NCBI RefSeq assembly: GCF_021869535.1
Contig: NW_026262679.1
Location: forward strand, 41,106,001 to 41,170,000
Source of the DNA: Mytilus californianus
Taxonomy: Eukaryota
Length of the DNA: 64,000 bases
Reading direction: 5' to 3'
Position numbers and translations under genes: made by a program. Under the pieces are notes generated by a model. That model made no database searches and was not told the origin of the DNA. It worked only from the letters and a program-made list of their open reading frames with translations. Of the stretch, positions 1-64,000 are shown in pieces; within the stretch, counting starts at the first letter, position 1, and the number at the start of each line of letters is the position of its first letter.

Positions 1-1567
1 ATGTAGTCAACAGACAGTCTTCAAGAATAAACAGGTGTCTACACAATTTGGTTAGCTCTGAATCATATTTCAAAATTGGCAAGCTCTGAAGCATCTTTTA
101 GTGTCAAAAACAAAAGTTCAAGATCAGGATCGGAACTATCAAAGATCTGCCAAAAGCCCATTGATGCCAAAGACTCCAAATAACAAAATAATAGATATGA
201 TATATTATATGTATATACTATAGACAACCTCTGACGAGGAATATGACGTTGTATATGCATACCTGCATGATTTTGTTTGTTATAAGTTGAGATTTTGTAA
301 AAAGGCTTCAAAAAACAATTTTCATAGAAGCTTTTAAGAATTGGTTTATTTTGGTAAATAAAAGTACATTCAAATGTATCAATAAAAAAATGAGAAATTC
401 ACAAATTAAATAACAACAAAAACTTATAAAGATAATAAAACTGATTTTTAAAAAGGCCATTTTACCAGTGAACGGAAAAAATTTCAGCAACAGAAGAAAA
501 ATGCTAATATATATTACTATTCTGTGTACAGAAACTCGACAATTAGTAAGGTGCCCAGTGTTAGAAAAGGCCTCAAGTTAACGAGTTTAAGTTAACGAAA
601 TAACACACGGCTAAATGATTTTGCAAATCATAGGAAAATCATTATATCTTACAATCATGATTGTCGTCATAACTTGTCGTGGTCACGATTTTCTAAATTT
701 CGTGTTTTACAGGGTACCCCCAGATACTATATTGTACGAGGAATCTTGAACATTTTTGCATTGATCCAACACGGATTATCTCGTGTCGTTAATCATTTTG
801 TTACTTAAACTATCAAAAGACGGGCAAAAACAAAATTTTTGTAGGGCAACTTAAAAATGTTGATATCTAAAAACATCTCTAGAGTTCATTTGAATCGAAT
901 CTTTAAAATTTCAAATTTTGAAGTTGAAATGGGCCAAGGTCACTGTTATTTAACAGCTGAAGGAAAATGGTAAATGTTCACCCCATACGTACAAACGTCA
1001 ATCTCGAATCATATTTGGCATCTTAAATATCAAATTAGTTCTAAATATAGAAACAATAGTAATAATCCTTTAATTAATTGAAATTATTTCACTCTTAACG
1101 CATATAAGTAGGGGTGGCAAGCTGTCTAAATGTGACTCTGCGTTTTCCCTGAAATTTTAGCTTTGACCTTTGACCTAAATTTAAGAAAAGACCGGACCAC
1201 TGTAGATAACAACGACATCAATATTTCGATGCAGCTTGTTCTCCTCTTTCCAATGATATAAAATACAACCGTATGTATTCAGTTAACCTAAAACTTTCGA
1301 ATTCGTTGACTGGGCACACTACTAAATTATATCCATTAGTTTTTGAATAAAGTAATACAATTTACTTCAGGTCATAAACATACCTTACAATTTTTAGATT
1401 ACCATTAAAAATACCACATCCATTTAAAATGGCTAAAGATAATCTAGTCTAAACATACTTTATTTGGTAAATTTAATCAAAATGGATAAGGCACAAAAAA
1501 AACCCAAAAAATGCAGACTACAATATAAAAATATATATACATGTATAACAATATGAGCATGCATGTA

Positions 1568-2253
1568 TACGGAAGCCCATTTAGGACCTCCAAAAATATA
1601 TATTTGAATTCGATATCACGAATTAAAATTGTTTTCATGAATTGTAGAATTCGTTATCACAGTTTAAATTCGTGATAACGGATTAAAAACGTGATAACGA
1701 ATTGTATATTTCGTAATCAAGGATTAAATTCTATCTCACGAATGCGTAAAATTTGTTATCACAGGCTTTTTGGTGATTCACGATTACTGATTAAATTCTT
1801 TATCACAGATTTTTGTAATTCGTGATAACGGTTTAAAATCGTTATAACAAATTGTATAATTCGTAATAACGAATTAAATTCGTGATAACTATTTCTGCGA
1901 ATTCGTGATAACGAATTTAATCCGTTATCACGAATAACATAAAAATTGTGATAACTATTTCTACAAATTCATGATAACGAATTCAATCCGTTATAACGAT
2001 TTATACAATTCGTTATCACGATACATAGAATTCGCTATTACGATTTTTAACCCGTTATCACGAATTACAAAAAAATGTGATAACGAATTAAATTCGTAAT
2101 TATGAATTACAAAAACTGTTATAACTAATTCCGCAAATTCGTTATCGCGAATTTAATCTGTTATAACGAATTATTCAATTCGTGATAACGATTTGAATTC
2201 GTGATTTCGAATTCAAATATATATTTTTGGGAAGTCCTAAATGGGCGTCCGTA
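1568..2253. mobile_element. Non-autonomous MITE/foldback-like element with ~55-bp TIRs and internal TCGTGATAACGAATT-type repeats
   Basis: Left end TACGGAAGCCCATTTAGGACCTCCAAAAATATATATTTGAATTCG is the near reverse complement of the right end CGAATTCAAATATATATTTTTGGGAAGTCCTAAATGGGCGTCCGTA; outer TA could be a TSD; interior is built from many GTGATAAC/GTTATCAC units in both orientations. Confidence 0.85.
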
Positions 2254-3253
2254 TTACATGTAAGTACAATTCATTGGATATGATACAAACTATAAATAAG
2301 AAAAAAGGAAAGAAAAAAAGATTGACTATTTTGAGCTGAAGACGTAGGTTTTGATTATAATGACGACTATAACGAATAACAATAACACTTTATGGAGGCG
2401 AATCGAGATCTGTTTGACATTTATATTATAAACAAATATTCAAGAAGAAAACTACGTCATTTAATGGCAGTGATGGTTCTTCTTAATTTAAATCTTGCCG
2501 GTTAAAAACACACAAATTCAGATCTTAGAATTGAAACCTTGAGCATTTATTAAATAAAATGGGTGTATAAAGTCAGAGAAAAGATACCGTTTTTAAACAT
2601 AAACAAAATCCAAAAATTAACAATATTTTTACACCGGAAAATTACATGGTTATAAGGAAACAAGATACCGGATTTTTTATTACCAAAATAAAACGGACAT
2701 TATCAGGAAACTTTTCTAACAATAGATAAAATCTAATAAGCATGTTTATATAGGTATTTTGAGAATAAGTTGGTACATACGTTTTGAAACTAAAATGCAG
2801 TTAACAATAGTAAAAAGTGAAAAGTCAATAATTCTGTAAAGTTTTATTTTAATGTCCATGCTCAATCTGTTTGAGTGAGATGACCGATGGGGGCTGTCGG
2901 AGACCAATTGGCGGCAAAAATTCTAAAAACTGACTAGTTCTTTCAAAAAGTCTATATAAATGTAAACATAATGTAAACCTTCTATGACAAGTAAAGACGC
3001 AAAAAGGTATACCTATCCGTTGACATAGGATTATTTTCTTATTAGTCTGGAAATAATGTATGATTAAAAGCTACATGTTTTGAAAGTTTACAATAAATCC
3101 AAATCTAAACCTGTAAACATATTCCTTATTTCTACTTCCTAAGTATTAACAAAATTTGGAAAAGCTGTTCATTCAAAAATCTCCTTGGCTTTAATTCAAG
3201 TATAATCCCAAATTACAAATTCTGGTATTTTCAGACCATTATAAAATATATGT

Positions 3254-4951
3254 GGGTCATTATCAAAAAAACATGCAAATTTCGATGAAGTAATATTTGG
3301 AAAAACGATGTCATTGTTTAAAACATTTAAATGTGTCCCTCTATTCTATAGTATGGTAGCAACTATTTTCAGAAATATGCAATGGGAAAAATGAAGGGTT
3401 CCTTCAATTTTAACAATTTTAGGTCATCCTTTGATAGAATCGTGTCAATGGTGTTACCAATTTAAAACATGCATTTAGGTACTAAATATTATTGTTAAAC
3501 ATCAAACAACTGTTCCAATTTGTTGTTAAGGTTTAAATTACTACTTATTGACATTATTCCTCTAGCTATACATTCTTTTTTAAACATAAATTTCAGAATA
3601 CATTGTCGTAAAAAAGTTGGCTGTTCTAATTGTGGCTGTTGTAAATACTAAAAAATACACTTAAATTGAATATATGTATAATGTATAAGATGAAATGATA
3701 AGAATATGCTTAATCCTTCGTATACAACCTAAAAACGCTTTCATTTATGAATAAAAATTAAAAAGTATCGCATTTTTATATAGTTACACCACGGACTCTT
3801 CAGTAACTCCAATGACACAAAAGTATCACCATTGACAACACATTTCAAATTTTACTTTTATTAAATACTGAACACAAAACAGAGAACACTGAGCAAAAGA
3901 AAAAGAGGAAAAATAATTCTTAGGCTTAAAAATCTCAAATTATATAACATAATATCAATAACTAAAAATGTCAGTAGTGTTACTAAATAGTGTCATTGGT
4001 GTTACCAGCATACACCAGTTTTTGAAAACTTTGTATATGTAATACATGATATTGTTAAAACATTGTTAAATAAGTATTGTTTGTTATAAATAATATGATG
4101 TTTCGCTTGTTAAACATGAAAGAAACACCAAAAAATGCTGATTGTCATAATATATTCAGTGGTGTTACTAAGCTGGTCAATGGTGTTATTTTATTAAAAT
4201 GGTCTCACCATTGACAGTAACACCATTGATTTTCAGGTGTATTTTAAGGTTTAGTTACAAAATAAGGGCTCCATTCCCCTATTTTATATGGTGTTCCTGG
4301 TGCATGTTTCTACAATCAATATATTTCATAATTCAAAGTTCAGGAATTTAAAAAAAAAAAAGATTTTTATAAGGGTACACCATGGACACTATTTTCAATT
4401 ACGATATAGCTTGTACTTACTTTTAATATTTTTTTACTAAATTTTCAACATAAATGTTTGTTTTCTTTTGCATAACATGCTTACAGGTAACATTGCTAAG
4501 GAAGAAACTATTGTAAATGCTGAAATATTGAGAAAGATAACTCTTACCCTACCAATTTGTCTTTTGGTTACACCATTGACTTAAAAAATGAGACTTTTCC
4601 TTTTGGTTAAATTTTTTATTATAAAACCAACATACACCTTCCAAATCATTAAAAAAATGTTTGTATGTATCAAATGCAATAAAAAGTGATAATTTCTAAT
4701 AACAAATGATATGAATAATAGCCCTATTTCAGGTCTGAAATAACAGTTGATTCTGGCTATATCAAAGGGTTTGAGAAAAAATTAAGAATGTTTTTATAAC
4801 ATTTCATACTGTAAACTGTGTAAAGTGTATCACAAAACATTCATATCTTTCATATGCAATAGTTATTTTGATACATTTTGATATAGTTTCATGTCTTTTG
4901 ACTTGAAAAGACCAAATAACATAGTTTTGCATGTTTTTTTGATAATGACCC
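3254..4951. mobile_element. ~1.7-kb non-autonomous TIR DNA transposon (GGGTCATTATCAAAAAAACATGCAAA termini) in an (AT)n context
   Basis: TIRs at about 3254-3280 and 4926-4951; no ORF; the flanks (3186-3246 and 4965 onward) are nearly contiguous in the paralogous region 53926-54010, where the element is absent. Confidence 0.8.
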
Positions 4952-5060
4952 ATATATATATATATAATGATATATTGAATATACACTGTCAAAAAATTAA
5001 TAATAATATTCTGATCTAATTTTTTTTTCCAATTCTATTGCAGAAATGTTTACAAGCTAT

Positions 5061-5353
5061 TTATTTGCACCTGTCCTAAGTCAGGAACCTGATGTTCAGT
5101 GGTTGTCGTTTGTCGATGTGGTTCATAAGTGTTTCTCGTTTCTCGTTTTTTTATATAGATTAGACCGTTGGTTTTCCTGTTTGAATGGTTTTACACTAGT
5201 CATTTTTGGGGCCCTTTATAGCTTACTGTTCGGTGTGAGCCAAGGCTCCATGTTGAAGGCCGTACTTTGACCTATAATGGTTAACTTTTACAAATTGTGA
5301 CTTGGATGGAGAGTTGTCTCATTGGCACTCATACCACATCTTTTTATATCTAT
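5061..5353 (-). mobile_element. Short high-copy interspersed repeat (GATGTGGTATGAGTGCCAATGAGACAACTCTCCATCCAAG family)
   Basis: Absent from the paralogue (about 54083 reads AGCTAT|ATAGGAAA); no clear TSD; related copies or fragments near 28860, 30680, 32665 and 41855. Confidence 0.8.
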
Positions 5354-5512
5354 ATAGGAAATTTAGATGTAAAACGACAGAAGCACTATTTTAAATGTTC
5401 ACAAAAGCACACAAACTAATTACATGAACCATTCTCGAGATACTAAAATAGTTGATGACCTATGTCATTGATATGGAAATAACCTTGTCATTACGAAATA
5501 GGAGACATATGG

Positions 5513-5513
5513 C

Positions 5514-5560
<47 letters not shown>
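5513..5560. repeat. (GATT)n microsatellite
   Basis: About 12 tandem GATT units; degenerate counterpart at about 54265-54305. Confidence 0.95.
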
Positions 5561-5561
<1 letters not shown>

Positions 5562-7464
5562 ACAAGGTTAGAAATAGAAGGAAAATCAAATATGATTGTA
5601 AATACTCCAAATAAATAAAATCTGTAAAGGTTTTTCACCCATCATCTCCTTTTATTCATTTTTGAATAGTTTTTTTTTTCTTATTTCAAGGATAAATTTG
5701 AACATGACTTCAGGAGACTACTCATTTCTTATTTTTAGAACTTTTTTGTGACATGTTGAATCTATAAAAAAAAGACTGTCATTTGAACATTCAGAGCATG
5801 AACTACAGAAAGTCTGAAATGGTTCTTGTTCTTCTTTTAACCTGAAATGGTCAGGATTTTTCATATTTTTTGTGAGCTTTTAGGACTTGACCAAAACCTC
5901 ATGTCCTATAAACCAATGAAATTAATTTTACTACTGTAGATTTAAGGACTTCGTCTGACGTAAAATTTGCTCTGATAAGGAATATCGTTCGTTTTTATGG
6001 TTTTATGATTCAGTTTGTTAGTCAAATAAATAAAAGATAAGTAATAAAATGCGTTCATCTTGAAAAAAATACATTCTAAAAAATGAATACATAAAAATTA
6101 TGCCTAACATATATCATACCCATTAAATTTTGATCTTATCTCTTCCAGTTAAAAGTCAATGATGTATAAACAACATCACGTATGCCCTTAGTGTGCGTTT
6201 AACGTTTTAAAAAAAGATGAGCAAACCCAATCTTTATAAAGCAGTAACAAAGTAAAAAGACGAATATGTTGATTTTCTTACTCTTTTATGTAGTTCTATT
6301 GCATATGCAAAATCAGTAAAATTCCAGTCAAAAATAAGGTACTGAAAATTCATAGCTATTCTACATAATGTAGTGATTTACACACACAATTTTTTAATAT
6401 AAAGTTGTTGCACATGTATGTCACAAAATAGACATCGTCATGTCTTTAAGGTTTAACTTGAAAACTTTGTGGTCTTCTTACAAACTGGTCATGACGACGA
6501 AATAAGTCGATGTTACGTTTCTGTTATACCATTATTTGTTCATGTACAGCTAAATCATCATTATGTGGATCTTGATAAAGAAAATGAAAACAATATGATT
6601 TATTGCTCACATTTTGATCAAATCTGAGAGGACAGATTATTTTGTATTTTTACAAATTCAAAACTCAGATTCCAACTTTCTCGAAAAATACAAATTTTAC
6701 TTTCATGCTTTTGAATTATAAAACTGCCTCATATCTTTTTGCATCTTTGACTTTCAAACTATTTTTTTTTATAACACCTATATAGATCAATCCAGAAAAT
6801 GGATCAAACTATAGAATCTGGTTCATAAGTTAAATGACAAGCGACTCATTTCACAGAAATTCTTACGAGAAAAACATACATGCAAGTCATGAACATTTCA
6901 GTATAGCTAACAATCAGTTTCAGTCGTATGATATTTTGTGAAAAAAGCCCCTGGTTGTACGATAAACATTGGAAAACAATCCTGTGCACAAGTAAAGAAC
7001 AATTATTTTAGGTCAAAATATTCAACTGTCATTTTGACTTTTATCAGTTGTTGTTTGGTTTATTTTATTCTTTGGAAGTTGTGTTGCACCTTTCAGATTT
7101 GGAGGTTTAACCATTGATTGGCTAATTCGTCATTTTCCCTAAAAAGCACTATCCAACATTATTTTGTTTCATCATTGGATAACCAATATAATAGGGAAAT
7201 ATTTTATGTTTGATTTACCATTTGCCTTTAGACATGAAATAGGTATGTGTCCTTTGTTGACACCCGTAAGGTGACATATAAATAATCACTCTCGCGGTTT
7301 GGTTCTTTGGTTGATAGTTCTATCATTTGCACTCACCACATCTCCCTATTCTTTTGACACACTTTAGTGTACATTATAATCATCTATTATATCAAAATGG
7401 CATTTTAATTTCATGTAACAACATATTAGGGAATGTCATTAAATTATTCTATACTAACTACCCA

Positions 7465-7520
7465 TCATGGTAAAATGTGCGAAAGCGTCTTAGTTTGGAC
7501 ATCAAGAATCGGTAAAGGCA
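7465..7520 (-). CDS. Ig-TM receptor A, terminal coding exon (VPLPILDVQTKTLSHILP*)
   Basis: Acceptor ...aacatttatag, phase 1, about 100-nt intron from the TM exon; frame and stop conserved in the paralogue at 56168-56223, with a synonymous TCG/TCC change. Confidence 0.7.
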
Positions 7521-7621
7521 CTATAAATGTTAAAGTTAAATTCGTTTTATTGGTTTTCGTTTTCAATTAATTCTTCAATTAAATCTCAGTAAAATGCAAT
7601 GACTAAGAAAATGCCAATTAC

Positions 7622-7780
7622 CTTCTATCTTGCTCAACATTCTTCTTTGGTCCACCTGACGTTTTCTTCTACAGATCTTCACGAACACTAGCAATGTCAA
7701 GAAGCCCAAAACGGTCCCAATTGCTATGATACCAGCAATCATTGTAACCTTTGATGGTCTATTACTTTCAGCAGACTGGT
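7622..7780 (-). CDS. Ig-TM receptor A, transmembrane exon (DQSAESNRPSKVTMIAGIIAIGTVLGFLTLLVFVKICRRKRQ...KIE)
   Basis: ttcatttccag acceptor and G|gtaatt donor, 159 nt, phase 1-1; hydrophobic helix followed by a basic stop-transfer motif; conserved with in-frame indels at 56325-56474. Confidence 0.85.
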
Positions 7781-9151
7781 CTGGAAATGAAATTGAATCA
7801 AATTGTCGTAAATTGTTGCATTTCTATTGTTATAGAAAAGACTGTAAACATAATGATGTTTTTTTTTATTATTTTTTGTCCATTGTATAATCAAAGACAC
7901 ATTTTTATCATCCTTATTATTTAATTATAAAAAAAACGTTATAATAAATAACTGAAAACTTTGCATCATGTTTGCTAAGTTTGCCGTTTGACTGTTGCAT
8001 TACTATCTCGACCATTTTCTAAATTTAAAAACATAAAATGTAAAATACATGTATTTAGACCAAATCAAGGGTCCGTGTAACACTTATCAATTCAAAATTT
8101 TAAAAAGTTTTCAAATTTTAGATTTTTGGAATGTTAATCAAAGTTTTAGAATATCAAAATTCCAAATTTTTTAAATATTTTAATTTTTAAAATTTTCACC
8201 AAATAATTAAAATTTTTAAACTCTAAATATCGTTTTTAAATTTGATAGTTAGATATTTGATCAAACTTTAAAAGTACTAAACTTAACGTGCAGTTTTGAT
8301 TATTTCGTTTTTTGGAAGTTTGAATTTTTAAATTTTTGATTAAGATATCAAAAATAGATAACGGGCGAAAACAGGGGTACCTGTAAAGTGCGAAACGGAA
8401 TAAAAGCGGAACAAAACAAAACAAAACGAAATGAACAGTTACTGTTATACAAAAGTTAATGTGTCAAATAAAAACAGAGGCAGACAGTTGTAAGCAGTGA
8501 AAAATTGGAAAAGAAAAAAAATATTTCTCAAAAGCGGAGAATTCATTTTAAAACAAGAAACACGGCTCTGATTATGATCATTCTTAGTTAGGAATAAAAA
8601 GCACGAAATATATCAAATCATTTTTAATTGCAAAATAAATAATCTAAAGAAGAAGTCTTTTTTTTTTAAAACAAATTGGACATCAATTGCGATAACAGTA
8701 TCCTGAAATTTATAAGGTTTTGCATCTATTGAAAAAAAAAATATTTAAACCTATTTAAACCGACATCAAACAAGTTGATTTACTTTTTAAAAAAATCTCT
8801 AATATAAACTTAGCGTTTCAGATGAATAATTCAGAACCATTTGGTTTCCCCAGCGCCCATCATTTAGGAGTAACAGTGAAAATTGACCAAATCGCAGTAG
8901 GCCAAATAGTATGGTAGGGTTAATTGTGTTCATATTTTCTGCTGTACTTTAGGCAATAAAATGGCTCAAAACACGTGTATTTCCTCAAATTTTATTTAAT
9001 TTTTTTTGTTTTGCTTTACAACTTCTTAACATCTGCAATCATGTAGGTAGATGAAATCATTGAATATACATTTTGACCGATCATCTCAGTTAAAATTTAT
9101 CAACTATTTCGGTTGTTATAAATTGTTGGCCTTCAAATATTCGGCTTTTGA

Positions 9152-9193
9152 ACGTTCCCGATGAAGGTAGATCCAGAAAAGCGCTTCGGACGC
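9152..9193 (+). ncRNA. Minimal type I hammerhead-like motif, core mutated (CCGAUGA)
   Basis: ACGTTC CCGATGA AGGTAGATCCA GAAA AGCGCTTC GGACGC; U4>C in the catalytic core; same defect in the duplicate at 11751-11792. Confidence 0.55.
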
Positions 9194-9527
9194 ATGCAAT
9201 TTTTAACGTTTTGTTTTCATTTTTTATCGATTGCATGACGATCATATGTTGCTTTTTATCATTGATTTCAGTTCAAAGTATTGATACAGTAGGAATACTG
9301 AATTTATGGTGTCGCAATTAACGTTGTAATTTTCAGCGTGTAATGCGGGTAGCAGTGTAAAAAAGATATCAACCTCCCACATTCGAGGCTAGTGCAACGT
9401 TCATTGCGACACCATGAATTCAGTATTCCTACCGTACCAATACTTAGAACTGAAATCAATGACACAAGGCAATATATGATCGTCATGCAATCGATAAAAA
9501 ATGATAACAAAACGTTAAAAATTGCAT

Positions 9528-9569
9528 GCGTCCGAAGCGCTTTTCTGAATCTACCTTCATCAGGAACGC
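9528..9569 (-). ncRNA. Minimal type I hammerhead ribozyme motif with intact CUGAUGA/GAAA core
   Basis: Minus strand reads GCGUUC CUGAUGA AGGUAGAUUCA GAAA AGCGCU UC|GGACGC: 6-bp stem I, short stem II, self-complementary AAGCGCUU stem III, UUC cleavage triplet. Folded by eye only. Confidence 0.65.
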
Positions 9570-10737
9570 TCAAAGCCGAATATTTGAAGGCCAACAATTT
9601 ATAACAACTGAAATAGTTGATAAAAGGTTAAAGATGATCGTTCAAAATGTACATTCAATGATTTCATCTGCCGACATGATTGCAGATAGTAAGAAGTCGT
9701 AAAGCAAAAAAAAAAAAAGTGAAATCAAATTTGAGAGAATACACATGTATTGAGCCATTTTATTGCTTAAATTTCAGTAGAAAATATATACATACTCAAC
9801 CCTACCATACTATTTGGCCTACTGCGAGTTGGTCAGTATTCACTGTTACTTCTAAATGATGGGCGCTGGGGAAACCAAATAGTTCGGAATTATTCATCTG
9901 AAACGCTTAGCTTATGTTAGAGATTTTTTTAACCGTAAATCAACTTGTTTAATGCAGGTTTAAATAGGTTTAAAAATTTTTTTTCTCAATTGATGCAAAA
10001 CCTTAAAAATTTCAGGATACTGTTATCGCAATTGATGTCCCATTTGTTTAAAAAAAAAAAACCGACTTCTTCTCTAAATTATTTATTTTGCAATTAAGAA
10101 TGATTTGATATATTTCGTGCTTTTTATTCCTAACTAAGAATGATCATAATCAGAGCCGTGTTTCTTGTTTTAAAATGAATTCTCCGCTTTTGAGAAAAAA
10201 TTATTTTATTATCCAATTTTTCACTGCTTACAACTGTCTGCTTCTGTTTTTATTAACTACATTAACTTTTAAAAAATAGAAACTGTTCATTTCATTTCAT
10301 TTTCGTTTCGTTTCATTTTGTTTCGTTTCGTTCCGCTTTTATTCCATTTCGCACTTTACAGGTACCCCTGTTTTCGCCCGTTTTCTATTTTTGATATCTT
10401 GATCAAAATTCTGAAAAATCAAATTTTAAAAACGCGAAATAATCGAAACTGCCCGTTAAGTTTAGAACTTTTAAAGTTTGATCGAATATCTAAACTATCA
10501 AATTTAAAAACGATATTTAGAATTTTAAAATTTTAATTATTTGATGAAAATTTGAAATTTTGATATTTTAAAACTTTGATCAAAATTCCAAAAATCTAAA
10601 ACTTTTTTTAAATTTTGAATTGATAAGTGTTACACGGACCATCAATGTTTCCTGAAATGATGTTTCATCAAATGTCGTTAGGACGTTTGACTAAGATGTC
10701 CAATTTAGTATTAATGGAGTAAATAATAATTACTTAC

Positions 10738-11076
10738 CATTATTGGTAAGTACATGCAGCACATGTACAAAAGTAAGATTCACTTCGCACGTATCAAATC
10801 CATAGAATAATTTGTACGTCTTGTTAACATCTGTATCTGTCAGGTTGTGTATGACGAGAGTGTACGCATCTGATCCTATCACCTCGGTGAGTTTATTTTC
10901 GAAGTCGCTGTCAACATGTAATCCGTCATACATCAAACTTTGATGTTCAGTATTTAAGTCACTCCTAGTCCAACGACGTCCTATATCATGTGTAACTTCT
11001 GATACATTTGCTGTTATGTTTACATCTTCTCCAAACAACGGAGTCGGCTTAATTTCTAAGCTGTAGCATAACGCAC
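10738..11076 (-). CDS. Ig-TM receptor A, Ig-like exon copy 1 (GALCYSLEIKPTPLFGEDVNITANV...YGFDTCEVNLTFVHVLHVLTNNG)
   Basis: Acceptor tttctttccgttaaag, donor G|gtaagt, 339 nt, phase 1-1; Ig-like pattern (G-x-x-V-x-I, W, L-x-I-x-N-L-x-x-x-D-x-x-x-x-Y). Confidence 0.8.
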
Positions 11077-11390
11077 CTTTAACGGAAAGAAACATATCCT
11101 TATTCAGGACTTTTTTTACTATGGTACATTTTTATTTTTATTCAATAGGCTATTAAAATTTAATATTTAAATCAAGACAAGTAAATATGCAATAAATGTG
11201 CAACGACAATACGACAATGGTGAAAATGTGAGTAAAATAAAACATATTCCAAAGATACTGCACTTGTAATCCCATCTGATGCCTGATTCAATATATGCCC
11301 GATTCAAAATTTTTACCGGATTAAAACTTTTTTCATTTGATTCAATGTTTCCTGGTTCAGTCTAGATTTCAGAATTGTTTTACTCTAAAA

Positions 11391-13252
11391 TAAAATCTTT
11401 AATATAAGCTTAGCGTTTCAGATGAATAATTCAGAACTATTTGGTTTCCCCAGCGCCTATCATTTAGGAGTAACAGTGAAAACTGACCAACTCGCAGTAG
11501 GCCAAATAGTATGGTAGGGTTAGTTGTGTTTATATTTTCTGCTGTACTTTAGGCAATAAAATGGCTCAAAACACGTGTATTCCCTCAAATTTTATTTTAT
11601 TTTTTTTGTTTTGCTTTACAACTTCTTACCATCTGCAATTATGTCGGCAGATGAAATCATTGAACATACATTTTGAACGATCATCTCAGTTAAAATTTAT
11701 CAACTATTTCGGTTGTTATAAATTGTTGGCCTCAAATATTCGGCTTTTGAACGTTCCCGATGAAGGTAGATCCAGAAAAGCGCTTCGGACGCATGCAATT
11801 TTTAACGTTTTGTTTTCATTTTTTATCGATTGCATGACGATCATATGTTGCTTTTTATCATTGATTTCAGTTCAAAGTATTGATACAGTAGGAATACTGA
11901 ATTTATGGTGTCGCAATTAACGTTGTAATTTTCAGCGTGTAAAGCGGGTAGCAGTGTAAAAAAGATATCAACAACCTCCCACATTCGAGGCTAGTGCAAC
12001 GTTCATTGCGACACCATGAATTCAGTATTCCTACCGTACCAATACTTAGAACTGAAATCAATGATGCAAGGCAATATATGATCGTCATGCAATCGATAAA
12101 AAATGATAACAAAACGTTAAAAATTGCATGCGTCCGAAGCGCTTTTCTGAATCTAACTTCATCAGGAATGCTCAAAGCCGAATATTTGAAGGCCAACAAT
12201 TTATAACAACCGAAATAGTTGATAAAAGGTTAAAGATGATCGTTCAAAATGTACATTCAATGATTTCATCTGCCGACATGATTGCAGATAATAAGAAGTC
12301 GTAAAGCAAAAAAAAAAAAAAAATTGAAATTAAATTTGAGAGAATACACATGTATTTAGCCATTTTATTGCTTAAATTTCAGTAGAAAATATATACATAC
12401 TCAACCCTACCATACTAATTGGCCTACTGCGAGTTGGTCAGTATTCACTGTTACTTCTAAATGATTGGCGCTGGGGAAACCAAATAGTTTTGAATTATTC
12501 ATCTGAAACGCTAAGCTTATATTAGAGATTTTTTTAACCGTAAATCAACTTGTTTGAGGCAGGTTTAAATAGGTTTAAATTTATTTTTTTTTCTCAATTG
12601 ATGCAAAACTTTAAAAATTTCAGGATACTGTTATCGCAATTGATGTCCCATTTGTTTAAAAAAAAAAACCGACTTCTTCTTTAAATTATTTATTTTGCAA
12701 TTTAGAATGATTTGATATATTTCGTGCTTTTTATTCCTAACTAAGAATGATCATAATCAGAGCCGTGTTTCTTGTTTTAAAATGAATTCTCCGCTTTTGA
12801 GAAAAATTTATTTTGCTATCCAATTTTTCACTGCTTACAACTGTCTGCCTCTGTTTTTATTTTATACATTAACTTTTAAATAATAGTTACTGTTCATTTC
12901 ATTTCATTTTCGTTTCTGTTCGTTTTGTTTCGTTTCGTTCCGCTTTTATTCCATTTCGCACTTTACAGGTACCCCTGTTTTCGCCCGTTTTCTATTTTTG
13001 ATATCTTGATCAAAATTCTGAAAAATCAAACTTTCAAAAAGCGAAATAATCAAAACTGCCCGTTAAGTTTAGAACTTTTAAAGTTTGATCAAATATCTAA
13101 ACTATCAAATTTAAAAACGATATTTAGAATTTTATAATTTAATTATTTGATGAAAATTTGGAATTTTTAAATTTAAAACTTTGATCAAAATTCCAAAAAT
13201 CTAAAACTTGAAAACTTTTTTAAATTTTAAATTGATAAGAGTTACACGACCC
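11391..13252. mobile_element. Second, left-truncated copy of the foldback element
   Basis: Lacks the outer ~720 bp of the left arm; keeps the spacer, the full right arm and ATCAA at 13253-13257. Confidence 0.88.
12130..12171 (-). ncRNA. Hammerhead motif copy with intact core but weakened stems I and II
   Basis: Minus strand GCAUUC CUGAUGA AGUUAGAUUCA GAAA AGCGCU UC|GGACGC. Confidence 0.5.
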
Positions 13253-13349
13253 ATCAAGGTTTCCTGAAATGATGTTTCATCATATGTCGTTAGGACGTTT
13301 GACTAAGATGTTCAATTTAGTATTAATGGAGTAAATAATAATTACTTAC

Positions 13350-13691
13350 CATTATTGGTAAGTACATGCAGCACATGTACAAAAGTAAGATTCACTTCGC
13401 ACGTATCAAATCCATAGAACAATTTATACGTCTTGTTAACATCTGTATCTGTCAGGTTGTGTATGACGAGAGTGTACGCATCTGATCCTATCACCTCGGT
13501 GAGTTTATTTTCGAAGTCGCTGTCAACATGTAACCCGTCATACATCAAACTTTGATGTTCAGTATTTTTAAAGTCACTCCTAGTCCAACGACGTCCTATA
13601 TCATGTGTAACTTCTGATACATTTGCTGTTATGTTTACATCTTCTCCAAACAACGGAGTCGGCTTAATTTCTAAGCTGTAGCATAACGCAC
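13350..13691 (-). CDS. Ig-TM receptor A, Ig-like exon copy 2
   Basis: Same splice sites as copy 1, 342 nt; by eye differs by three synonymous changes and one in-frame 3-nt indel (DLN vs DFKN). Confidence 0.8.
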
Positions 13692-14020
13692 CTTCAACGG
13701 AAAGAAACATATCCTTATTCAGGACTTTTTTTACTATGGTACATTCTTATTTTTATTCAATGGGCTATTAAAATTTAATATTTAAATCAAGAAAAGTAAA
13801 TATGCAATAAATGTGCAACGACAATAGGACAATGGTGAAAATGTGAGTAAAATAAAACTTATTCCAAAGATACTGCACTTGTAATCCCATCTGATGCCTG
13901 ATTCAATATATGCGCGATTCATTTTTTACCAGATTAAAACTTTTTCATTTGATTCAATGTTTCCTGGTTCACTCTAGATTTCAGAATTGTTTTACTCTAA
14001 ATTCAGTGTTCCCGGTTAAG

Positions 14021-14023
<3 letters not shown>

Positions 14024-14068
<45 letters not shown>
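14024..14068. repeat. (CT)n microsatellite
   Basis: Pure CT dinucleotide run. Confidence 0.95.
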
Positions 14069-14071
<3 letters not shown>

Positions 14072-14299
14072 CACACATCTCCACCAAAATATTGGGTTAA
14101 ACAAATTGGTGGTGTCTCAGGTTTCTTAAAGTTTTGTGTGATATTGAATAAAAAGGATAATCTCCATGTCAAAAGTTCACCCTCAAACCCAGTTGGAGTA
14201 TTTTTAGTCAAGAAAACATCAGTAATTGTGAAAATAATTGGGTATCTTATACACAATTTTACACTCTCAATTATACTTGAAGATACAAGAAAAACTTAC

Positions 14300-14358
14300 C
14301 ACAGTCCATCTTTCGGATTGAAACAACCAACAGCAAAATATTGACGACAGCATGATTC
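14300..14358 (-). CDS. Candidate signal-peptide exon of receptor A (NHAVVNILLLVVSIRKMDC)
   Basis: Acceptor ttttttgttgacag, strong donor G|gtaagt, phase 1 end joins the Ig exon to give ...MDC-GALCYS; the start codon would need an upstream exon that was not found. Confidence 0.5.
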
Positions 14359-14803
14359 CTGTCAACAAAAAAATATAAGCGTATACAGTAGTTAACTTCT
14401 CTATTGTGACTGTCACACTCAGAAATCGTGTGAACAAATGAAATCCAACAACCTTTATGGCGTGAAATAAAGGTAAAAAGATTAGCTCTGTTTATGTCAA
14501 TTGAGCTTGAATGTCACAAAGTTAAACGTTTATTTGCTTCAAAAAAATTAAGTTATATTTACTTTTCAACTTCTAAGATTGTCCTCTCTCTCGATCTACA
14601 AGTCGATTGTGGTGTATGTGGGGTTTTTTTTGTGCTATTTTCGGTTTGTTGCTTCTCCGCTTTCAATGATAATGGATTTAACTAGTTTCGACCCACTGAT
14701 GCATTTTATTATCAAACTGATTTTGGTAATTTGCTAATTGTAAACGAAGGAACTCTGTAAGCCAGTTTTAGATGATTTAGTTATTCGGCTTATTCCATTT
14801 TAT

Positions 14804-15910
14804 TAGATCACCTGGCCCAAAGTGCCAGTGTAAGTTTTTCCCATCACTTGGCGTCTGTCGTCGTGGTCAGTCGTCCGTTTTATTTGTTAACTTTTATAAG
14901 AATCATCTCTTCTGAAACTACTGGGCCAAAAACCAAACTTGGCCACAATCATCATTGGGATATCTTGTTTTTAAAAATGTGTCCAATGACCCCGCCTGCC
15001 AACTAACATGGCCAACATGGCTAAAATAGAACATAGGAGTAAAATGCAACTTTTGTATATTATCTTGAAAACCACTATAGATATAGAAAGTTTGAGAGGG
15101 CAAAACAGTTCAGAATGATGAGATCTATCTTCTTTCAATTTACCTCATAACTGCCTAACTTGTAGGAGTCATTGCCCTTAAATGACGGATTTTACCAATT
15201 ATGTTTTTTATCATTTTTGCCTATCATTTCAAAAATTATAATAGATAGATATAAACTTCATTTGCAAAAATGAATACCAAGACAAGATCTACAAAATAGT
15301 CAACATGGCAGAAATCCTTAGTCGGCTCTTTATTGGAGTAATTGCCCTTTAATGACGATATTAATTTTCTATTTTTTTTTGCGCTTTTGCCTATTATCTT
15401 GAAAACTATGAAAGATATATAGAAACTTTAAATGTAAAAATGATCAGTAAGACAAGATCTACAAGTAAGTCAATATTGCAGAAATCGTCAGTTGGCTCCT
15501 TAAAGGAGTTATCGCCCTTGAATGACGATTTTTACCAGTTTTTGCGTTTTTGCCTATTATTTTGAAACTATAATAGATAGAGAGAATTTTAGAGAGCAAA
15601 GGTGATCCACAAGGCAAGATCAACAAATAAGCTGATAAAGCTAAAATCGTTGGTCTACTCTTTATATGCGTAAGTTCCCTTATATCACAATGTTTACCAA
15701 TTCTTTGAGTTTTTGTCTATTATTTTGAAAATTAAACTATAATAGATAGATAGAAATTTTAACAACCAAAAATGATCATCAAGACAAGATCTGTAAATCG
15801 GTCAGTTGTCTTCTAATGTTGTTATTGCCCTTAAATGACGATATATTTTTTTACTCATTTTGGTGTTTTGGCCAAAAACTATCGATAAGATTAAGACTGT
15901 AAACAGAGAA
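14804..15910 (+). mobile_element. Helentron-like non-autonomous element with ~165-bp internal tandem repeats
   Basis: Starts TTAGATCACCTGGCCC...CATCACTTGGCGTCTGTCGTCGT; about five degenerate repeats containing TTGCCCTTAAATGACG and AAGACAAGATCTAC. Confidence 0.6.
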
Positions 15911-15959
15911 AATTAAAATGTCAATTGTTCACGAACAATAGCAATTGTTCGTGAACAAT

Positions 15960-16880
15960 TGAGAGGTCTTTCCTTTTCGAAATGGAAAACATATGTATAA
16001 ATAGATGTAAAATGCATTGAAAAGCATTAAACACACATAAAACCCTTTAAATAAGGTCAAAAACACATAATTTGCTATCTGGGACATGACCTTGACCTTT
16101 GCCTTGTGACCTTTGTCAAGGTCATTGGTGCCCAATATCATTGCTAAAAACCCCATGGGTCTAGGACCTTTGGTTTAAAAGTAAAACCTAATTTTGTCTT
16201 TTCAGAAACCGTTAACGGGGGGGGGGGGGGGGGGGGGGCGGGTATGCCCCTTACGGCAAGGTCAAATCTCTTCGGTCAAAATGTAACAAAGTTGCGCCTT
16301 AATGACCCAAACATTTTCCACTATTCAAGACTTCTGTAAGTATAATGGTTTCTGAGATTATCCCACAACAAGGTGTAAGGTAAAAGGTCAAGGTCAACGT
16401 CCAAATTTGACCTTAGGACATTTTCAAGGTCGCATGAATTGATGATCATTAGTGAAAATCCTAGGTGGCTACGACTTACGGTTTCTGAGTTTTAGTGGCC
16501 AACCGACATCGGTTAATTTTTAAAGGGGCATAACTCAACCAATGAGTCATTGAATCTTTTCGATCCAAATGTAAAAAGAACCAGGCTCTGGTCCTGAACA
16601 AATAGCGTTCGTTTTTTTTCTACCTCTTACGGTTACGGTGTTCATCCCATAACAAGGTTTATAGGTTTCGGGCAGATAACTCCGGACCGACAAAATTTAA
16701 CGACTCACAGGGTGAGTTCCGGATAGGTGTTTATGACACCGATACAAAGTGTGAACCCGAAAGCGACATGTCTTACGGTTAAGGCTGGTAACTTCGTCAA
16801 AGTTTGGCGGAAAAAGAATAATAATAATCAGAAGAAATACAGTAAGGTATTTCCCTTTTGGAAAAGGAAAGACCTTAATC
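15960..16880 (-). mobile_element. Helentron-like non-autonomous element with subterminal inverted repeats
   Basis: GGTCTTTCCTTTTCGAAATGGAAA near 15965 versus TTTCCCTTTTGGAAAAGGAAAGACC near 16855; (ATA)n tract near one end; hairpin ATTGTTCACGAACAAT/ATTGTTCGTGAACAAT adjacent at about 15925-15960. Confidence 0.55.
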
Positions 16881-18297
16881 ATAAGCAATATAAGTTCAAC
16901 AAAAAAGAAATTTTAAAGTCACGAATAACATTTTGTCCTACAATGTTCGCGCACTAAAGTCGGTTTCGTACGTTAACATGGTTAATACAACTGGCGAGAA
17001 AAATATATTTTAAGAAATTAGCATAATCACATTGTGCATACGATTTATTTTGTATATTTGGCCTCATACATGATTTGAACGTACCTGTTTAAACATGCGT
17101 TGTGCGCCCTGCAATTTATATTACGTCTATATTATAACTGCATACTGCGCCATCGGATGAATTTTAAAATATGTTTATCAAAAAAAATATCTTACTTTGC
17201 TTTCGGGTGTCAGGTACTTAGCTCAGTGGAAGTTTTAGCTCCTTGTCATGTCGACAACATAAACATGCCACCAACAGCAGAAACAAGATGGGTAAGCCGA
17301 TTAAAAGCAATCTTGAATTAACGGTGCAAAAATGCAATCAATGTATGTCATAAATGATAAACAATAATATTTAATCCCTTGTGCTATAATCTAACTTCCT
17401 TGTTTTGATACACGTAATTGTGTTTGTAAACAGTGATACGCTTGGCTGCATTTTTATCAATATTGAAATATTACATTCGAAAAATGCAATGTTAGCACTT
17501 AACTATTTTTGTTAAGCATTTTTTGGGCGTATGAAAAAAAATAAATTTTTAGTATGGATTGTAAATTGAGGGGTTGTATCAGAGTTGATAAATTCACTCG
17601 AAACTAGGTGAGACATGCGCCGTAGTGATAAAATTGAAAATTGAATATTTTAAGCAACAACAAAAAAAAAGTCCGTAGCATATACCCAAGCGCTATGTTT
17701 TTTTTTCTTCAATATTTTCAACCGAAATCTGCAAATCGAGCGTGGTTTTTATGTGATATCATGTTTCGAAATATTTTTTTTGCGTTTAAGCTATTGGATA
17801 AATGACCCTACCTATTAAGTCGCAAAAATTCTGTCTTAATCATAATGATTAACATTGATGCACATTTTAAATTACTTTTTCCAGTGTTCAACAGTAACTA
17901 ACTATCTGTTTACGTAGTCCTAAGTATGTAAATATATTTATCGGTTTATTTTATACAATCACGATCCAGAAAATTCCCAGCTCAATTGCCGGAAATTTAC
18001 AAAAATGAAAATTTAAAAAAAGATACATTAAATGTAGTTAAAACCGAAGATAGGCGCATGGTAAAAACAATCAAAGCAAATATGTTTACAAAATATTTAT
18101 AGACTGTCCGGTAAAGTCACGGAAAAATGAATTGAAGACGTCTCTGTTTTTCCCAGTATGCATACAACTGTATTTTTTTCTGTTTAATCTTGTCTATTAA
18201 ATAATTGCATAAAATTCTTATATGCTAATGAGGATTTACAAGTAATATAATTAGTGCATTTTCCGCTGACACCAGGGAGAGAATAGTGCACATCCAT

Positions 18298-18412
18298 TGG
18301 CGGATCCAAGGGGGGGGGGGGGGGTCCGTGGGTAGGAACCCCGCTTTTCTAATTTTGTTCCGGGGATTGGAACCAATACCCACCTTTTCAAAATGGCTGG
18401 ATCCCGCGCCTG
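18298..18412. mobile_element. Tiny MITE with GCGGATCC...GGATCC(C)GC termini and a poly-G tract
   Basis: GGCGGATCCAAG at the left end and CTGGATCCCGCGCC at the right end. Confidence 0.6.
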
Positions 18413-18690
18413 ACATCTTTTGGAACTGTGTATAGTGAAAATATCTTTGATAAAAAATTGTAGATTTAATTTACATAATGTTTGAAACTTCATTGTGAAG
18501 CTATCTCTATATACCATGATTAGCAAATACACACTTTGTCACTGTTTCTTTGTATTTATTCTCCAATTAAGAAATTTCGTAATCATGTTAGATCTGCAAA
18601 CGTTTTTGTTTTTTAGTCATTCGACATACAGAATGTATCGTTTAATTCAAGCCAATACCAAAGCACTTATGGTGCCCTTCTTGACGAATA

Positions 18691-19585
18691 GTCCACAAGA
18701 AGCGATACCGACCCAATTGTAATGTAAAAAAATCAACAGCAGTGATACCGATCCAATTGTAATGTAAACATGGTAAATAGTTCACCAGAAGCGATTCCGA
18801 CCTAGCTGTAATGTGAAAAAGATCACCAGAATCGATAATGACACAATTGTAATATTAAAAGTTCACCAGCAGCGATACCGACCAAATACTAATGTAAAAA
18901 GTTCCCCAGAAGCGATACCGACCCAGTTGTAATGTAAAAAAATCACCAGCAGCGATTATGACTCAAATGTAATATAAAAAGATCACCATCAGCAATATCG
19001 AACTAACAGTAATGTAAAAAGTTCACCAGCACCGAGACCGACCTAATAATAATGTACAAAATTCAAAATCAGCGATACCAACCCAATAGTAATGTAAAAA
19101 GTTCACAAGCGGCGATACCAACCAAATAGTAATGTAAATAGTTCACTAGCAGCGATACCGATCCAATTGTAATGTAAATAGTTCCCCAGAAGCAATACCG
19201 ACCCCGTTGTAATGTAAAAAAAAAATTCACCAGAAGCGATAATGACCCAATTGTAATGTAAACAGTTCATTAGCTGCAATACCGACCAAATTGTAATGTT
19301 CAAAAGTTCACCAGCAGCGATACCGACCCAATAGTAATGTAAAAAGTTCACTAGTAGCGATATCGAATCGATAGTAATATAAACAGTTCCCCAGTCGCGA
19401 TACCGAACCAGTTGTAGTGTAAAAAAAGTTCACCAGCACCGATACCGACATAATAATGTAAAACGTTCACCAGCAGCGATACAGAAATAATAGTAATGTA
19501 AAAAATTTACACCAGCAGCTATACCGAACCAATAGTAATGTTAAAAGTTTATCAGCAGCGAAACTGACCCAATTGTAATATTAAT
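18691..19585 (+). repeat. Minisatellite of 22 degenerate ~40-bp units (TTCACCAGCAGCGATACCGACCCAATAGTAATGTAAAAAG)
   Basis: Units counted by eye; head-to-tail with no unique spacers. Confidence 0.95.
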
Positions 19586-20249
19586 AAAAGACGCATGATA
19601 CGATTACGGTGCGTACAACATATGCTCCTGTTATAACCTTAATCACGTACTCTCAAGATCAAAAGTTTCGAATGCGAAATATATACTTGTAATAAGTTTG
19701 AGAACATTAAAACCAAAAGACCTGAAGAGTTGCAATCTTATCTTTTATATCAACTACATTATTCTTATAAACTTATAGATACTGGTTATGTAGCACATAA
19801 ATCAAGTCGAAACCGAAGCACTGGTTACTATGCGAATGGTTCTCTGGGATACTGATAGTTGACCAGCAGTATACTAACCTAGAAGGAAGTAAAAACGAAC
19901 TACATGATTTCCGTGCGTAGATCACTTGTATTTGGATTTATTTTATCATCACCAGGTACACTCGAGACCAAAATTTTAGAAAGTTTGAAGTATATATAAT
20001 TTAAATTTATGTCTATGAATAATTCTGAAAGATAACTTAGTGTTTTAATGTTATGTCGAATCTAATATTGGAAAAGGATTCCCTTGAATAAATCTGTTGT
20101 ACGAGATACCGTGGTCGAATTTTTTTCACTATGTAACAAACTGAGAAATAGTGTGGGTGGACGTGTGTTGTTTCCAATCAAATCAGGGATTTGATGTCCT
20201 AGGTATTGATGTGTAAAAAGCCATCAAAGATACCAGGTTTATGATCAAG

Positions 20250-20297
20250 CATGCCCGATACGTGTTTCGTCCATATAAGACTCATGAGTGGCGCTCG
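20250..20297 (-). ncRNA. Decayed minimal hammerhead of a second family (CUCAUGA GUC-loop-GAC GAAA)
   Basis: Minus strand GAGCGCCA CTCATGA GTC TTATATG GAC GAAA CACGTATC GGGCAT; stem II perfect, core G5 mutated. Confidence 0.5.
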
Positions 20298-20744
20298 AAT
20301 CACAACAGTATGTAAATCAAATCATTAACTCACTTGTTAAAACATTATTTAATATATATTCCAATACACTTATATGGGTTTTTTTTGTGCTTTAGGTCTA
20401 TCTAATTAGTCAAGCCTTTTTCAACTGGTTTTTACAGTTTGTTCTTATGTTGTGCTGTTACACCATTGTCTCAGTTTAGGGGGATTAGCGCTCGCAAACA
20501 TGTTTTACCCGCCACTGTCAGTCTGTGCTTTTCCAAAGTAGTCTGTAAGTCATTGGTTGTATTTGATTGCTGTCTACAGTATTTGCTTTCCAACCCTTAA
20601 TTTAACCTTTGTATATAGAAATATGGTCACCTGGAATTCCCCGTCCGGTAGAAAGACCCATGCTGATAGGCATCAACTTTGCTGTGCGGGGTTCAAATAC
20701 CCATCCTCGTCTGTTCGAAACGGGTGCGTTAAATCCTAGCTTTT

Positions 20745-20775
<31 letters not shown>

Positions 20776-21243
20776 TTGTGCATCTTGCCGATCTGAGGAG
20801 TCGAGCCATTTACAACTTATGTTTACAATTTGTTCTAGTCTTGAGCTGTAACATCACTGTCCCAAGTTAGGAAGTTGACCGCTCACAAACCCGCGCGCCA
20901 CATTCTTTATGTGCCTATTTAAATCAAATCCAAGATTATTCATTGTATTACATTAAATACCTCACCTTCATAAATTTAGATATCAGTCAACTCGCTGCAT
21001 TGTTCAACCGGAAACCAGCCAGAAAACAGAACTATACCCCTGTGACAACCTCTCCCACCTGACGCAAACGCGCCATAACCCTTCATCTTTTTTCCGGTTC
21101 CATGGTTCATGCTGCACGCTTTTGAGAAGGAAAACGTTTTTTGCTTAACCACGTTGTTTCTTAATAGAAAAATTATAGTTATATTATTTTGTAATATCAT
21201 TTTGTATTATTTATTTGTTTTATTCGGATAATTTATCTGTATA

Positions 21244-22779
21244 ATGGCTGATAAAACACCAACTTTGTCAACGCAAGAGGTAAGTGACACACACACACAC
21301 ACAAGTGCCAGTGGTTTGTTGTCCCCTTGGCGTTCGGCCACTCATTCGGATGAGTTTTGGGATAGAAGTATGGAGTTTATCCCTGGTGTGTCTGGTGTAA
21401 GTCTGGCACTTCTGGTGCTAGTCAGTTGAGGTTATCTAGGCCTAGCAGGGTATCACATACCGTAACTAGGCCTGCTGAGATACCAATCTCTCCTGTTTCT
21501 TGCACGACAAGTATCCAGGAGACGCTACCAGCTGGCATCAGGAGTGACCCCTCTTCCAGGACTAGGTGGCCTATGAATTTTGCTGTTAACGCAAAATTCA
21601 TTGAGTTTGGTAACAGAATTACCCTTATGAAGTCTAGGGGTCTGTCTCAGGATCCTCCACAGGACCCTTCCAGACCTTCTAGACATCTGGTGGAAGATGA
21701 TTCTGTTTCCTTGGCTTCCAGAAGCCAAGAAGGTAACTTTCTTGAAGACCAAGGTGCTTCTTCTGATAATGACAGTGTTGGGAGCACAGAGGGAGATGCT
21801 ATGATTTCGAAGGAGCCTTCTTCAGGCAACCCCTCTGAATGTCTTAGGAGTCTAGTTTATTCTATTCGTAGGGATATGTCGGATATACCCTAGTCTTCTC
21901 CACCAAGGGTTTCGTCTGCCCCTTCAGATTTTATGGCTTGCTCTGGTTTAGTCAAACCAAATTTGAAGGGGTATCATTCTTTTCCAGAGTCGGGTCATTT
22001 CACAACAGCTTTGTCTTTGTTAACTCGTCTTTGGTTGAGAACCATGCTTACACTAGCAAAACTGGTGGTAATAAGTTCTCTGGTTTCGGACCTGCCTCTT
22101 ACCCAGGGAGATGTAGATCTAAGGACTTTGATATTCGTGGATCTTCCTTTGGAATGTCGGCTCCTACTGTGATAAGGCTTATTCTGGTTTACTGGGTTTG
22201 AAACCTGTGGACGGTCTCAGACTTTCTCAAGCTTCATATGTCAAGTCGGAGAATAATCTGAGGTGTCTTACTTTTGTTCTTGAGACAGCTGAACACTATT
22301 TGTCGGCAGCTGGGTCTCTTTTAAAGGACAAAGGGGAGGAATTTTCAGACTTGAATTCTATGCTTCTACAGGTAGACAAGAGTCTTGGAATGTCTCAATT
22401 CCTTCTTCATGGCACCTTGGCCAATTTTACTCTTGCTAGGAGACAGGCGATTCTTGCATCATCGACTATCACTGAAGCTCTCCAGCAGAGACTTCTGAGT
22501 TATTCTCTGTCTAAGGACAAGTTGTTCTCTGTTTCCTTGGATCAGCTACAGGAGGAGGTGAATAAGGCTCCTCCTGTTGTCAAGGTGGATGTTAAGGTCA
22601 CTGATGGGAAAAGATTTGTCAAGACTATTCAGATTAACAATCCTTCTTCCTCTCATCAGCCCAAGGCTTCTTCTTCCTCTTCTTCTTCACAGCCTATGAA
22701 GAGATCAGCTGTTTCTCGTCCTAACCTTTCAGATGGCAAGAAAGCCAAAGTTGTAAAGGGTAAGAAGCAGGGTAAGTGA
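21244..22779 (+). pseudogene. DIRS ORF1 (gag-like), interrupted
   Basis: Ser-rich ORF segments 21244-21429, 21426-21893 and 22198-22779 lie between the left ITR and the RT; assignment is positional. Confidence 0.6.
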
Positions 22780-22883
22780 TGTGTTGTCCCCTCCGTTAAA
22801 TCCATCCCCACTGGAAGAGGAAAATTTTACAACTCCTCTTCCTCATCTTACAGTGGGGACAGGCTTTCTTACTTTCTAGATCA

Positions 22884-24600
22884 ATGGTCTCAGACAAGTG
22901 GGTACTTTCGATTTTACGGAGGGAATTGGAGCTTCAGATTTTGGAACAGCCTCCTCTTTCTCCTTTTCCAATCATTCTGTCAGTGACAAAGGACTCTCGA
23001 AAGAATCAGTTATTACAAGACGAAGTGAACATTCTAATTCAGAAGGGTGCGTTGGAGGAGGTAATTCCTGACCTACTTTTCATCTAGGGTTTTATTCCCG
23101 GCTGTTCTTTGTTCCCAAGAAGTACGGGAAAATGAGACCGGTTCTCTACCCTTCTGTTCTGAATCAGTATCGGGTGGTCCCACATTTCAAAATGGAAACC
23201 AACAGGTCAATCAGATCGACACTTCATTCAGAAATTTGGACAATCTCTCTAGATTTGATGGATGCTTTTATTCACATCTCGATTTCTCCCAAGTTTCGTC
23301 ATTTCCTGAGACTGGTTTGGGCAGACAAAGTGTACAGTTTCAAGGCTATGCCTTTTGGCCTTTCTACTGCCCCCTAGTTTTTACTAGGCTTTTCAGGCCG
23401 TGGTGTCTTATCTTCATACTCAGGCGCGGTACTCATTCACTCCTACCTAGACGATTCTCTAATCAAAAATCATTGCCGATCTCTTCTGGAGGAACACACC
23501 GTTTTGCCTATCCAATGACTCCTGAAACTGGGTTCTTTGATTTCATGGGAAAAATCAGAGATAATTTCCAGTCAAAATTTCATTTTCCTGGGTGAACATT
23601 TTCGGACAGATACGAGTCTAGTTCTTCCTTCAGAAGAGAAGGTATTCAAGGTACATCAGTTAGTCAGTGCTCTGATGCAGTTTTCAACTGTTCCAGCTCG
23701 TCTATTTCTTCAGCTGGTGGGTTTCTTGATATCTATCATGGACGTCATTCCACTAGGACGTCTACACATTCGTCCTATCCAGTAGTATCTGACGGAGTTT
23801 TGGCACCCAATTTCTCAGCTGTGGGAGGCACCTGTTCCAATTCTGCCTCGGTTGTTACCTCATCTTCAGTGGTGGCTTCAGAAGAAACATCTTCTGAAGG
23901 GAGTTTTGTTGGATCCTCCAGACACCAGTCTATCTCTGTTCACAGATGCGAGGTTGATGGGTTGGGGAGCTTATCTGGAGGGCAGAATAGCTTCAGGTCT
24001 TTGGTCAGGTGCTCAGTTGGAGGAACACATCAATCTTCTAGAGATGAGAGCTGTCTTACTTTCTCTCCTTCATTTTCAGGCTGTGATTCAGGGTCAGTCA
24101 ATACTGGTTGCCACGGACAACTCCACAGTAGTGCTTATCTTCAGAATCAAGGGGAACTCATTCCTTTTCTCTGTGTCATCTGAGCAAGGAAATTCTCATT
24201 CTGTATCACAGTCTCGATATAATTCTGTCAGTGAGAATGTTCCAGGCAGTCAAAATCTTCTGGCGGATACTCTTTCCCGTTCGCGTGTTCCAGTGAACAC
24301 AGAATGGGAACTTCATCCGTCAGTGTTTCAGGAGATCACTCTTTGTTGGGATCGTTCTCATATAGATCTGTTTGCCACCAGTCTGAATCATAAGTTGGAG
24401 ACTTACGTTTCCCCCATTCCAGACGCAAAAACTTTGGCCGTAGATGCTATGACCCTATCTTAGAAGGGGATGTTCAGTTACATGTTTCCCCCCTTTCGTC
24501 CTCTTCCCAAGATCTTGCACAAAATTCAGAGGGATCTTTGCAAGACCATTCTTATTGCTCCGGCTTGGCCAAGGCAGTCCTGGTTTCCAGAACTACTTCT
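22884..24600 (+). pseudogene. DIRS ORF2: reverse transcriptase, RNase H and N6-adenine methyltransferase-like domain
   Basis: LDLMDAFIHI, MPFGLSTAP, YLDD (about 23445), LFTDARLMGWGAYL, HINLLEMRAV, ATDNSTVV, DLFATSLNHKL and SYMFPPF motifs across frameshifted segments. Confidence 0.92.
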
Positions 24601-24699
24601 TCTGCGTTTCGACTTCCTCTAAGGTACGATCTACTTTCTCAGTTCAAGGGAAGAAAGATTCATCAGGGTCTAAAGAATCTCCATCTGCACGCTTGGTTA

Positions 24700-25680
24700 C
24701 TGTCAAGAATTCCCTCAGAAAGGGAGGCTTTTCTGAAGGAGCAACCAAGCGTATTGCAGGGTCAGCCCAGGCAATCTACAGGAGCCGTTTATTACTCCAA
24801 ATGGTCTATTTTTCTTCTTGGTGTCAGTCGAAACAGATTGATCCTCTCTCAGTTACTGTGCAACAGTTAGCGGATTTTTTCGTTTATCTTTTTGAAGAAA
24901 AAGGTTATACTCCGTCTACTATAAAGGGATATAGATCTGCCATAGCCAGAACTATATGTCTTTCAGGAGGCTCAGAATTTGGTGATAATGAGTTTTTGTC
25001 CTTGTTGATTAAAAACTTTTGTCTTAATAGACCTCGTCAAAGGCGTTTGGTTCCTTCTTGGGACTTAGGTTTAGTCTTGAAGGTTCTTCAGTTTCCGCCT
25101 TTTGAACCTTGCATTCAGCCTCCTTCAAACATTTATCTTATAAATGTTGTTTTCTTATAGCTTTGGCTACTGGTCGTAGAAGGAGCGAGATTCATGCCTT
25201 GTCTATTTCTGAGTCTTGCCTCTGCTTTGTGTCTGCTAAGACCTCAGTTACACTTCTTACTGATCCTTCTTTTCTAGCTAAGAATCAATTACCTGATAAA
25301 GGTTCTGGGTTAATCACTATTCCTGCCTTACCTGCTTCTACAGGTAATCAGATTTTGTGTCCTGTGAGAACTTTGCTTTTGTGCCTAGCTTCGTCAGCAA
25401 AATTAAAACCTGCCGGTTCTTCTAGGTTGTTCATTCCTATTAAAAAAACAATTTCTGACATTTCTGCTAAAACCATGTCTACCTGGATTTGCAATATTGT
25501 TATGTTGCCCTATAAGTCTGCTTCATCTGAAGTTTTAGCTAAACACCAAGTTAAAGCTCATGAAGTCAGAGCCTTAGTCTCTTCTTGGAATATTTTTAAT
25601 TCCTCCTCTATGTCGGAAATCATGTCAGCTGGTTTTTGGAGGTCAGATAGTGCCTTTTAGAACCATTATTTACGATCTAT
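24700..25680 (+). pseudogene. DIRS ORF3: tyrosine recombinase with phage-integrase-like N-terminal domain
   Basis: PSTIKGYRSAI, LATGRRRSEI, HEVRAL, GFWRSDSAF*NHYL (catalytic R-H-x-x-R-W-Y pattern, interrupted by a stop). Confidence 0.92.
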
Positions 25681-25787
25681 GCCTCTTCATTGTGACAACC
25701 TCTATTCTTTAGGACCTTTGGTTGCTGCTTAACAGGTTGTTTTTTCTCCTCCTAGTGAGGGGGATTCAGTGCTTCGTTAAATTCTGT

Positions 25788-25872
25788 TTTATGAAGGTGA
25801 GATATTTAATGTAATAAAAATCGAATTTTTAGAATAAAAATTTAGTTTTGTAAATTAAATACTCACCTTCAT
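25788..25872 (+). repeat. DIRS internal complementary region (ICR)
   Basis: First half TATGAAGGTGAGATATTTAATGTAATA is complementary to the left terminus; second half TTTTTAGAATAAAAATTTAGTTTTGTAAATTAAATACTCACCTTCAT is complementary to the right terminus. Confidence 0.9.
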
Positions 25873-26803
25873 CAGTCAGAGGTCCCGCCCCCTCCCCTTC
25901 ATCCCCCTTGGTGCCTGGCAATTCAAGGAACAAATGATGAAGGTTTATGGCGCGCATGCGTCAGGTGGGGGAGGTTGTCACAAGGGTACAGTTCTTTTTT
26001 CTGGCTGGTTTCCAGTTGAATAATGCAGCGAGTGGACTGATATCTAAATTTATGAAGGTGAGTATTTAATTTACAAAACTAAATTTTAATTCTAAAAACA
26101 CTTTCATTCCCACGATCCGATGAGTATATGAGTTAATGTTTGGTAATGATGACAATAAAATTGTTTCACTATATAATCTATTTAGTTTACTACTTACAAG
26201 GTTTTTTATATTATGATTTTATGGCAAAATGCAAGTTTGCAAGCAGATCTCTTGATTTGTTGAGTGCCAGATATAAATCAAATATATTTTTTTATTATCA
26301 ATCTACGTGTATAAAGGTTTATGACACACTTGTATTGTCAGTCATAAGATTGTGGTGCTTCCATTTTGGGAAATCAGAGACATTTCTTGCATAAATGTGG
26401 TTAAAAATAAAGCAATGCGATTTTTTTATGGGTGTATGAACATAAACACCAAACTTATTTCTTCATGAAGATAGTGACTAAGTGGACTGCAATTTAAAGC
26501 AATGGACAGCTGTGTTAAGACCATTGCCAAAATTTTATCAAATAGATGACGAAAAAGTGAACAAAGAATAATTTATGTGGTCATATATGTATAAAAAAAC
26601 TAGAAAAATGAAAGACGGGTGTTTTACAGTAATGGCAAAGTTTTAAGAATATAAACATTAATGCAACTGTAATATATCGTGAATTCAAAAGATATTCAAG
26701 GATATTTAATATTTAGCTTAGATTTATATAAAGATGAGTAGTTTAATAATTTGGCTTCAAAAATGTCAAACTAGATCGATAAACTGTTTAAAACCGAATT
26801 TAA

Positions 26804-27193
26804 GGATGTAGTCATTTCAGGTTTAGAAATTTTGTCAGATGTTCTGACTCCTTGGGTTTTTCCCTACGATACAGGGTAAAATATTTTGCCCCATATCACC
26901 CGCTTTTCTTTTCATAGAAGATTTCAATAGCTCATAAAAGGTCATTTCTAAAATTTAAGCAGATTCTAGATTTCTTTTCTTCCGATTTGAGACCCAAATA
27001 ATGCCAACCCCAAATATAAGGTACAAGTCTGAGTCAGCCTTTTCCCGCCATTCTGTTTAAATCAAATATCTCGAAAAGGAGTTCCATAATCTATCAATAT
27101 TTTTAGCTTATTTTGTTCCATAACTAATGCTCTTCTGATTTATAGTATCAATTTCAAATTCCAGATTTTTTTTAATTTCACATAACTACATCC
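26804..27193. mobile_element. 390-bp MITE with TTAA TSD and GGATGTAGT TIRs (Kolobok-like termini)
   Basis: TTAA|GGATGTAGT...ACTACATCC|TTAA. Confidence 0.8.
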
Positions 27194-27399
27194 TTAAAGT
27201 GGAAAATTATGTTTGTGAAAATACTCCGAGGGAAATAGTTTACGAGTGCTCTCTGCAAAGTTCCAGTATATGGTATCGCATCTTTAAAATTCAAACGGGA
27301 AGGTATCAGGAGTGTGCTTTCGTTGTAAAACTAATACAGAATAGAGGATATGAAAAACATGTTATTTTGAGTTGCCGTAATATACAAATGTTATATTAA

Positions 27400-28180
27400 T
27401 GTCATGTTGAATCTTTTTGCCATGGTTTTTATACTTATATCAGAAAAAAATAAATTTATATTTTTATTCAGCGATGAAATGTTTATTTTTACACTACCGA
27501 AATCTTCTTTTATCTTTTATTGGGAGGAAATATTATCTTGATGATATTTTTCGTTAAATAATCAAGAATTTTCTATATACACTGCCGAAATTTACCCAAA
27601 GGAACTCACTGGAAAATAATCAAATACTAACAGCAATAACTGTCCTTTCCTAGATTTAGATATTTCAGTTTTACACGAGAAACTCTACACTAAAATTTAC
27701 GACAAAAGGGACGATTTTTCCCTATTGTATATTTTCCTTTTTTGGACAGTGATGTTCCTTTGACACCATCTTACGGTGTTTATATATCACAACTCGTTCG
27801 CTATGCCCGTGTCTGTTGTGACGTTTTGGATTTCAATGAGCGTAATATATGTATAACTGGTAAATAATTCAGTCAGGGATTCCGTTACCACAAATTACTT
27901 AAAACCTTTACCAAATTCTTCCATAGATACAAAGATTTGGTTTGCAAGTTTGGCTGTACCTTTAGAAAACTTATTTCAAACGGAATAGCACATCCTAATT
28001 TTTACGGTGGTGTTGTTAACCGAACCCGAAAATTTAGATACGATATTGGTAAACACACAATCCTTTAAGTAAATTTATTCTTAAAGGTTACCAATTCAAT
28101 ACTGTAATTAGATCTTTGAATATTGTTTTTATTTATATAAATATTGCTTTCGTTATCAGTAAATTAAAACCACACTAATA
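27400..28180 (+). mobile_element. Penelope-like retroelement RT C-terminal fragment, decayed
   Basis: Translates with frameshifts as YLDDIF...EIYPKEL...PFLDLDIS...TKIYDKRDDF...PSYGVYISQLVRYARVC; followed by repeat-family sequence to about 28900. Confidence 0.75.
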
Positions 28181-30372
28181 TCATTGTTATACATATATAC
28201 ACTTTCACGGTACTACAATCTGTCGATCCCTATATTTTGGCATTGCACAAGGTCATGTTTTTTTCTCTGACTTGTAATGACGTCTTTATACTAAATCCAA
28301 TGGGTGTTGGATGTGTACTGATTGATTTCTTTAGTCTTTGATACATAATTGTTTTTTAATTAATTGTGTAATTGGCTTTGAACTAGCTGTTAGTAACTGC
28401 GAGTACTCTCAGATCTGTACTTTATGTCTTTTTTGTTGTTATGGGTGTATAAATATCCTGCTACGTCCGGTTTGTGTTTTTCTTAAATGTTTTTTCTGCT
28501 TTGAATCGATCTGATGAGTTAGTCCCTTTTTAACTGATCTTTATAGTTTGTTCCTATGTTGTGCTGTAAAACCACTGTCAAGGTTAGGGGAGAGTTGAGC
28601 TTAAACCACACCGCATTCTGTAAATGCCTGTCCAAAGTCAGGAGCCTGTAGTTTAGATGTCGTTGGTTCATGTCGGTCATGTTTGTTTTTCGTAAATTGT
28701 TTTGTTATAAATCATGGGGCCGTAAGTTTTCTCAATTGAATTTATTCATATTTCTCATGCCTTTTATTGCCGACTGCACGATACGGGTTTTTCTCATTGT
28801 TGAATGCCGTACGGTTGCCTATAATTGCTTACATACACTTCATTTGAACTTTGGCGGATAGTTGATCATATATAGTTGTCTCATTGGCAATCATACCACA
28901 TCTCCTTATTTTTAAAATGTATATTATAATCTAAAACTGTGCTTTTTATATGTATTATGTTTATATGTGTATTAGTAATATAACTCTTTTAAGAGTGGTT
29001 CTTGAATTTCTATTGTGTGTATTTGTTTTATAAGAGATGACACTTAATTAAAATGTTGTCTCACAATTTGTGAAAACTTTATGAAGTGGTTAATTTAAAT
29101 GAATGTCACAATTATTTAAGACTCCTAAGCACTATAATGTTTGTCTCGTTTATTCTTACCTTTGATACATATTTACGGGTATTTTTATTTGGGTTTATTC
29201 CTTGGACAGTAGACCTTTTGTGCCAATTGCTATTTCTTAGATATATAATTTGCGCCAAATTTTAGTTATCAAAGGTATCAATTTCGCCAGAATTCGGAAT
29301 TCATTTGCGCCAAATTACCTGATTGAATATTTGATAATTAGCTTATGATATGATACCTTACGTACACTATAAATATGGAACAGTAATCAGGACAATACGG
29401 TGCCGTATAACAACAAACAAATGTCCTGTTATTGTATAAGCAGATGAACATATATATACGAGACGAACCCGAGCAGATAAGAGCACAAATTATTTCAAAT
29501 GGCCTGTAAAACAAAAACAAAGAGACCATCAACAATCATTTTTTAGGTGTTGTTCAATTTTGTGGAACTGTTCTCTCTAAACGAGGCATCGGATTTAACG
29601 TCTGACTGAGAATTTATACTTCCAGCACAAGCAAACGGACGCCCCACTTTGGCAAGGGTTTTACTGCCGTTCTGAAGAAAACTAAGAGTGACAATATTTC
29701 TATTCGCCAGTCACCCTTGAGGTCTCCTAATTCTAGTATTTTTTTAATATGCTTTCACTGAGCTGTCATCGAGACCTGATTGGGTTTTTTTTACCAATCT
29801 TTCAACAACAACAAAAATGTCTTCATTTCTAACAAACAGAAATAAAAGAAGATATCTATTCATTGCAAAACAATGGTAATTTTACCTTGAGTTTTAATAG
29901 GAAGACTAAGCGATTTTTCCTCATTAATTTCAAGTTTTCATATCATTTCACTTATTATTCCATTCCATTTCTATTTAAATTTCTATTGAAAGATGGGATA
30001 TTTTTAAGGTGCAAAATAATATTAAACTGCCTTTTCTAATAATTAAATGTTGTTCTTAAACAACATTCATTCACTAAAACAACATCTTTTCAATTTATTG
30101 TGTTGGCATTCTATGTTTTATAAAATGTAGGCATTCCAGGAAGACACTGTTATCTGAACGCTAACTGTACTTGAACTTTATCCAGGTTTATTCAATTGAT
30201 TAATTGAATGCATAATAAGTGTTTCTGTTTTTATATGTGTCATTATTTTCCTATAATCATATTATGTACTCAACGCAGCTTAAATCATTTCCTTACCACG
30301 ATTTTTATATTATTTATAGGAATAGTGAGTAAAGTTGGTACATGAATTCTTATCTTACACCTTTTTATAGAA

Positions 30373-30424
30373 ATGCACAAAATAACAGAAAGCGTATTAT
30401 TGTTTATGGCATTATCTTATCAAG
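30373..30424 (+). CDS. V-set Ig receptor, exon 1 (signal peptide start MHKITESVLLFMALSYQ)
   Basis: ATG at 30373; CAAG|gtaagt donor, phase 1, compatible with exon 2. Confidence 0.7.
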
Positions 30425-31390
30425 GTAAGTAATAAATGGTACATAATGCTCGTTTTCCTTAATTTGATCACACCAAAAAAAACGCTAAAAACAAATGCTT
30501 CCTTATTACATTTTGAACAAACTTTTAAAGAGAAGGATGAACTATTATAGAAAGTAAAAATCAACCCAGAGTTGTATTAATCTATATATATTTTTTTAAT
30601 TAATTTTAAGATATAATGATAAACTTTAAATAACACTGTGAAGAACACCAAATGCGGCGGTGCTGGCTAATAGATATAAGAAGATGTGGTATGAGTGCCA
30701 ATGAGACAACTCTCCATCCAAGTCACAATTTGTAAAACTAAGTATTGATGTGAAGCGAAGAAGAAACGACCTGGGAATTTTGAAACACTTTCAAACTCGT
30801 CAGTTAATAACAAAGTTCCGTATGATTGATCACAATTTAGAATAAAAATTAGGCAGATATAAAAAAAAATCCTAGAGGTCTAAGAACTTGCTAATTTGTA
30901 AATTTTAAATGATGAAATCAAAAAAGTCCCCCTTTGTAAGCTAAGATCACGATTTCTCAAAGCTGAATACAGATATATCAAAAACAATCAAGACAGCAGA
31001 ATCATGTTTTATTTATTGATAAATGAATGGGAAGAAATTACCTGGAAAAGATAAACATACGGAAATTGTTATATATGGCCTAAAATGGCCATTTAATTTA
31101 TAGTGTTTTGAATACTAATTTCTCTAATTTTTGTGCTATTTTCACTTTTCCTGAGAAAAATATTTCTCCTCACTAGTGAAATATCTGTTCTCAGCAAATG
31201 ATTGGTCGAAATTTAATTATGACGTTAATTTTTTTTTATTTCTCCTGAAACTCCTATTGTGACGTCATGAAAAAAGGCGACCCTGCCTGATGTCAGTGAT
31301 GACGTCTCATATAAAGAACACAACTTTCTGCAAATCTTCGTAAAGGAAGGATAAAAATCATTAGAGAAACAGATTCCACCACTATAACTC

Positions 31391-31516
31391 GTGTATTACG
31401 ATATTTCTCCACTCTCAACAGTTAAATTTTACAGTAATTATTTAAAAAGCTCGGCAAGCCTCGCGCTTTAAATATTAAAATTTAACTGTCTCGAGTGGAG
31501 AAATATCGTAACACAC
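31391..31516. repeat. Palindromic core of a hairpin-type MITE (centre GCTCGGCAAGCCTCGC)
   Basis: GTGTATTACGATATTTCTCCACTC...AACAGTTAAATTTT and its reverse complement on the other side. Confidence 0.7.
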
Positions 31517-31720
31517 TTGTTGTAGTGATGGAATCTATATATATGTGCCAAGGTTTTACCCAATATTTTACCCACATTGATTACTTTGTGTAAGACGTTT
31601 TGCAGCAAAATTTTCATGGTATGGACTTCTCCTTTTTTGAAAATTCTAACATTACAGACCAATAACTTAAACATTTGGGTTTCAAATTGGCATTTTCTCA
31701 TCGTGTATGGCATCTTTTAG

Positions 31721-32026
31721 GTTTCTTATTACTAGTACATGCAAGGACAGAAATGGTAGGACGAGTGGGAGAAACGGTTATCTTACGATGTCAGACCTTC
31801 GGGAATCAAAGTCAATGGATACGGGATGATATTGTTTACGGTGATCGAAGGAATATTAATATCAATTTACCTAACAAAGACAAGTTAAAGATAGTGGGGA
31901 ACATACAAAGGGGAGAATACAATTTGCAGATAGAGAATGTTTCAAGAGCAGACGCTGGAGTATACAGGTGTATCAAAACTATAGATAGACAAGTTAATAC
32001 TACTGAAGTCCTTTTGAATATCGTTG
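31721..32026 (+). CDS. V-set Ig receptor, exon 2 (canonical Ig domain)
   Basis: Acceptor catcttttag, donor G|gtttgt, 306 nt, phase 1-1; VGETVILRC...W...YNLQIENVSRADAGVYRC has both cysteines, the Trp and D-x-G-x-Y-x-C. Confidence 0.9.
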
Positions 32027-35024
32027 GTTTGTATATGCATAATTTGATTTGTTTTGATTGAAAGTACTAAATGATTGTTTTAGGTGAAACTTATATATAT
32101 GTATACATATATATATATATATAATAAAAACTATAACACAATTTTCCATACGTTTCGGCCATTACATTACATTATATATATATACAAGTCTAAATTGAAA
32201 ACAACGTTCAAACCTATGATTGCGTTGGATAAAAACCGCAATTTTTATACGTGTGCATGCAATACAAATTTCTTGGTAGAGGGGTCTAAATACAGCACAA
32301 ACAACTTTTTCCAAAAGACCAAAAAAATGAAAAAGTATATATATATTTGTATTGAACAATTGCATTGCACTTGAATTCACGTCAGTCCATGTCAGTCTAT
32401 ATGATAAATGCATGTCATAATTATTGGTTTGTTTTACTAAACGTATAAATGCAAAAAAAAATGTTGTTGTAGACATAAGTTGCAAATAAACCAATCATAT
32501 ATACGGTTAAAATCCTAAATTCCTTACCTTCAAATATATTGCCGACATCTTAATATTAAAGATATATTTGCACTGATAGAATAAAATATAATAGTATTCA
32601 GCGAGTCTTGCATCTTTGAGCAAAACTAACCTTTTTGAATGTGAGCCTTTTTTATGTTGAATAGATATAAGAAGAAGTGGTATGAGTGCCAATGAGATAA
32701 CTCTCCATCCAAGTCACAATTGCATTGAATAAGTCATTTTTCAATTTTGTGTAGTTGTTGATGTTTTACTTCCTACTGCTGACCTTTTAATTCTCAGATT
32801 TTTTTTCCGCCAACCTTTAAATGCTGAAGATTGGGGACCGTTTTTTCGTAGAGAAAATGTTAATTTTGAGAGACGTTTGGGACATCAAGTTGCAACTTAG
32901 GTTCGTTTTCCATTCTTCTAATCTCAGAAACTGTTAGTCTTAGGTACATTATGAGAATAATTTAATGTGTCCTTTAGAATTACATGACTATCAATGGTTA
33001 CAAATGAACATTGACCTTTGACCATAAATTTTCATTTCTGTAAACTAAGAAACCGTAATAGATACAAAAAGAAAATGGAAAATGTGTCTGGCTTTAAGGT
33101 ACGACTTTCTTATGTTTTGACTGAGGCCTATTATAATTAATGCCTTGATAAGTTTTAATTGTACACATAAGTGATTACAACTCAAGCTGATACAGTAAGT
33201 TATAAACCCATAAGGTCTACACCAATTAATCATAAATATTTTGTTTAAAATCAAGGGTGCTCGCTTTTCACATTGCCACATTTTCTTTCTATTTTGAACC
33301 CCTATGTTGACTTTGGTATAGACATATTTTGAATTAGACTTATTACATACTAAGGGGGCATTTGTTTGACTAAATACTCAGCCACGTTCAATCGGAAAGG
33401 AAGCGTTAAATCTGAAGCTTTTTTTTAACAGATTTTCATTCATTTCTTCCCTTACATATCATATTAAACATTTCATACCAAAATTTATATTTTTTTCATA
33501 TTTTATATTGACGCATATAACTCATTTGAATGCAGTTAGTATTTTGACGATTATTACATTGAAACATAATTGTTCATAGAACAAGTGAAGATATCTCTAT
33601 CCTCAAATTCACAATTTTTTCTTATCTAAAGTTTATCAATTTATTTTCTAATGAAAACCGGTTTAAGCCAACGGTGTCAGAAGATATCTTCTAGAAACTA
33701 TATGAACACACTTGGTCAATTAAAGGATTGATGCGAGGTCCTCTACAAATGATCCTCACTTGTTTCTGATTGGACGAACAACACTTTCTACCAAAGGCAA
33801 ATTGATTTTTGATTCTGGTTGTCCGATTTCCAAAAATATTCTTTTTGGTAGTAAAATACGAAATGCTTTTGAATTAACACGATTGATGATGAGGAGTGAC
33901 TCTCTTCATTCGATCTTTATCAAATGTTGATCGGCTGGCAAATATAGTGACATTCGTGGCACATAGTTTCCATTGAAATCCTACGGGCAGTGTTTTCATT
34001 GTTTTCTTTCAACTGCATTTCCAATATGAAGTGTTATGAATGATGTAGGAATAGTTTCTCTGCGAAGGATCTACATGTGAAACGGAGCTGAGAGGTTAAT
34101 GTCCCAATTATGCCCTACTTTTACCTTTTCTCACACACAAAGAAAACACTTATGACTATTGTTATATTTCGTTTCAACCAAAGAAATCCAAGTGAGCGAT
34201 TCTGGCTGTTATGAGTCCTAGTTTCGGTTTAAAGAATTAATGTTAAAACACAGAACTTTCTGTTGACCTTTGACCTGAATCTTAATTTCAAGGTCATATG
34301 CCATCAATTGCAAATGAAAAGACTTCATGTCTCTATGATGTAATGTTACATGCTATTGCCTATGACTTATTTCAAATACCTATAGGGAGAAAACTATATG
34401 GAGACAATGGACTTCTTCGACACAAGTGTATTGCAGATGCGACATGTGGCAATGCATTAAATCATCAAAAATAACTTTTGCTGATATGTCTTTAAGTATC
34501 TGGGAAGTATCAATAACTAACTAAAGCTCAAAATCTAAAACGTGACCTTGTTTTATATATCACAAACACAAATCCAAGCATTTGGAGTAACATAATATCC
34601 TAGGTATTTACGAGTCTATCTTTTGAAGAAATTTTTATATGGAGTGTCGTATCCACTTCATGAGGAAAATGAACTCTGTGAAGTTGCTCCTGTTGGAATG
34701 ATTTTACATAAACGTAGAGAATTACAATGGAACTTGAAGTCATCTTTATTGTTTCAAATTTTAACTCCCAGGTACAGAGTACAATAAAAAAAAAAGAAGA
34801 TATAATTGGGACATTCTAAAGTCATAAGTCGAGAGAAACTGACAAATTTATGGCAAAAACAATGAAAGACGACGAAGAGATGTATACAACTTCACAAGAC
34901 ACTACATAGAAATAAAGACTTAGCAACACAACAACCAACAAAAACTGCGAGTGATATCAGCTGTTTTGGAAAATGAAAATTATAATTATTCTATAATGAA
35001 TATATTACCATTATTTTTGAATAG

Positions 35025-35105
35025 ATAGCATGGATGGTATAACAGACAATAGTACAGTTTATATTGTCACAGAAACAACATTAGCCGAAACCCATATTGA
35101 TGCAG
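35025..35105 (+). CDS. V-set Ig receptor, exon 3 (Thr-rich stalk DSMDGITDNSTVYIVTETTLAETHIDA)
   Basis: ttttgaatag acceptor, GCAG|gtaatt donor, 81 nt, phase 1-1. Confidence 0.7.
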
Positions 35106-35610
35106 GTAATTACATTCTTTTCGATGATGTAGATTTTATAAATAGGGCGTGTTTTTCAAAACTAAATTATGTTTGATAGATTATAAATTGGAATGTGTCT
35201 GTAAAGGTTAACCTGGGCAATTTTTAGAGCATATTCTAAAACATTATTTTACCAAAATCTGTAAAACATTTTTAAAATGTACAAGATTGTGACGAAAGAA
35301 TAACGAATGAGTGAATCAGACTTAATACATAAAAGCCTTTTATAACTTACTCTACGGTATCGGTTTTACTAAATGTTACGTACGGTGACGTATAGTTCGT
35401 CCGTTTTTGATAGTTGTTTCATTTGCAATCATTCCACACCCCTTCGATTTTATATTAATCTTTAACTTTAGCATTTTTTGTTCCTATCTTATCTACGAGA
35501 TAAAAAAAAAATTAGAAGAATTATTTTTTCTCTGAGACTTACAATATTTGCAAAATGTACATGTTTGAACCATTTGTCACTGTAATGTTTCTCGATACTT
35601 TTATTTTTAG

Positions 35611-36050
35611 ATATAACACTTGGAACGATTTTGTCATATGTGACTTCGATAAGTGTAATTATTTTGGTGATTTTCATTGCAACAGTAATACATCTTTGTG
35701 TTACAAGAAGGTTTCATACGGGAAAATATTGTCTTAAGATGTCAAACAATTACAACGACGAAAATAACGACGACCGAATAGATGCTTATGAACTTATTGA
35801 TAAAAATGTTTCAATCAATACAAACCGAGACGTGGAAAACAGAAGCGAAAAGACAATAAATAGCACCACTATTGACACTACAATGATCAGTGACAATACC
35901 AAAGTCAAAGAAATTTTAGAAATGACAACAGACAATGTAATGCTACCAGTTAGAAGTGTTAATGTCAATCAGGATGGTACCGGGAATTCTTACCTACTGT
36001 TACAGGATAACAGGCAGTCGGAACCAAATCATTATAGTATGTGTACATAA
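35611..36050 (+). CDS. V-set Ig receptor, exon 4 (TM helix plus ~110-aa cytoplasmic tail)
   Basis: ttatttttag acceptor, phase 1; ILSYVTSISVIILVIFIATVIHLCVTRR then a tail with YELI, YLLL and YSM; the four exons sum to 879 nt (292 aa plus stop). Confidence 0.82.
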
Positions 36051-36937
36051 TCTACATAAACTCTTACATGTAAGTTTTATGTACTTAAATGTTTTCATTA
36101 TTGTTATATTATATTTATTTCTTCCTTTTATTTTATTAAAATGCGAAATGTATTTGTTTTTCAAGTATTTTTTACAATTGTAAATATTTATTCAATTTCT
36201 CATGACCAATGATGAATGACGTTCAAAAATGTATTATCCTTTACTTAGAAAATTTTGTATTGACTGTGAATAATTGAGTTTATTATATCCTCACTACGAA
36301 TCCCCTTGCCCGTCCGTTCGTCAAAAAAATATTGTCTTCACACTTTTCTCATGTACTATTCTTCAACAAAATTAATTCAAATTTTGTCGTCAGCTTGTCA
36401 GTGATGAGTTGTAACGTGCATGCGCTTTCCGGATCTGTCAGACACCAACTTTCTGTTTGCCGGTACTTTGAATATTTCAATATGTTGAATTAACTTCATC
36501 ACATGATATTATTTATAAAGTCAACAAGTTAAGGAATTGTCCATCAAATCTTTTTTCCCCTTGATAGACCTATTCATAAAGGTTATAATTATACTGTTGT
36601 TGTTCAATCATTGAGTCTGGTATTTATCAATTTCTTTGAATTAACATCAATTCGCTTATCGATAGTTTGAAATATTGTTTCTTTTATTTTTCTGCATTGC
36701 AATTCGGTCTGGACATTCCATCAGGTCATCTGTTACTGTTTATGACGTTTACTTGTGAAATCTTCAGTGAAATACAGATAACGATGTTAAAGCGTAGGGT
36801 GGCATGATTTCACATCAGCCCGGTTATATACTTTTAGCTTGCTTTCACTAACTGCGAGCATTTTTTTATACGGTAAGATTAACTATTATACTGATATTTC
36901 AAGACTAAGTACTTTTCCTGCAGTGATTTTTATTATA

Positions 36938-37509
36938 CTAGAAAAAAACCCGCGCGAGCGCGGCTTGAAGACTACTTGAAATGTTTATGGTGATGCACAG
37001 CTTGGGTTTGTGTTTCTCAAACAGTTTTTATGCACTGATGCTTTATGTTGAGGAAATAACTCAGAGAAGAAGAAGACAATGTAGAACTCTCTGATGATTC
37101 AAAACATTTATTCAGTGGTGCGAGTTTGTAGTATTTTTTTTTCGAGTGGTTCGAGTTCTGTCTCTGTGTGACACGCGTGCTCCGAAAAGGAGGAATTTAC
37201 TAAGAGAAGAAGAAAACAATCTTTTCTTCGAGTTTGTTATATTTCTTTTTTTTTTTAGTGGTGCGAGTTTGATAAAGTGATGTAAGTTGTAATAATTAGT
37301 GAGAGTGTTTGAGTGGTGCGAGTTGGCGGTGGGCCGAGTTGTCGGGCGGTACGCGTCGACTGAGCATGCGCGAAAGCGTATAGGACACGGATCGATAACG
37401 GTCTCCCAATCTGGATATTTTCTCAAAAAATTGGCGTTTTCTGTGGAAAAAAGATTGTTTCAAAGACAAATTTAGGAAGTACAAAACACTACATTTATAC
37501 GTCATATCA

Positions 37510-37585
<76 letters not shown>
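36938..37585 (-). mobile_element. Non-autonomous Helitron, 648 bp
   Basis: Minus strand A|TCTATACTACTAAA 5' end; CCGCGCTCGCGCGGG hairpin followed by TTTTTTCTAG|T 3' end; inserted between A and T without TSD. Confidence 0.8.
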
Positions 37586-37586
<1 letters not shown>

Positions 37587-37964
37587 GTTCTTTTGCTAAC
37601 CTTTTGGTTAGTCCACTGGTTGACAGTAAAATATGAAAACAACACTTTATAATTGCATGCGCCCGAAGCAGATGGTCTATAAAATTTACTTTAACACCGC
37701 CACATGATAATTGGCATATCCCAAGCGAGGAATCTCGTCAGAACTTATCTTTTGTCATATCTTTATGTTTATGGCCATTTTGAGTCATTTGTTATTGACA
37801 ACAAATCTTTAAAAATCTCTGTTAAATAGTTTTTTTTTTGGCGATTTGGAGCTGGATATATTGTGTATAATGGAAGACCGTATGTTTACTTCTATAGATG
37901 TCTTTTGGTTTTTTAGTTGTTGTGTTTCTGTCTTATCAACTTATATCCCAACAATGCATATTAA

Positions 37965-38577
37965 GGTAGATAGGGTGTCTTCCTCCATCTTGGATTTTGA
38001 AATACCAGAAAATAATCGGTCTAGACCTTTAATAAAATGTGCAAATTTTGAGAGTAGTGGGTAATTCATGTGTAAGAATTTACATTTTAATATAGAAAAT
38101 GACATGTTTAATTATATTTATGGTTGTATTTTACAAAAAAACAGAATACTTTTGTTTGATTCAATTTTTTCCAACTTTGCCACATAAGGGGAGGCAACTC
38201 AAATGTAAGGGCAGATAATTCAAATATTGTTACTTTTACAATAGATTGTGTTAGGGATTTATCTATTTTATTATGTAGCAAGAAAACGGGCCCGGTGACC
38301 CCATTTTTTCTTTTTCTTATCTGAAAGTATAATATTAGAGCTATCTTCTCATATTTTATCTCAAAATTCTATGGTGCAGTTTTCGTTTTATAGCAGAAAA
38401 TTGCGTTTTCCATGCATAATCTATACAAAATCTGTCAATTTTGCACAACCTGTAGCGTGAAAATAAGCCCCGTGACCCATTCTTTTTATTATTTTTTCCA
38501 AAAAAGCATGATATAAACTACATTTTGGCAAATTATTAAAAAATTCTATGGATTATAATTTAGACACCCCATCTACC
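37965..38577. mobile_element. 613-bp MITE with TTAA TSD and GGTAGAT(A/G)GGGTGTCT TIRs (Kolobok-like termini)
   Basis: TTAA|GGTAGATAGGGTGTCT...AGACACCCCATCTACC|TTAA. Confidence 0.85.
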
Positions 38578-38872
38578 TTAACTTAATTTACCATTGTTAA
38601 ATTTTCTGATTTCACTCATACTTCGACCCACTTAATTATGAAAAAAATTATATTCATTTCGAACAGTTTGTTTTGTCGAGCTGCAACCAACCATTAATCT
38701 CGTTGGTATGGACGGGTTAACTTTTTACTTAAGAACAACAGATCATTTTGTTTACTTCCGTTTGTTCAAAAGTTAGGATAAATTCTTCATAATAAGTCAA
38801 CAGAAGTGTTATACAATTATTGGTTACTCTTATCTTTCGTTACCTATATCTATTGAACCACACTTATACAAA

Positions 38873-39125
38873 ATGTTGAAATTTCTCTTTATTCTAACGT
38901 CTTGTTGTATACCTCTTGGATTATTTGTGAATGCTATCCCACAAAGTCAAGGATGTTATAAGAATGGAAAATATTACCAAGAAGGATCAAATTTTCAGCC
39001 CAGACCATGTGAACACTGTAGCTGTAACCAAGGAAATGTTAGTTGTACCGTAGCTGATTGTTTGGTGACGCTTTGCGTTGATCCAATTAATGACCCAAAC
39101 AAGTGCTGTCCTATTTGTCCGAACG
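38873..39125 (+). CDS. Secreted single-VWC-domain protein, exon 1
   Basis: Signal peptide MLKFLFILTSCCIPLGLFVNA then GCYKNG...PCEHCSC...C...C...C...CCPICPN with VWC cysteine spacing; G|gtaagt donor, phase 1. Confidence 0.88.
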
Positions 39126-39758
39126 GTAAGTTTATACCTAAGGTGTGTCAACGTACATATGTTAGTGTAGTGCCTTGGCAGTTCAAACAAATCTATTAAC
39201 GTAAAAAATAGCATGGCAAGTAAGATAACTTTTAATTTAATTGAATGAATGAATGAAAATACAAAATTAGTTCCTGAAGTTTCAATAAATGTTCCCGTAT
39301 AATATATAATAAAGATGCGAACGGATTGTTTTCTTACTTCAAGACTTTTCTTTGTAATGTCCGAGACAAACTGACAACGCCATGTCAAAAAACACAAAAC
39401 GACCAATAGACAAACTTCATTCTGCAAAACACAACATGATCAACACGACCCCCACCATAAACCAGGAGCGATTGATGTGCTCCGGAAGGTAAACAGATCC
39501 TGCTCCACATGTGGCACCGACCGCGATGCTCATGCAAGTACAAACTTAGTGATAGGTTGATAAAAAACAGATTTTAATGCGGTTCAATACAGTAACATTG
39601 AGGGATTTCAGTTGGTTTAATTTACTTAATTTTCAATATATGACCAGTGCTTTGTAAAAAAATAGAAAAATACTTTTCATATAAATAGTTTTGTCAACAA
39701 ATTCTTAAGGATTCTTTAAACAATTAAGTTGTTGACTGATGTGTATCTTTAATTCCAG

Positions 39759-39931
39759 GACGTAATTGTTTGGCACGAGATAGAATTATACCAGCCGGTA
39801 GAAAAGTTTACCTGAATCAGCATACAGTCTGCCAGTGTCCGGACAGAATAACTCTCGACATGACAGTATTGGTGGCAACGTGTTATCAAACTGTCGACAG
39901 TCTTCCTATTCACAAGGTTGTTGGAAAATAA
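39759..39931 (+). CDS. Secreted single-VWC-domain protein, exon 2 (GRNCLARDRIIPAGRKVYLNQHTVCQCP...ATCYQ...GK*)
   Basis: ctttaattccag acceptor, phase 1, open to TAA at 39929-39931; four more cysteines. Confidence 0.8.
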
Positions 39932-40822
39932 GAATAAAAACTGAAGTTATAGGTCTTGGTAAATTTGTTTTATCAATAATTCTCACGACAGCTAATGGTT
40001 GCATATTGTATAACTGCTTTATTTGGTCATATTTAGTGGCAGTGTCATGTTGCCGCTCATGGCCTATTTTAGATTAGAACAATACATATTCATCTTTGTT
40101 GAGATTTTTTTTAAAGAATTCTAGCTTTTCTGTTTTACTTCGATCAGTGGAATAGCAAAGTGCACGTAAAAATAAGTTTATTAAAAATCAGTTCAGATAC
40201 TAAGTAAGCACTGTACTCTTATATCGGTATGACGGACAACAAAACGTGGGTACAGCTAAAACAATAATATATTATACCGTATAAAACAAACGTAGATCAA
40301 AGAGGGCCTGCTTCTTCTGAATTTAAATCACTAATAGGATCAGAATTCCAAAGTACACAAAACTTGCTTGAACTAGAATATAAACAACTCTATATAAATC
40401 AAACTGTTCCTACTTCCTTTGCTGTTTCATAATCTGAAGGTTTATTGGTATTCTATTTCCCTTTTTTTATTTATACATTTTCTAAAAAGCTCAAAATGCT
40501 GTGATAAGTTATAGGGGATATACAATTATCATAATCATAGCATTTAGACAAGATGCATATTTTCATCAAAGTGTTGACAAAACTCGAAATCGAATGTTCA
40601 ACTCCAATTGGTGCAAGAAACCGTCTTAAACTAGCATTAAGCACTGTGAATTTTAGATGGAGGACAGCAATAACAACGTTTTTGTTTTCTTTTTTTTTTT
40701 GTCAATAAAGTGGTTGTAAGGATTTTGTATAATGAATTAATGACCATATATCTTCTTTTCTATCAAAGAATATTCTGATTGAAATAGCCTATAAAAATGA
40801 AAACAACACTTTATAAATTTCA

Positions 40823-41210
40823 TGCGTCCGAAGCGCTTTTCTAGATTAACTGCATCAGGAACGCACAAAGCCGAATGTTTGAAAGCCGAGGATTTATAAG
40901 AATCGATACAGCTGAAGAGCTATATGACCACAAAGGATCTGAAGATAATTACAAATCCATCTAGATGTAAGTCAACTTTGCCAGAGGTAGTTGAAACCGT
41001 AGTTTCTTAATAATTTATAAATTTATAAACGGACAATTTAAGAACGATTTGTTGTAAATCATTTCAGTATCGAAGCGCTGACTACTGAGCTGATGATACC
41101 ATTGGGACTGATAGCCCACCAGCAGCGGTATCGACCCAGTGCTGTAAAAAAAATTTAAAACACTTTGCGTCCGAATCACTTTTCTTTATTTACCTTCATC
41201 AGGAACGCTC
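40823..41210 (-). mobile_element. Retrozyme-like monomer: two direct hammerhead motifs 343 nt apart
   Basis: TGCGTCCG...CATCAGGAACGC at 40823-40864 and 41166-41208, same family as the foldback hammerheads; non-coding interior; both motifs carry mutations. Confidence 0.7.
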
Positions 41211-41449
41211 AAACTTAACTATAACTATAATACTTTTAAACAAACTCTTTTCATTAAAATTTGACATTAGACAAAACAAAACATAGATATGATTAAAATG
41301 CTGAATGTACTGATTTATGGAAAACGGATAATTGGTGTCAATAAAATTAAGTTTTAGACAATTGTCTAAATCTCTGACATTTTACATCTAGGTAATCGTA
41401 TTTATAAACAGTTTCTTCTGGTGAACATAGAAGTGATAGCATATATATA

Positions 41450-42850
41450 TGTACACTTTGTGTATAAACTGTTTGAAACATGACACTATATAATTCAGAC
41501 TTCCTACTTGGTTGACGTATAGATAAAGCATTGCTGTTAGAATCATGACACTATATAGTGAAGCCTATACTTGGTTGACGTAAATGTACACTTTGTGTGC
41601 ACGGTTGTGCTTCTAGAAATGACATTGCAGTTTGAAACATGTCACTATACAGTGAAGATTCTACACTTGTATACCTTGTGTGCACGGTTTTGAAGGTAAA
41701 CTTGATATTGTTGTTTGAATCATGATTATACAGTGAAGACAGAATCGTGACACTATATATGTAAGACTTCCTACTTGGTTGACATATAGACTTGGCATTG
41801 CTGTTAGAATCATGACACAAATAGTGAAGTCTCCGTACTTGGTTGACGTATATAGATATAGGAAGATGTGGTATGAGTGCCAATGAGACAACTCTCCATC
41901 CAAGTTACAATTTATAAAAGTAAACCATCATAGGTCAAGGTACGGCCTTCAACACGGAGCATTGGCTCACACCGAACAGCAAGCTATAAAGGGCCCCAAA
42001 AAATTACTAGTGTAAAACCATTCAAACAGAAAAACCAACGGTCTAATGTATATAAAAACGAGAATCGAGAAACACGTATGAACTACATAAACAGACGACA
42101 ACTACTGTAATCAGATTCCTGACTTAGGACAGGTGCAAACATTTGCAGCGGGATTAAACGTTTTAATGGTACCAAACCTTCTCTATAAAATATCAATTGG
42201 AAGGTTTAACTCAATCAAAAAACGTAAATTAACACACAATGAACGAATAAATTTGACCTGTGACACCTGAATGCAAATACACAGTTAATAAAAAATTACA
42301 AGGGATAAATAATTAAAGTCAAAAGTAAATAATCAGGTATAAACAAAAGTTAAAGTATGATATCACTGAAAAATGTCAAACAATTTTTAGAAAATCATCA
42401 CTTTTGAAGAAACCTGCGTCATATTATACACAGGTAAATGAAAATAATTTTGTTGTTAAGTATACTTCTTCTTCTGTGTGTATAAAATCTTCCGTTTAGG
42501 AATACCAAGAAATTTCTTTAATATCAATAAAACTAATCTAACACTTGGTACATATGGGGTGAATATCAACAATAAAACTATACAATTAGTGCTAGATAAA
42601 ACAGCATCTAAGGAAAAATGAAATAATGTTGATGTTATATGTACACTTTGTGTGCACGGTTGTGACATAGACTTGACATTGTTGTTAGAATCATGACACT
42701 ATAGAGTGAAAACTTTATACTTGGTTGACGTAAATGTGCACTTTGCGTGAACGGTTGTGCATATAGACTTGACATTGTTGTTAGAATCATGACAATATAT
42801 AGTGAAGACTCTATACTTGGTTTACAAAAAATGTACACTTTGTGTGCACA
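41450..42850. repeat. Degenerate minisatellite (about 60-95-bp units) split by a ~785-bp interspersed-repeat insertion (about 41852-42636)
   Basis: Recurrent TGTACACTTTGTGTGCACGG, TTAGAATCATGACAC and TACTTGGTTGACG motifs on both sides of the insert. Confidence 0.8.
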
Positions 42851-43290
42851 TGTGTATATATAAAATCTGATTGCACGTTTCAATTTCATAATTCATTCGT
42901 ATTTTGACAAATATTCAGAAGATTTGTCTTGTAATTGTTATGAGTAAGGACCGAGAATATAATCATTTTTACAATTAAAAATGTGTAGCATTTTTCCTCA
43001 CTATTTTCCCCATTATACGGGTTTCTGTATTTCAAAAACACCGTTGGGAAATTTGCTTAGTTATTTCAAATTTCTAATAAACTTATCGCACTTTAACCCG
43101 CAATGAACTCTTTATCAAACATTAGCTAATTCAGCCAATTTGTAGATTACAATTAATATTTATATCCGATGAAACTGTTTAATGGAACACAAAGATAATA
43201 TCAAGAGAACTTTACTGTGGATCACGTTCAACTGATAAGACTTTACGAACTCCAAAAATACATAGACGAAAATCGAAACCTATCGAAAAC

Positions 43291-43549
43291 ATGATGAACT
43301 TCCTATTACTCAGTGTTCATATTCTTCCACTTGTTGATTGTGTCGATCCTTAACCGTCCATATCCGTATTGTCTGGATGCAGTAAGGATGGTAAATTGTA
43401 CAAAGAAGGCGAATCTTTCCAGCCCACACCGTGCGAGCATTGCTTCTGTAATGGAGGCAAAGTATTATGTGCGATTACAGACTGTTTCATGCCAATGTGC
43501 GTGGACGCTGTTCGGGATCCCACATAATGTTGCTCTGTTTGTCCAAATG
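43291..43549 (+). pseudogene. VWC-domain paralogue with two in-frame TAA stops
   Basis: MMNFLLLSVHILPLVDCVDP*PSISVLSGCSKDG...PCEHCFC...DPT*CCSVCPN G|gtaagt; stops at 43351-43353 and 43525-43527; exon 2 not found. Confidence 0.85.
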
Positions 43550-46199
43550 GTAAGTTATAAACATCATATTACATCTGCATATGCATTTCTTTCCTTTTAC
43601 AATATACCCATCACCTTAGCCTTTATTCGAATCTGTATCGAAAATTTTCTCACGGAGTAAAAAAGAGGCTGGAGATACCAAGAGGACATTCAAATCTCAC
43701 AAGTCAAAGAAAAACTGACAACGTCATGGCAAAAACGAAAAACGACAAAAAGACGGACAAATCCATGAAGCACGACATAGAAAATTAAAGATTGAGTAGC
43801 ACAAACCCCACCAAAAACCGGGGTGAACTCATGTGTTCCTGTAGGGTAAGCAGTTCTTGCGCCAGATGTGCACCCGTCGTGTTACTCGTGCAAGTACAAA
43901 TCCGGGAGATCTGTTTTAACTATCTGGGAATCTGATCAAAAGAAAAAAAAAGAGTTTTAATTTTTTGTTCCAGCTTTCCTTTAATGCAAAAGACATGAAC
44001 TTCTACCAAACCGGTTTAAACATTAGGGCTAAATAACATTTTTATATTTAGATACTTGTAGAAATGTGGGGGAAAAAACCTTTAATATTCAAACTTCATT
44101 TTGTTCTATCATTTTGCTATATTGACATTTGCCTTTCGAATTTTAACCATAAGAATACTTAAATCAGTAAAAAAGTGATTATTGAAGTCATATATACAAC
44201 AGTTTTAAGATAATAATTAGGTTATAGGGGATGATTACTTGAGGAATGAGATACTTTAGCTCCAATGTAATGAAAATTACTTGATAGAAATTTATTTGAA
44301 CACTTTTAAAGTAATTTTTACATTTTGGAAAGAGTAATATTGATATTGACTATATAATGGGTTTACGCAGCATCAACTATTTTGTTAGCGTACTTGATCG
44401 TTACCCTTGGCTAACGAAGATGCACTTCTGTACAAATAACGTGTCCTTTTATTCATTTCACTGTTTTTACTTTTTATCAAAGCACGTATGGGACTTATTT
44501 AACGAATTTACACAATAGGATTGCAGAACTGTAGTTATACATACGTCTTATTTACTTATTGCTCAGCTACTGCAATGAAAATTTAAGAACAACAAGATTA
44601 TGTGCGTATTATGTCAATAAATAAAGCACATTACTATTTATTTAGATAAATGCTATATTTCATTAGACCGAGCTTTTTTTATAAAATCACAGATGTTAAT
44701 GGCATGCATGCTTTTTGAATAAAAACAGTTATGTTCCCTTAGTGCGTTATTCGACTGGTTTTATTGATTTTCCGTGCTCTTTTGGTTAAAATTGTAAGGA
44801 CTACACAATCACAAATGAATGATATTGTTTCTTGAATTGATTACTATTTCACAGTAGATTTCTCTAGCAAAGCCGAACCAGCTAAGTTGTTGAATTAACT
44901 CTTGAATAGTGCACAACTCTTTAGAGGTGAATATTTTGAATTTTTGCATTTCTCAACTGATAATGTTCAGAATGCAAAAGAAACACTGAACGTTTATCGT
45001 TCTTTCTTTCCTTTTTTATTTTTTGTCCCTTTCAGGCAAATTTTAGGAAAGAATCAAGAAGCAAAAAACTCATCTAGAAATTATTAATGTCAAACTTGTT
45101 AAGAATTCCAGAATAGATAAACATGATTCTAATGAACGCCATGACATTGACATTTTGTCTTATTTTCGTACCTTGCCAACAAAACAAGGAGGGAAAAAAT
45201 CTTTTTTATAGAGGATTTCTCAAAGAAAAGTTACACAAAACGAACAATTATTTGCCTTCAGTAAGTTCCATGGAGGAGCTCGCATGTGACATTTCCAGTC
45301 AGTGGGCTTCAATAACTCTGGACAAGTTACTCTTTCTGACGGTGAAAAACGGTTTAATATTAGAATTGTCATAGTTCCAGTTTTTAAAGAATTCCAAGAG
45401 ACAATTGTATCCAAAGAAGATACAAAGGCATATTTCTATTTAAGGAGAGGTAGATACTTTGTTAAAAAGTTGTGCTTTATAGCCAGTACTGAAAGGGATA
45501 GAAAATCAAGGATATTATAGCTCAATATTCATCGTATCAAAACGACGGAGAACAAGTCTAAATTTAAAACCAGAAAATCGTCCCTCTACACTTCAAAGAG
45601 AAAATTCTATGGTCTATTCTATAATAGTTTTCACAAGCATTACAGACAGTTCCTCGGCTTCAGCGTTTTAGGGGGAAATTATTTTAAAAAAACAGAGCTC
45701 TGCCGTTTGGACTCTGATCAGTTCCAAGAACATTTATGAAAGTAATGAAATTAGAAGGTGCGTTTCCAAGAAAACAAATATTTTATATGTTCATGTATCT
45801 AAACAACTTGATGTCAAAGTTATGCTGACAAAACAATTATTACACACAAGAATCATTAACATTACGTGTGAAAAAATCATGTTTGATCCAAGCTCAAACT
45901 ATAAAGTATTTATGAGCAGTTATTCACTGAAAAAAAAATATAACAAAAATTAAATGTATAAATTGAAGATATATTCAAAAAGGGGAAGTCCAAAAAAACT
46001 GGCAAAATTAAACTTTATCAATCAACGGAACGAGTGAAAAACAATTGTCTTATTCCTGACTTGGTACAGTACAGGGATTTTTCGAAGAAAGATGGCATTG
46101 TTTTTCCGTCAGATTAGAGTTTCAAAAATAAAAAACCAGATGATTTACATAACTATACGTTCATCAAAAGAAGAGGCACATTCAAAGTTGAGACCACTT

Positions 46200-46850
46200 T
46201 GTCTGAATACATGCATATAAATAAAGGCAACAGTAGTATATCGCTGTTCGAAATTCATAAATCGATTGAGAAAAAAACAAATCCGGGTTACAAACTAAAA
46301 CTGGGGGAAACACATCAAATAAAAGAGGAGTACTACGACACAACAGAAACACAACATTAAAATGTAACACACACAGAAACGAACTATAATATAACAATGG
46401 CCATTTTCCTGACTTGGTACAGGACATTTAAGAAAAAAATGGTGGGTTGAACCTGGTTTTGTGGCTAGCCAAACCTCGCATTTTTATGGCAATATTAAAT
46501 ATAACACTAAAATTACACTTGTACATGACATGAATACAGTACAACATTACGGACAGAGAATTACGCAAATAAACAATACAATATAGTACATTTGGACAAC
46601 GAAACAACAGAAACATTAACGTGAACAAACAACAAACGACAATGCAACACACACAGAAACAAAATATACGATAACAATTGCCATTTTCCTGACTTGGTAC
46701 AGGACATTTTTAAGAAAAAAATGGTGGGTTGAACCTGGTTTTGTGGCTAGCCAAACCTCCCGCTTTATGGCAATGTTAAATATAACATTAAAATGAAACA
46801 TAACATGACAGGACTACAATACAAATAAATTGGAGAACATATAGGACAGA
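46200..46850 (+). repeat. Interspersed repeat with internal ~285-bp direct duplication
   Basis: CCATTTTCCTGACTTGGTACAGGACATTT...GGTGGGTTGAACCTGGTTTTGTGGCTAGCCAAACCTC occurs at about 46400 and 46683. Confidence 0.8.
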
Positions 46851-46869
46851 GAAACATACGAATAATAGC

Positions 46870-47160
46870 TAACAAAAGCTTCCAGGTTTAAAATTTAATA
46901 CGTAAGACCTGCGTTTTGTCCACACAAGACAAACCAGTGACGCTCAGATAAAAAAAGTACGAAAGCCAAAACAAGTACAAAGTTGAAGAGCACTGAGGAC
47001 CAAAAGTTCCAAAAGGTTGTGCCAAATACGGCAAAGGTTATATGTCTGGGATAAGAAAATCCTTAGTATTTAGAATAATTCATACTTTTGAAAACAGTAA
47101 ATTTATAAAAATGACTATATAATAGATATACATGATAACACCGAAGTGGTGACTAACTAC
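46870..47160 (-). mobile_element. Decayed retrozyme-like repeat of the GUC/GAC hammerhead family
   Basis: Minus strand GAGCGTCA CTGGTTT GTC TTGTGTG GAC AAAA CGCAGGTC; same layout as 20250-20297 but the core is destroyed. Confidence 0.45.
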
Positions 47161-49399
47161 AGAATAAAAACGGATACATAAAACAACATAAACCAGCACA
47201 TAAAAATTCACAGCCGAGTAAGCCAAAGAGATCAACGCTAAAAAAAGGTGACGTCACATTTGAATTTCTGAAATTTCCCCAAAATAGGATAGAATTAGGA
47301 TAGAATTCAAGATGTATCTGGTTATATGGGCCCGGCTGCATATGAGACCACTTCAGGTTTACCTCCAACCTTGGTGGTAACCAGCACAACATGGTTTAAA
47401 TCACAAAATATCATTGTGCCAGCCACTTCAAAAACATCTGGTGTGGTTGTTAAACCAGAAACAATCTTCAAATGACTAATGACAGATGTCGGTTTGGGGA
47501 GCACATATAAAGGTTTCCAGATAGCAGAAGTTTGGCTAGTACAAATATCAAATACAACAAGTGGTTCAAACTGAAAGCTTTGCAATTAGCACTTCAAACC
47601 TTTATATCGCAAATAATATGCAAGATTGTTTTAGTGAGAACAGACTATGAAACAATTGTCAGATTTCAAGCAATTCACATTTAAGGTAAAAAGAATGTCA
47701 CAACAGATGCTCTGTACAGGGGGAAGGTTTCAATGCGGTTAACAGAATGGTCTAAGATATGAAAATAGCAAAATTGTTATTTCATCAGTTGGTCCTCTTT
47801 TCGTCGAATGTGACCTACCGAATAAGACTTATCACAGGGTTTGTTCTTTGTTGTGCAACACGACGGGTGCCACATGTTTAGCAGGATCTGCTTACCCTTC
47901 TGGAGCCCATGATATAGCCCCCGGCATACTAAATTTGCCTGACAGGGACAAAGGAAGAACAATAAACGTTCAGTGTTTCTTTAGCATCCCGAACATTTTC
48001 CGCTGAGAATGCAAAGCTTCAAAATATTTATCACCAAACAGTTGTCAACTATTGAAGGGTAAATTCGACAACCTGCCTGGTTTGGTTTTGTTACTGAAAT
48101 ATTCCGTGTAATAAATATTTTGTCTTCAGGTCATAACAGAATTAACAATCATATTTAAAGCCATGTCTTCCTTAGATTCAAACATGCAACCAAAACTGGA
48201 CATGCTTCTACTCTATCTTCTTCAGATTCCACTTCATCGATAAAGGTAGCTCTTTTCAACAAAGTTGTAGCTAGGGAATAAGAAATCTTTTAACGGTCTG
48301 CAAAGTTTTTTGTCTTACTGTCCATATCTCAAGCGCACTGGTCTTTTCTTCGGTCTACTAAACATAACTTGCTTTCTACATGAATTTCTTAAAATGGTAA
48401 ATTCAATTGCGTTGCCTTGTCTTGATCACAATGATTTAGACGTGAAAATAAATATGAAGTTCGTTCTTCATCTTTTCCCGCCTCATCTGAACAATAAATG
48501 TTTAACTTGTCTGCCAATTAATGTAGACATTTATTCCACTGAATTGGATCAGTTGATCCTGGTGCACCTTCACTTTAAAGACAAAACTCATGACTTGGTT
48601 GGCTATGAGTTTCATTGTTGTTGTCATCCAAATTTATTAAAACAATCAGACTTATTTTAGTATCTTGTGATCTTACAGAGATCTGATCACCAGTGGGTAC
48701 AAACTTACTGCAATGAGCTTTTGGCCTTGAAAAAGAATGACTATTGGAATTTATATAATTCGAGAAGCATGAAACTATCTATGTGAGAAACTATTGAGTT
48801 TTGCTCCAACTGAATCTCACTAATGCCCTGTGGTAACAACTAATTAAGTTGAATTGGAACTTGTTCAGCAATGAATACAACTGTTTCGTACTGCGCAACG
48901 GGTGTATCATTCTGCGTGTCCTCTGCACAGTGTTTCCTTTGAATTTTGTTTGCCGACAAAGTCGAAGTATCTGTTAGATGCTAATGCACTCAGCATTTTT
49001 ACGACGTATTCTTTTTCATGCCTACCTCTTGTACAGAAAGTTTTGCGGCTAAGGAAAAATTAATTCGAACATTATCAAACATTATTTCCACCACGGAACA
49101 TCTATCATCATCTCTATCCTGGCAAATGTCACATGGAAATCCTTTGTGAGATTTGATGCCAAGAACATTCATCGTGATTGCCTTTCACATTCATACATGC
49201 ACTACATTTTTCTAAGAGTCAAATGTGTGTTCTTTTCTCAAACTTTCGTCCCGTGACGTCGCGAAACTCAAAGCTGTGTCTCTTTGTTTTTGCAATTTGT
49301 GTCCTTTATAAAGTAGACTTATATGAACTATTTAACCCAAAGCTGTGTCATTTGGCGTCAATCAACAGCGCACCATTGATCCCTTCATTTATCATTTTC

Positions 49400-50400
49400 T
49401 TCTTCCAAATACTGCACACATTCAACATGTTGAATATTCTGGCAAGTTGCGCATGATAAATACAGGTTTAAAATGGTTAAAAACGATTGCTGGTAAACTA
49501 GAGATGATTTCCTGTACGACTGGAGCTTCTTGTTCGTTTTTTTAAGTACTTATCCTTGTCTATAGCTACCAGATGATTTGTTATTTTGTAACACATGATA
49601 AGCATTGTTTCTTTACGCCTCATTTGAAAGCTTTCTATCCTAGTTCATTTATCATGTTTTTTACACTATTTCTATGCCGGCTTGTTACGTATCGTGTGGC
49701 TCGTCTTTTCACTTTTCGATTTTGTCTATGTTGTTTGTCTTTTGTCATGCATGTTTTGGAAGGTATATTTTGGTTTTTTTCTGCTTTCAAGGTATTTTTA
49801 AAACATGTTCCAGAGAGTATCGATGTTTGTTATTTTGTTAAGGGTTTCTTCTCTAATTTAGGTAGACAGCAAATTCATATATTTTATGCATTTTGCTTTT
49901 CTATATAGTTGGAGATTTCTCGATGTTTGGTTGTTTGTCATTGGATTGTTGTTCATTTCTGCATACTCAATATCATAGACTGAAATTCCCTGTATAACAT
50001 CTGTTTTCATCATTCTACTTGGTCAGTTGGTAATAATAAGGTCCAGTGTGATTTTATTTCTGGTTGGCTCTTGGACTAATTGTATTAGTCCATTGTCATC
50101 AAGAATGTCTGGGATTTGGTAGTTATTCAGCATGTTGTGTTCCTTGGCGTACGTTTTTTTTTTACAAAGTCCATCGTGGTAGGTTGAAATCATACCCGAT
50201 CAGTAATCACGCATTATTTAATGAAGCTCTATTTACATCTGTTTCAAATTCAGCGAGGCTCTCTTTGCCAAATGTTTTTTTTATTATAGTACGAGTGTAT
50301 GAAGAGATCTTCCTTTCCTTTTTTGTTGGATCCTGCCAAATTTATTTCGGAGTTTGTGGCCAGTTATTGTTTAAGTACAGATAAACATGTGCACCTGGGG
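49400..50400 (-). mobile_element. Internally deleted LINE (CR1/L2-like) ORF2 remnant: APE endonuclease plus C-terminal region
   Basis: Minus-strand translation with stops gives [36 protein letters not shown], then MINELG...RKETMLIMCYKITNHLVAID; RT core missing. Confidence 0.7.
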
Positions 50401-53400
50401 AGGTTTGAAGTAATGGCTTTACCTAGATAGTTTAGGATAGAAGGTTATTTAAAATTCATGTTCCAGAAAATATTGGGATTTAAAGATGATTTTTTTTAAT
50501 TTTCCACTCACACTTTTTCGGTTACCATTTGTTTTTGCTGATATCTATTGTCACAATACTAACTATTTCAGTCAATGCAATACAATTACAATTATTATAT
50601 GAGGCAACATCTCAATGCTGTTTACGCCTTGTGTAGCAAGAAAAAAAATGCACATCAAAATCCAGGACAGTTTTTACTTTTCTGAAACACAAAAAAAAAC
50701 ATCCATCTTTTATATATCTAAGTGCAGCCTTAAAACTTTTTTCATTTGCACAGGTTTGTCTGTCCTAAGAATAGATTTTGGTGTGTAATCACGGCCAATT
50801 TTATCAAAAGGCCTGATGAACCTTAAGTCATGTCCAACGCATGCCACTTTTAACATAACAACGACTAGACGTAACAGTTGAATTAAGAGCGTCTCGATCG
50901 GGAAAAAATATAAGATACTGCATTTTATGTAAAGCCCGACAAACGATGATCAATGTTAAGATTCATGACATGGCAAGACATGTGTTTCAATGACAAAGGC
51001 TATCAAATCTATGGTGGGATACTAAATGTAACGCACGTGTAAATTGAGTATTTCCCGTTTACTAATTGTGTGTCATAGTAGCCACTATATTAATATAAAC
51101 ATAGGTCTAGACAAATTTCAAGAAGAATATGTGTCCATATGACACCATGTCCCCTTACTCTCTGATGTCCATGTTAAGTTAACCATGAAATTGTGGTCTT
51201 AATCTTAACTCAGCATGAAATTTTAAAAATTCAAATCATAATCAACATATGTACTAAGTTTAAAATTGATGTGACTACAACCTTTAACCTGAGAATGTAC
51301 TTATTTCCCACTATCACATTTCTATGTTCAGCAACCCATGTGATCAGAGTCAAACCCAAATAAGCATGTAATATAAAACGTTCACATCATAATGAACATA
51401 TTTTCTAAGTTTAAAAGTTGATGTGACCACACCATCATGATAAAGTACTTTGAACTAATACTTTAACCTGATAAGGGACGGACTAATGGATAGACAAACA
51501 GACAGATGCATGCACAAATAAAAAAGATAAAAAGAACCGAGCCGATATTTTCACTATTGGCAATACTGCTAAGGAAAAACGTTATTTTCCATTATCAAAT
51601 ATATTTCTATAAACAAATTTATCTTGAAAGGAATTGCTCTTAACTTGTAAAAATGACAACTCATATAATAAAGTATGAAAAATTTTATGACATGAATGTA
51701 TAATCAAATGGACATGATAAAAATATATCAAATATTTGACAGTATAGAAACCAAACATGTCACATTCATTCTACTGAAAAGTATGTAAGAAACATGAACA
51801 GACAAAACATACCTAGGAAAGGTGAAGTGTTGTAAGTACCAGTCCACCTAAAAATCATGAAAAAGGTGATTCATGGGTGAAAAGTCTACACATTTATAAT
51901 TTTGATATATTGTCCTGAATTTAGAATTATGTTAAACACTACCAATAATTTCTACTTTTACCAATGGTCATTGAAGATATTAATTATATGATATGCACTA
52001 TGAAAAGTCTGAAAGGGGAAATAACTAAAATAAACTGCAGTAAGTAAAGTGTATATATCAGGTCAATTTTCTCTCATGATCAGACAGTATGGGGTGAATA
52101 ATTATTCATTTCATGCTGCACACCAATAAGTTAGTAAAATATCAAAATTAAAAATGTGTTCACTTTTCCCAGGTGAATCACAATTTTCATAAATAGCATG
52201 ATTAAATATGGCATGCTACTTAATATAGAACTGGTAGCTTTTAAAGTATTGATTTTTTTTTCAAGAGTAAGATCTGAATTCAAAAGCCTTATCTATATGT
52301 AATTACAATCTACAAGTTGTGAGAAAGTAATACACTTTAAAAAGAACAATTTTTCAATATTGGCTGTTTTTCTGTGTAACTTACAGATGAAGCTAGAGGA
52401 TCCAAATATCAATGTGACTACTTTGGTTGAAAATAAAATATAATAAAATAACAAATGGCTGTAGAAAATCTCCCAATCATCAACCCCGTAAATTTCAAAG
52501 CATGTCCCCTCATATTCTTAAAAATGATCAATTCTAGATCAATGATTGTTTCTCATAGCCATGGTTTCCATCTATTCAGAACCAAACCAGGATATTGTGT
52601 AAAGGGGTTTCTATATATCATTCCCGCCAAATAGTATAGAAGAAACATGAAAATGTGAAAAGTACATGGACTGCAAAGATGCCAAGTGATGACAGTAACT
52701 AAGACTGATGCCAAGGGATGGCAATAACTCACAAGAGGCCAGGGGAGCTCAAAGGTTTTCTTTAAAGTTTTGTCAAAAAGCTTTCCTTAGTGTTGACTTT
52801 AAAAGGGTACATACAGTAGACAAATTGTTTACAACAGACAGAAAAGTACATAACAACTGAAGGTAATATTCCAAAAGACACACCCTTTTAAAAGTTGAAA
52901 GAAAACATTATTACCTTCCTTATGTTTTGATGTAAATGTTACTATATTGTTCAATGTATAACAAAATGATTCTAACATTCTTTTATAATTCACACTGATG
53001 TCTGAACATTTACTCATATCCCTTATCATACTTTTTTTCAACATGATGATCCAACTAACTGAAATGAATGGTTTAATTACATATTGTCTTTCCCGGCAAT
53101 TCAATTTCATCTTTTACTTTCAATACAAACATTACAAATCCTTATACACCTGTCTATATCAATTGTAAACATATGCACCTAAGAAACCAATAGTTACGTA
53201 AGTCTTAGCAAACCATTTTTTACCTGCTGGTTACAAAACAAAATTTTAACATTCAATCTCTTTTAATCTCATAAACTTCGAATTGACTCTTTCTATAAGA
53301 AATAAAGAGGGGTGGTTGAATGAAATTATTCCTATTAAATGTCACAGCAACTGTATTACAGGGAGGAACACCGGAAAGAAAAGTGAAATCACAATTGAGG

Positions 53401-56167
53401 CTATATGTATTTCAAATACAGCCCAGCATATCTTCAAGACATTTTAAAAAGAGTAACATGTCTGATTGCAACATTAATTTCATAACAAATCCAACTGCAG
53501 AAATTTTAGGCTTTATGAGAGTTTCCACATCACTTAATAGAAAGAAACAAGTTTATCTAAAAATCTCAGCTGTACTGATATAATAGAAATATCTGAATAT
53601 CCTAATTTAACACTAATATATGGACAAGGCTAAATATATATATATATATATGCCCTTGCCATTTATATCCAGTAAAAAAACAAATAGAAAAATTGTGGAC
53701 TTTAACGGAATAAAAAATCCTCTCTCTGATACTGTAAAGGTTTAATTTACATTTTAGTTTAAATTTTGCAATTTCTTTCACAAAACCAGTTCACAAGGTT
53801 ATACGTTTGAATTCTTCTTTTCCTTGATTCTAATATTCCTTAGAGATCAAAATACGGTCAAGAATTTTTGTGATTTTATTTGCAAAAAAATATGCAAAAA
53901 TAAACTCCTGGTAAATATTTTAACTTTGGCTTTAATTCAAGTATAATACCAAATTACAAACTGTGGTATTTTCAGACCATTATAAAACACTTTTTTGATA
54001 TATTGAATATACACTGTCAAAAAATAAATAATAATATTCAGATCTATTTTTTTCCCAATTATATTGCAGAAATGTTTACAAGCTATATAGGAAATTTAGA
54101 TGTAAAATTTAGAAGCACTATCTTAAATGTTCACAAAAGCACACACACTTTTCATTGTACATGAAACTAATAACTTGAACTATTCTCAAGATACAAAATG
54201 TTTGATGTCCTATGTCATTGATGTGGAAATAACTTTGTCATTACGAAATAGGAGACATATGGCTGATTGATTGATTGATTGGTCTATTGGTTGATTGATT
54301 GATTGAATTATGGTTAAAAATAGAAGGAAATTCAATAATGATTCTAAATACTCTAAATAAATAAAATCTGTACAGGTTTTGGACCCATCGTCTCCTTTTA
54401 TTTATTTTCAAATAGTTTTTCTTTCTTATTTCAAGGATAAATTTGAACATGACTTTGGTATTCTAAGACATCAGTAGAATAATCATTTCTTGTTTTTGGA
54501 ACTTTTTTTGTTATGTTGAATCTATAAATAAAAGACTGTCATTTGAACATTCAGTGCATAAACTACAAAAAGTCTGAAATGGTTCTTGTTCTTTTTTTAA
54601 CCTGAAATTGTCAGGATTTTTTAAAATTTTTATGACCTTTCAGGACGTAACCAAAAACTCATGTCCTATAAACCAATGAAATTAATTTTACTAATGTATA
54701 TTTAAGGACTTCGTCTAACGTAAAATTTGCTCTAATAAGGAATATCGTTCGTTTTTATGATTTTTTGTTAGTCAAATAAATAAAAGATATATATAAAATG
54801 CGTTATAAAATACATACTGAAAAATAAATATATAAAAATTATGCTTTACATATATAATACCCATTAAAGTTTGATCTTATTTCTTCCAGTTAAAAGTCAA
54901 TGATGTATAAACAACATCATGTATGCCCTTATTGTGCAGTAACAAAGTAAAAAGACGAATATATTGATTGTCTTACTCTTTTATGTAGTTCTATTGCATA
55001 TTCAAAATCTGATTCAGTAAAATTCCATTGTCATAAATAAGGCACTGGCTATCATAGCTATTCTACTTAATGTATTTATTGATTAATACACAAATTTTTA
55101 ATATATAACGTTGCTGCACATGTACGTCACAAAAAAAACATCATCATGACTTTAGGATTTTACTTGAACACTTTGTGGTCTTCTCACAAACTGGCCATGA
55201 CGACGAAATTAGTCGATGTTGCGGTTCTGTTACCATTATTTGTTCATGTACAACTAAATCCTCATTAAGTGAATCTTAAAATAGAAAATGAAAACAATAT
55301 AATTTATTGCACACATTTTGATCAAATCTGAGTGGTCAGATTATTTTGTATTTTTACAAATTCAAAACTAAGATTCTAACTGTCTCGAAAAATACAAATT
55401 TGACTTTCATGCTTTTGAATCATAAAATCTGGCCTCATATCTTTTTGCATCTTTGACATTCAAACTATTTTTTTGTAATACCTATATAGATCAATCCAGA
55501 AAATGGATCAAACTATAGAATCCGGTTCATAAATTAAATTAAAAGACAAGATACTCATTTCACAGAAAAACGAGAAAAAATACATGTCATGAACATTTCA
55601 GTATACATGTAGCTAACAATCAGTTTCAGTCGTAAGATATTTTGTGAAAAGAGCCCCTGGTTGTACGACAAACATTGGAAACATTCCTTTGCACAATTGA
55701 AGAACACTTATTTTAGGTCAAAATATTCAACTATCATTTTGTCTTTTATCAGTTGTTGTTGGGTTTATTTTATTCTTTGGTAGTTGTGTTGCATCTTTCA
55801 GATTTGGAGGTTTAACCATTGATTGGCTAATTCGACATTTTCCCTAAAAAGCACTATCCAACATTATGTTTTTTCGATCATTGGATAACCAATATAATAC
55901 GGAATTATTTTATGTTTGCTTTACCATTTGCCTTTAGACATGAAATAGGTATGTGTCCTTTGTTGACACCCGTAAGGTGACATATAAATAATCACTCTCG
56001 CGGTTTGGTTCTTTGGTTGATAGTTCTATCATTTGCATTCAACACATCTCCCTATTATTTTGACACACTTTAGTGTACATTATAATCATCTGTATCAAAA
56101 TTGCATTTTAATTTCATGTAAAAATATATTAGGGAATGTCACTAAATTATACTATACTAACTACCCA

Positions 56168-56223
56168 TCATGGTAAAATGTGGGAAAGCGTCTTAGTTTG
56201 GACACCAAGAATCGGTAAAGGCG
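56168..56223 (-). CDS. Ig-TM receptor B, terminal coding exon (APLPILGVQTKTLSHILP*)
   Basis: Same length, splice site and stop as 7465-7520. Confidence 0.65.
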
Positions 56224-56324
56224 CTATAAATGTTGGAGTTAAATTCGTTTTATTGGTTTTCGTTTTCAATTAATTATTTAATAAAATCTCAGTAAAATGC
56301 AATGACTAAGAAAATGTCAATTAC

Positions 56325-56474
56325 CTTCTATCTTGTTCAACATTCTTCTTTGGTGGCGTTTTCTTCTACAGATCTTCACGACAAGCAATACCAAGAAGCC
56401 TAAAACAGTCCCAATTGCTATGATAACAGCAATCATTGTAACCTTTGATGGTCTACTATTTTCAGCAGACTTGT
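56325..56474 (-). CDS. Ig-TM receptor B, transmembrane exon
   Basis: 150 nt, phase 1-1; KVTMIAVIIAIGTVLGFLVLLVVKICRRKRH. Confidence 0.8.
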
Positions 56475-56490
56475 CTGGAAATGAAATAGA

Positions 56491-57054
56491 ACAAGCTTTT
56501 TGAGAGTATTGCATATGGCAAGACATAGTCCCCTACCGGTAAAAATTCATTGTACTGGAACAAAATGCTTACTTGATCTGTATATTGTCATGGCGTAAAC
56601 TATATAATAAATATCAAGACAATATCTTCAAGCATGACGAAAAAAGTGTGGAAAACTGATTATTTAAGTGAATTTTCTAAGTCTAAGGACCATTACTCTG
56701 CACAAAATCATCCGACCGGAACAAAATTCGACCTTGATCTGTAACTTGTCATGATAAAACTATATACCAATTATCAAATCAATATCTTCAAGCATGACGA
56801 AAAAAGTGAGGAAAACTGATTATTTGAGTGAATTTTTTAACTCCAAGGACCATAACTCTGCACAAAATCATCAGACCGGAACAAGATTCGCATTTGGTCT
56901 GTAAACTTGTCATGATAAAACAATACACCAAATATCAAATCAATATCTTTAAGCACAAAGAAAAAAGTGTGGAAAACTGATTTGCCGGACTGACGGATGG
57001 ACAGACAGACAGACAGACAGACGGAGTGCAAACCTAAAGTCCCCTTCGACTTCG
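56491..57054 (+). mobile_element. Helentron-like element with three ~160-bp repeats and a (CAGA)n tract
   Basis: Absent at the paralogous position (about 7797-7806); ends in GACAGACAGACGGAGTGCAAACC...CCCCTTCGACTTCG. Confidence 0.65.
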
Positions 57055-57422
57055 TCGTAGATTGTTGCATTTCTATTGTTATAGAAAAGACTGTAAACAT
57101 AATAATGCATTTTTTATTATTATTTGTCCATTGTATAATCATAGACACATTTTTACCATCCTTACTTTTTAACAAATAAAAACACCCGTTATAAATAACT
57201 GAAAACTTTGCATTATTTTGCTATGTTTGCCATTTGAATGTTGCATTACTATCTAGACCGTTTTTTTAAACTAAAAACATAAAATGTTATATGCATGTAT
57301 TTAGACCAAATCCAAGTTTCCATAAAATGATGTTTCATCAAATGTGTATCTCTTTTCAATCGTAAGAACGTTTGACTGAGATGTCCATTTTAGTATCAAT
57401 GGAGTAAATAATAATTATTTAC

Positions 57423-57767
57423 CATTATTGGTAAGTACAAGTACATGTACAAAAGTAAGATTCACTTCACACGTATCAAATCCAAAGTACAATTTGTACG
57501 TCTTATTAACATCTGTATCTGTCAGATTGTGTATGGTGAGAGTGAACACATCTGATCCTATCAGCTCGGTGAATTTATCTTCAAAGTCGCTGTCAACATG
57601 TAACCCGTCATACATCAAATCATATTCATGGTGACGTTCAGCGTTTAACTCACTCCTAGTCCAACGACGTCCTATAGCATGTGTTACTTCCGATACTGTT
57701 GCTGTTATGTTCACATCTTCTCCAAACAACAGAGTCGGCTTAATTTCTATGCTGCAGCATAACACAC
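57423..57767 (-). CDS. Ig-TM receptor B, Ig-like exon
   Basis: 345 nt, phase 1-1, open frame, clearly homologous to 10738-11076 with in-frame indels. Confidence 0.8.
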
Positions 57768-59321
57768 CTTCAATGGAAAGAAACATAGCCTTATTCTGCA
57801 ATTTTTTTTTTACTATAGTACATTTCAATTTTTTATTCCATGGGCTGTCAAACTTTCATATTCTAATCATGACGAGTAAATTTGCAATAAATGTGCAGTA
57901 ACAATAGGGCAATGGTGAAAATATAAGCAATTCTAATATGACGTGCTTCTTTCGCTTTGTAAACAACACCGTGATAAAGTTCTCGATATATCTATACTTA
58001 GCGCAGACTCAGAGATGTACATAATAATAACAATATACCTCCCACGTAAATCCACATGTATCGTAACCTATGTGCAAACGCAATGCCGATTTCGCAGTGT
58101 TAATAATTGCAATTGAAAAAAAATAATACGAAACCTTTATACTTATTCTGATGCATATCAAAAAGAAGAAATTTATTAGAGTTCGGGAAAAATGTACAAA
58201 ATCAAAATTCAATTAAATTCCGCGAAATAATGCTTTTGGCGCGTTAAAGTCATTTCAAAACATGACGTCATACGAATGAACACGCTAAAGCTGAATGTTT
58301 TTCCGTTACGTGAACCCTCCAAATTTGGATAATATTGCATTAAAATGGAGTTTTGAGGTAGGTGTTGTTTTATTTTCTATGCTATTGCATTATTCGCACA
58401 TTTACTGATTTCAGAACGTCAACATGGCGGCTCCTTAGTTTCGAAATGTAACTTTGGATTAAACGGTAGCTTACGAGAAAAAAATGTAAATTGAAAATGG
58501 CAAATGTTGGGGTTGAGATTTAAAAGAATTAAACACATTTTTCTAGCGGTTATTTAAGAAATAATTCATGCAAGCTATAGTTGTAATGGAAATTTTTAGC
58601 TTTATCTAACAGGGGGTAAAATAGAACAGCCATACACACGGCATACCCATCCTCGCTTAAAGTTTTTGAAATAAACTTATTTGTCCGAAATAATTCATGG
58701 AAGCCATAGATTTATTTCTTTAATAAAACATATCCCAATAAACTGCGCAGATTTAAATTTACCAGATTAACACATTTTTCACTTGATCTAATGTTTCCCG
58801 GTGAAAACTATTGACTCTAGATTAAAGAGATAACTGTATTGTATTCTAATGCAATTATTTTGTATCAATGGTTCTGATTGGATGACAGTAAGCGTAAAAT
58901 TCTCTATCTCCTTGTCTGTAACTAAGGAAGCCGACATTTTGAATTCCGGAATCTATTGACATGTAATTTCTCCAATAATAAGCAAAAAAACTCACGTTTA
59001 GCACATAGAAATCTTCTTTTTAGCAATTTTATTACATTCTGAGGCGGTCAAGAAGCCGGAAAACGCCCGGTGTTTACGTTTGACGCCGGAAGCATACCTA
59101 TGACGTCACCTAGTTTAGGGGCCAAAGAAGATAACATCATTTCGCGGAATTTTCTATAATGAACATTTTACACCGGCTCAAATAATGACTTAAATTGAAT
59201 TATGTATTTATTTTGCATTAGAATAGAGATAACTGTATTGTATTTAAGGCTTTGCGGACGTCCATCGGTAGTTTTACTGTCGCAAATATTTTCCAGTTAG
59301 AAATATTTGTTAACAATGTTA

Positions 59322-59752
59322 ACTCTAAATACAGTGTTCCCGGTCAAGACATTTTTTATCTCTCTAGTTTCAATGTTTCACAGTTAAGCCTTTTTCATTA
59401 AACTTTTCTCGAGTAAGACTTTTTTCTCTATATATTCAATTAGTCCAGCCCTGGCCTCAGTGACATATTTTCAATTTTTTTTTTCAGTGTTGTCACGGAG
59501 TCCAGCTCGCCCTCCATTACCTTCAATGGTGCAAGCTCCCGGGTAGATTACCCGGGGACGATTGGGACATGGCCATTGGTAGTTTTACTGTCGGAAAATT
59601 GAGTTTACCTGGCGACGCGTAGCGGAGACAGGTAGACGGATATTTGCGACAGTAAAACTACCAATGGCCATGAAAGTTTAATGAAAAAGGCTGTGAAACA
59701 TTGAAACTAGAGAGATAAAAAATGTCTTGACCGGGAACACTGTATTTAGAGC
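59322..59752. mobile_element. Palindromic MITE with interrupted left arm (centre GACGCGTAGCGGAG)
   Basis: 59322-59405 plus 59567-59600 mirror 59640-59752; about 160 bp inserted in the left arm. Confidence 0.65.
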
Positions 59753-60399
59753 ACAAGGTGATTATACATAGCTGGATCCCAGTCTATGGAAATCTTGTTT
59801 ACATCAGTAACGTTATATTACGGAACATGACGTTTCTACGCTATAACGTAGACGAAACGAATTTAATATATCGATAAAGATTGTCAACGTTTAAACTCGT
59901 TAAATCAACGATTTTGCACCTCATACTTTTTGTACGCGGACTTTACAGGCACTGAATGCTGCTGGTAAATTATGACACTTAAAATTATGTGTACCTTCTG
60001 TTGTTTAGTTGGGGTTTACTGATTTTTTTTTCCTTCCAAGGTACAACAAGTAGTTATAATGTTATACAGTAACAGAGGATTAACTTTCCACGTACATTGT
60101 TTTCTATCAATTTTCCATGACACTATACAATTATGGTTAACATTAAGCCAACTGAATCACACGATAATTATTTTTTATTTTTTATATAAAGCATGAAAAT
60201 TCCGACCCCGATTTAAATGAATAGATGTTCTTTCTGTGAATACCAAGCAATAGTTAAAAAAAATTAATTGAAATTCTCTACCGAGAATAATTTTCAATAG
60301 TCACTTTTCTAATGGTATTATACACTTATTTGATTTGCCCAAGGGATATACGAATAGTTATTCATCCCATAAAAATTATTTTTACAATGATCAATGTTT

Positions 60400-62215
60400 C
60401 CAGATATCCATGTCACAGATGCAACATCACCGTGAATTTACGATATGATTCACTGAGGTGACTCCAGGAATTGCAAAATTGGCAAAAGTAGCTCGTCGTA
60501 CATATGACGTGCTCTTAACCATATCAACAACATCTGATGATGTTATATTTTTATGCAAAGATCTTGCATATGCATAACAGACAGCCACGCCGTCTTTTCC
60601 ATCACGTGCACAACGACCTACTTCTTGCCAATAACTCAAAATAGATTTTGGTGCACCCCAGTGAACCACATTACGAATGTCAGGTATATCGATACCCATA
60701 CCGAAAGCAACGGTTGCTATTACACATCTGATTTTGCTATCAGTCTTTTTAAACTCCTCTAGAATATATTTCTTTCTATCCTCTGGAATTGCAGAGTGAA
60801 ACATTTCCACCAAACGATAGTCACTACAAAACGATAGTCACCACAACCCCAACCCCACCCCCACCCACCCACCCAAGTTCATCATTGAACAGCAAAAAGA
60901 TCTCTGCAACTGTTGGGATAGATCTAAAACATATGTCAGTTTATTTGGAAACGTAAACCATTTAAATATTTGATTGTAGTTGAAATCACCAGCTTTTAGT
61001 TGTCCTGATGATAATATTTACGCGATTTTTATTTTAACACAAAGTTTACATATTTAATAGGGAATGTTGAAGAAATTAACCAAGCGAGTTAACTGTATAT
61101 GCGAATATAAACCATGACTCGCTTTTATTTATTATGGATCCCCTTTAAAAACAGACATATATCATTGACTAAACGGTACTAGAGACATATAAAACGTTCG
61201 AATATGGTTAAGATATAAGCTTCTTGTAAAATCCTCACTTTTAATCCAACCTCATTACGGCTTTAAGAAACACAAAAAAGGAATTTAAGACATTTACCTG
61301 CAGAAAATTAGTGTTTGTGGTGACACAGACATATCTCTCTCCAATGAACCTAATAACCACTTTAACTCTATTTCAAAATCACATGAAGATTTCTCCACTT
61401 GCAGGTGAATATTTGGTCTGAAATAATTCATTACAATTAAGTCGCCCTTTTTATGAACATTACAGATAATCCTTTCATAATGTTTCGCTCTAATTTTATG
61501 TTTTAAAATTTATTTCATGTTAATAAAAATTTGTTATTTGTGTTTCTGAACGATTTTCTTCTTCAATATGAAAAACTAAAAATAGGAATAACAGATTTCA
61601 TTTAAAAATCGACACTACTTTTGGAAATTATTCAAAATCAAGGAATATATATCTCGTGCAAACCTCTGATTCCTGGTTTGGCTATACTTTAGGTCATTTT
61701 TTATTTGATTTGCTCTTCAACGTTTGTATAAGTGTTATGGTTTTCAAAATTTTTACCTCGAACTTCACTGAAGAGACATAAATTGTCGAAATGCGCATCT
61801 GCTGTAATAAAATTGGTACCGTTATGTTATTGTTACGAAACTAGTATTATCTATCTCTTGATTTAATCGTATAAATAAACTGAATCCGTATTGAATAATA
61901 CTCTTTCTTTTAAAATCGGCCATTTAATAGTCTCATAAACAGCTGACTACTTCTATAGTCGAATTCTAAACGTATTCTTAATTTCCTGATTTTAAATATG
62001 CAATTTCTTTGTTTGAATACTACGTATATACCTGTCTGGAATAGCTGCTATAACATTACAATCTTCCTTAATATAAAGATACTTTTCTATATCTGATTTG
62101 ACCTTTGTTGTTACTTTTGCCGTAAGTGACAAATTTTAATAAACGACATTTGCCATTTGCAACAGGACATCCCGAATAAAACAACAAACTCGGGCGATAT
62201 TCCCATTGTTATTAA
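60400..62215 (-). pseudogene. Spliced RecQ-like SF2 helicase relic (AcademH-type), exons about 62032-62215, 61298-61417 and 60400-60923
   Basis: LSLTAK...IPDR|PNIHL...TLIFCR|SIPTV...VEMFHS...VIATVAFGMGIDIPDIRNVVHWG...YWQEVGRCARDG...CCICD; phase 2 introns join cleanly; frameshifts and stops present; Walker A not found. Confidence 0.85.
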
Positions 62216-62768
62216 TCAGAATGTAATTTTAACAAAATAAAATGTATGATGTGTTATGTAGAAAATAGAGACATTTGATTCAAAACAGATATTTTTACCA
62301 TGTCAGTTTAAGAAAAATCTATTCCGAAATGCTTGAGATATCAAATTTACAGATAACAATAATATGTTAAACTTCGTCGAATTATAGTTCTCGAGATTCA
62401 ATTTCAATATTATCTTGATTGCCATGAATTTTGTATTTTAATTAATCTATAATATACATATATATGCGTACCATTCCGACACACAAATATATTTATTCCA
62501 AGCTAGTGAATGTATGGATTTCATTCCAGTTCATATACAATATATTTTGGAACTGACGCCTAACGTCTTACATTTTTTTAACTGCAGTTTTTACCCATCG
62601 ACATTGATAAACGCGCACCGCAGAGAGGACTCCAAAATGAGTTGTTACGTAAAGTATTGTTACATTAACGTTCCCTCAAGGAAACTGGATAACAGGATGC
62701 TTTATACCGTCAACTATACAATAACTATTAAAACGTTTATTTGTCTACCGTTTGTATGTACACTAGAA

Positions 62769-63890
62769 ATGAAGTGCATATATTGTAATTCCCCATTTAA
62801 GGAATGAAAAGATAGGCGTGGATATTTGAGACATTCGCTTACAGCAAAACTTTACAAAGGTAGGAAAGTAACCGTTCTCCAGGCTATCAACACTTGTCTA
62901 CAGACATCTTTGTATCACAGCAATGAACTATTTATCAGCACAGATTGCTTTAATTCTCTTGGGAACTTTTATTCTTTTATCGCGGCAAGAACTAGTTTTT
63001 GTGAAAAGGAGTCTAGTGATGGTTACATATCAAACAAAAGACGGCGCACCACTCCCATCAACACTCCAAGGTCGATTAAGAAGTTAAAGCAGACATGCAA
63101 GTTTCAATTGATATCTTCCGTAGTAGAAAAAAATGCCTCCAAATCATTGATGTTCATTCCCTCACCAATTCTCGCATTGTCCTTTAGTATGGGGATACTA
63201 TTTCATTTTAATCCTGTCAAAGGCAACTTTTTTATCATCTATTGCCAGGCCAGATTATTCATTTTCATACCCCCCCGAATATCAAATGATCGTCCCATTT
63301 CTGAATTGTATCAACCGTTTGAATAATATCAATTCATTATATGTAAATTATTTTAATAGACCATTGAAAGTTAAAGGCGAGGATATAGCAATTATGATAA
63401 TACAATTTGTAAAATTTGACTACTACTAAGTATAATAACAAAAAAGTAATAAAAATGAAAATTATTAGTCTTTTAATAAATGTCTTTATTACTGTTGTCC
63501 TGGTGAATGAACTATTTGTCAACGGACATAATGATAACATCAATTTGTCTTTTTAAAGGATACCGTTAAACAGGGAAATACTATAAACAGCCATTTACAC
63601 ACTGCTGTAAGTTTTTTAAGCGGAATTGTGGAAAAGGTGGCAGCGTACTTGCAAATGGAACTGATGGTATGCGTAGAGCTATAAGAGAATGCTGTTTTGA
63701 TATAATTTTCAAGGAAATGAAAGAAATTTCAAAAAAATCTGAGAAAAACATTTTGTCACTTTCTATTTTAATAGAAACAGTGCAGCAGATAAAATGGAGT
63801 TCAGTAGTGTCAGAACTGAAATTGAAGGCACCAACTCTTTATGGCGTTTTTTCATCCATGCTCTCGCCCCAAAAAGTCCAATATAGGTAA
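62769..63890 (+). pseudogene. Putative Academ transposase N-terminal region, divergent from the helicase; continues beyond the window
   Basis: MKCIYC...(S)TDC zinc-finger-like start with a stop at 62805, basic KRRR tract, then IKWSSVVSELKLKAPTLYGV resembling the W-x4-EL-x3-AP-x-L segment I associate with Academ proteins; catalytic domain not in the window. Confidence 0.55.
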
Positions 63891-64000
63891 TGTTACGATG
63901 TTCATTTCTGTATATATTTAGTGAATTACAAGCAATCACTTATACATAAGCAATATTAAAAAAAATAGTGCAAATATTAGTAACAAAAAAGGAAACAGAG

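What the first reader, a model, noticed from the sequence alone, without database searches (positions are those of the whole stretch)
8791..14001. Duplicated symmetric Ig exon bracketed by competing long inverted repeats: a possible RNA-structure splicing switch
The duplication gives leader-Ig2-[foldback']-Ig1-[foldback]-TM with all exon junctions in phase 1. In pre-mRNA the arm at about 11995-13252 can pair locally or with the complete arm at 8069-9328, which would loop out Ig exon 1 (10738-11076). Competing pairing of this type is known to drive exon skipping, mutually exclusive choice (Dscam docking/selector) and back-splicing. Predicted products: 2-Ig, 1-Ig or circular Ig-exon RNA. The pairing is visible in sequence; its use in vivo is inference.
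Basis: partly seen in the sequence, partly recalled or inferred. Interest (0 to 1): 0.72.

Follow-up and report, generated by a model that had tools for sequence, protein, structure and literature searches.

The report
Transposon hairpins around a duplicated mussel exon
In a California mussel gene for an antibody-like surface protein, a hairpin-shaped jumping gene landed in an intron and a 2.6-kb piece holding part of it plus one exon was later copied in tandem; the RNA pairings that could affect splicing are real on paper but look like by-products, not a built switch.

Summary
Window 8790-11389 and 11390-14001 are tandem copies (about 96% identical). Each carries a 339/342-nt phase 1-1 exon on the minus strand.

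The repeats are the arms of a 2,571-bp gene-less DNA transposon (8070-10640). It has a 6-bp target duplication, many copies across the genome, and a clean empty site in a paralogous segment at 57.3 kb. The tandem duplication came later and copied 536 nt of the left arm, the loop, the right arm and the exon.

The genome is Mytilus californianus and the gene is RefSeq LOC127734586. Four annotated isoforms (X1, X2, X3, X5) contain both duplicated exons. One (X4) lacks the downstream copy. Orthologues in three other Mytilus species have a single Ig exon.

Folding shows the rival arm pairings are nearly equal in energy. The minimum-energy fold includes the long-range pairing that loops out exon 2b.

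Nothing shows that the pairing acts in vivo. X4 may come from ambiguous read mapping, because the two exons are identical over their last 70 nt. Read laying failed, so neither the assembly nor the splicing was checked on reads.

Verdict: a young transposon-plus-duplication rearrangement; the splicing switch is unproven.

The parts
8070..10640 (.). Foldback-shaped, gene-less DNA transposon. Left arm L1 is 8070-9328, the loop is 9329-9394, and the right arm R1 is 9395-10640. Its ends read GGTCCGTGTAACAC / GTGTTACACGGACC.
   Evidence: Arms are 88-93% complementary. The arm is a dispersed family with 2773 first-look candidates, and scored copies on many chromosomes are 82-91% identical. The paralogous segment has an empty site. 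Other copies have 6-bp TSDs.
8064..8069 (.). Left copy of the 6-bp target-site duplication, ATCAAG.
   Evidence: The right copies are ATCAAT at 10641-10646 and ATCAAG at 13253-13258. The empty site at about 57316-57360 reads ...AAATCCAAGTTTCC...
8790..11389 (.). Tandem duplication unit 1 (downstream in the transcript): the inner 539 nt of L1, the loop, R1, exon 2b and 313 nt of upstream intron.
11390..14001 (.). Tandem duplication unit 2 (upstream in the transcript): truncated left arm L2 (11390-11925), loop (11926-11996), complete right arm R2 (11997-13252), exon 2a and intron. The junction lies at 11389|11390.
   Evidence: The units differ by 3.9% in substitutions. There is microhomology at the breakpoints. 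A (CT)n microsatellite starts 18 nt beyond 14001.
10738..11076 (-). Ig-like exon 2b (339 nt, phase 1-1). This is the exon that the long-range pairing would loop out and that RefSeq isoform X4 lacks.
   Evidence: The AlphaFold model has pLDDT 76, and the best Foldseek matches are Ig V domains.
13350..13691 (-). Ig-like exon 2a (342 nt, phase 1-1).
   Evidence: It differs from 2b by four substitutions (three synonymous, one not) and a 3-nt in-frame indel.
14300..14358 (-). Its in-frame start is ATG GAC TGT G. It encodes no signal peptide.
   Evidence: It is the start of RefSeq isoform X5.
17195..17384 (-). 5' UTR exon spliced to the 14358 exon in an RNA contig.
   Evidence: L038 bases 9-197 match at 94%.
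7622..7780 (-). Transmembrane exon (159 nt, phase 1-1).
   Evidence: It matches the RefSeq isoforms at 100%.
5532..6574 (-). Last exon: 15 codons of cytoplasmic tail plus the 3' UTR.
   Evidence: L038 bases 757-1798 match at 93.5%. tblastn places the tail at 6574-6527.
57423..57767 (-). Third Ig-like exon, upstream in the transcript, of the same annotated gene. It belongs to a segmental duplicate (53996-57922) that lacks both the transposon and the tandem duplication.

Best explanation
This is a young, species-specific rearrangement inside the Mytilus californianus gene LOC127734586, which encodes a type I membrane protein with Ig-like domains.

Step 1 (shown): a segment holding the Ig exon, the TM exon and the tail exon was duplicated, giving copies about 46 kb apart that are 85-93% identical.

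Step 2 (shown): a 2,571-bp non-autonomous DNA transposon with 1.26-kb inverted arms inserted 97 nt downstream of the Ig exon of the downstream copy, making a 6-bp target duplication.

Step 3 (shown in the assembly, not checked on reads): a 2.6-kb tandem duplication copied the inner 536 nt of the left arm, the loop, the whole right arm and the Ig exon. Its breakpoints lie in the left arm and in the upstream intron, and they share short imperfect homology.

Because the exon is phase 1-1, the copy is in frame. The default product carries both exons, as in RefSeq X1, X2, X3 and X5.

The 'competing inverted repeats' are simply the three and a half transposon arms that result. In the pre-mRNA, the two loop-proximal arm pairs should snap into local hairpins of about 0.5 kb. 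Only the partnerless outer 716 nt of the upstream arm can compete, across 4.5 kb, for the outer half of the downstream arm (inferred from folding). Any effect on splicing is an incidental by-product of the insertion and the duplication, not an evolved switch (inferred).
For: Transposon. The arm has 2773 first-look candidates, and the scored copies on many chromosomes all begin at arm position 1-2. 6-bp TSDs occur here (ATCAAG) and in further copies: GAAAAG in L011; CAGAAG in L035 and L037, which share flanks; TACGAC/TACGAG in L034; GTAGAT/GTATAT in L036. The paralogous segment runs straight through the insertion point with a single copy of the target.

Order of events. The arms differ from each other by 7-12%. 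The tandem units differ by 3.9%. The paralogous segment has one exon and no transposon.

Gene. XP_052100497-502 of M. californianus map at 100% to 57767-57423, 13691-13350, 11076-10738, 7780-7622 and about 6574. The record's contig length of 132,162,296 equals that of contig C99, which holds the window. Orthologues in three other Mytilus species are 219-220 aa with one Ig domain.

Both exon copies have intact and nearly identical splice sites. They differ by 3 synonymous and 1 non-synonymous substitution.

Assembly. The source assembly was built with hifiasm from HiFi reads of mean length 13.4 kb at 45x (PMC9710001). The window has no N, so a 5.2-kb structure lies well inside single reads.
Against: No reads could be laid, so the tandem duplication rests on the assembly alone. 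The 3.9% divergence between the units is close to the 2.73% heterozygosity reported for this individual. Isoform X4, which lacks 2b, is what a loop-out would produce. The MFE model does contain the long-range pairing. So an effect of the arms on splicing is not excluded.
Confidence: 0.72

Rival explanations
1. The arms measurably affect splicing. The partnerless outer 716 nt of the upstream arm (12537-13252) pairs with the outer half of the downstream arm (8070-8786). This brings the 2a donor close to the TM acceptor, so exon 2b is skipped (isoform X4). Alternatively, pairing of L2 with R1 across exon 2b promotes its circularisation. This would be an accidental, transposon-made case of loop-out by competing pairing.
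For: The rival pairings are nearly equal in energy: R2d-L1d is -871 and R1d-L1d is -861 kcal/mol; R1p-L2 is -768 and R2p-L2 is -754 kcal/mol. The MFE fold has 397 bp of R2d-L1d. RefSeq X4 lacks exactly exon 2b. Inverted Alu pairs flanking exons are reported to promote loop-out skipping in human (bioRxiv 10.1101/2025.03.07.642063).
Against: Local hairpins with loops of 66-71 nt form first during transcription, and R1-distal extends a helix that already exists. Four of the five annotated isoforms keep both exons. X4 can arise from ambiguous short-read mapping, since the exons are identical for 70 nt before the donor. There are no data on circles, RNA editing or in vivo structure.
Confidence: 0.2
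2. Assembly artefact: two haplotypes of a single unit were laid in tandem, so the real gene has one Ig exon here and one complete foldback.
For: The divergence between the units (3.9%) is of the order of the reported heterozygosity (2.73%). Palindromes are hard to assemble. No read check was possible. An RNA contig from another sample (L038) has a single Ig exon between the same flanking exons.
Against: The sequence is gap-free in a HiFi/hifiasm contig, and mean reads of 13.4 kb span the whole 5.2 kb. The junction lies in short homology inside a transposon arm, as expected for a real duplication. A haplotype join would not truncate one arm. L038 is only 89-91% identical to each of the three exons, so it is another allele or species rather than this haplotype.
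Confidence: 0.07
3. An evolved, regulated RNA switch of the Dscam docking/selector type that chooses between the two Ig exons.
For: Only the formal resemblance: one arm has two possible partners.
Against: The arms are transposon sequence. The arrangement is absent from orthologues and from the paralogous segment. The exons are used together rather than exclusively. They encode almost the same domain, differing by one residue and one indel, so a choice between them would gain little.
Confidence: 0.02

Closest known systems
Inverted intronic transposon pairs (inverted Alu repeats) that promote loop-out exon skipping or back-splicing, with competition between pairing within one intron and across introns
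   Same: Transposon-derived complementary sequences lie in both introns that flank an exon: L2 is 313 nt upstream and R1 is 97 nt downstream of exon 2b. R2-distal and L1-distal lie further out. Each arm has more than one possible partner. An annotated isoform lacks the flanked exon.
   Different: The arms are 0.5-1.26 kb, against about 0.3 kb for Alu. All come from one element and its tandem copy. Each proximal arm has a same-intron partner only about 70 nt away. The host is a mollusc. No experimental link to splicing exists here.
Dscam-type docking site/selector sequence competition (mutually exclusive exons)
   Same: One RNA segment can pair with one of several alternatives, and the choice would decide which exon is kept.
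   Different: There are no conserved short docking or selector sites. The exons are not mutually exclusive in the annotation. The pairing partners are young transposon arms.
Long-TIR / foldback-shaped non-autonomous class II transposons (internal-deletion derivatives)
   Same: Inverted arms make up nearly the whole element. It has a short loop, a fixed-length TSD, many dispersed copies and no ORF.
   Different: The TSD is 6 bp, not the 9 bp of Drosophila FB-type elements. The arms are mostly unique sequence rather than satellite arrays. No autonomous partner or superfamily was identified. From memory, a 6-bp TSD fits IS3EU or Dada; this was not tested.
Domain accretion in Ig-superfamily genes by tandem duplication of phase 1-1 exons
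   Same: A symmetric phase-1 exon that encodes one Ig-like domain was duplicated in frame. Annotated mRNAs contain both copies. Orthologues have one.
   Different: The duplication is very recent (about 4% divergence) and has a breakpoint inside a transposon hairpin. The domain lacks the canonical cysteine pair.

Membership tests
Class II (cut-and-paste) transposon, non-autonomous, long TIRs | Terminal inverted repeats with defined ends | tested here: met
   The arms 8070-9328 and 9395-10640 are 88-93% complementary. The same terminal 18-mer occurs in all copies examined.
Class II (cut-and-paste) transposon, non-autonomous, long TIRs | Target-site duplication of constant length | tested here: met
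   A 6-bp TSD occurs here and in the copies L011, L034, L035/L037 and L036.
Class II (cut-and-paste) transposon, non-autonomous, long TIRs | Dispersed multi-copy family and an empty site | tested here: met
   One search shows many chromosomes and 2773 first-look candidates. The empty site lies in the paralogous segment at about 57316-57360.
Class II (cut-and-paste) transposon, non-autonomous, long TIRs | A transposase-encoding master copy with the same ends | tested here: inconclusive
   In three of four longer copies (5.3-8 kb; L034, L035, L037) no ORF above 120 aa with any recognisable domain was found; L036 was not scanned. The genome was not searched exhaustively.
Drosophila FB-type Foldback elements | 9-bp TSD and arms built of tandem subrepeat arrays | tested here: not met
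   The TSD is 6 bp. Only the outer 200 nt or so of each arm shows degenerate A+T-rich short repeats (families D1 and D9).
Hammerhead ribozyme (claimed for this element by note s1-274889) | Match to an Rfam hammerhead covariance model | tested here: not met
   No hammerhead family matched at E<=1 over 7500-14500, nor at E<=10 over 9080-9640, on either strand.
Inverted-repeat-mediated exon loop-out / circularisation | Complementary repeats in both introns that flank the exon | tested here: met
   Pairs I3, I7 and I17 (L2 with R1) and I1, I8, I9 and I14 (R2 with L1).
Inverted-repeat-mediated exon loop-out / circularisation | A skipped-exon or back-spliced RNA product | tested here: inconclusive
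   RefSeq X4 lacks 2b, but this is a Gnomon model and the exon ends are identical. Circles are not testable here.
Inverted-repeat-mediated exon loop-out / circularisation | Dependence of the product on the pairing | not testable with these tools
   This needs minigenes or in vivo structure probing.
Dscam-type docking/selector switch | Mutually exclusive use of the exon variants | tested here: not met
   X1, X2, X3 and X5 contain both 2a and 2b.
Dscam-type docking/selector switch | Conserved docking and selector sequences across species | tested here: not met
   The arms are transposon copies. Orthologues have one Ig exon.
Immunoglobulin-like domain | Ig beta-sandwich fold | tested here: met
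   The AlphaFold2 model has 8 strands, pLDDT 76 and pTM 0.72. All top Foldseek PDB matches are VH, VL or nanobody domains, with TM 0.6-0.7.
Immunoglobulin-like domain | Pfam Ig models above threshold, and the canonical B-F cysteine pair | tested here: not met
   The exon alone has no Pfam hit. X1 reaches 19 bits against the 21.8-bit cut-off for PF00047. Both canonical Cys are replaced (A and L) in the alignment with relatives that keep LTC...YRC. Those relatives do pass Ig_3, V-set and ig.

The most novel reading that the evidence does not exclude
A single transposon insertion followed by a partial tandem copy created a natural competition circuit in a mollusc pre-mRNA. The half-arm left without a local partner pairs across 4.5 kb and causes skipping (isoform X4) or circularisation of the newly born Ig exon. 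Under this reading, the inclusion level of a brand-new domain is set by RNA structure from the moment the exon is born.
Probability: 0.15. Interest if true: 0.55.

Novelty: new member of a known kind. Interest (0 to 1): 0.3.

Why it matters
The locus records, step by step and with the empty site still present, how an Ig-family gene gains domains. Other mussels have one Ig exon and M. californianus has three. It also shows how a hairpin-shaped transposon can end up flanking a new exon with kilobase-scale complementary RNA. If the pairing does affect inclusion of exon 2b, this would be a clean non-primate, non-Alu test case for the competition rule of loop-out skipping and back-splicing, with arms that can be deleted one at a time. 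If it does not, the locus is an ordinary transposon-plus-duplication polymorphism in a genome known for structural variation.

Tried and rejected
There is therefore no read evidence for the duplication junction, depth, splice joints or circles. They were used only in scripts on the closed machine: local alignment to loci already fetched and folding.

2. The look-up of encoding contigs found nothing on record for the two exon ORFs or for XP_052100500.

3. Pfam on the exon alone gave no hit.

4. Rfam gave no hammerhead or other credible family. The miRNA-precursor matches only reflect the palindrome.

5. I rejected the reading of the 14.3-kb exon as a signal-peptide leader (MLSSIF...). That frame ends in phase 0 at the GTAAGT donor and runs into stops in the Ig exon (and reading).

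6. I looked for a counterpart of that exon near the 57-kb copy and found none.

7. I looked for a transposase in longer copies of the element and found none.

8. The word search with the exon found only two Logan fragments, so there were no junction-bearing RNA contigs of this species.

9. I built and searched no joined spliced model of my own. Exons were searched singly by reference, and the full-length proteins used are database entries returned by the tools.


Full report
**What is in the sequence**

The region is A+T-rich eukaryotic DNA (about 30% G+C) and the window holds no N. The repeat finder shows two things.

- First, there is a tandem duplication with a period of 2599-2615 nt, in collinear blocks of 88-100% identity. 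In a global alignment the units (8790-11389 and 11390-14001) have 2530 matches and 102 mismatches, or 3.9%.
- Second, there are kilobase-scale inverted repeats. 8074-9326 is complementary to 9395-10663 and equally to 11997-13248. 11389-11925 is complementary to 11997-12535 and to 9395-9930.
- The breakpoints of the duplication lie in about 13 nt of imperfect homology (TTTACT..AAA). A (CT)n microsatellite starts 18 nt beyond the outer boundary.

**The gene lies on the minus strand**

- The two duplicated exons are 13691->13350 (2a, 342 nt) and 11076->10738 (2b, 339 nt).
- Both have AG|G acceptors and ATG|GTAAGT donors, and both are phase 1-1.
- The TM exon is 7780->7622, also phase 1-1.

**The inverted repeats are a transposon**

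- The left arm has 2773 first-look candidates in the genome. The scored copies lie on many chromosomes, are 82-91% identical, and all start at arm position 1-2.
- A paralogous segment in the same window (53996-57922, 85-93% identical to 4968-8069 plus 10675-11227) runs straight through the insertion point. It reads ...GACCAAATCCAAGTTTCC..., where our locus has ATCAAG, then 2,571 bp, then ATCAAG or ATCAAT. That is an empty site with a 6-bp target duplication.
- Further copies have 6-bp duplications of their own: GAAAAG, CAGAAG (two loci with the same flanks), TACGAC/TACGAG and GTAGAT/GTATAT.
- Most other copies continue past what is the 'loop' here into shared internal sequence. Complete copies of 5.3-8 kb have the same 1.26-kb arms at both ends but no ORF of note in the three scanned. 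The element in the window is therefore an internal-deletion derivative that kept both arms and about 64 nt of one inner edge.
- It is not an FB-type Foldback, because the TSD is 6 bp and the arms are not satellite arrays. I did not identify its superfamily.
I confirm the transposon. Rfam finds no hammerhead at E<=1 over 7 kb or at E<=10 over the centre.

**Order of events**

- The arms differ from each other by 7-12%. The tandem units differ by 3.9%. The paralogous segment has one exon and no transposon.
- The order is therefore: segmental duplication, then transposon insertion 97 nt downstream of the Ig exon, then the 2.6-kb tandem duplication.
- One breakpoint of the tandem duplication lies inside the left arm, so the upstream copy has only the inner 536 nt of that arm.

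**The gene**

- A profile of the exon and its genomic relatives found 537 proteins at E<=0.001. One is XP_052100500.1, 'uncharacterized protein LOC127734586 isoform X4 [Mytilus californianus]'. It lies on a contig of 132,162,296 bp, the length of contig C99 that holds the window. Assembly figures in PMC9710001 also match: N50 117,871,512 and NG50 120,330,192.
- All five isoforms map at 100% to the window.
  - X1 (442 aa) is signal peptide + Ig exon at 57767-57423 + 2a + 2b + TM + tail.
  - X2 and X3 are 5' variants of X1.
  - X5 (298 aa) starts with MDCG in the 14358-14300 exon and has 2a + 2b + TM + tail.
  - X4 (329 aa) is X1 without 2b.
- A Logan RNA contig from another sample (L038) splices 17384-17195, 14358-14298, one Ig exon, 7781-7622 and 6573-5532. 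This proves the 14.3-kb exon and its phase. It also shows an in-frame stop upstream of MDCG.
- Orthologues in M. trossulus, M. galloprovincialis and M. edulis are 219-220 aa with one Ig domain. The three-exon state is specific to M. californianus.

**The domain**

- The domain is Ig-like by fold. The AlphaFold2 model has pLDDT 76, and the top Foldseek matches are VH, VL and nanobody domains.
- It is also Ig-like by homology to relatives that pass Pfam Ig_3, V-set and ig.
- It has lost both canonical cysteines and stays below Pfam thresholds itself.
- 2a and 2b differ by three synonymous changes, one non-synonymous change and a 3-nt indel.

**Would the RNA pairings compete?**

In the transcript the order is 2a, R2 (1256 nt), loop, L2 (536 nt), 2b, R1, loop, L1, TM.

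- RNAduplex energies are nearly equal for every combination.

| Pairing | Energy (kcal/mol) |
|---|---|
| R2d-L1d | -871 |
| R1d-L1d | -861 |
| R2p-L2 | -754 |
| R1p-L2 | -768 |
| R1p-L1p | -755 |
| R2p-L1p | -739 |

- The MFE fold of the 6,070-nt stretch from 2a to the TM exon forms both proximal hairpins locally (about 495 bp each). It splits the outer half of L1 between R2-distal (397 bp, looping out 2b) and R1-distal (253 bp).
- The model ignores co-transcriptional order, helicases, editing and proteins. The local partners are 66-71 nt away, and R1-distal merely extends an existing helix. By the known rule for inverted repeats, within-intron pairing favours linear splicing.

**Does it act?**

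- X4 is what a loop-out of 2b would give. However, X4 is a Gnomon model. The two exons are identical over the last 70 nt before the donor and the first 121 nt after the acceptor, so short reads across an Ig-TM junction cannot tell 2a from 2b.
- The run search found DNA contig runs from several studies that hold most words of 10642-11700. It also found putative RNA runs that hold a share close to the exon's share, which only suggests expression.
Junction reads, depth, splice joints and circles therefore remain untested.

**Is the duplication an assembly artefact?**

- I cannot exclude it on reads. The 3.9% divergence is near the reported 2.73% heterozygosity.
- Against it, the sequence is gap-free in a hifiasm contig built from 13.4-kb HiFi reads at 45x. 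The junction truncates a transposon arm at a short homology, as a real duplication would.
- I put the artefact at about 7%.

**Comparison and verdict**

- The nearest known mechanism is transposon-derived inverted repeats flanking an exon, as with inverted Alu pairs and loop-out skipping (10.1101/2025.03.07.642063).
- It is not a Dscam-type switch. The exons are used together, the pairing sequences are young transposon arms, and nothing is conserved.
- The gene itself is already annotated. What is new is the anatomy: the transposon, the empty site, the partial tandem copy and the resulting pairing geometry.
- I rate it a new member of a known kind, with interest 0.3. The splicing-switch reading is possible but unproven.

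Exons were searched singly by reference.

Noticed in passing
window 53996-57922: Segmental duplicate of the Ig-TM-tail part of the gene (85-93% identical). Its TM exon (about 56475-56325) is intact, with good splice sites and a 9-nt in-frame deletion. None of the RefSeq isoforms I retrieved uses it: they splice from the 57.4-kb Ig exon across about 44 kb to exon 2a.
   Followed up: partly
Rfam covariance models find no hammerhead at E<=10 on either strand. Only generic hairpin (miRNA-precursor) matches appear, and they reflect the palindrome.
   Followed up: yes
window 9133-9456 versus 11732-12060: The palindrome centre is almost identical between the two tandem units (0-1 mismatch per 100 nt), while the rest differs by 2-9 per 100. 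This may be gene conversion or a local cold spot.
   Followed up: no
window 14020-14070: A (CT)n microsatellite of about 50 nt lies 18 nt outside the outer boundary of the tandem duplication. Its possible role in the breakage was not tested.
   Followed up: no
L038 (Logan RNA contig SRR13891807_87560): A transcript with the same exon chain but a single Ig exon. That exon is only 89-91% identical to each of the three window exons and looks like a mosaic of them. The UTRs are 93-97% identical. It is a divergent allele or a sister species. If it is the same species, it hints at presence/absence variation of the duplicated exon.
   Followed up: partly
window 20000-26000: A G+C-richer block (41-44%) in the long intron. 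An ORF at 23852-24460 gives a sub-threshold RT_RNaseH match (22.7 bits against 24.8). This is probably a decayed LTR retrotransposon.
   Followed up: partly
G000 C2:37.46-37.73 Mb, and proteins P0001, P0002, P0004-P0008: A cluster of related genes with one or two canonical Ig domains (LTC...YRC kept). They pass Pfam Ig_3 and V-set. The family of the window's gene is a cysteine-less offshoot of it.
   Followed up: partly
window 15160-15498: Two tandem copies of a 169-nt unit at 75% identity (family D10). The nature of this repeat is unknown.
   Followed up: no
window 5064-5356 and 41849-42139; 9109-9224 and 40793-40906: Further short dispersed repeats are shared between distant parts of the window. 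One of them is a 115-nt piece of the foldback arm at 40.8 kb.
   Followed up: no

What the first reader, a model, noticed from the sequence alone, without database searches (positions are those of the whole stretch)
8069..10640. 2.57-kb foldback transposon carrying two back-to-back hammerhead ribozyme motifs
Seen directly: about 1.25-kb inverted arms around a ~65-bp spacer, an ATCAA TSD, an empty site in the paralogue, and a minimal type I hammerhead motif in each arm (9152-9193 plus, 9528-9569 minus). Established: minimal hammerheads with a palindromic stem III occur in Penelope-like elements and retrozymes and can cleave as dimers. Inference: a DNA-type foldback element has captured a retrozyme segment in mirror image, so either strand yields a long dsRNA containing a ribozyme and its antisense. 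I do not know a described family with this combination.
Basis: partly seen in the sequence, partly recalled or inferred. Interest (0 to 1): 0.78.

Follow-up and report, generated by a model that had tools for sequence, protein, structure and literature searches.

The report
Mussel foldback transposon with retrozyme pieces
This is a shortened copy of a gene-less, hairpin-shaped cut-and-paste transposon of a mussel genome whose two arms each carry a 127-base piece, with a variant hammerhead motif, taken from the mussel's small "retrozyme" repeats. It is a real and tidy chimera of two mobile elements, and the ribozyme piece is most likely a passenger.

Summary
The structure is real. Window 8070-10640 has two inverted arms, a 6-bp target duplication (ATCAAG, not 5 bp) and an empty site in a paralogue. 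It is not a one-off: its 24-nt terminus occurs 371 times in the genome. Full-length relatives are about 4.4-kb foldbacks with 6-bp duplications at six of six sites checked and no long ORF. The window copy lost about 1.8 kb of centre, and its "spacer" is extra right-arm sequence. A later tandem duplication made a second, partial copy at 11375-13252.

The hammerhead claim is partly right. No Rfam model matches. The motif is nevertheless homologous to the ribozyme of a 350-bp tandem repeat family, whose exact 36-mer occurs 1,552 times. That family is kin to the published Mytilus retrozyme Mg353. The variant keeps the core and helices I and III, but helix II is two pairs above an A.A mismatch. The window's left-arm copy also has a core mutation (U4 to C).

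Only about 127 bp of the retrozyme lies in each arm, so capture is supported. The transposase and superfamily are unknown. Earlier notes of this scan record other foldback and retrozyme families in this genome, but not this combination.

The parts
8064..8069 (.). Left copy of the 6-bp target-site duplication, ATCAAG.
   Evidence: It matches 13253-13258 exactly and 10641-10646 at 5 of 6 positions.
8070..10640 (.). Internally deleted copy (2,571 bp) of a non-autonomous foldback DNA transposon. The termini read GGTCCGTGTAACAC...GTGTTACACGGACC.
   Evidence: Full-length relatives are L031 1-4398, L032 1-4445 and L035 1-3870.
8070..9318 (+). Left arm. It corresponds to positions 1-1270 of the full-length family member L031.
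   Evidence: 87.8% identity over 1,283 aligned columns.
9333..10640 (-). Right arm.
   Evidence: 88.7% identity over 1,355 aligned columns.
9120..9235 (+). Retrozyme-derived segment of the left arm (approximate limits).
   Evidence: The homologous block in L031 is 1054-1177, and it matches positions 221-347 of the 350-bp retrozyme unit at 80-84% identity.
9152..9193 (+). Variant type I hammerhead-like motif of the left arm. The core is mutated (CCGAUGA, U4 to C).
9487..9600 (-). Retrozyme-derived segment of the right arm (approximate limits).
9528..9569 (-). Variant type I hammerhead-like motif of the right arm. The core CUGAUGA...GAAA...C17 is intact. Helix II is A.A plus G-C plus G.U.
10641..10646 (.). 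Right copy of the target-site duplication, ATCAAT (one change from ATCAAG).
11375..13252 (.). Second, partial copy of the same element. It lacks the first ~705 bp of the left arm. It arose by a tandem duplication of 8775-11389 onto 11375-14001.
   Evidence: 95.8% identity over 2,634 columns. The flank at 13253-13258 reads ATCAAG.
57303..57320 (.). Empty target site in the paralogous segment (GACCAAATCCAAGTTTCC).
   Evidence: alignment A2.
40790..41215 (-). Two decayed units of the 350-bp retrozyme-type repeat that is the source family of the captured segment. They are not part of the transposon.

Best explanation
Window 8070-10640 is one old, internally deleted copy of a non-autonomous foldback (very long TIR) cut-and-paste DNA transposon family of a Mytilus-like mussel. 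The family has roughly 200-370 copies. Full-length members are about 4.4 kb, with arms of about 2.2 kb. The termini read GGTCCGTG...CACGGACC. Integration makes a 6-bp target duplication, so a DDE-type transposase supplied in trans is inferred; neither the enzyme nor its superfamily was found.

Before the family spread, its arm sequence took in a ~127-bp fragment of a 350-bp non-LTR retrozyme repeat. The likely route is a nested retrozyme insertion followed by truncation, or template switching during gap repair. Full-length copies also hold a fragment of the canonical retrozyme in the opposite orientation. Because the arms mirror each other, the fragment and its variant type I hammerhead motif now occur once on each strand.

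In the foldback the motif is most likely a passenger without function. The window's left-arm copy has a mutated invariant core base. The monomer fold is marginal. In a read-through transcript the motif pairs with its own antisense inside a ~1.25-kb hairpin.

Shown: architecture, TSD, empty site, copy number, homology to retrozymes. Inferred: the transposase, the route and direction of capture, and the lack of function.
For: Architecture and family.
- Inverted arms.
- More than 100 scored matches out of 3,424 first-look candidates in the own genome.
- The 24-nt terminus occurs 182 times forward and 189 times reverse, against 0 in the control. Paired termini lie 152 bp to about 4.2 kb apart.
- Full-length foldbacks are L031 (4,398 bp), L032 (4,445 bp) and L035 (3,870 bp).

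Transposition.
- 6-bp TSDs are seen at six of six sites: CCCAAG, AAAAAT, CTCATA/C, GAAAAG, TACGAG, ATCAAG.
- The paralogue holds an empty site.
- The 4.4-kb copy checked (L031) has no ORF of 100 aa or more inside the element, and two further loci of the family (L033, L034) have none of 120 aa or more.

Retrozyme origin.
- The motif block is shared with a 350-bp tandem repeat: 4.3 units at 95% in L049 and 80-84% identity over about 127 bp.
- The motif is identical except for one loop base.
- The exact 36-mer occurs 1,552 times in the genome, against 18 for the foldback-type variant.
- That repeat is 69-87% identical to repeats carrying canonical Rfam-positive hammerheads. Those hammerheads equal the published M. 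galloprovincialis Mg353 ribozyme (PMC7229834 supplement).

Structure of the motif.
- Helices I and III stay paired between the canonical and variant forms: 96% of cells paired, and two pairs changed on both sides.

Passenger status.
- U4 to C in the left arm.
- The monomer hammerhead fold is -2.0 to +0.4 kcal/mol, against an MFE of -5.7 to -8.3.
- The hairpin is -589 kcal/mol, z = -56, with the motif buried.
Against: - No transposase or autonomous copy was found.
- The GG..CC termini fit neither IS3EU/GingerRoot, which has TA..TA (PMC10045372), nor, from memory, Polinton.
- The motif block lies in the best-conserved part of the arm (0.96 majority fraction against 0.92-0.95 nearby). Weak selection on it is therefore not excluded.
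- A retrozyme hammerhead with a mismatch at the base of helix II does self-cleave in axolotl (PMC7229834). The variant may therefore be active.
- The direction of transfer rests on parsimony only.
- There are no RNA data.
Confidence: 0.72

Rival explanations
1. The foldback is built so that transcription of either strand gives a long dsRNA containing an active hammerhead and its antisense. The ribozyme cleaves, as a monomer or a dimer, and this matters for the element's biology.
For: The family consensus keeps CUGAUGA, GAAA, C17, a 6-bp helix I and the palindromic AAGCGCUU helix III. Predicted dimers form the 8-bp intermolecular helix III. The motif block is the best-conserved part of the arm. 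A natural retrozyme ribozyme with a mismatch at the base of helix II is active (PMC7229834).
Against: No Rfam hammerhead hit at E<=10. Helix II is two pairs plus an A.A mismatch. The window's left-arm copy, L008 and the duplicated copy all carry U4 to C. Several full-length copies (L032, L035) carry the motif in only one arm. The hairpin buries the motif. There is no expression evidence.
Confidence: 0.1
2. It is a hairpin-RNA source. Transcripts of the few hundred foldback copies fold into long dsRNA. Dicer or piRNA processing of the retrozyme-derived part yields small RNAs that silence the 1,500+ copy retrozyme family in trans.
For: There is a near-perfect hairpin. The arms share 80-84% identity with the retrozyme over about 127 bp, including a conserved 36-mer that differs by one base. 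Further retrozyme pieces sit in full-length copies.
Against: There are no transcription or small-RNA data. The shared block is short. Capture of repeat fragments by transposons is common and needs no function.
Confidence: 0.07
3. It is not a DNA transposon. It is a Penelope-like or retrozyme-type retroelement whose inverted 5'-truncated copy arrangement imitates a foldback.
For: Penelope-like elements carry hammerheads and are known (from memory, and per PMC8557442 as listed) to form inverted arrangements. Many genomic matches cover one arm only.
Against: The one-arm matches continue into a longer foldback. The TSD is constantly 6 bp. Both termini are identical inverted sequences. Derivatives keep both termini down to 152 bp. 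The variant hammerhead points from the terminus towards the centre, not as in a head-to-head pair of 5'-truncated copies. No RT ORF was seen.
Confidence: 0.04
4. It is a one-off local inverted duplication, or the hammerhead resemblance is chance.
For: None remains after testing.
Against: The terminus occurs 371 times with a control of 0. There are TSDs and an empty site. The motif block is homologous to an abundant retrozyme family.
Confidence: 0.01

Closest known systems
Foldback / long-TIR non-autonomous DNA transposons (Drosophila FB and Galileo-type elements)
   Same: Very long inverted arms make up almost the whole element. It has no coding capacity. Copy length is very heterogeneous through internal deletions. 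The TSD has a fixed length. An empty site shows true insertion.
   Different: The TSD is 6 bp, not 9 bp (FB) or 7 bp (Galileo); those two values are from memory. The arms are not built of tandem subrepeats: only weak 8-10-bp AT-rich periodicity appears in the terminal ~150 bp. The arms carry retrozyme-derived hammerhead fragments. The transposase is unknown.
Metazoan non-LTR retrozymes (Mytilus galloprovincialis Mg353; Cervera and de la Pena 2020, PMC7229834)
   Same: The captured block is homologous to the ribozyme-bearing part of a 350-bp tandem repeat of this family. Both have type I topology and a 2-bp helix III capped by the palindromic GCGC.
   Different: The foldback holds only about 127 of 350 bp, not a tandem unit. 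It has one sense motif per strand, so the double cleavage needed to make a circle is not possible in the window copy. The variant has A.A at positions 10.1/11.1 and a 2-bp helix II, and Rfam RF00163 does not detect it.
IS3EU/GingerRoot and Polinton (eukaryotic integrase-like DDE elements with 6-bp TSDs)
   Same: The TSD is 6 bp (PMC10045372). Earlier notes of this scan report IS3EU-like elements with long, foldback-like ends in the same genome.
   Different: IS3EU/GingerRoot termini are TA..TA, occasionally TG..CA, whereas here they are GG..CC. No transposase, integrase or polymerase gene was found.
Bivalve transposons that carry satellite or tandem-repeat cargo (Helentron-borne satDNA in Crassostrea gigas, PMC7492417)
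   Same: A non-autonomous bivalve transposon has incorporated pieces of another repeat family and spreads them.
   Different: The carrier differs: here it has a TSD and is a foldback, whereas Helentrons move by rolling circle. The cargo is a ribozyme-bearing retroelement fragment, not a satellite array.

Membership tests
Hammerhead ribozyme, type I (Rfam RF00163 Hammerhead_1) | Conserved core C3-U4-G5-A6-N7-G8-A9 ... G12-A13-A14 and a cleavable H17 | tested here: inconclusive
   The family consensus and the window's right arm have CUGAUGA, GAAA and C17. The window's left arm, its duplicate and L008 have CCGAUGA, that is U4 to C.
Hammerhead ribozyme, type I (Rfam RF00163 Hammerhead_1) | Helix I open-ended and base-paired; helix III closed with A15.1-U16.1 | tested here: met
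   Helix I has 6 bp. Helix III is AA/UU over a GCGC loop. 96% of cells are paired across 28 distinct canonical, retrozyme-variant and foldback motifs, and two pairs are changed on both sides.
Hammerhead ribozyme, type I (Rfam RF00163 Hammerhead_1) | Helix II closed by a 10.1-11.1 Watson-Crick pair (usually G-C) | tested here: not met
   There is an A.A mismatch at 10.1/11.1, and only two G-C pairs follow (G-C plus G.U in the window's right arm).
Hammerhead ribozyme, type I (Rfam RF00163 Hammerhead_1) | Score above the Rfam gathering threshold | tested here: not met
   There is no hammerhead hit at E<=10 on 6 kb, on 521 nt, or on the source retrozyme arrays. The same model finds 14 canonical motifs elsewhere in the genome.
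Hammerhead ribozyme, type I (Rfam RF00163 Hammerhead_1) | Self-cleavage | not testable with these tools
   This needs in vitro transcription.
Metazoan non-LTR retrozyme | Tandem units of ~170-400 bp, each with a type I hammerhead | tested here: not met
   The foldback arm holds only ~127 bp of the 350-bp unit. The source family itself meets the feature (L049: period 350, 4.3 copies, 95%).
Metazoan non-LTR retrozyme | Expression as circular RNA | not testable with these tools
   No reads could be laid.
Foldback-type non-autonomous DNA transposon | Long inverted arms reaching the termini, present in many copies | tested here: met
Foldback-type non-autonomous DNA transposon | TSD of constant length, and an empty site | tested here: met
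   6 bp at six of six sites. The empty paralogous site is shown.
Foldback-type non-autonomous DNA transposon | An autonomous partner with the same termini that encodes a transposase | tested here: inconclusive
   L031 has no ORF of 100 aa or more inside the element, and L033 and L034 have none of 120 aa or more. The ORFs inside L036 have no Pfam match. The 6-10-kb paired-termini candidates could not be fetched.
IS3EU / GingerRoot | 6-bp TSD | tested here: met
   The criterion is from PMC10045372.
IS3EU / GingerRoot | TA..TA (or TG..CA) termini | tested here: not met
   The termini are GG..CC in all copies.
Penelope-like element | RT plus GIY-YIG ORF, or a derivative with TSDs of variable length | tested here: not met
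   No such ORF was seen, and the TSD is constantly 6 bp.

The most novel reading that the evidence does not exclude
The foldback family works as a natural hairpin-RNA trap for retrozymes. Its few hundred copies are transcribed into long dsRNA that contains the retrozyme ribozyme block in sense and antisense, and the resulting small RNAs keep the 1,500+ copy circular-RNA retrozyme family in check.

Alternatively, in full-length copies the strand that carries both a variant and a canonical hammerhead in the same sense (seen in L031, about 2.2 kb apart) could release a rod-like RNA. That would give a DNA transposon a retrozyme-like RNA phase.
Probability: 0.07. Interest if true: 0.7.

Novelty: new variant of a known kind. 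Interest (0 to 1): 0.4.

Why it matters
- It documents a clean chimera of two different kinds of mobile element in a mussel: a cut-and-paste foldback transposon that has taken up ribozyme-bearing pieces of retrozymes and multiplied them.
- Hammerhead-like motifs found in animal genomes need not mark retroelements. DNA transposons can spread them too.
- It exposes an abundant retrozyme subfamily (1,552 exact copies of the 36-mer) whose hammerhead has a non-canonical helix II that Rfam models miss. That variant is a cheap target for a cleavage assay.
- If the hairpin transcripts were processed into small RNAs, the family would link transposon structure to the control of circular-RNA elements. 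Nothing here shows that.

Tried and rejected
- Rfam cmscan at E<=10 on 7000-13000, on 9100-9620 and on the retrozyme arrays gave no hammerhead family. The miRNA-family hits are artefacts of the long hairpin.
- My first idea was a ~1.3-kb monomer arranged head-to-head, as in a Penelope-like inverted pair. I dropped it when the 'inner ends' of the monomers proved to continue into a 4.4-kb foldback.
- I searched for an autonomous copy. L031 has no ORF of 100 aa or more inside the element, and L033 and L034 have none of 120 aa or more. Four ORFs inside L036 have no Pfam family apart from a sub-threshold ATE_N hit. L036 has no TSD and looks composite.
I did not try another route.
Only a local window-against-window BLAST in a script spanned them.
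- IS3EU was a lead from earlier scan notes. The TSD fits but the termini do not.
- The conservation profile of the arms shows only a slight excess at the motif block (0.96 against 0.92-0.95), which is not decisive.
- Literature searches for a foldback or DNA transposon carrying hammerheads found nothing relevant.
Full report
**1. Observation**

The sequence at 8070-10640 is a genuine inverted repeat. Gap-free blocks are 88-98% complementary, and a pairwise alignment of the arms runs from the termini to the centre. The element starts GGTCCGTGTAACAC and ends GTGTTACACGGACC.

The flanks read ATCAAG (8064-8069) and ATCAAT (10641-10646). A second, partial copy further right ends at 13252 and is followed by ATCAAG.

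A paralogous segment about 49 kb away is 84-87% identical to both flanks. At about 57303-57320 it reads GACCAAATCCAAGTTTCC with no element. That is an empty site.

**2. The family**

The element is not a one-off. The own genome (1.65 Gb) gave 117 scored matches out of 3,424 first-look candidates. The 24-nt terminus, allowing up to 2 mismatches, occurs 182 times forward and 189 times reverse, against 0 for the reversed control. Plus/minus pairs lie 152 bp to about 4.2 kb apart, and a few lie 6-10 kb apart.

Many matches seemed to cover one arm only, which first suggested a 1.3-kb monomer. However, the sequence beyond the 'inner end' is conserved between copies. Ten-kb extracts show full-length members of 4,398, 4,445 and 3,870 bp. 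Their arms pair from the termini to a ~480-nt centre.

Six insertion sites were checked and all have 6-bp duplications: CCCAAG, AAAAAT, CTCATA/CTCATC, GAAAAG, TACGAG and ATCAAG.

The 4.4-kb copy L031 has no ORF of 100 aa or more inside the element, and two further loci of the family (L033, L034) have none of 120 aa or more. The family is therefore a non-autonomous foldback-type DNA transposon.

The window copy matches L031 positions 1-1270 (left arm) and 1-1341 (right arm). It has therefore lost about 1.8 kb of centre. Its 'spacer' is only the ~70 bp by which the right arm is longer.

After insertion, the segment 8775-11389 was duplicated in tandem onto 11375-14001 at 95.8% identity. This produced the partial copy at 11375-13252.

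**3. The hammerhead motif**

Rfam's covariance models report no hammerhead at E<=10 on 6 kb, on 521 nt around the motifs, or on the source repeats. The same RF00163 model finds 14 canonical motifs elsewhere in the genome.

The family consensus reads GAGCGUUC CUGAUGA AGGUAGAUCCA GAAA AGCGCUU C GGACGC. Its features are:
- a 6-bp helix I;
- an intact core;
- a helix III of two A-U pairs over the palindromic GCGC;
- C17 at the cleavage position;
- a helix II of only two G-C pairs closed by an A.A mismatch.

In the window, the left-arm copy has U4 to C (CCGAUGA). The right-arm copy has a G.U in helix II.

**4. Origin of the motif**

A ~125-bp block around the motif also occurs at window 40790-41215. 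It lies outside any foldback, in two decayed units about 350 bp apart. In the genome this block belongs to a 350-bp tandem repeat, for example L049 with 4.3 units at 95% identity.

That repeat's motif differs from the foldback's by one loop-2 base. Its exact 36-mer occurs 1,552 times, often at ~352-bp spacing, whereas the foldback-type 36-mer occurs 18 times.

The repeat is 69-87% identical to repeats that carry canonical hammerheads. Those read GAGCGUCA CUGAUGA GUCU..AGAC GAAA CGCGCG UC UGGCGU. This is the ribozyme of the published Mytilus galloprovincialis retrozyme clone Mg353 (PMC7229834 supplement). That paper also reports about 5,000 type I hammerheads in 350-390-bp repeats in that mussel.

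The variant keeps helices I and III through changes on both sides: A-U to C-G at positions 2.1/1.1, and C-G to A-U at 15.2/16.2. Across 28 distinct motifs, 96% of cells are paired. These changes amount to one event per pair, so the support is modest.

The motif is therefore a true homologue of a retrozyme hammerhead, not a chance match.

Only positions 221-347 of the 350-bp unit lie in each foldback arm, at 80-84% identity. Two further pieces occur in full-length copies and are absent from the window copy:
- A fragment of ~70-100 bp with the canonical hammerhead lies in the opposite orientation in the left arm (L031 1448-1519; L012 1288-1331).
- A possible 83-bp piece lies near the centre.

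The retrozyme unit is homologous over its whole length to other retrozymes, while the foldback holds only fragments. Transfer from retrozyme to foldback is therefore the parsimonious direction. That direction is an inference.

**5. How it most likely works**

The shown facts fit cut-and-paste mobilisation by a transposase supplied in trans, with staggered 6-bp target cuts. Length heterogeneity would come from internal deletions.

The enzyme is unknown. IS3EU/GingerRoot and Polinton make 6-bp TSDs, but IS3EU/GingerRoot termini are TA..TA (PMC10045372), and here they are GG..CC. I leave the superfamily unassigned.

The ribozyme block is most likely a passenger, for four reasons:
- One window copy has a mutated invariant base.
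- Several full-length copies carry the block in one arm only.
- The monomer hammerhead fold is worth -2.0 to +0.4 kcal/mol, against alternative folds of -5.7 to -8.3.
- A transcript across the centre folds into a near-perfect hairpin (-589 kcal/mol, z = -56) in which the motif pairs with its antisense.

Three points argue against a firm 'dead' verdict:
- The variant is abundant and young in the retrozyme family.
- Dimers can form the 8-bp AAGCGCUU helix III.
- An axolotl retrozyme hammerhead with a U.U mismatch at the base of helix II still cleaves, and cleaves better as a dimer (PMC7229834).

The motif block is also the best-conserved part of the arm, though only slightly (0.96 against 0.92-0.95).

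**6. What could not be done**

There is therefore no evidence for or against transcription, cleavage or small RNAs. I worked beside those places afterwards and sent none of their letters to a search tool. One local script comparison within the window did span them.

The 6-10-kb candidates for an autonomous copy were therefore not examined.

**7. Comparison with what is known, and verdict**

The element works like a foldback or long-TIR non-autonomous DNA transposon and meets that kind's structural criteria.

It is not a retrozyme, because it holds only a fragment. Its motif fails two membership criteria of the canonical type I hammerhead: the 10.1-11.1 pair and the Rfam score.

Earlier notes of this scan report several other foldback families and other hammerhead retrozyme families in the same mussel genome. 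None reports this combination, and my literature searches found none either.

It is a new variant of a known kind and moderately interesting. The functional reading remains untested and is, on the present evidence, unlikely.

Noticed in passing
L049:1042-2539; L039-L048; G000-wide: There is an abundant 350-bp retrozyme-type tandem repeat whose type I hammerhead has an A.A mismatch at the base of a 2-bp helix II. The exact 36-mer occurs 1,552 times in the genome. Rfam RF00163 does not detect it. It may be an undescribed ribozyme variant of the mussel retrozymes.
   Followed up: partly
L031:1448-1519 (minus strand); L012:1288-1331: Full-length foldback copies carry, in the left arm only, a fragment with the canonical Mg353-type hammerhead, in the opposite orientation to the variant motif. 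In L031 one strand therefore has two same-sense hammerheads about 2.2 kb apart around the hairpin centre. L032 and L035 lack the variant block in the right arm.
   Followed up: partly
window 8775-11389 and 11375-14001: A tandem duplication of about 2.6 kb (95.8% identical) has one breakpoint inside the left arm of the transposon and the other in the flank. It is younger than the insertion.
   Followed up: yes
window 5000-8066 plus 10641-11235 versus 54028-57930: A segmental duplication of at least ~3.7 kb, 84-87% identical, lies about 49 kb apart. The far copy lacks the transposon and has its own ~560-bp insertion at 56491-57054.
   Followed up: partly
window 18687-19584: A 40-bp minisatellite array of roughly 20 units at 60-85% identity.
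   Followed up: no
window 1590-2231: A cluster of direct and inverted repeats built from AATTCGTGATAACG-like units (95-nt arms, 88% complementary). It may be another small foldback or MITE-like element.
   Followed up: no
window 5203-5356 and 41849-42002; 20961-21091 and 25932-26062: Two pairs of dispersed inverted repeats (154 nt at 94% and 131 nt at 92%). They are probably copies of other interspersed elements.
   Followed up: no
G000:C13:45287093-45287244: Two inverted termini of the family lie only 152 bp apart. This is a MITE-sized derivative that keeps little more than the ends.
   Followed up: no
L036:1-7906: Two inverted termini lie 7.9 kb apart without a TSD. About 3.8 kb of the interior is unrelated sequence with four ORFs of 132-236 aa that have no Pfam match. 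It is probably two elements or a rearranged composite.
   Followed up: partly
window 9233-9490: Rfam miRNA-precursor models (MIR8007, 75.6 bits; MIR5649) match the centre of the foldback far below their gathering scores. This is an artefact of the long hairpin, not a miRNA gene.
   Followed up: yes
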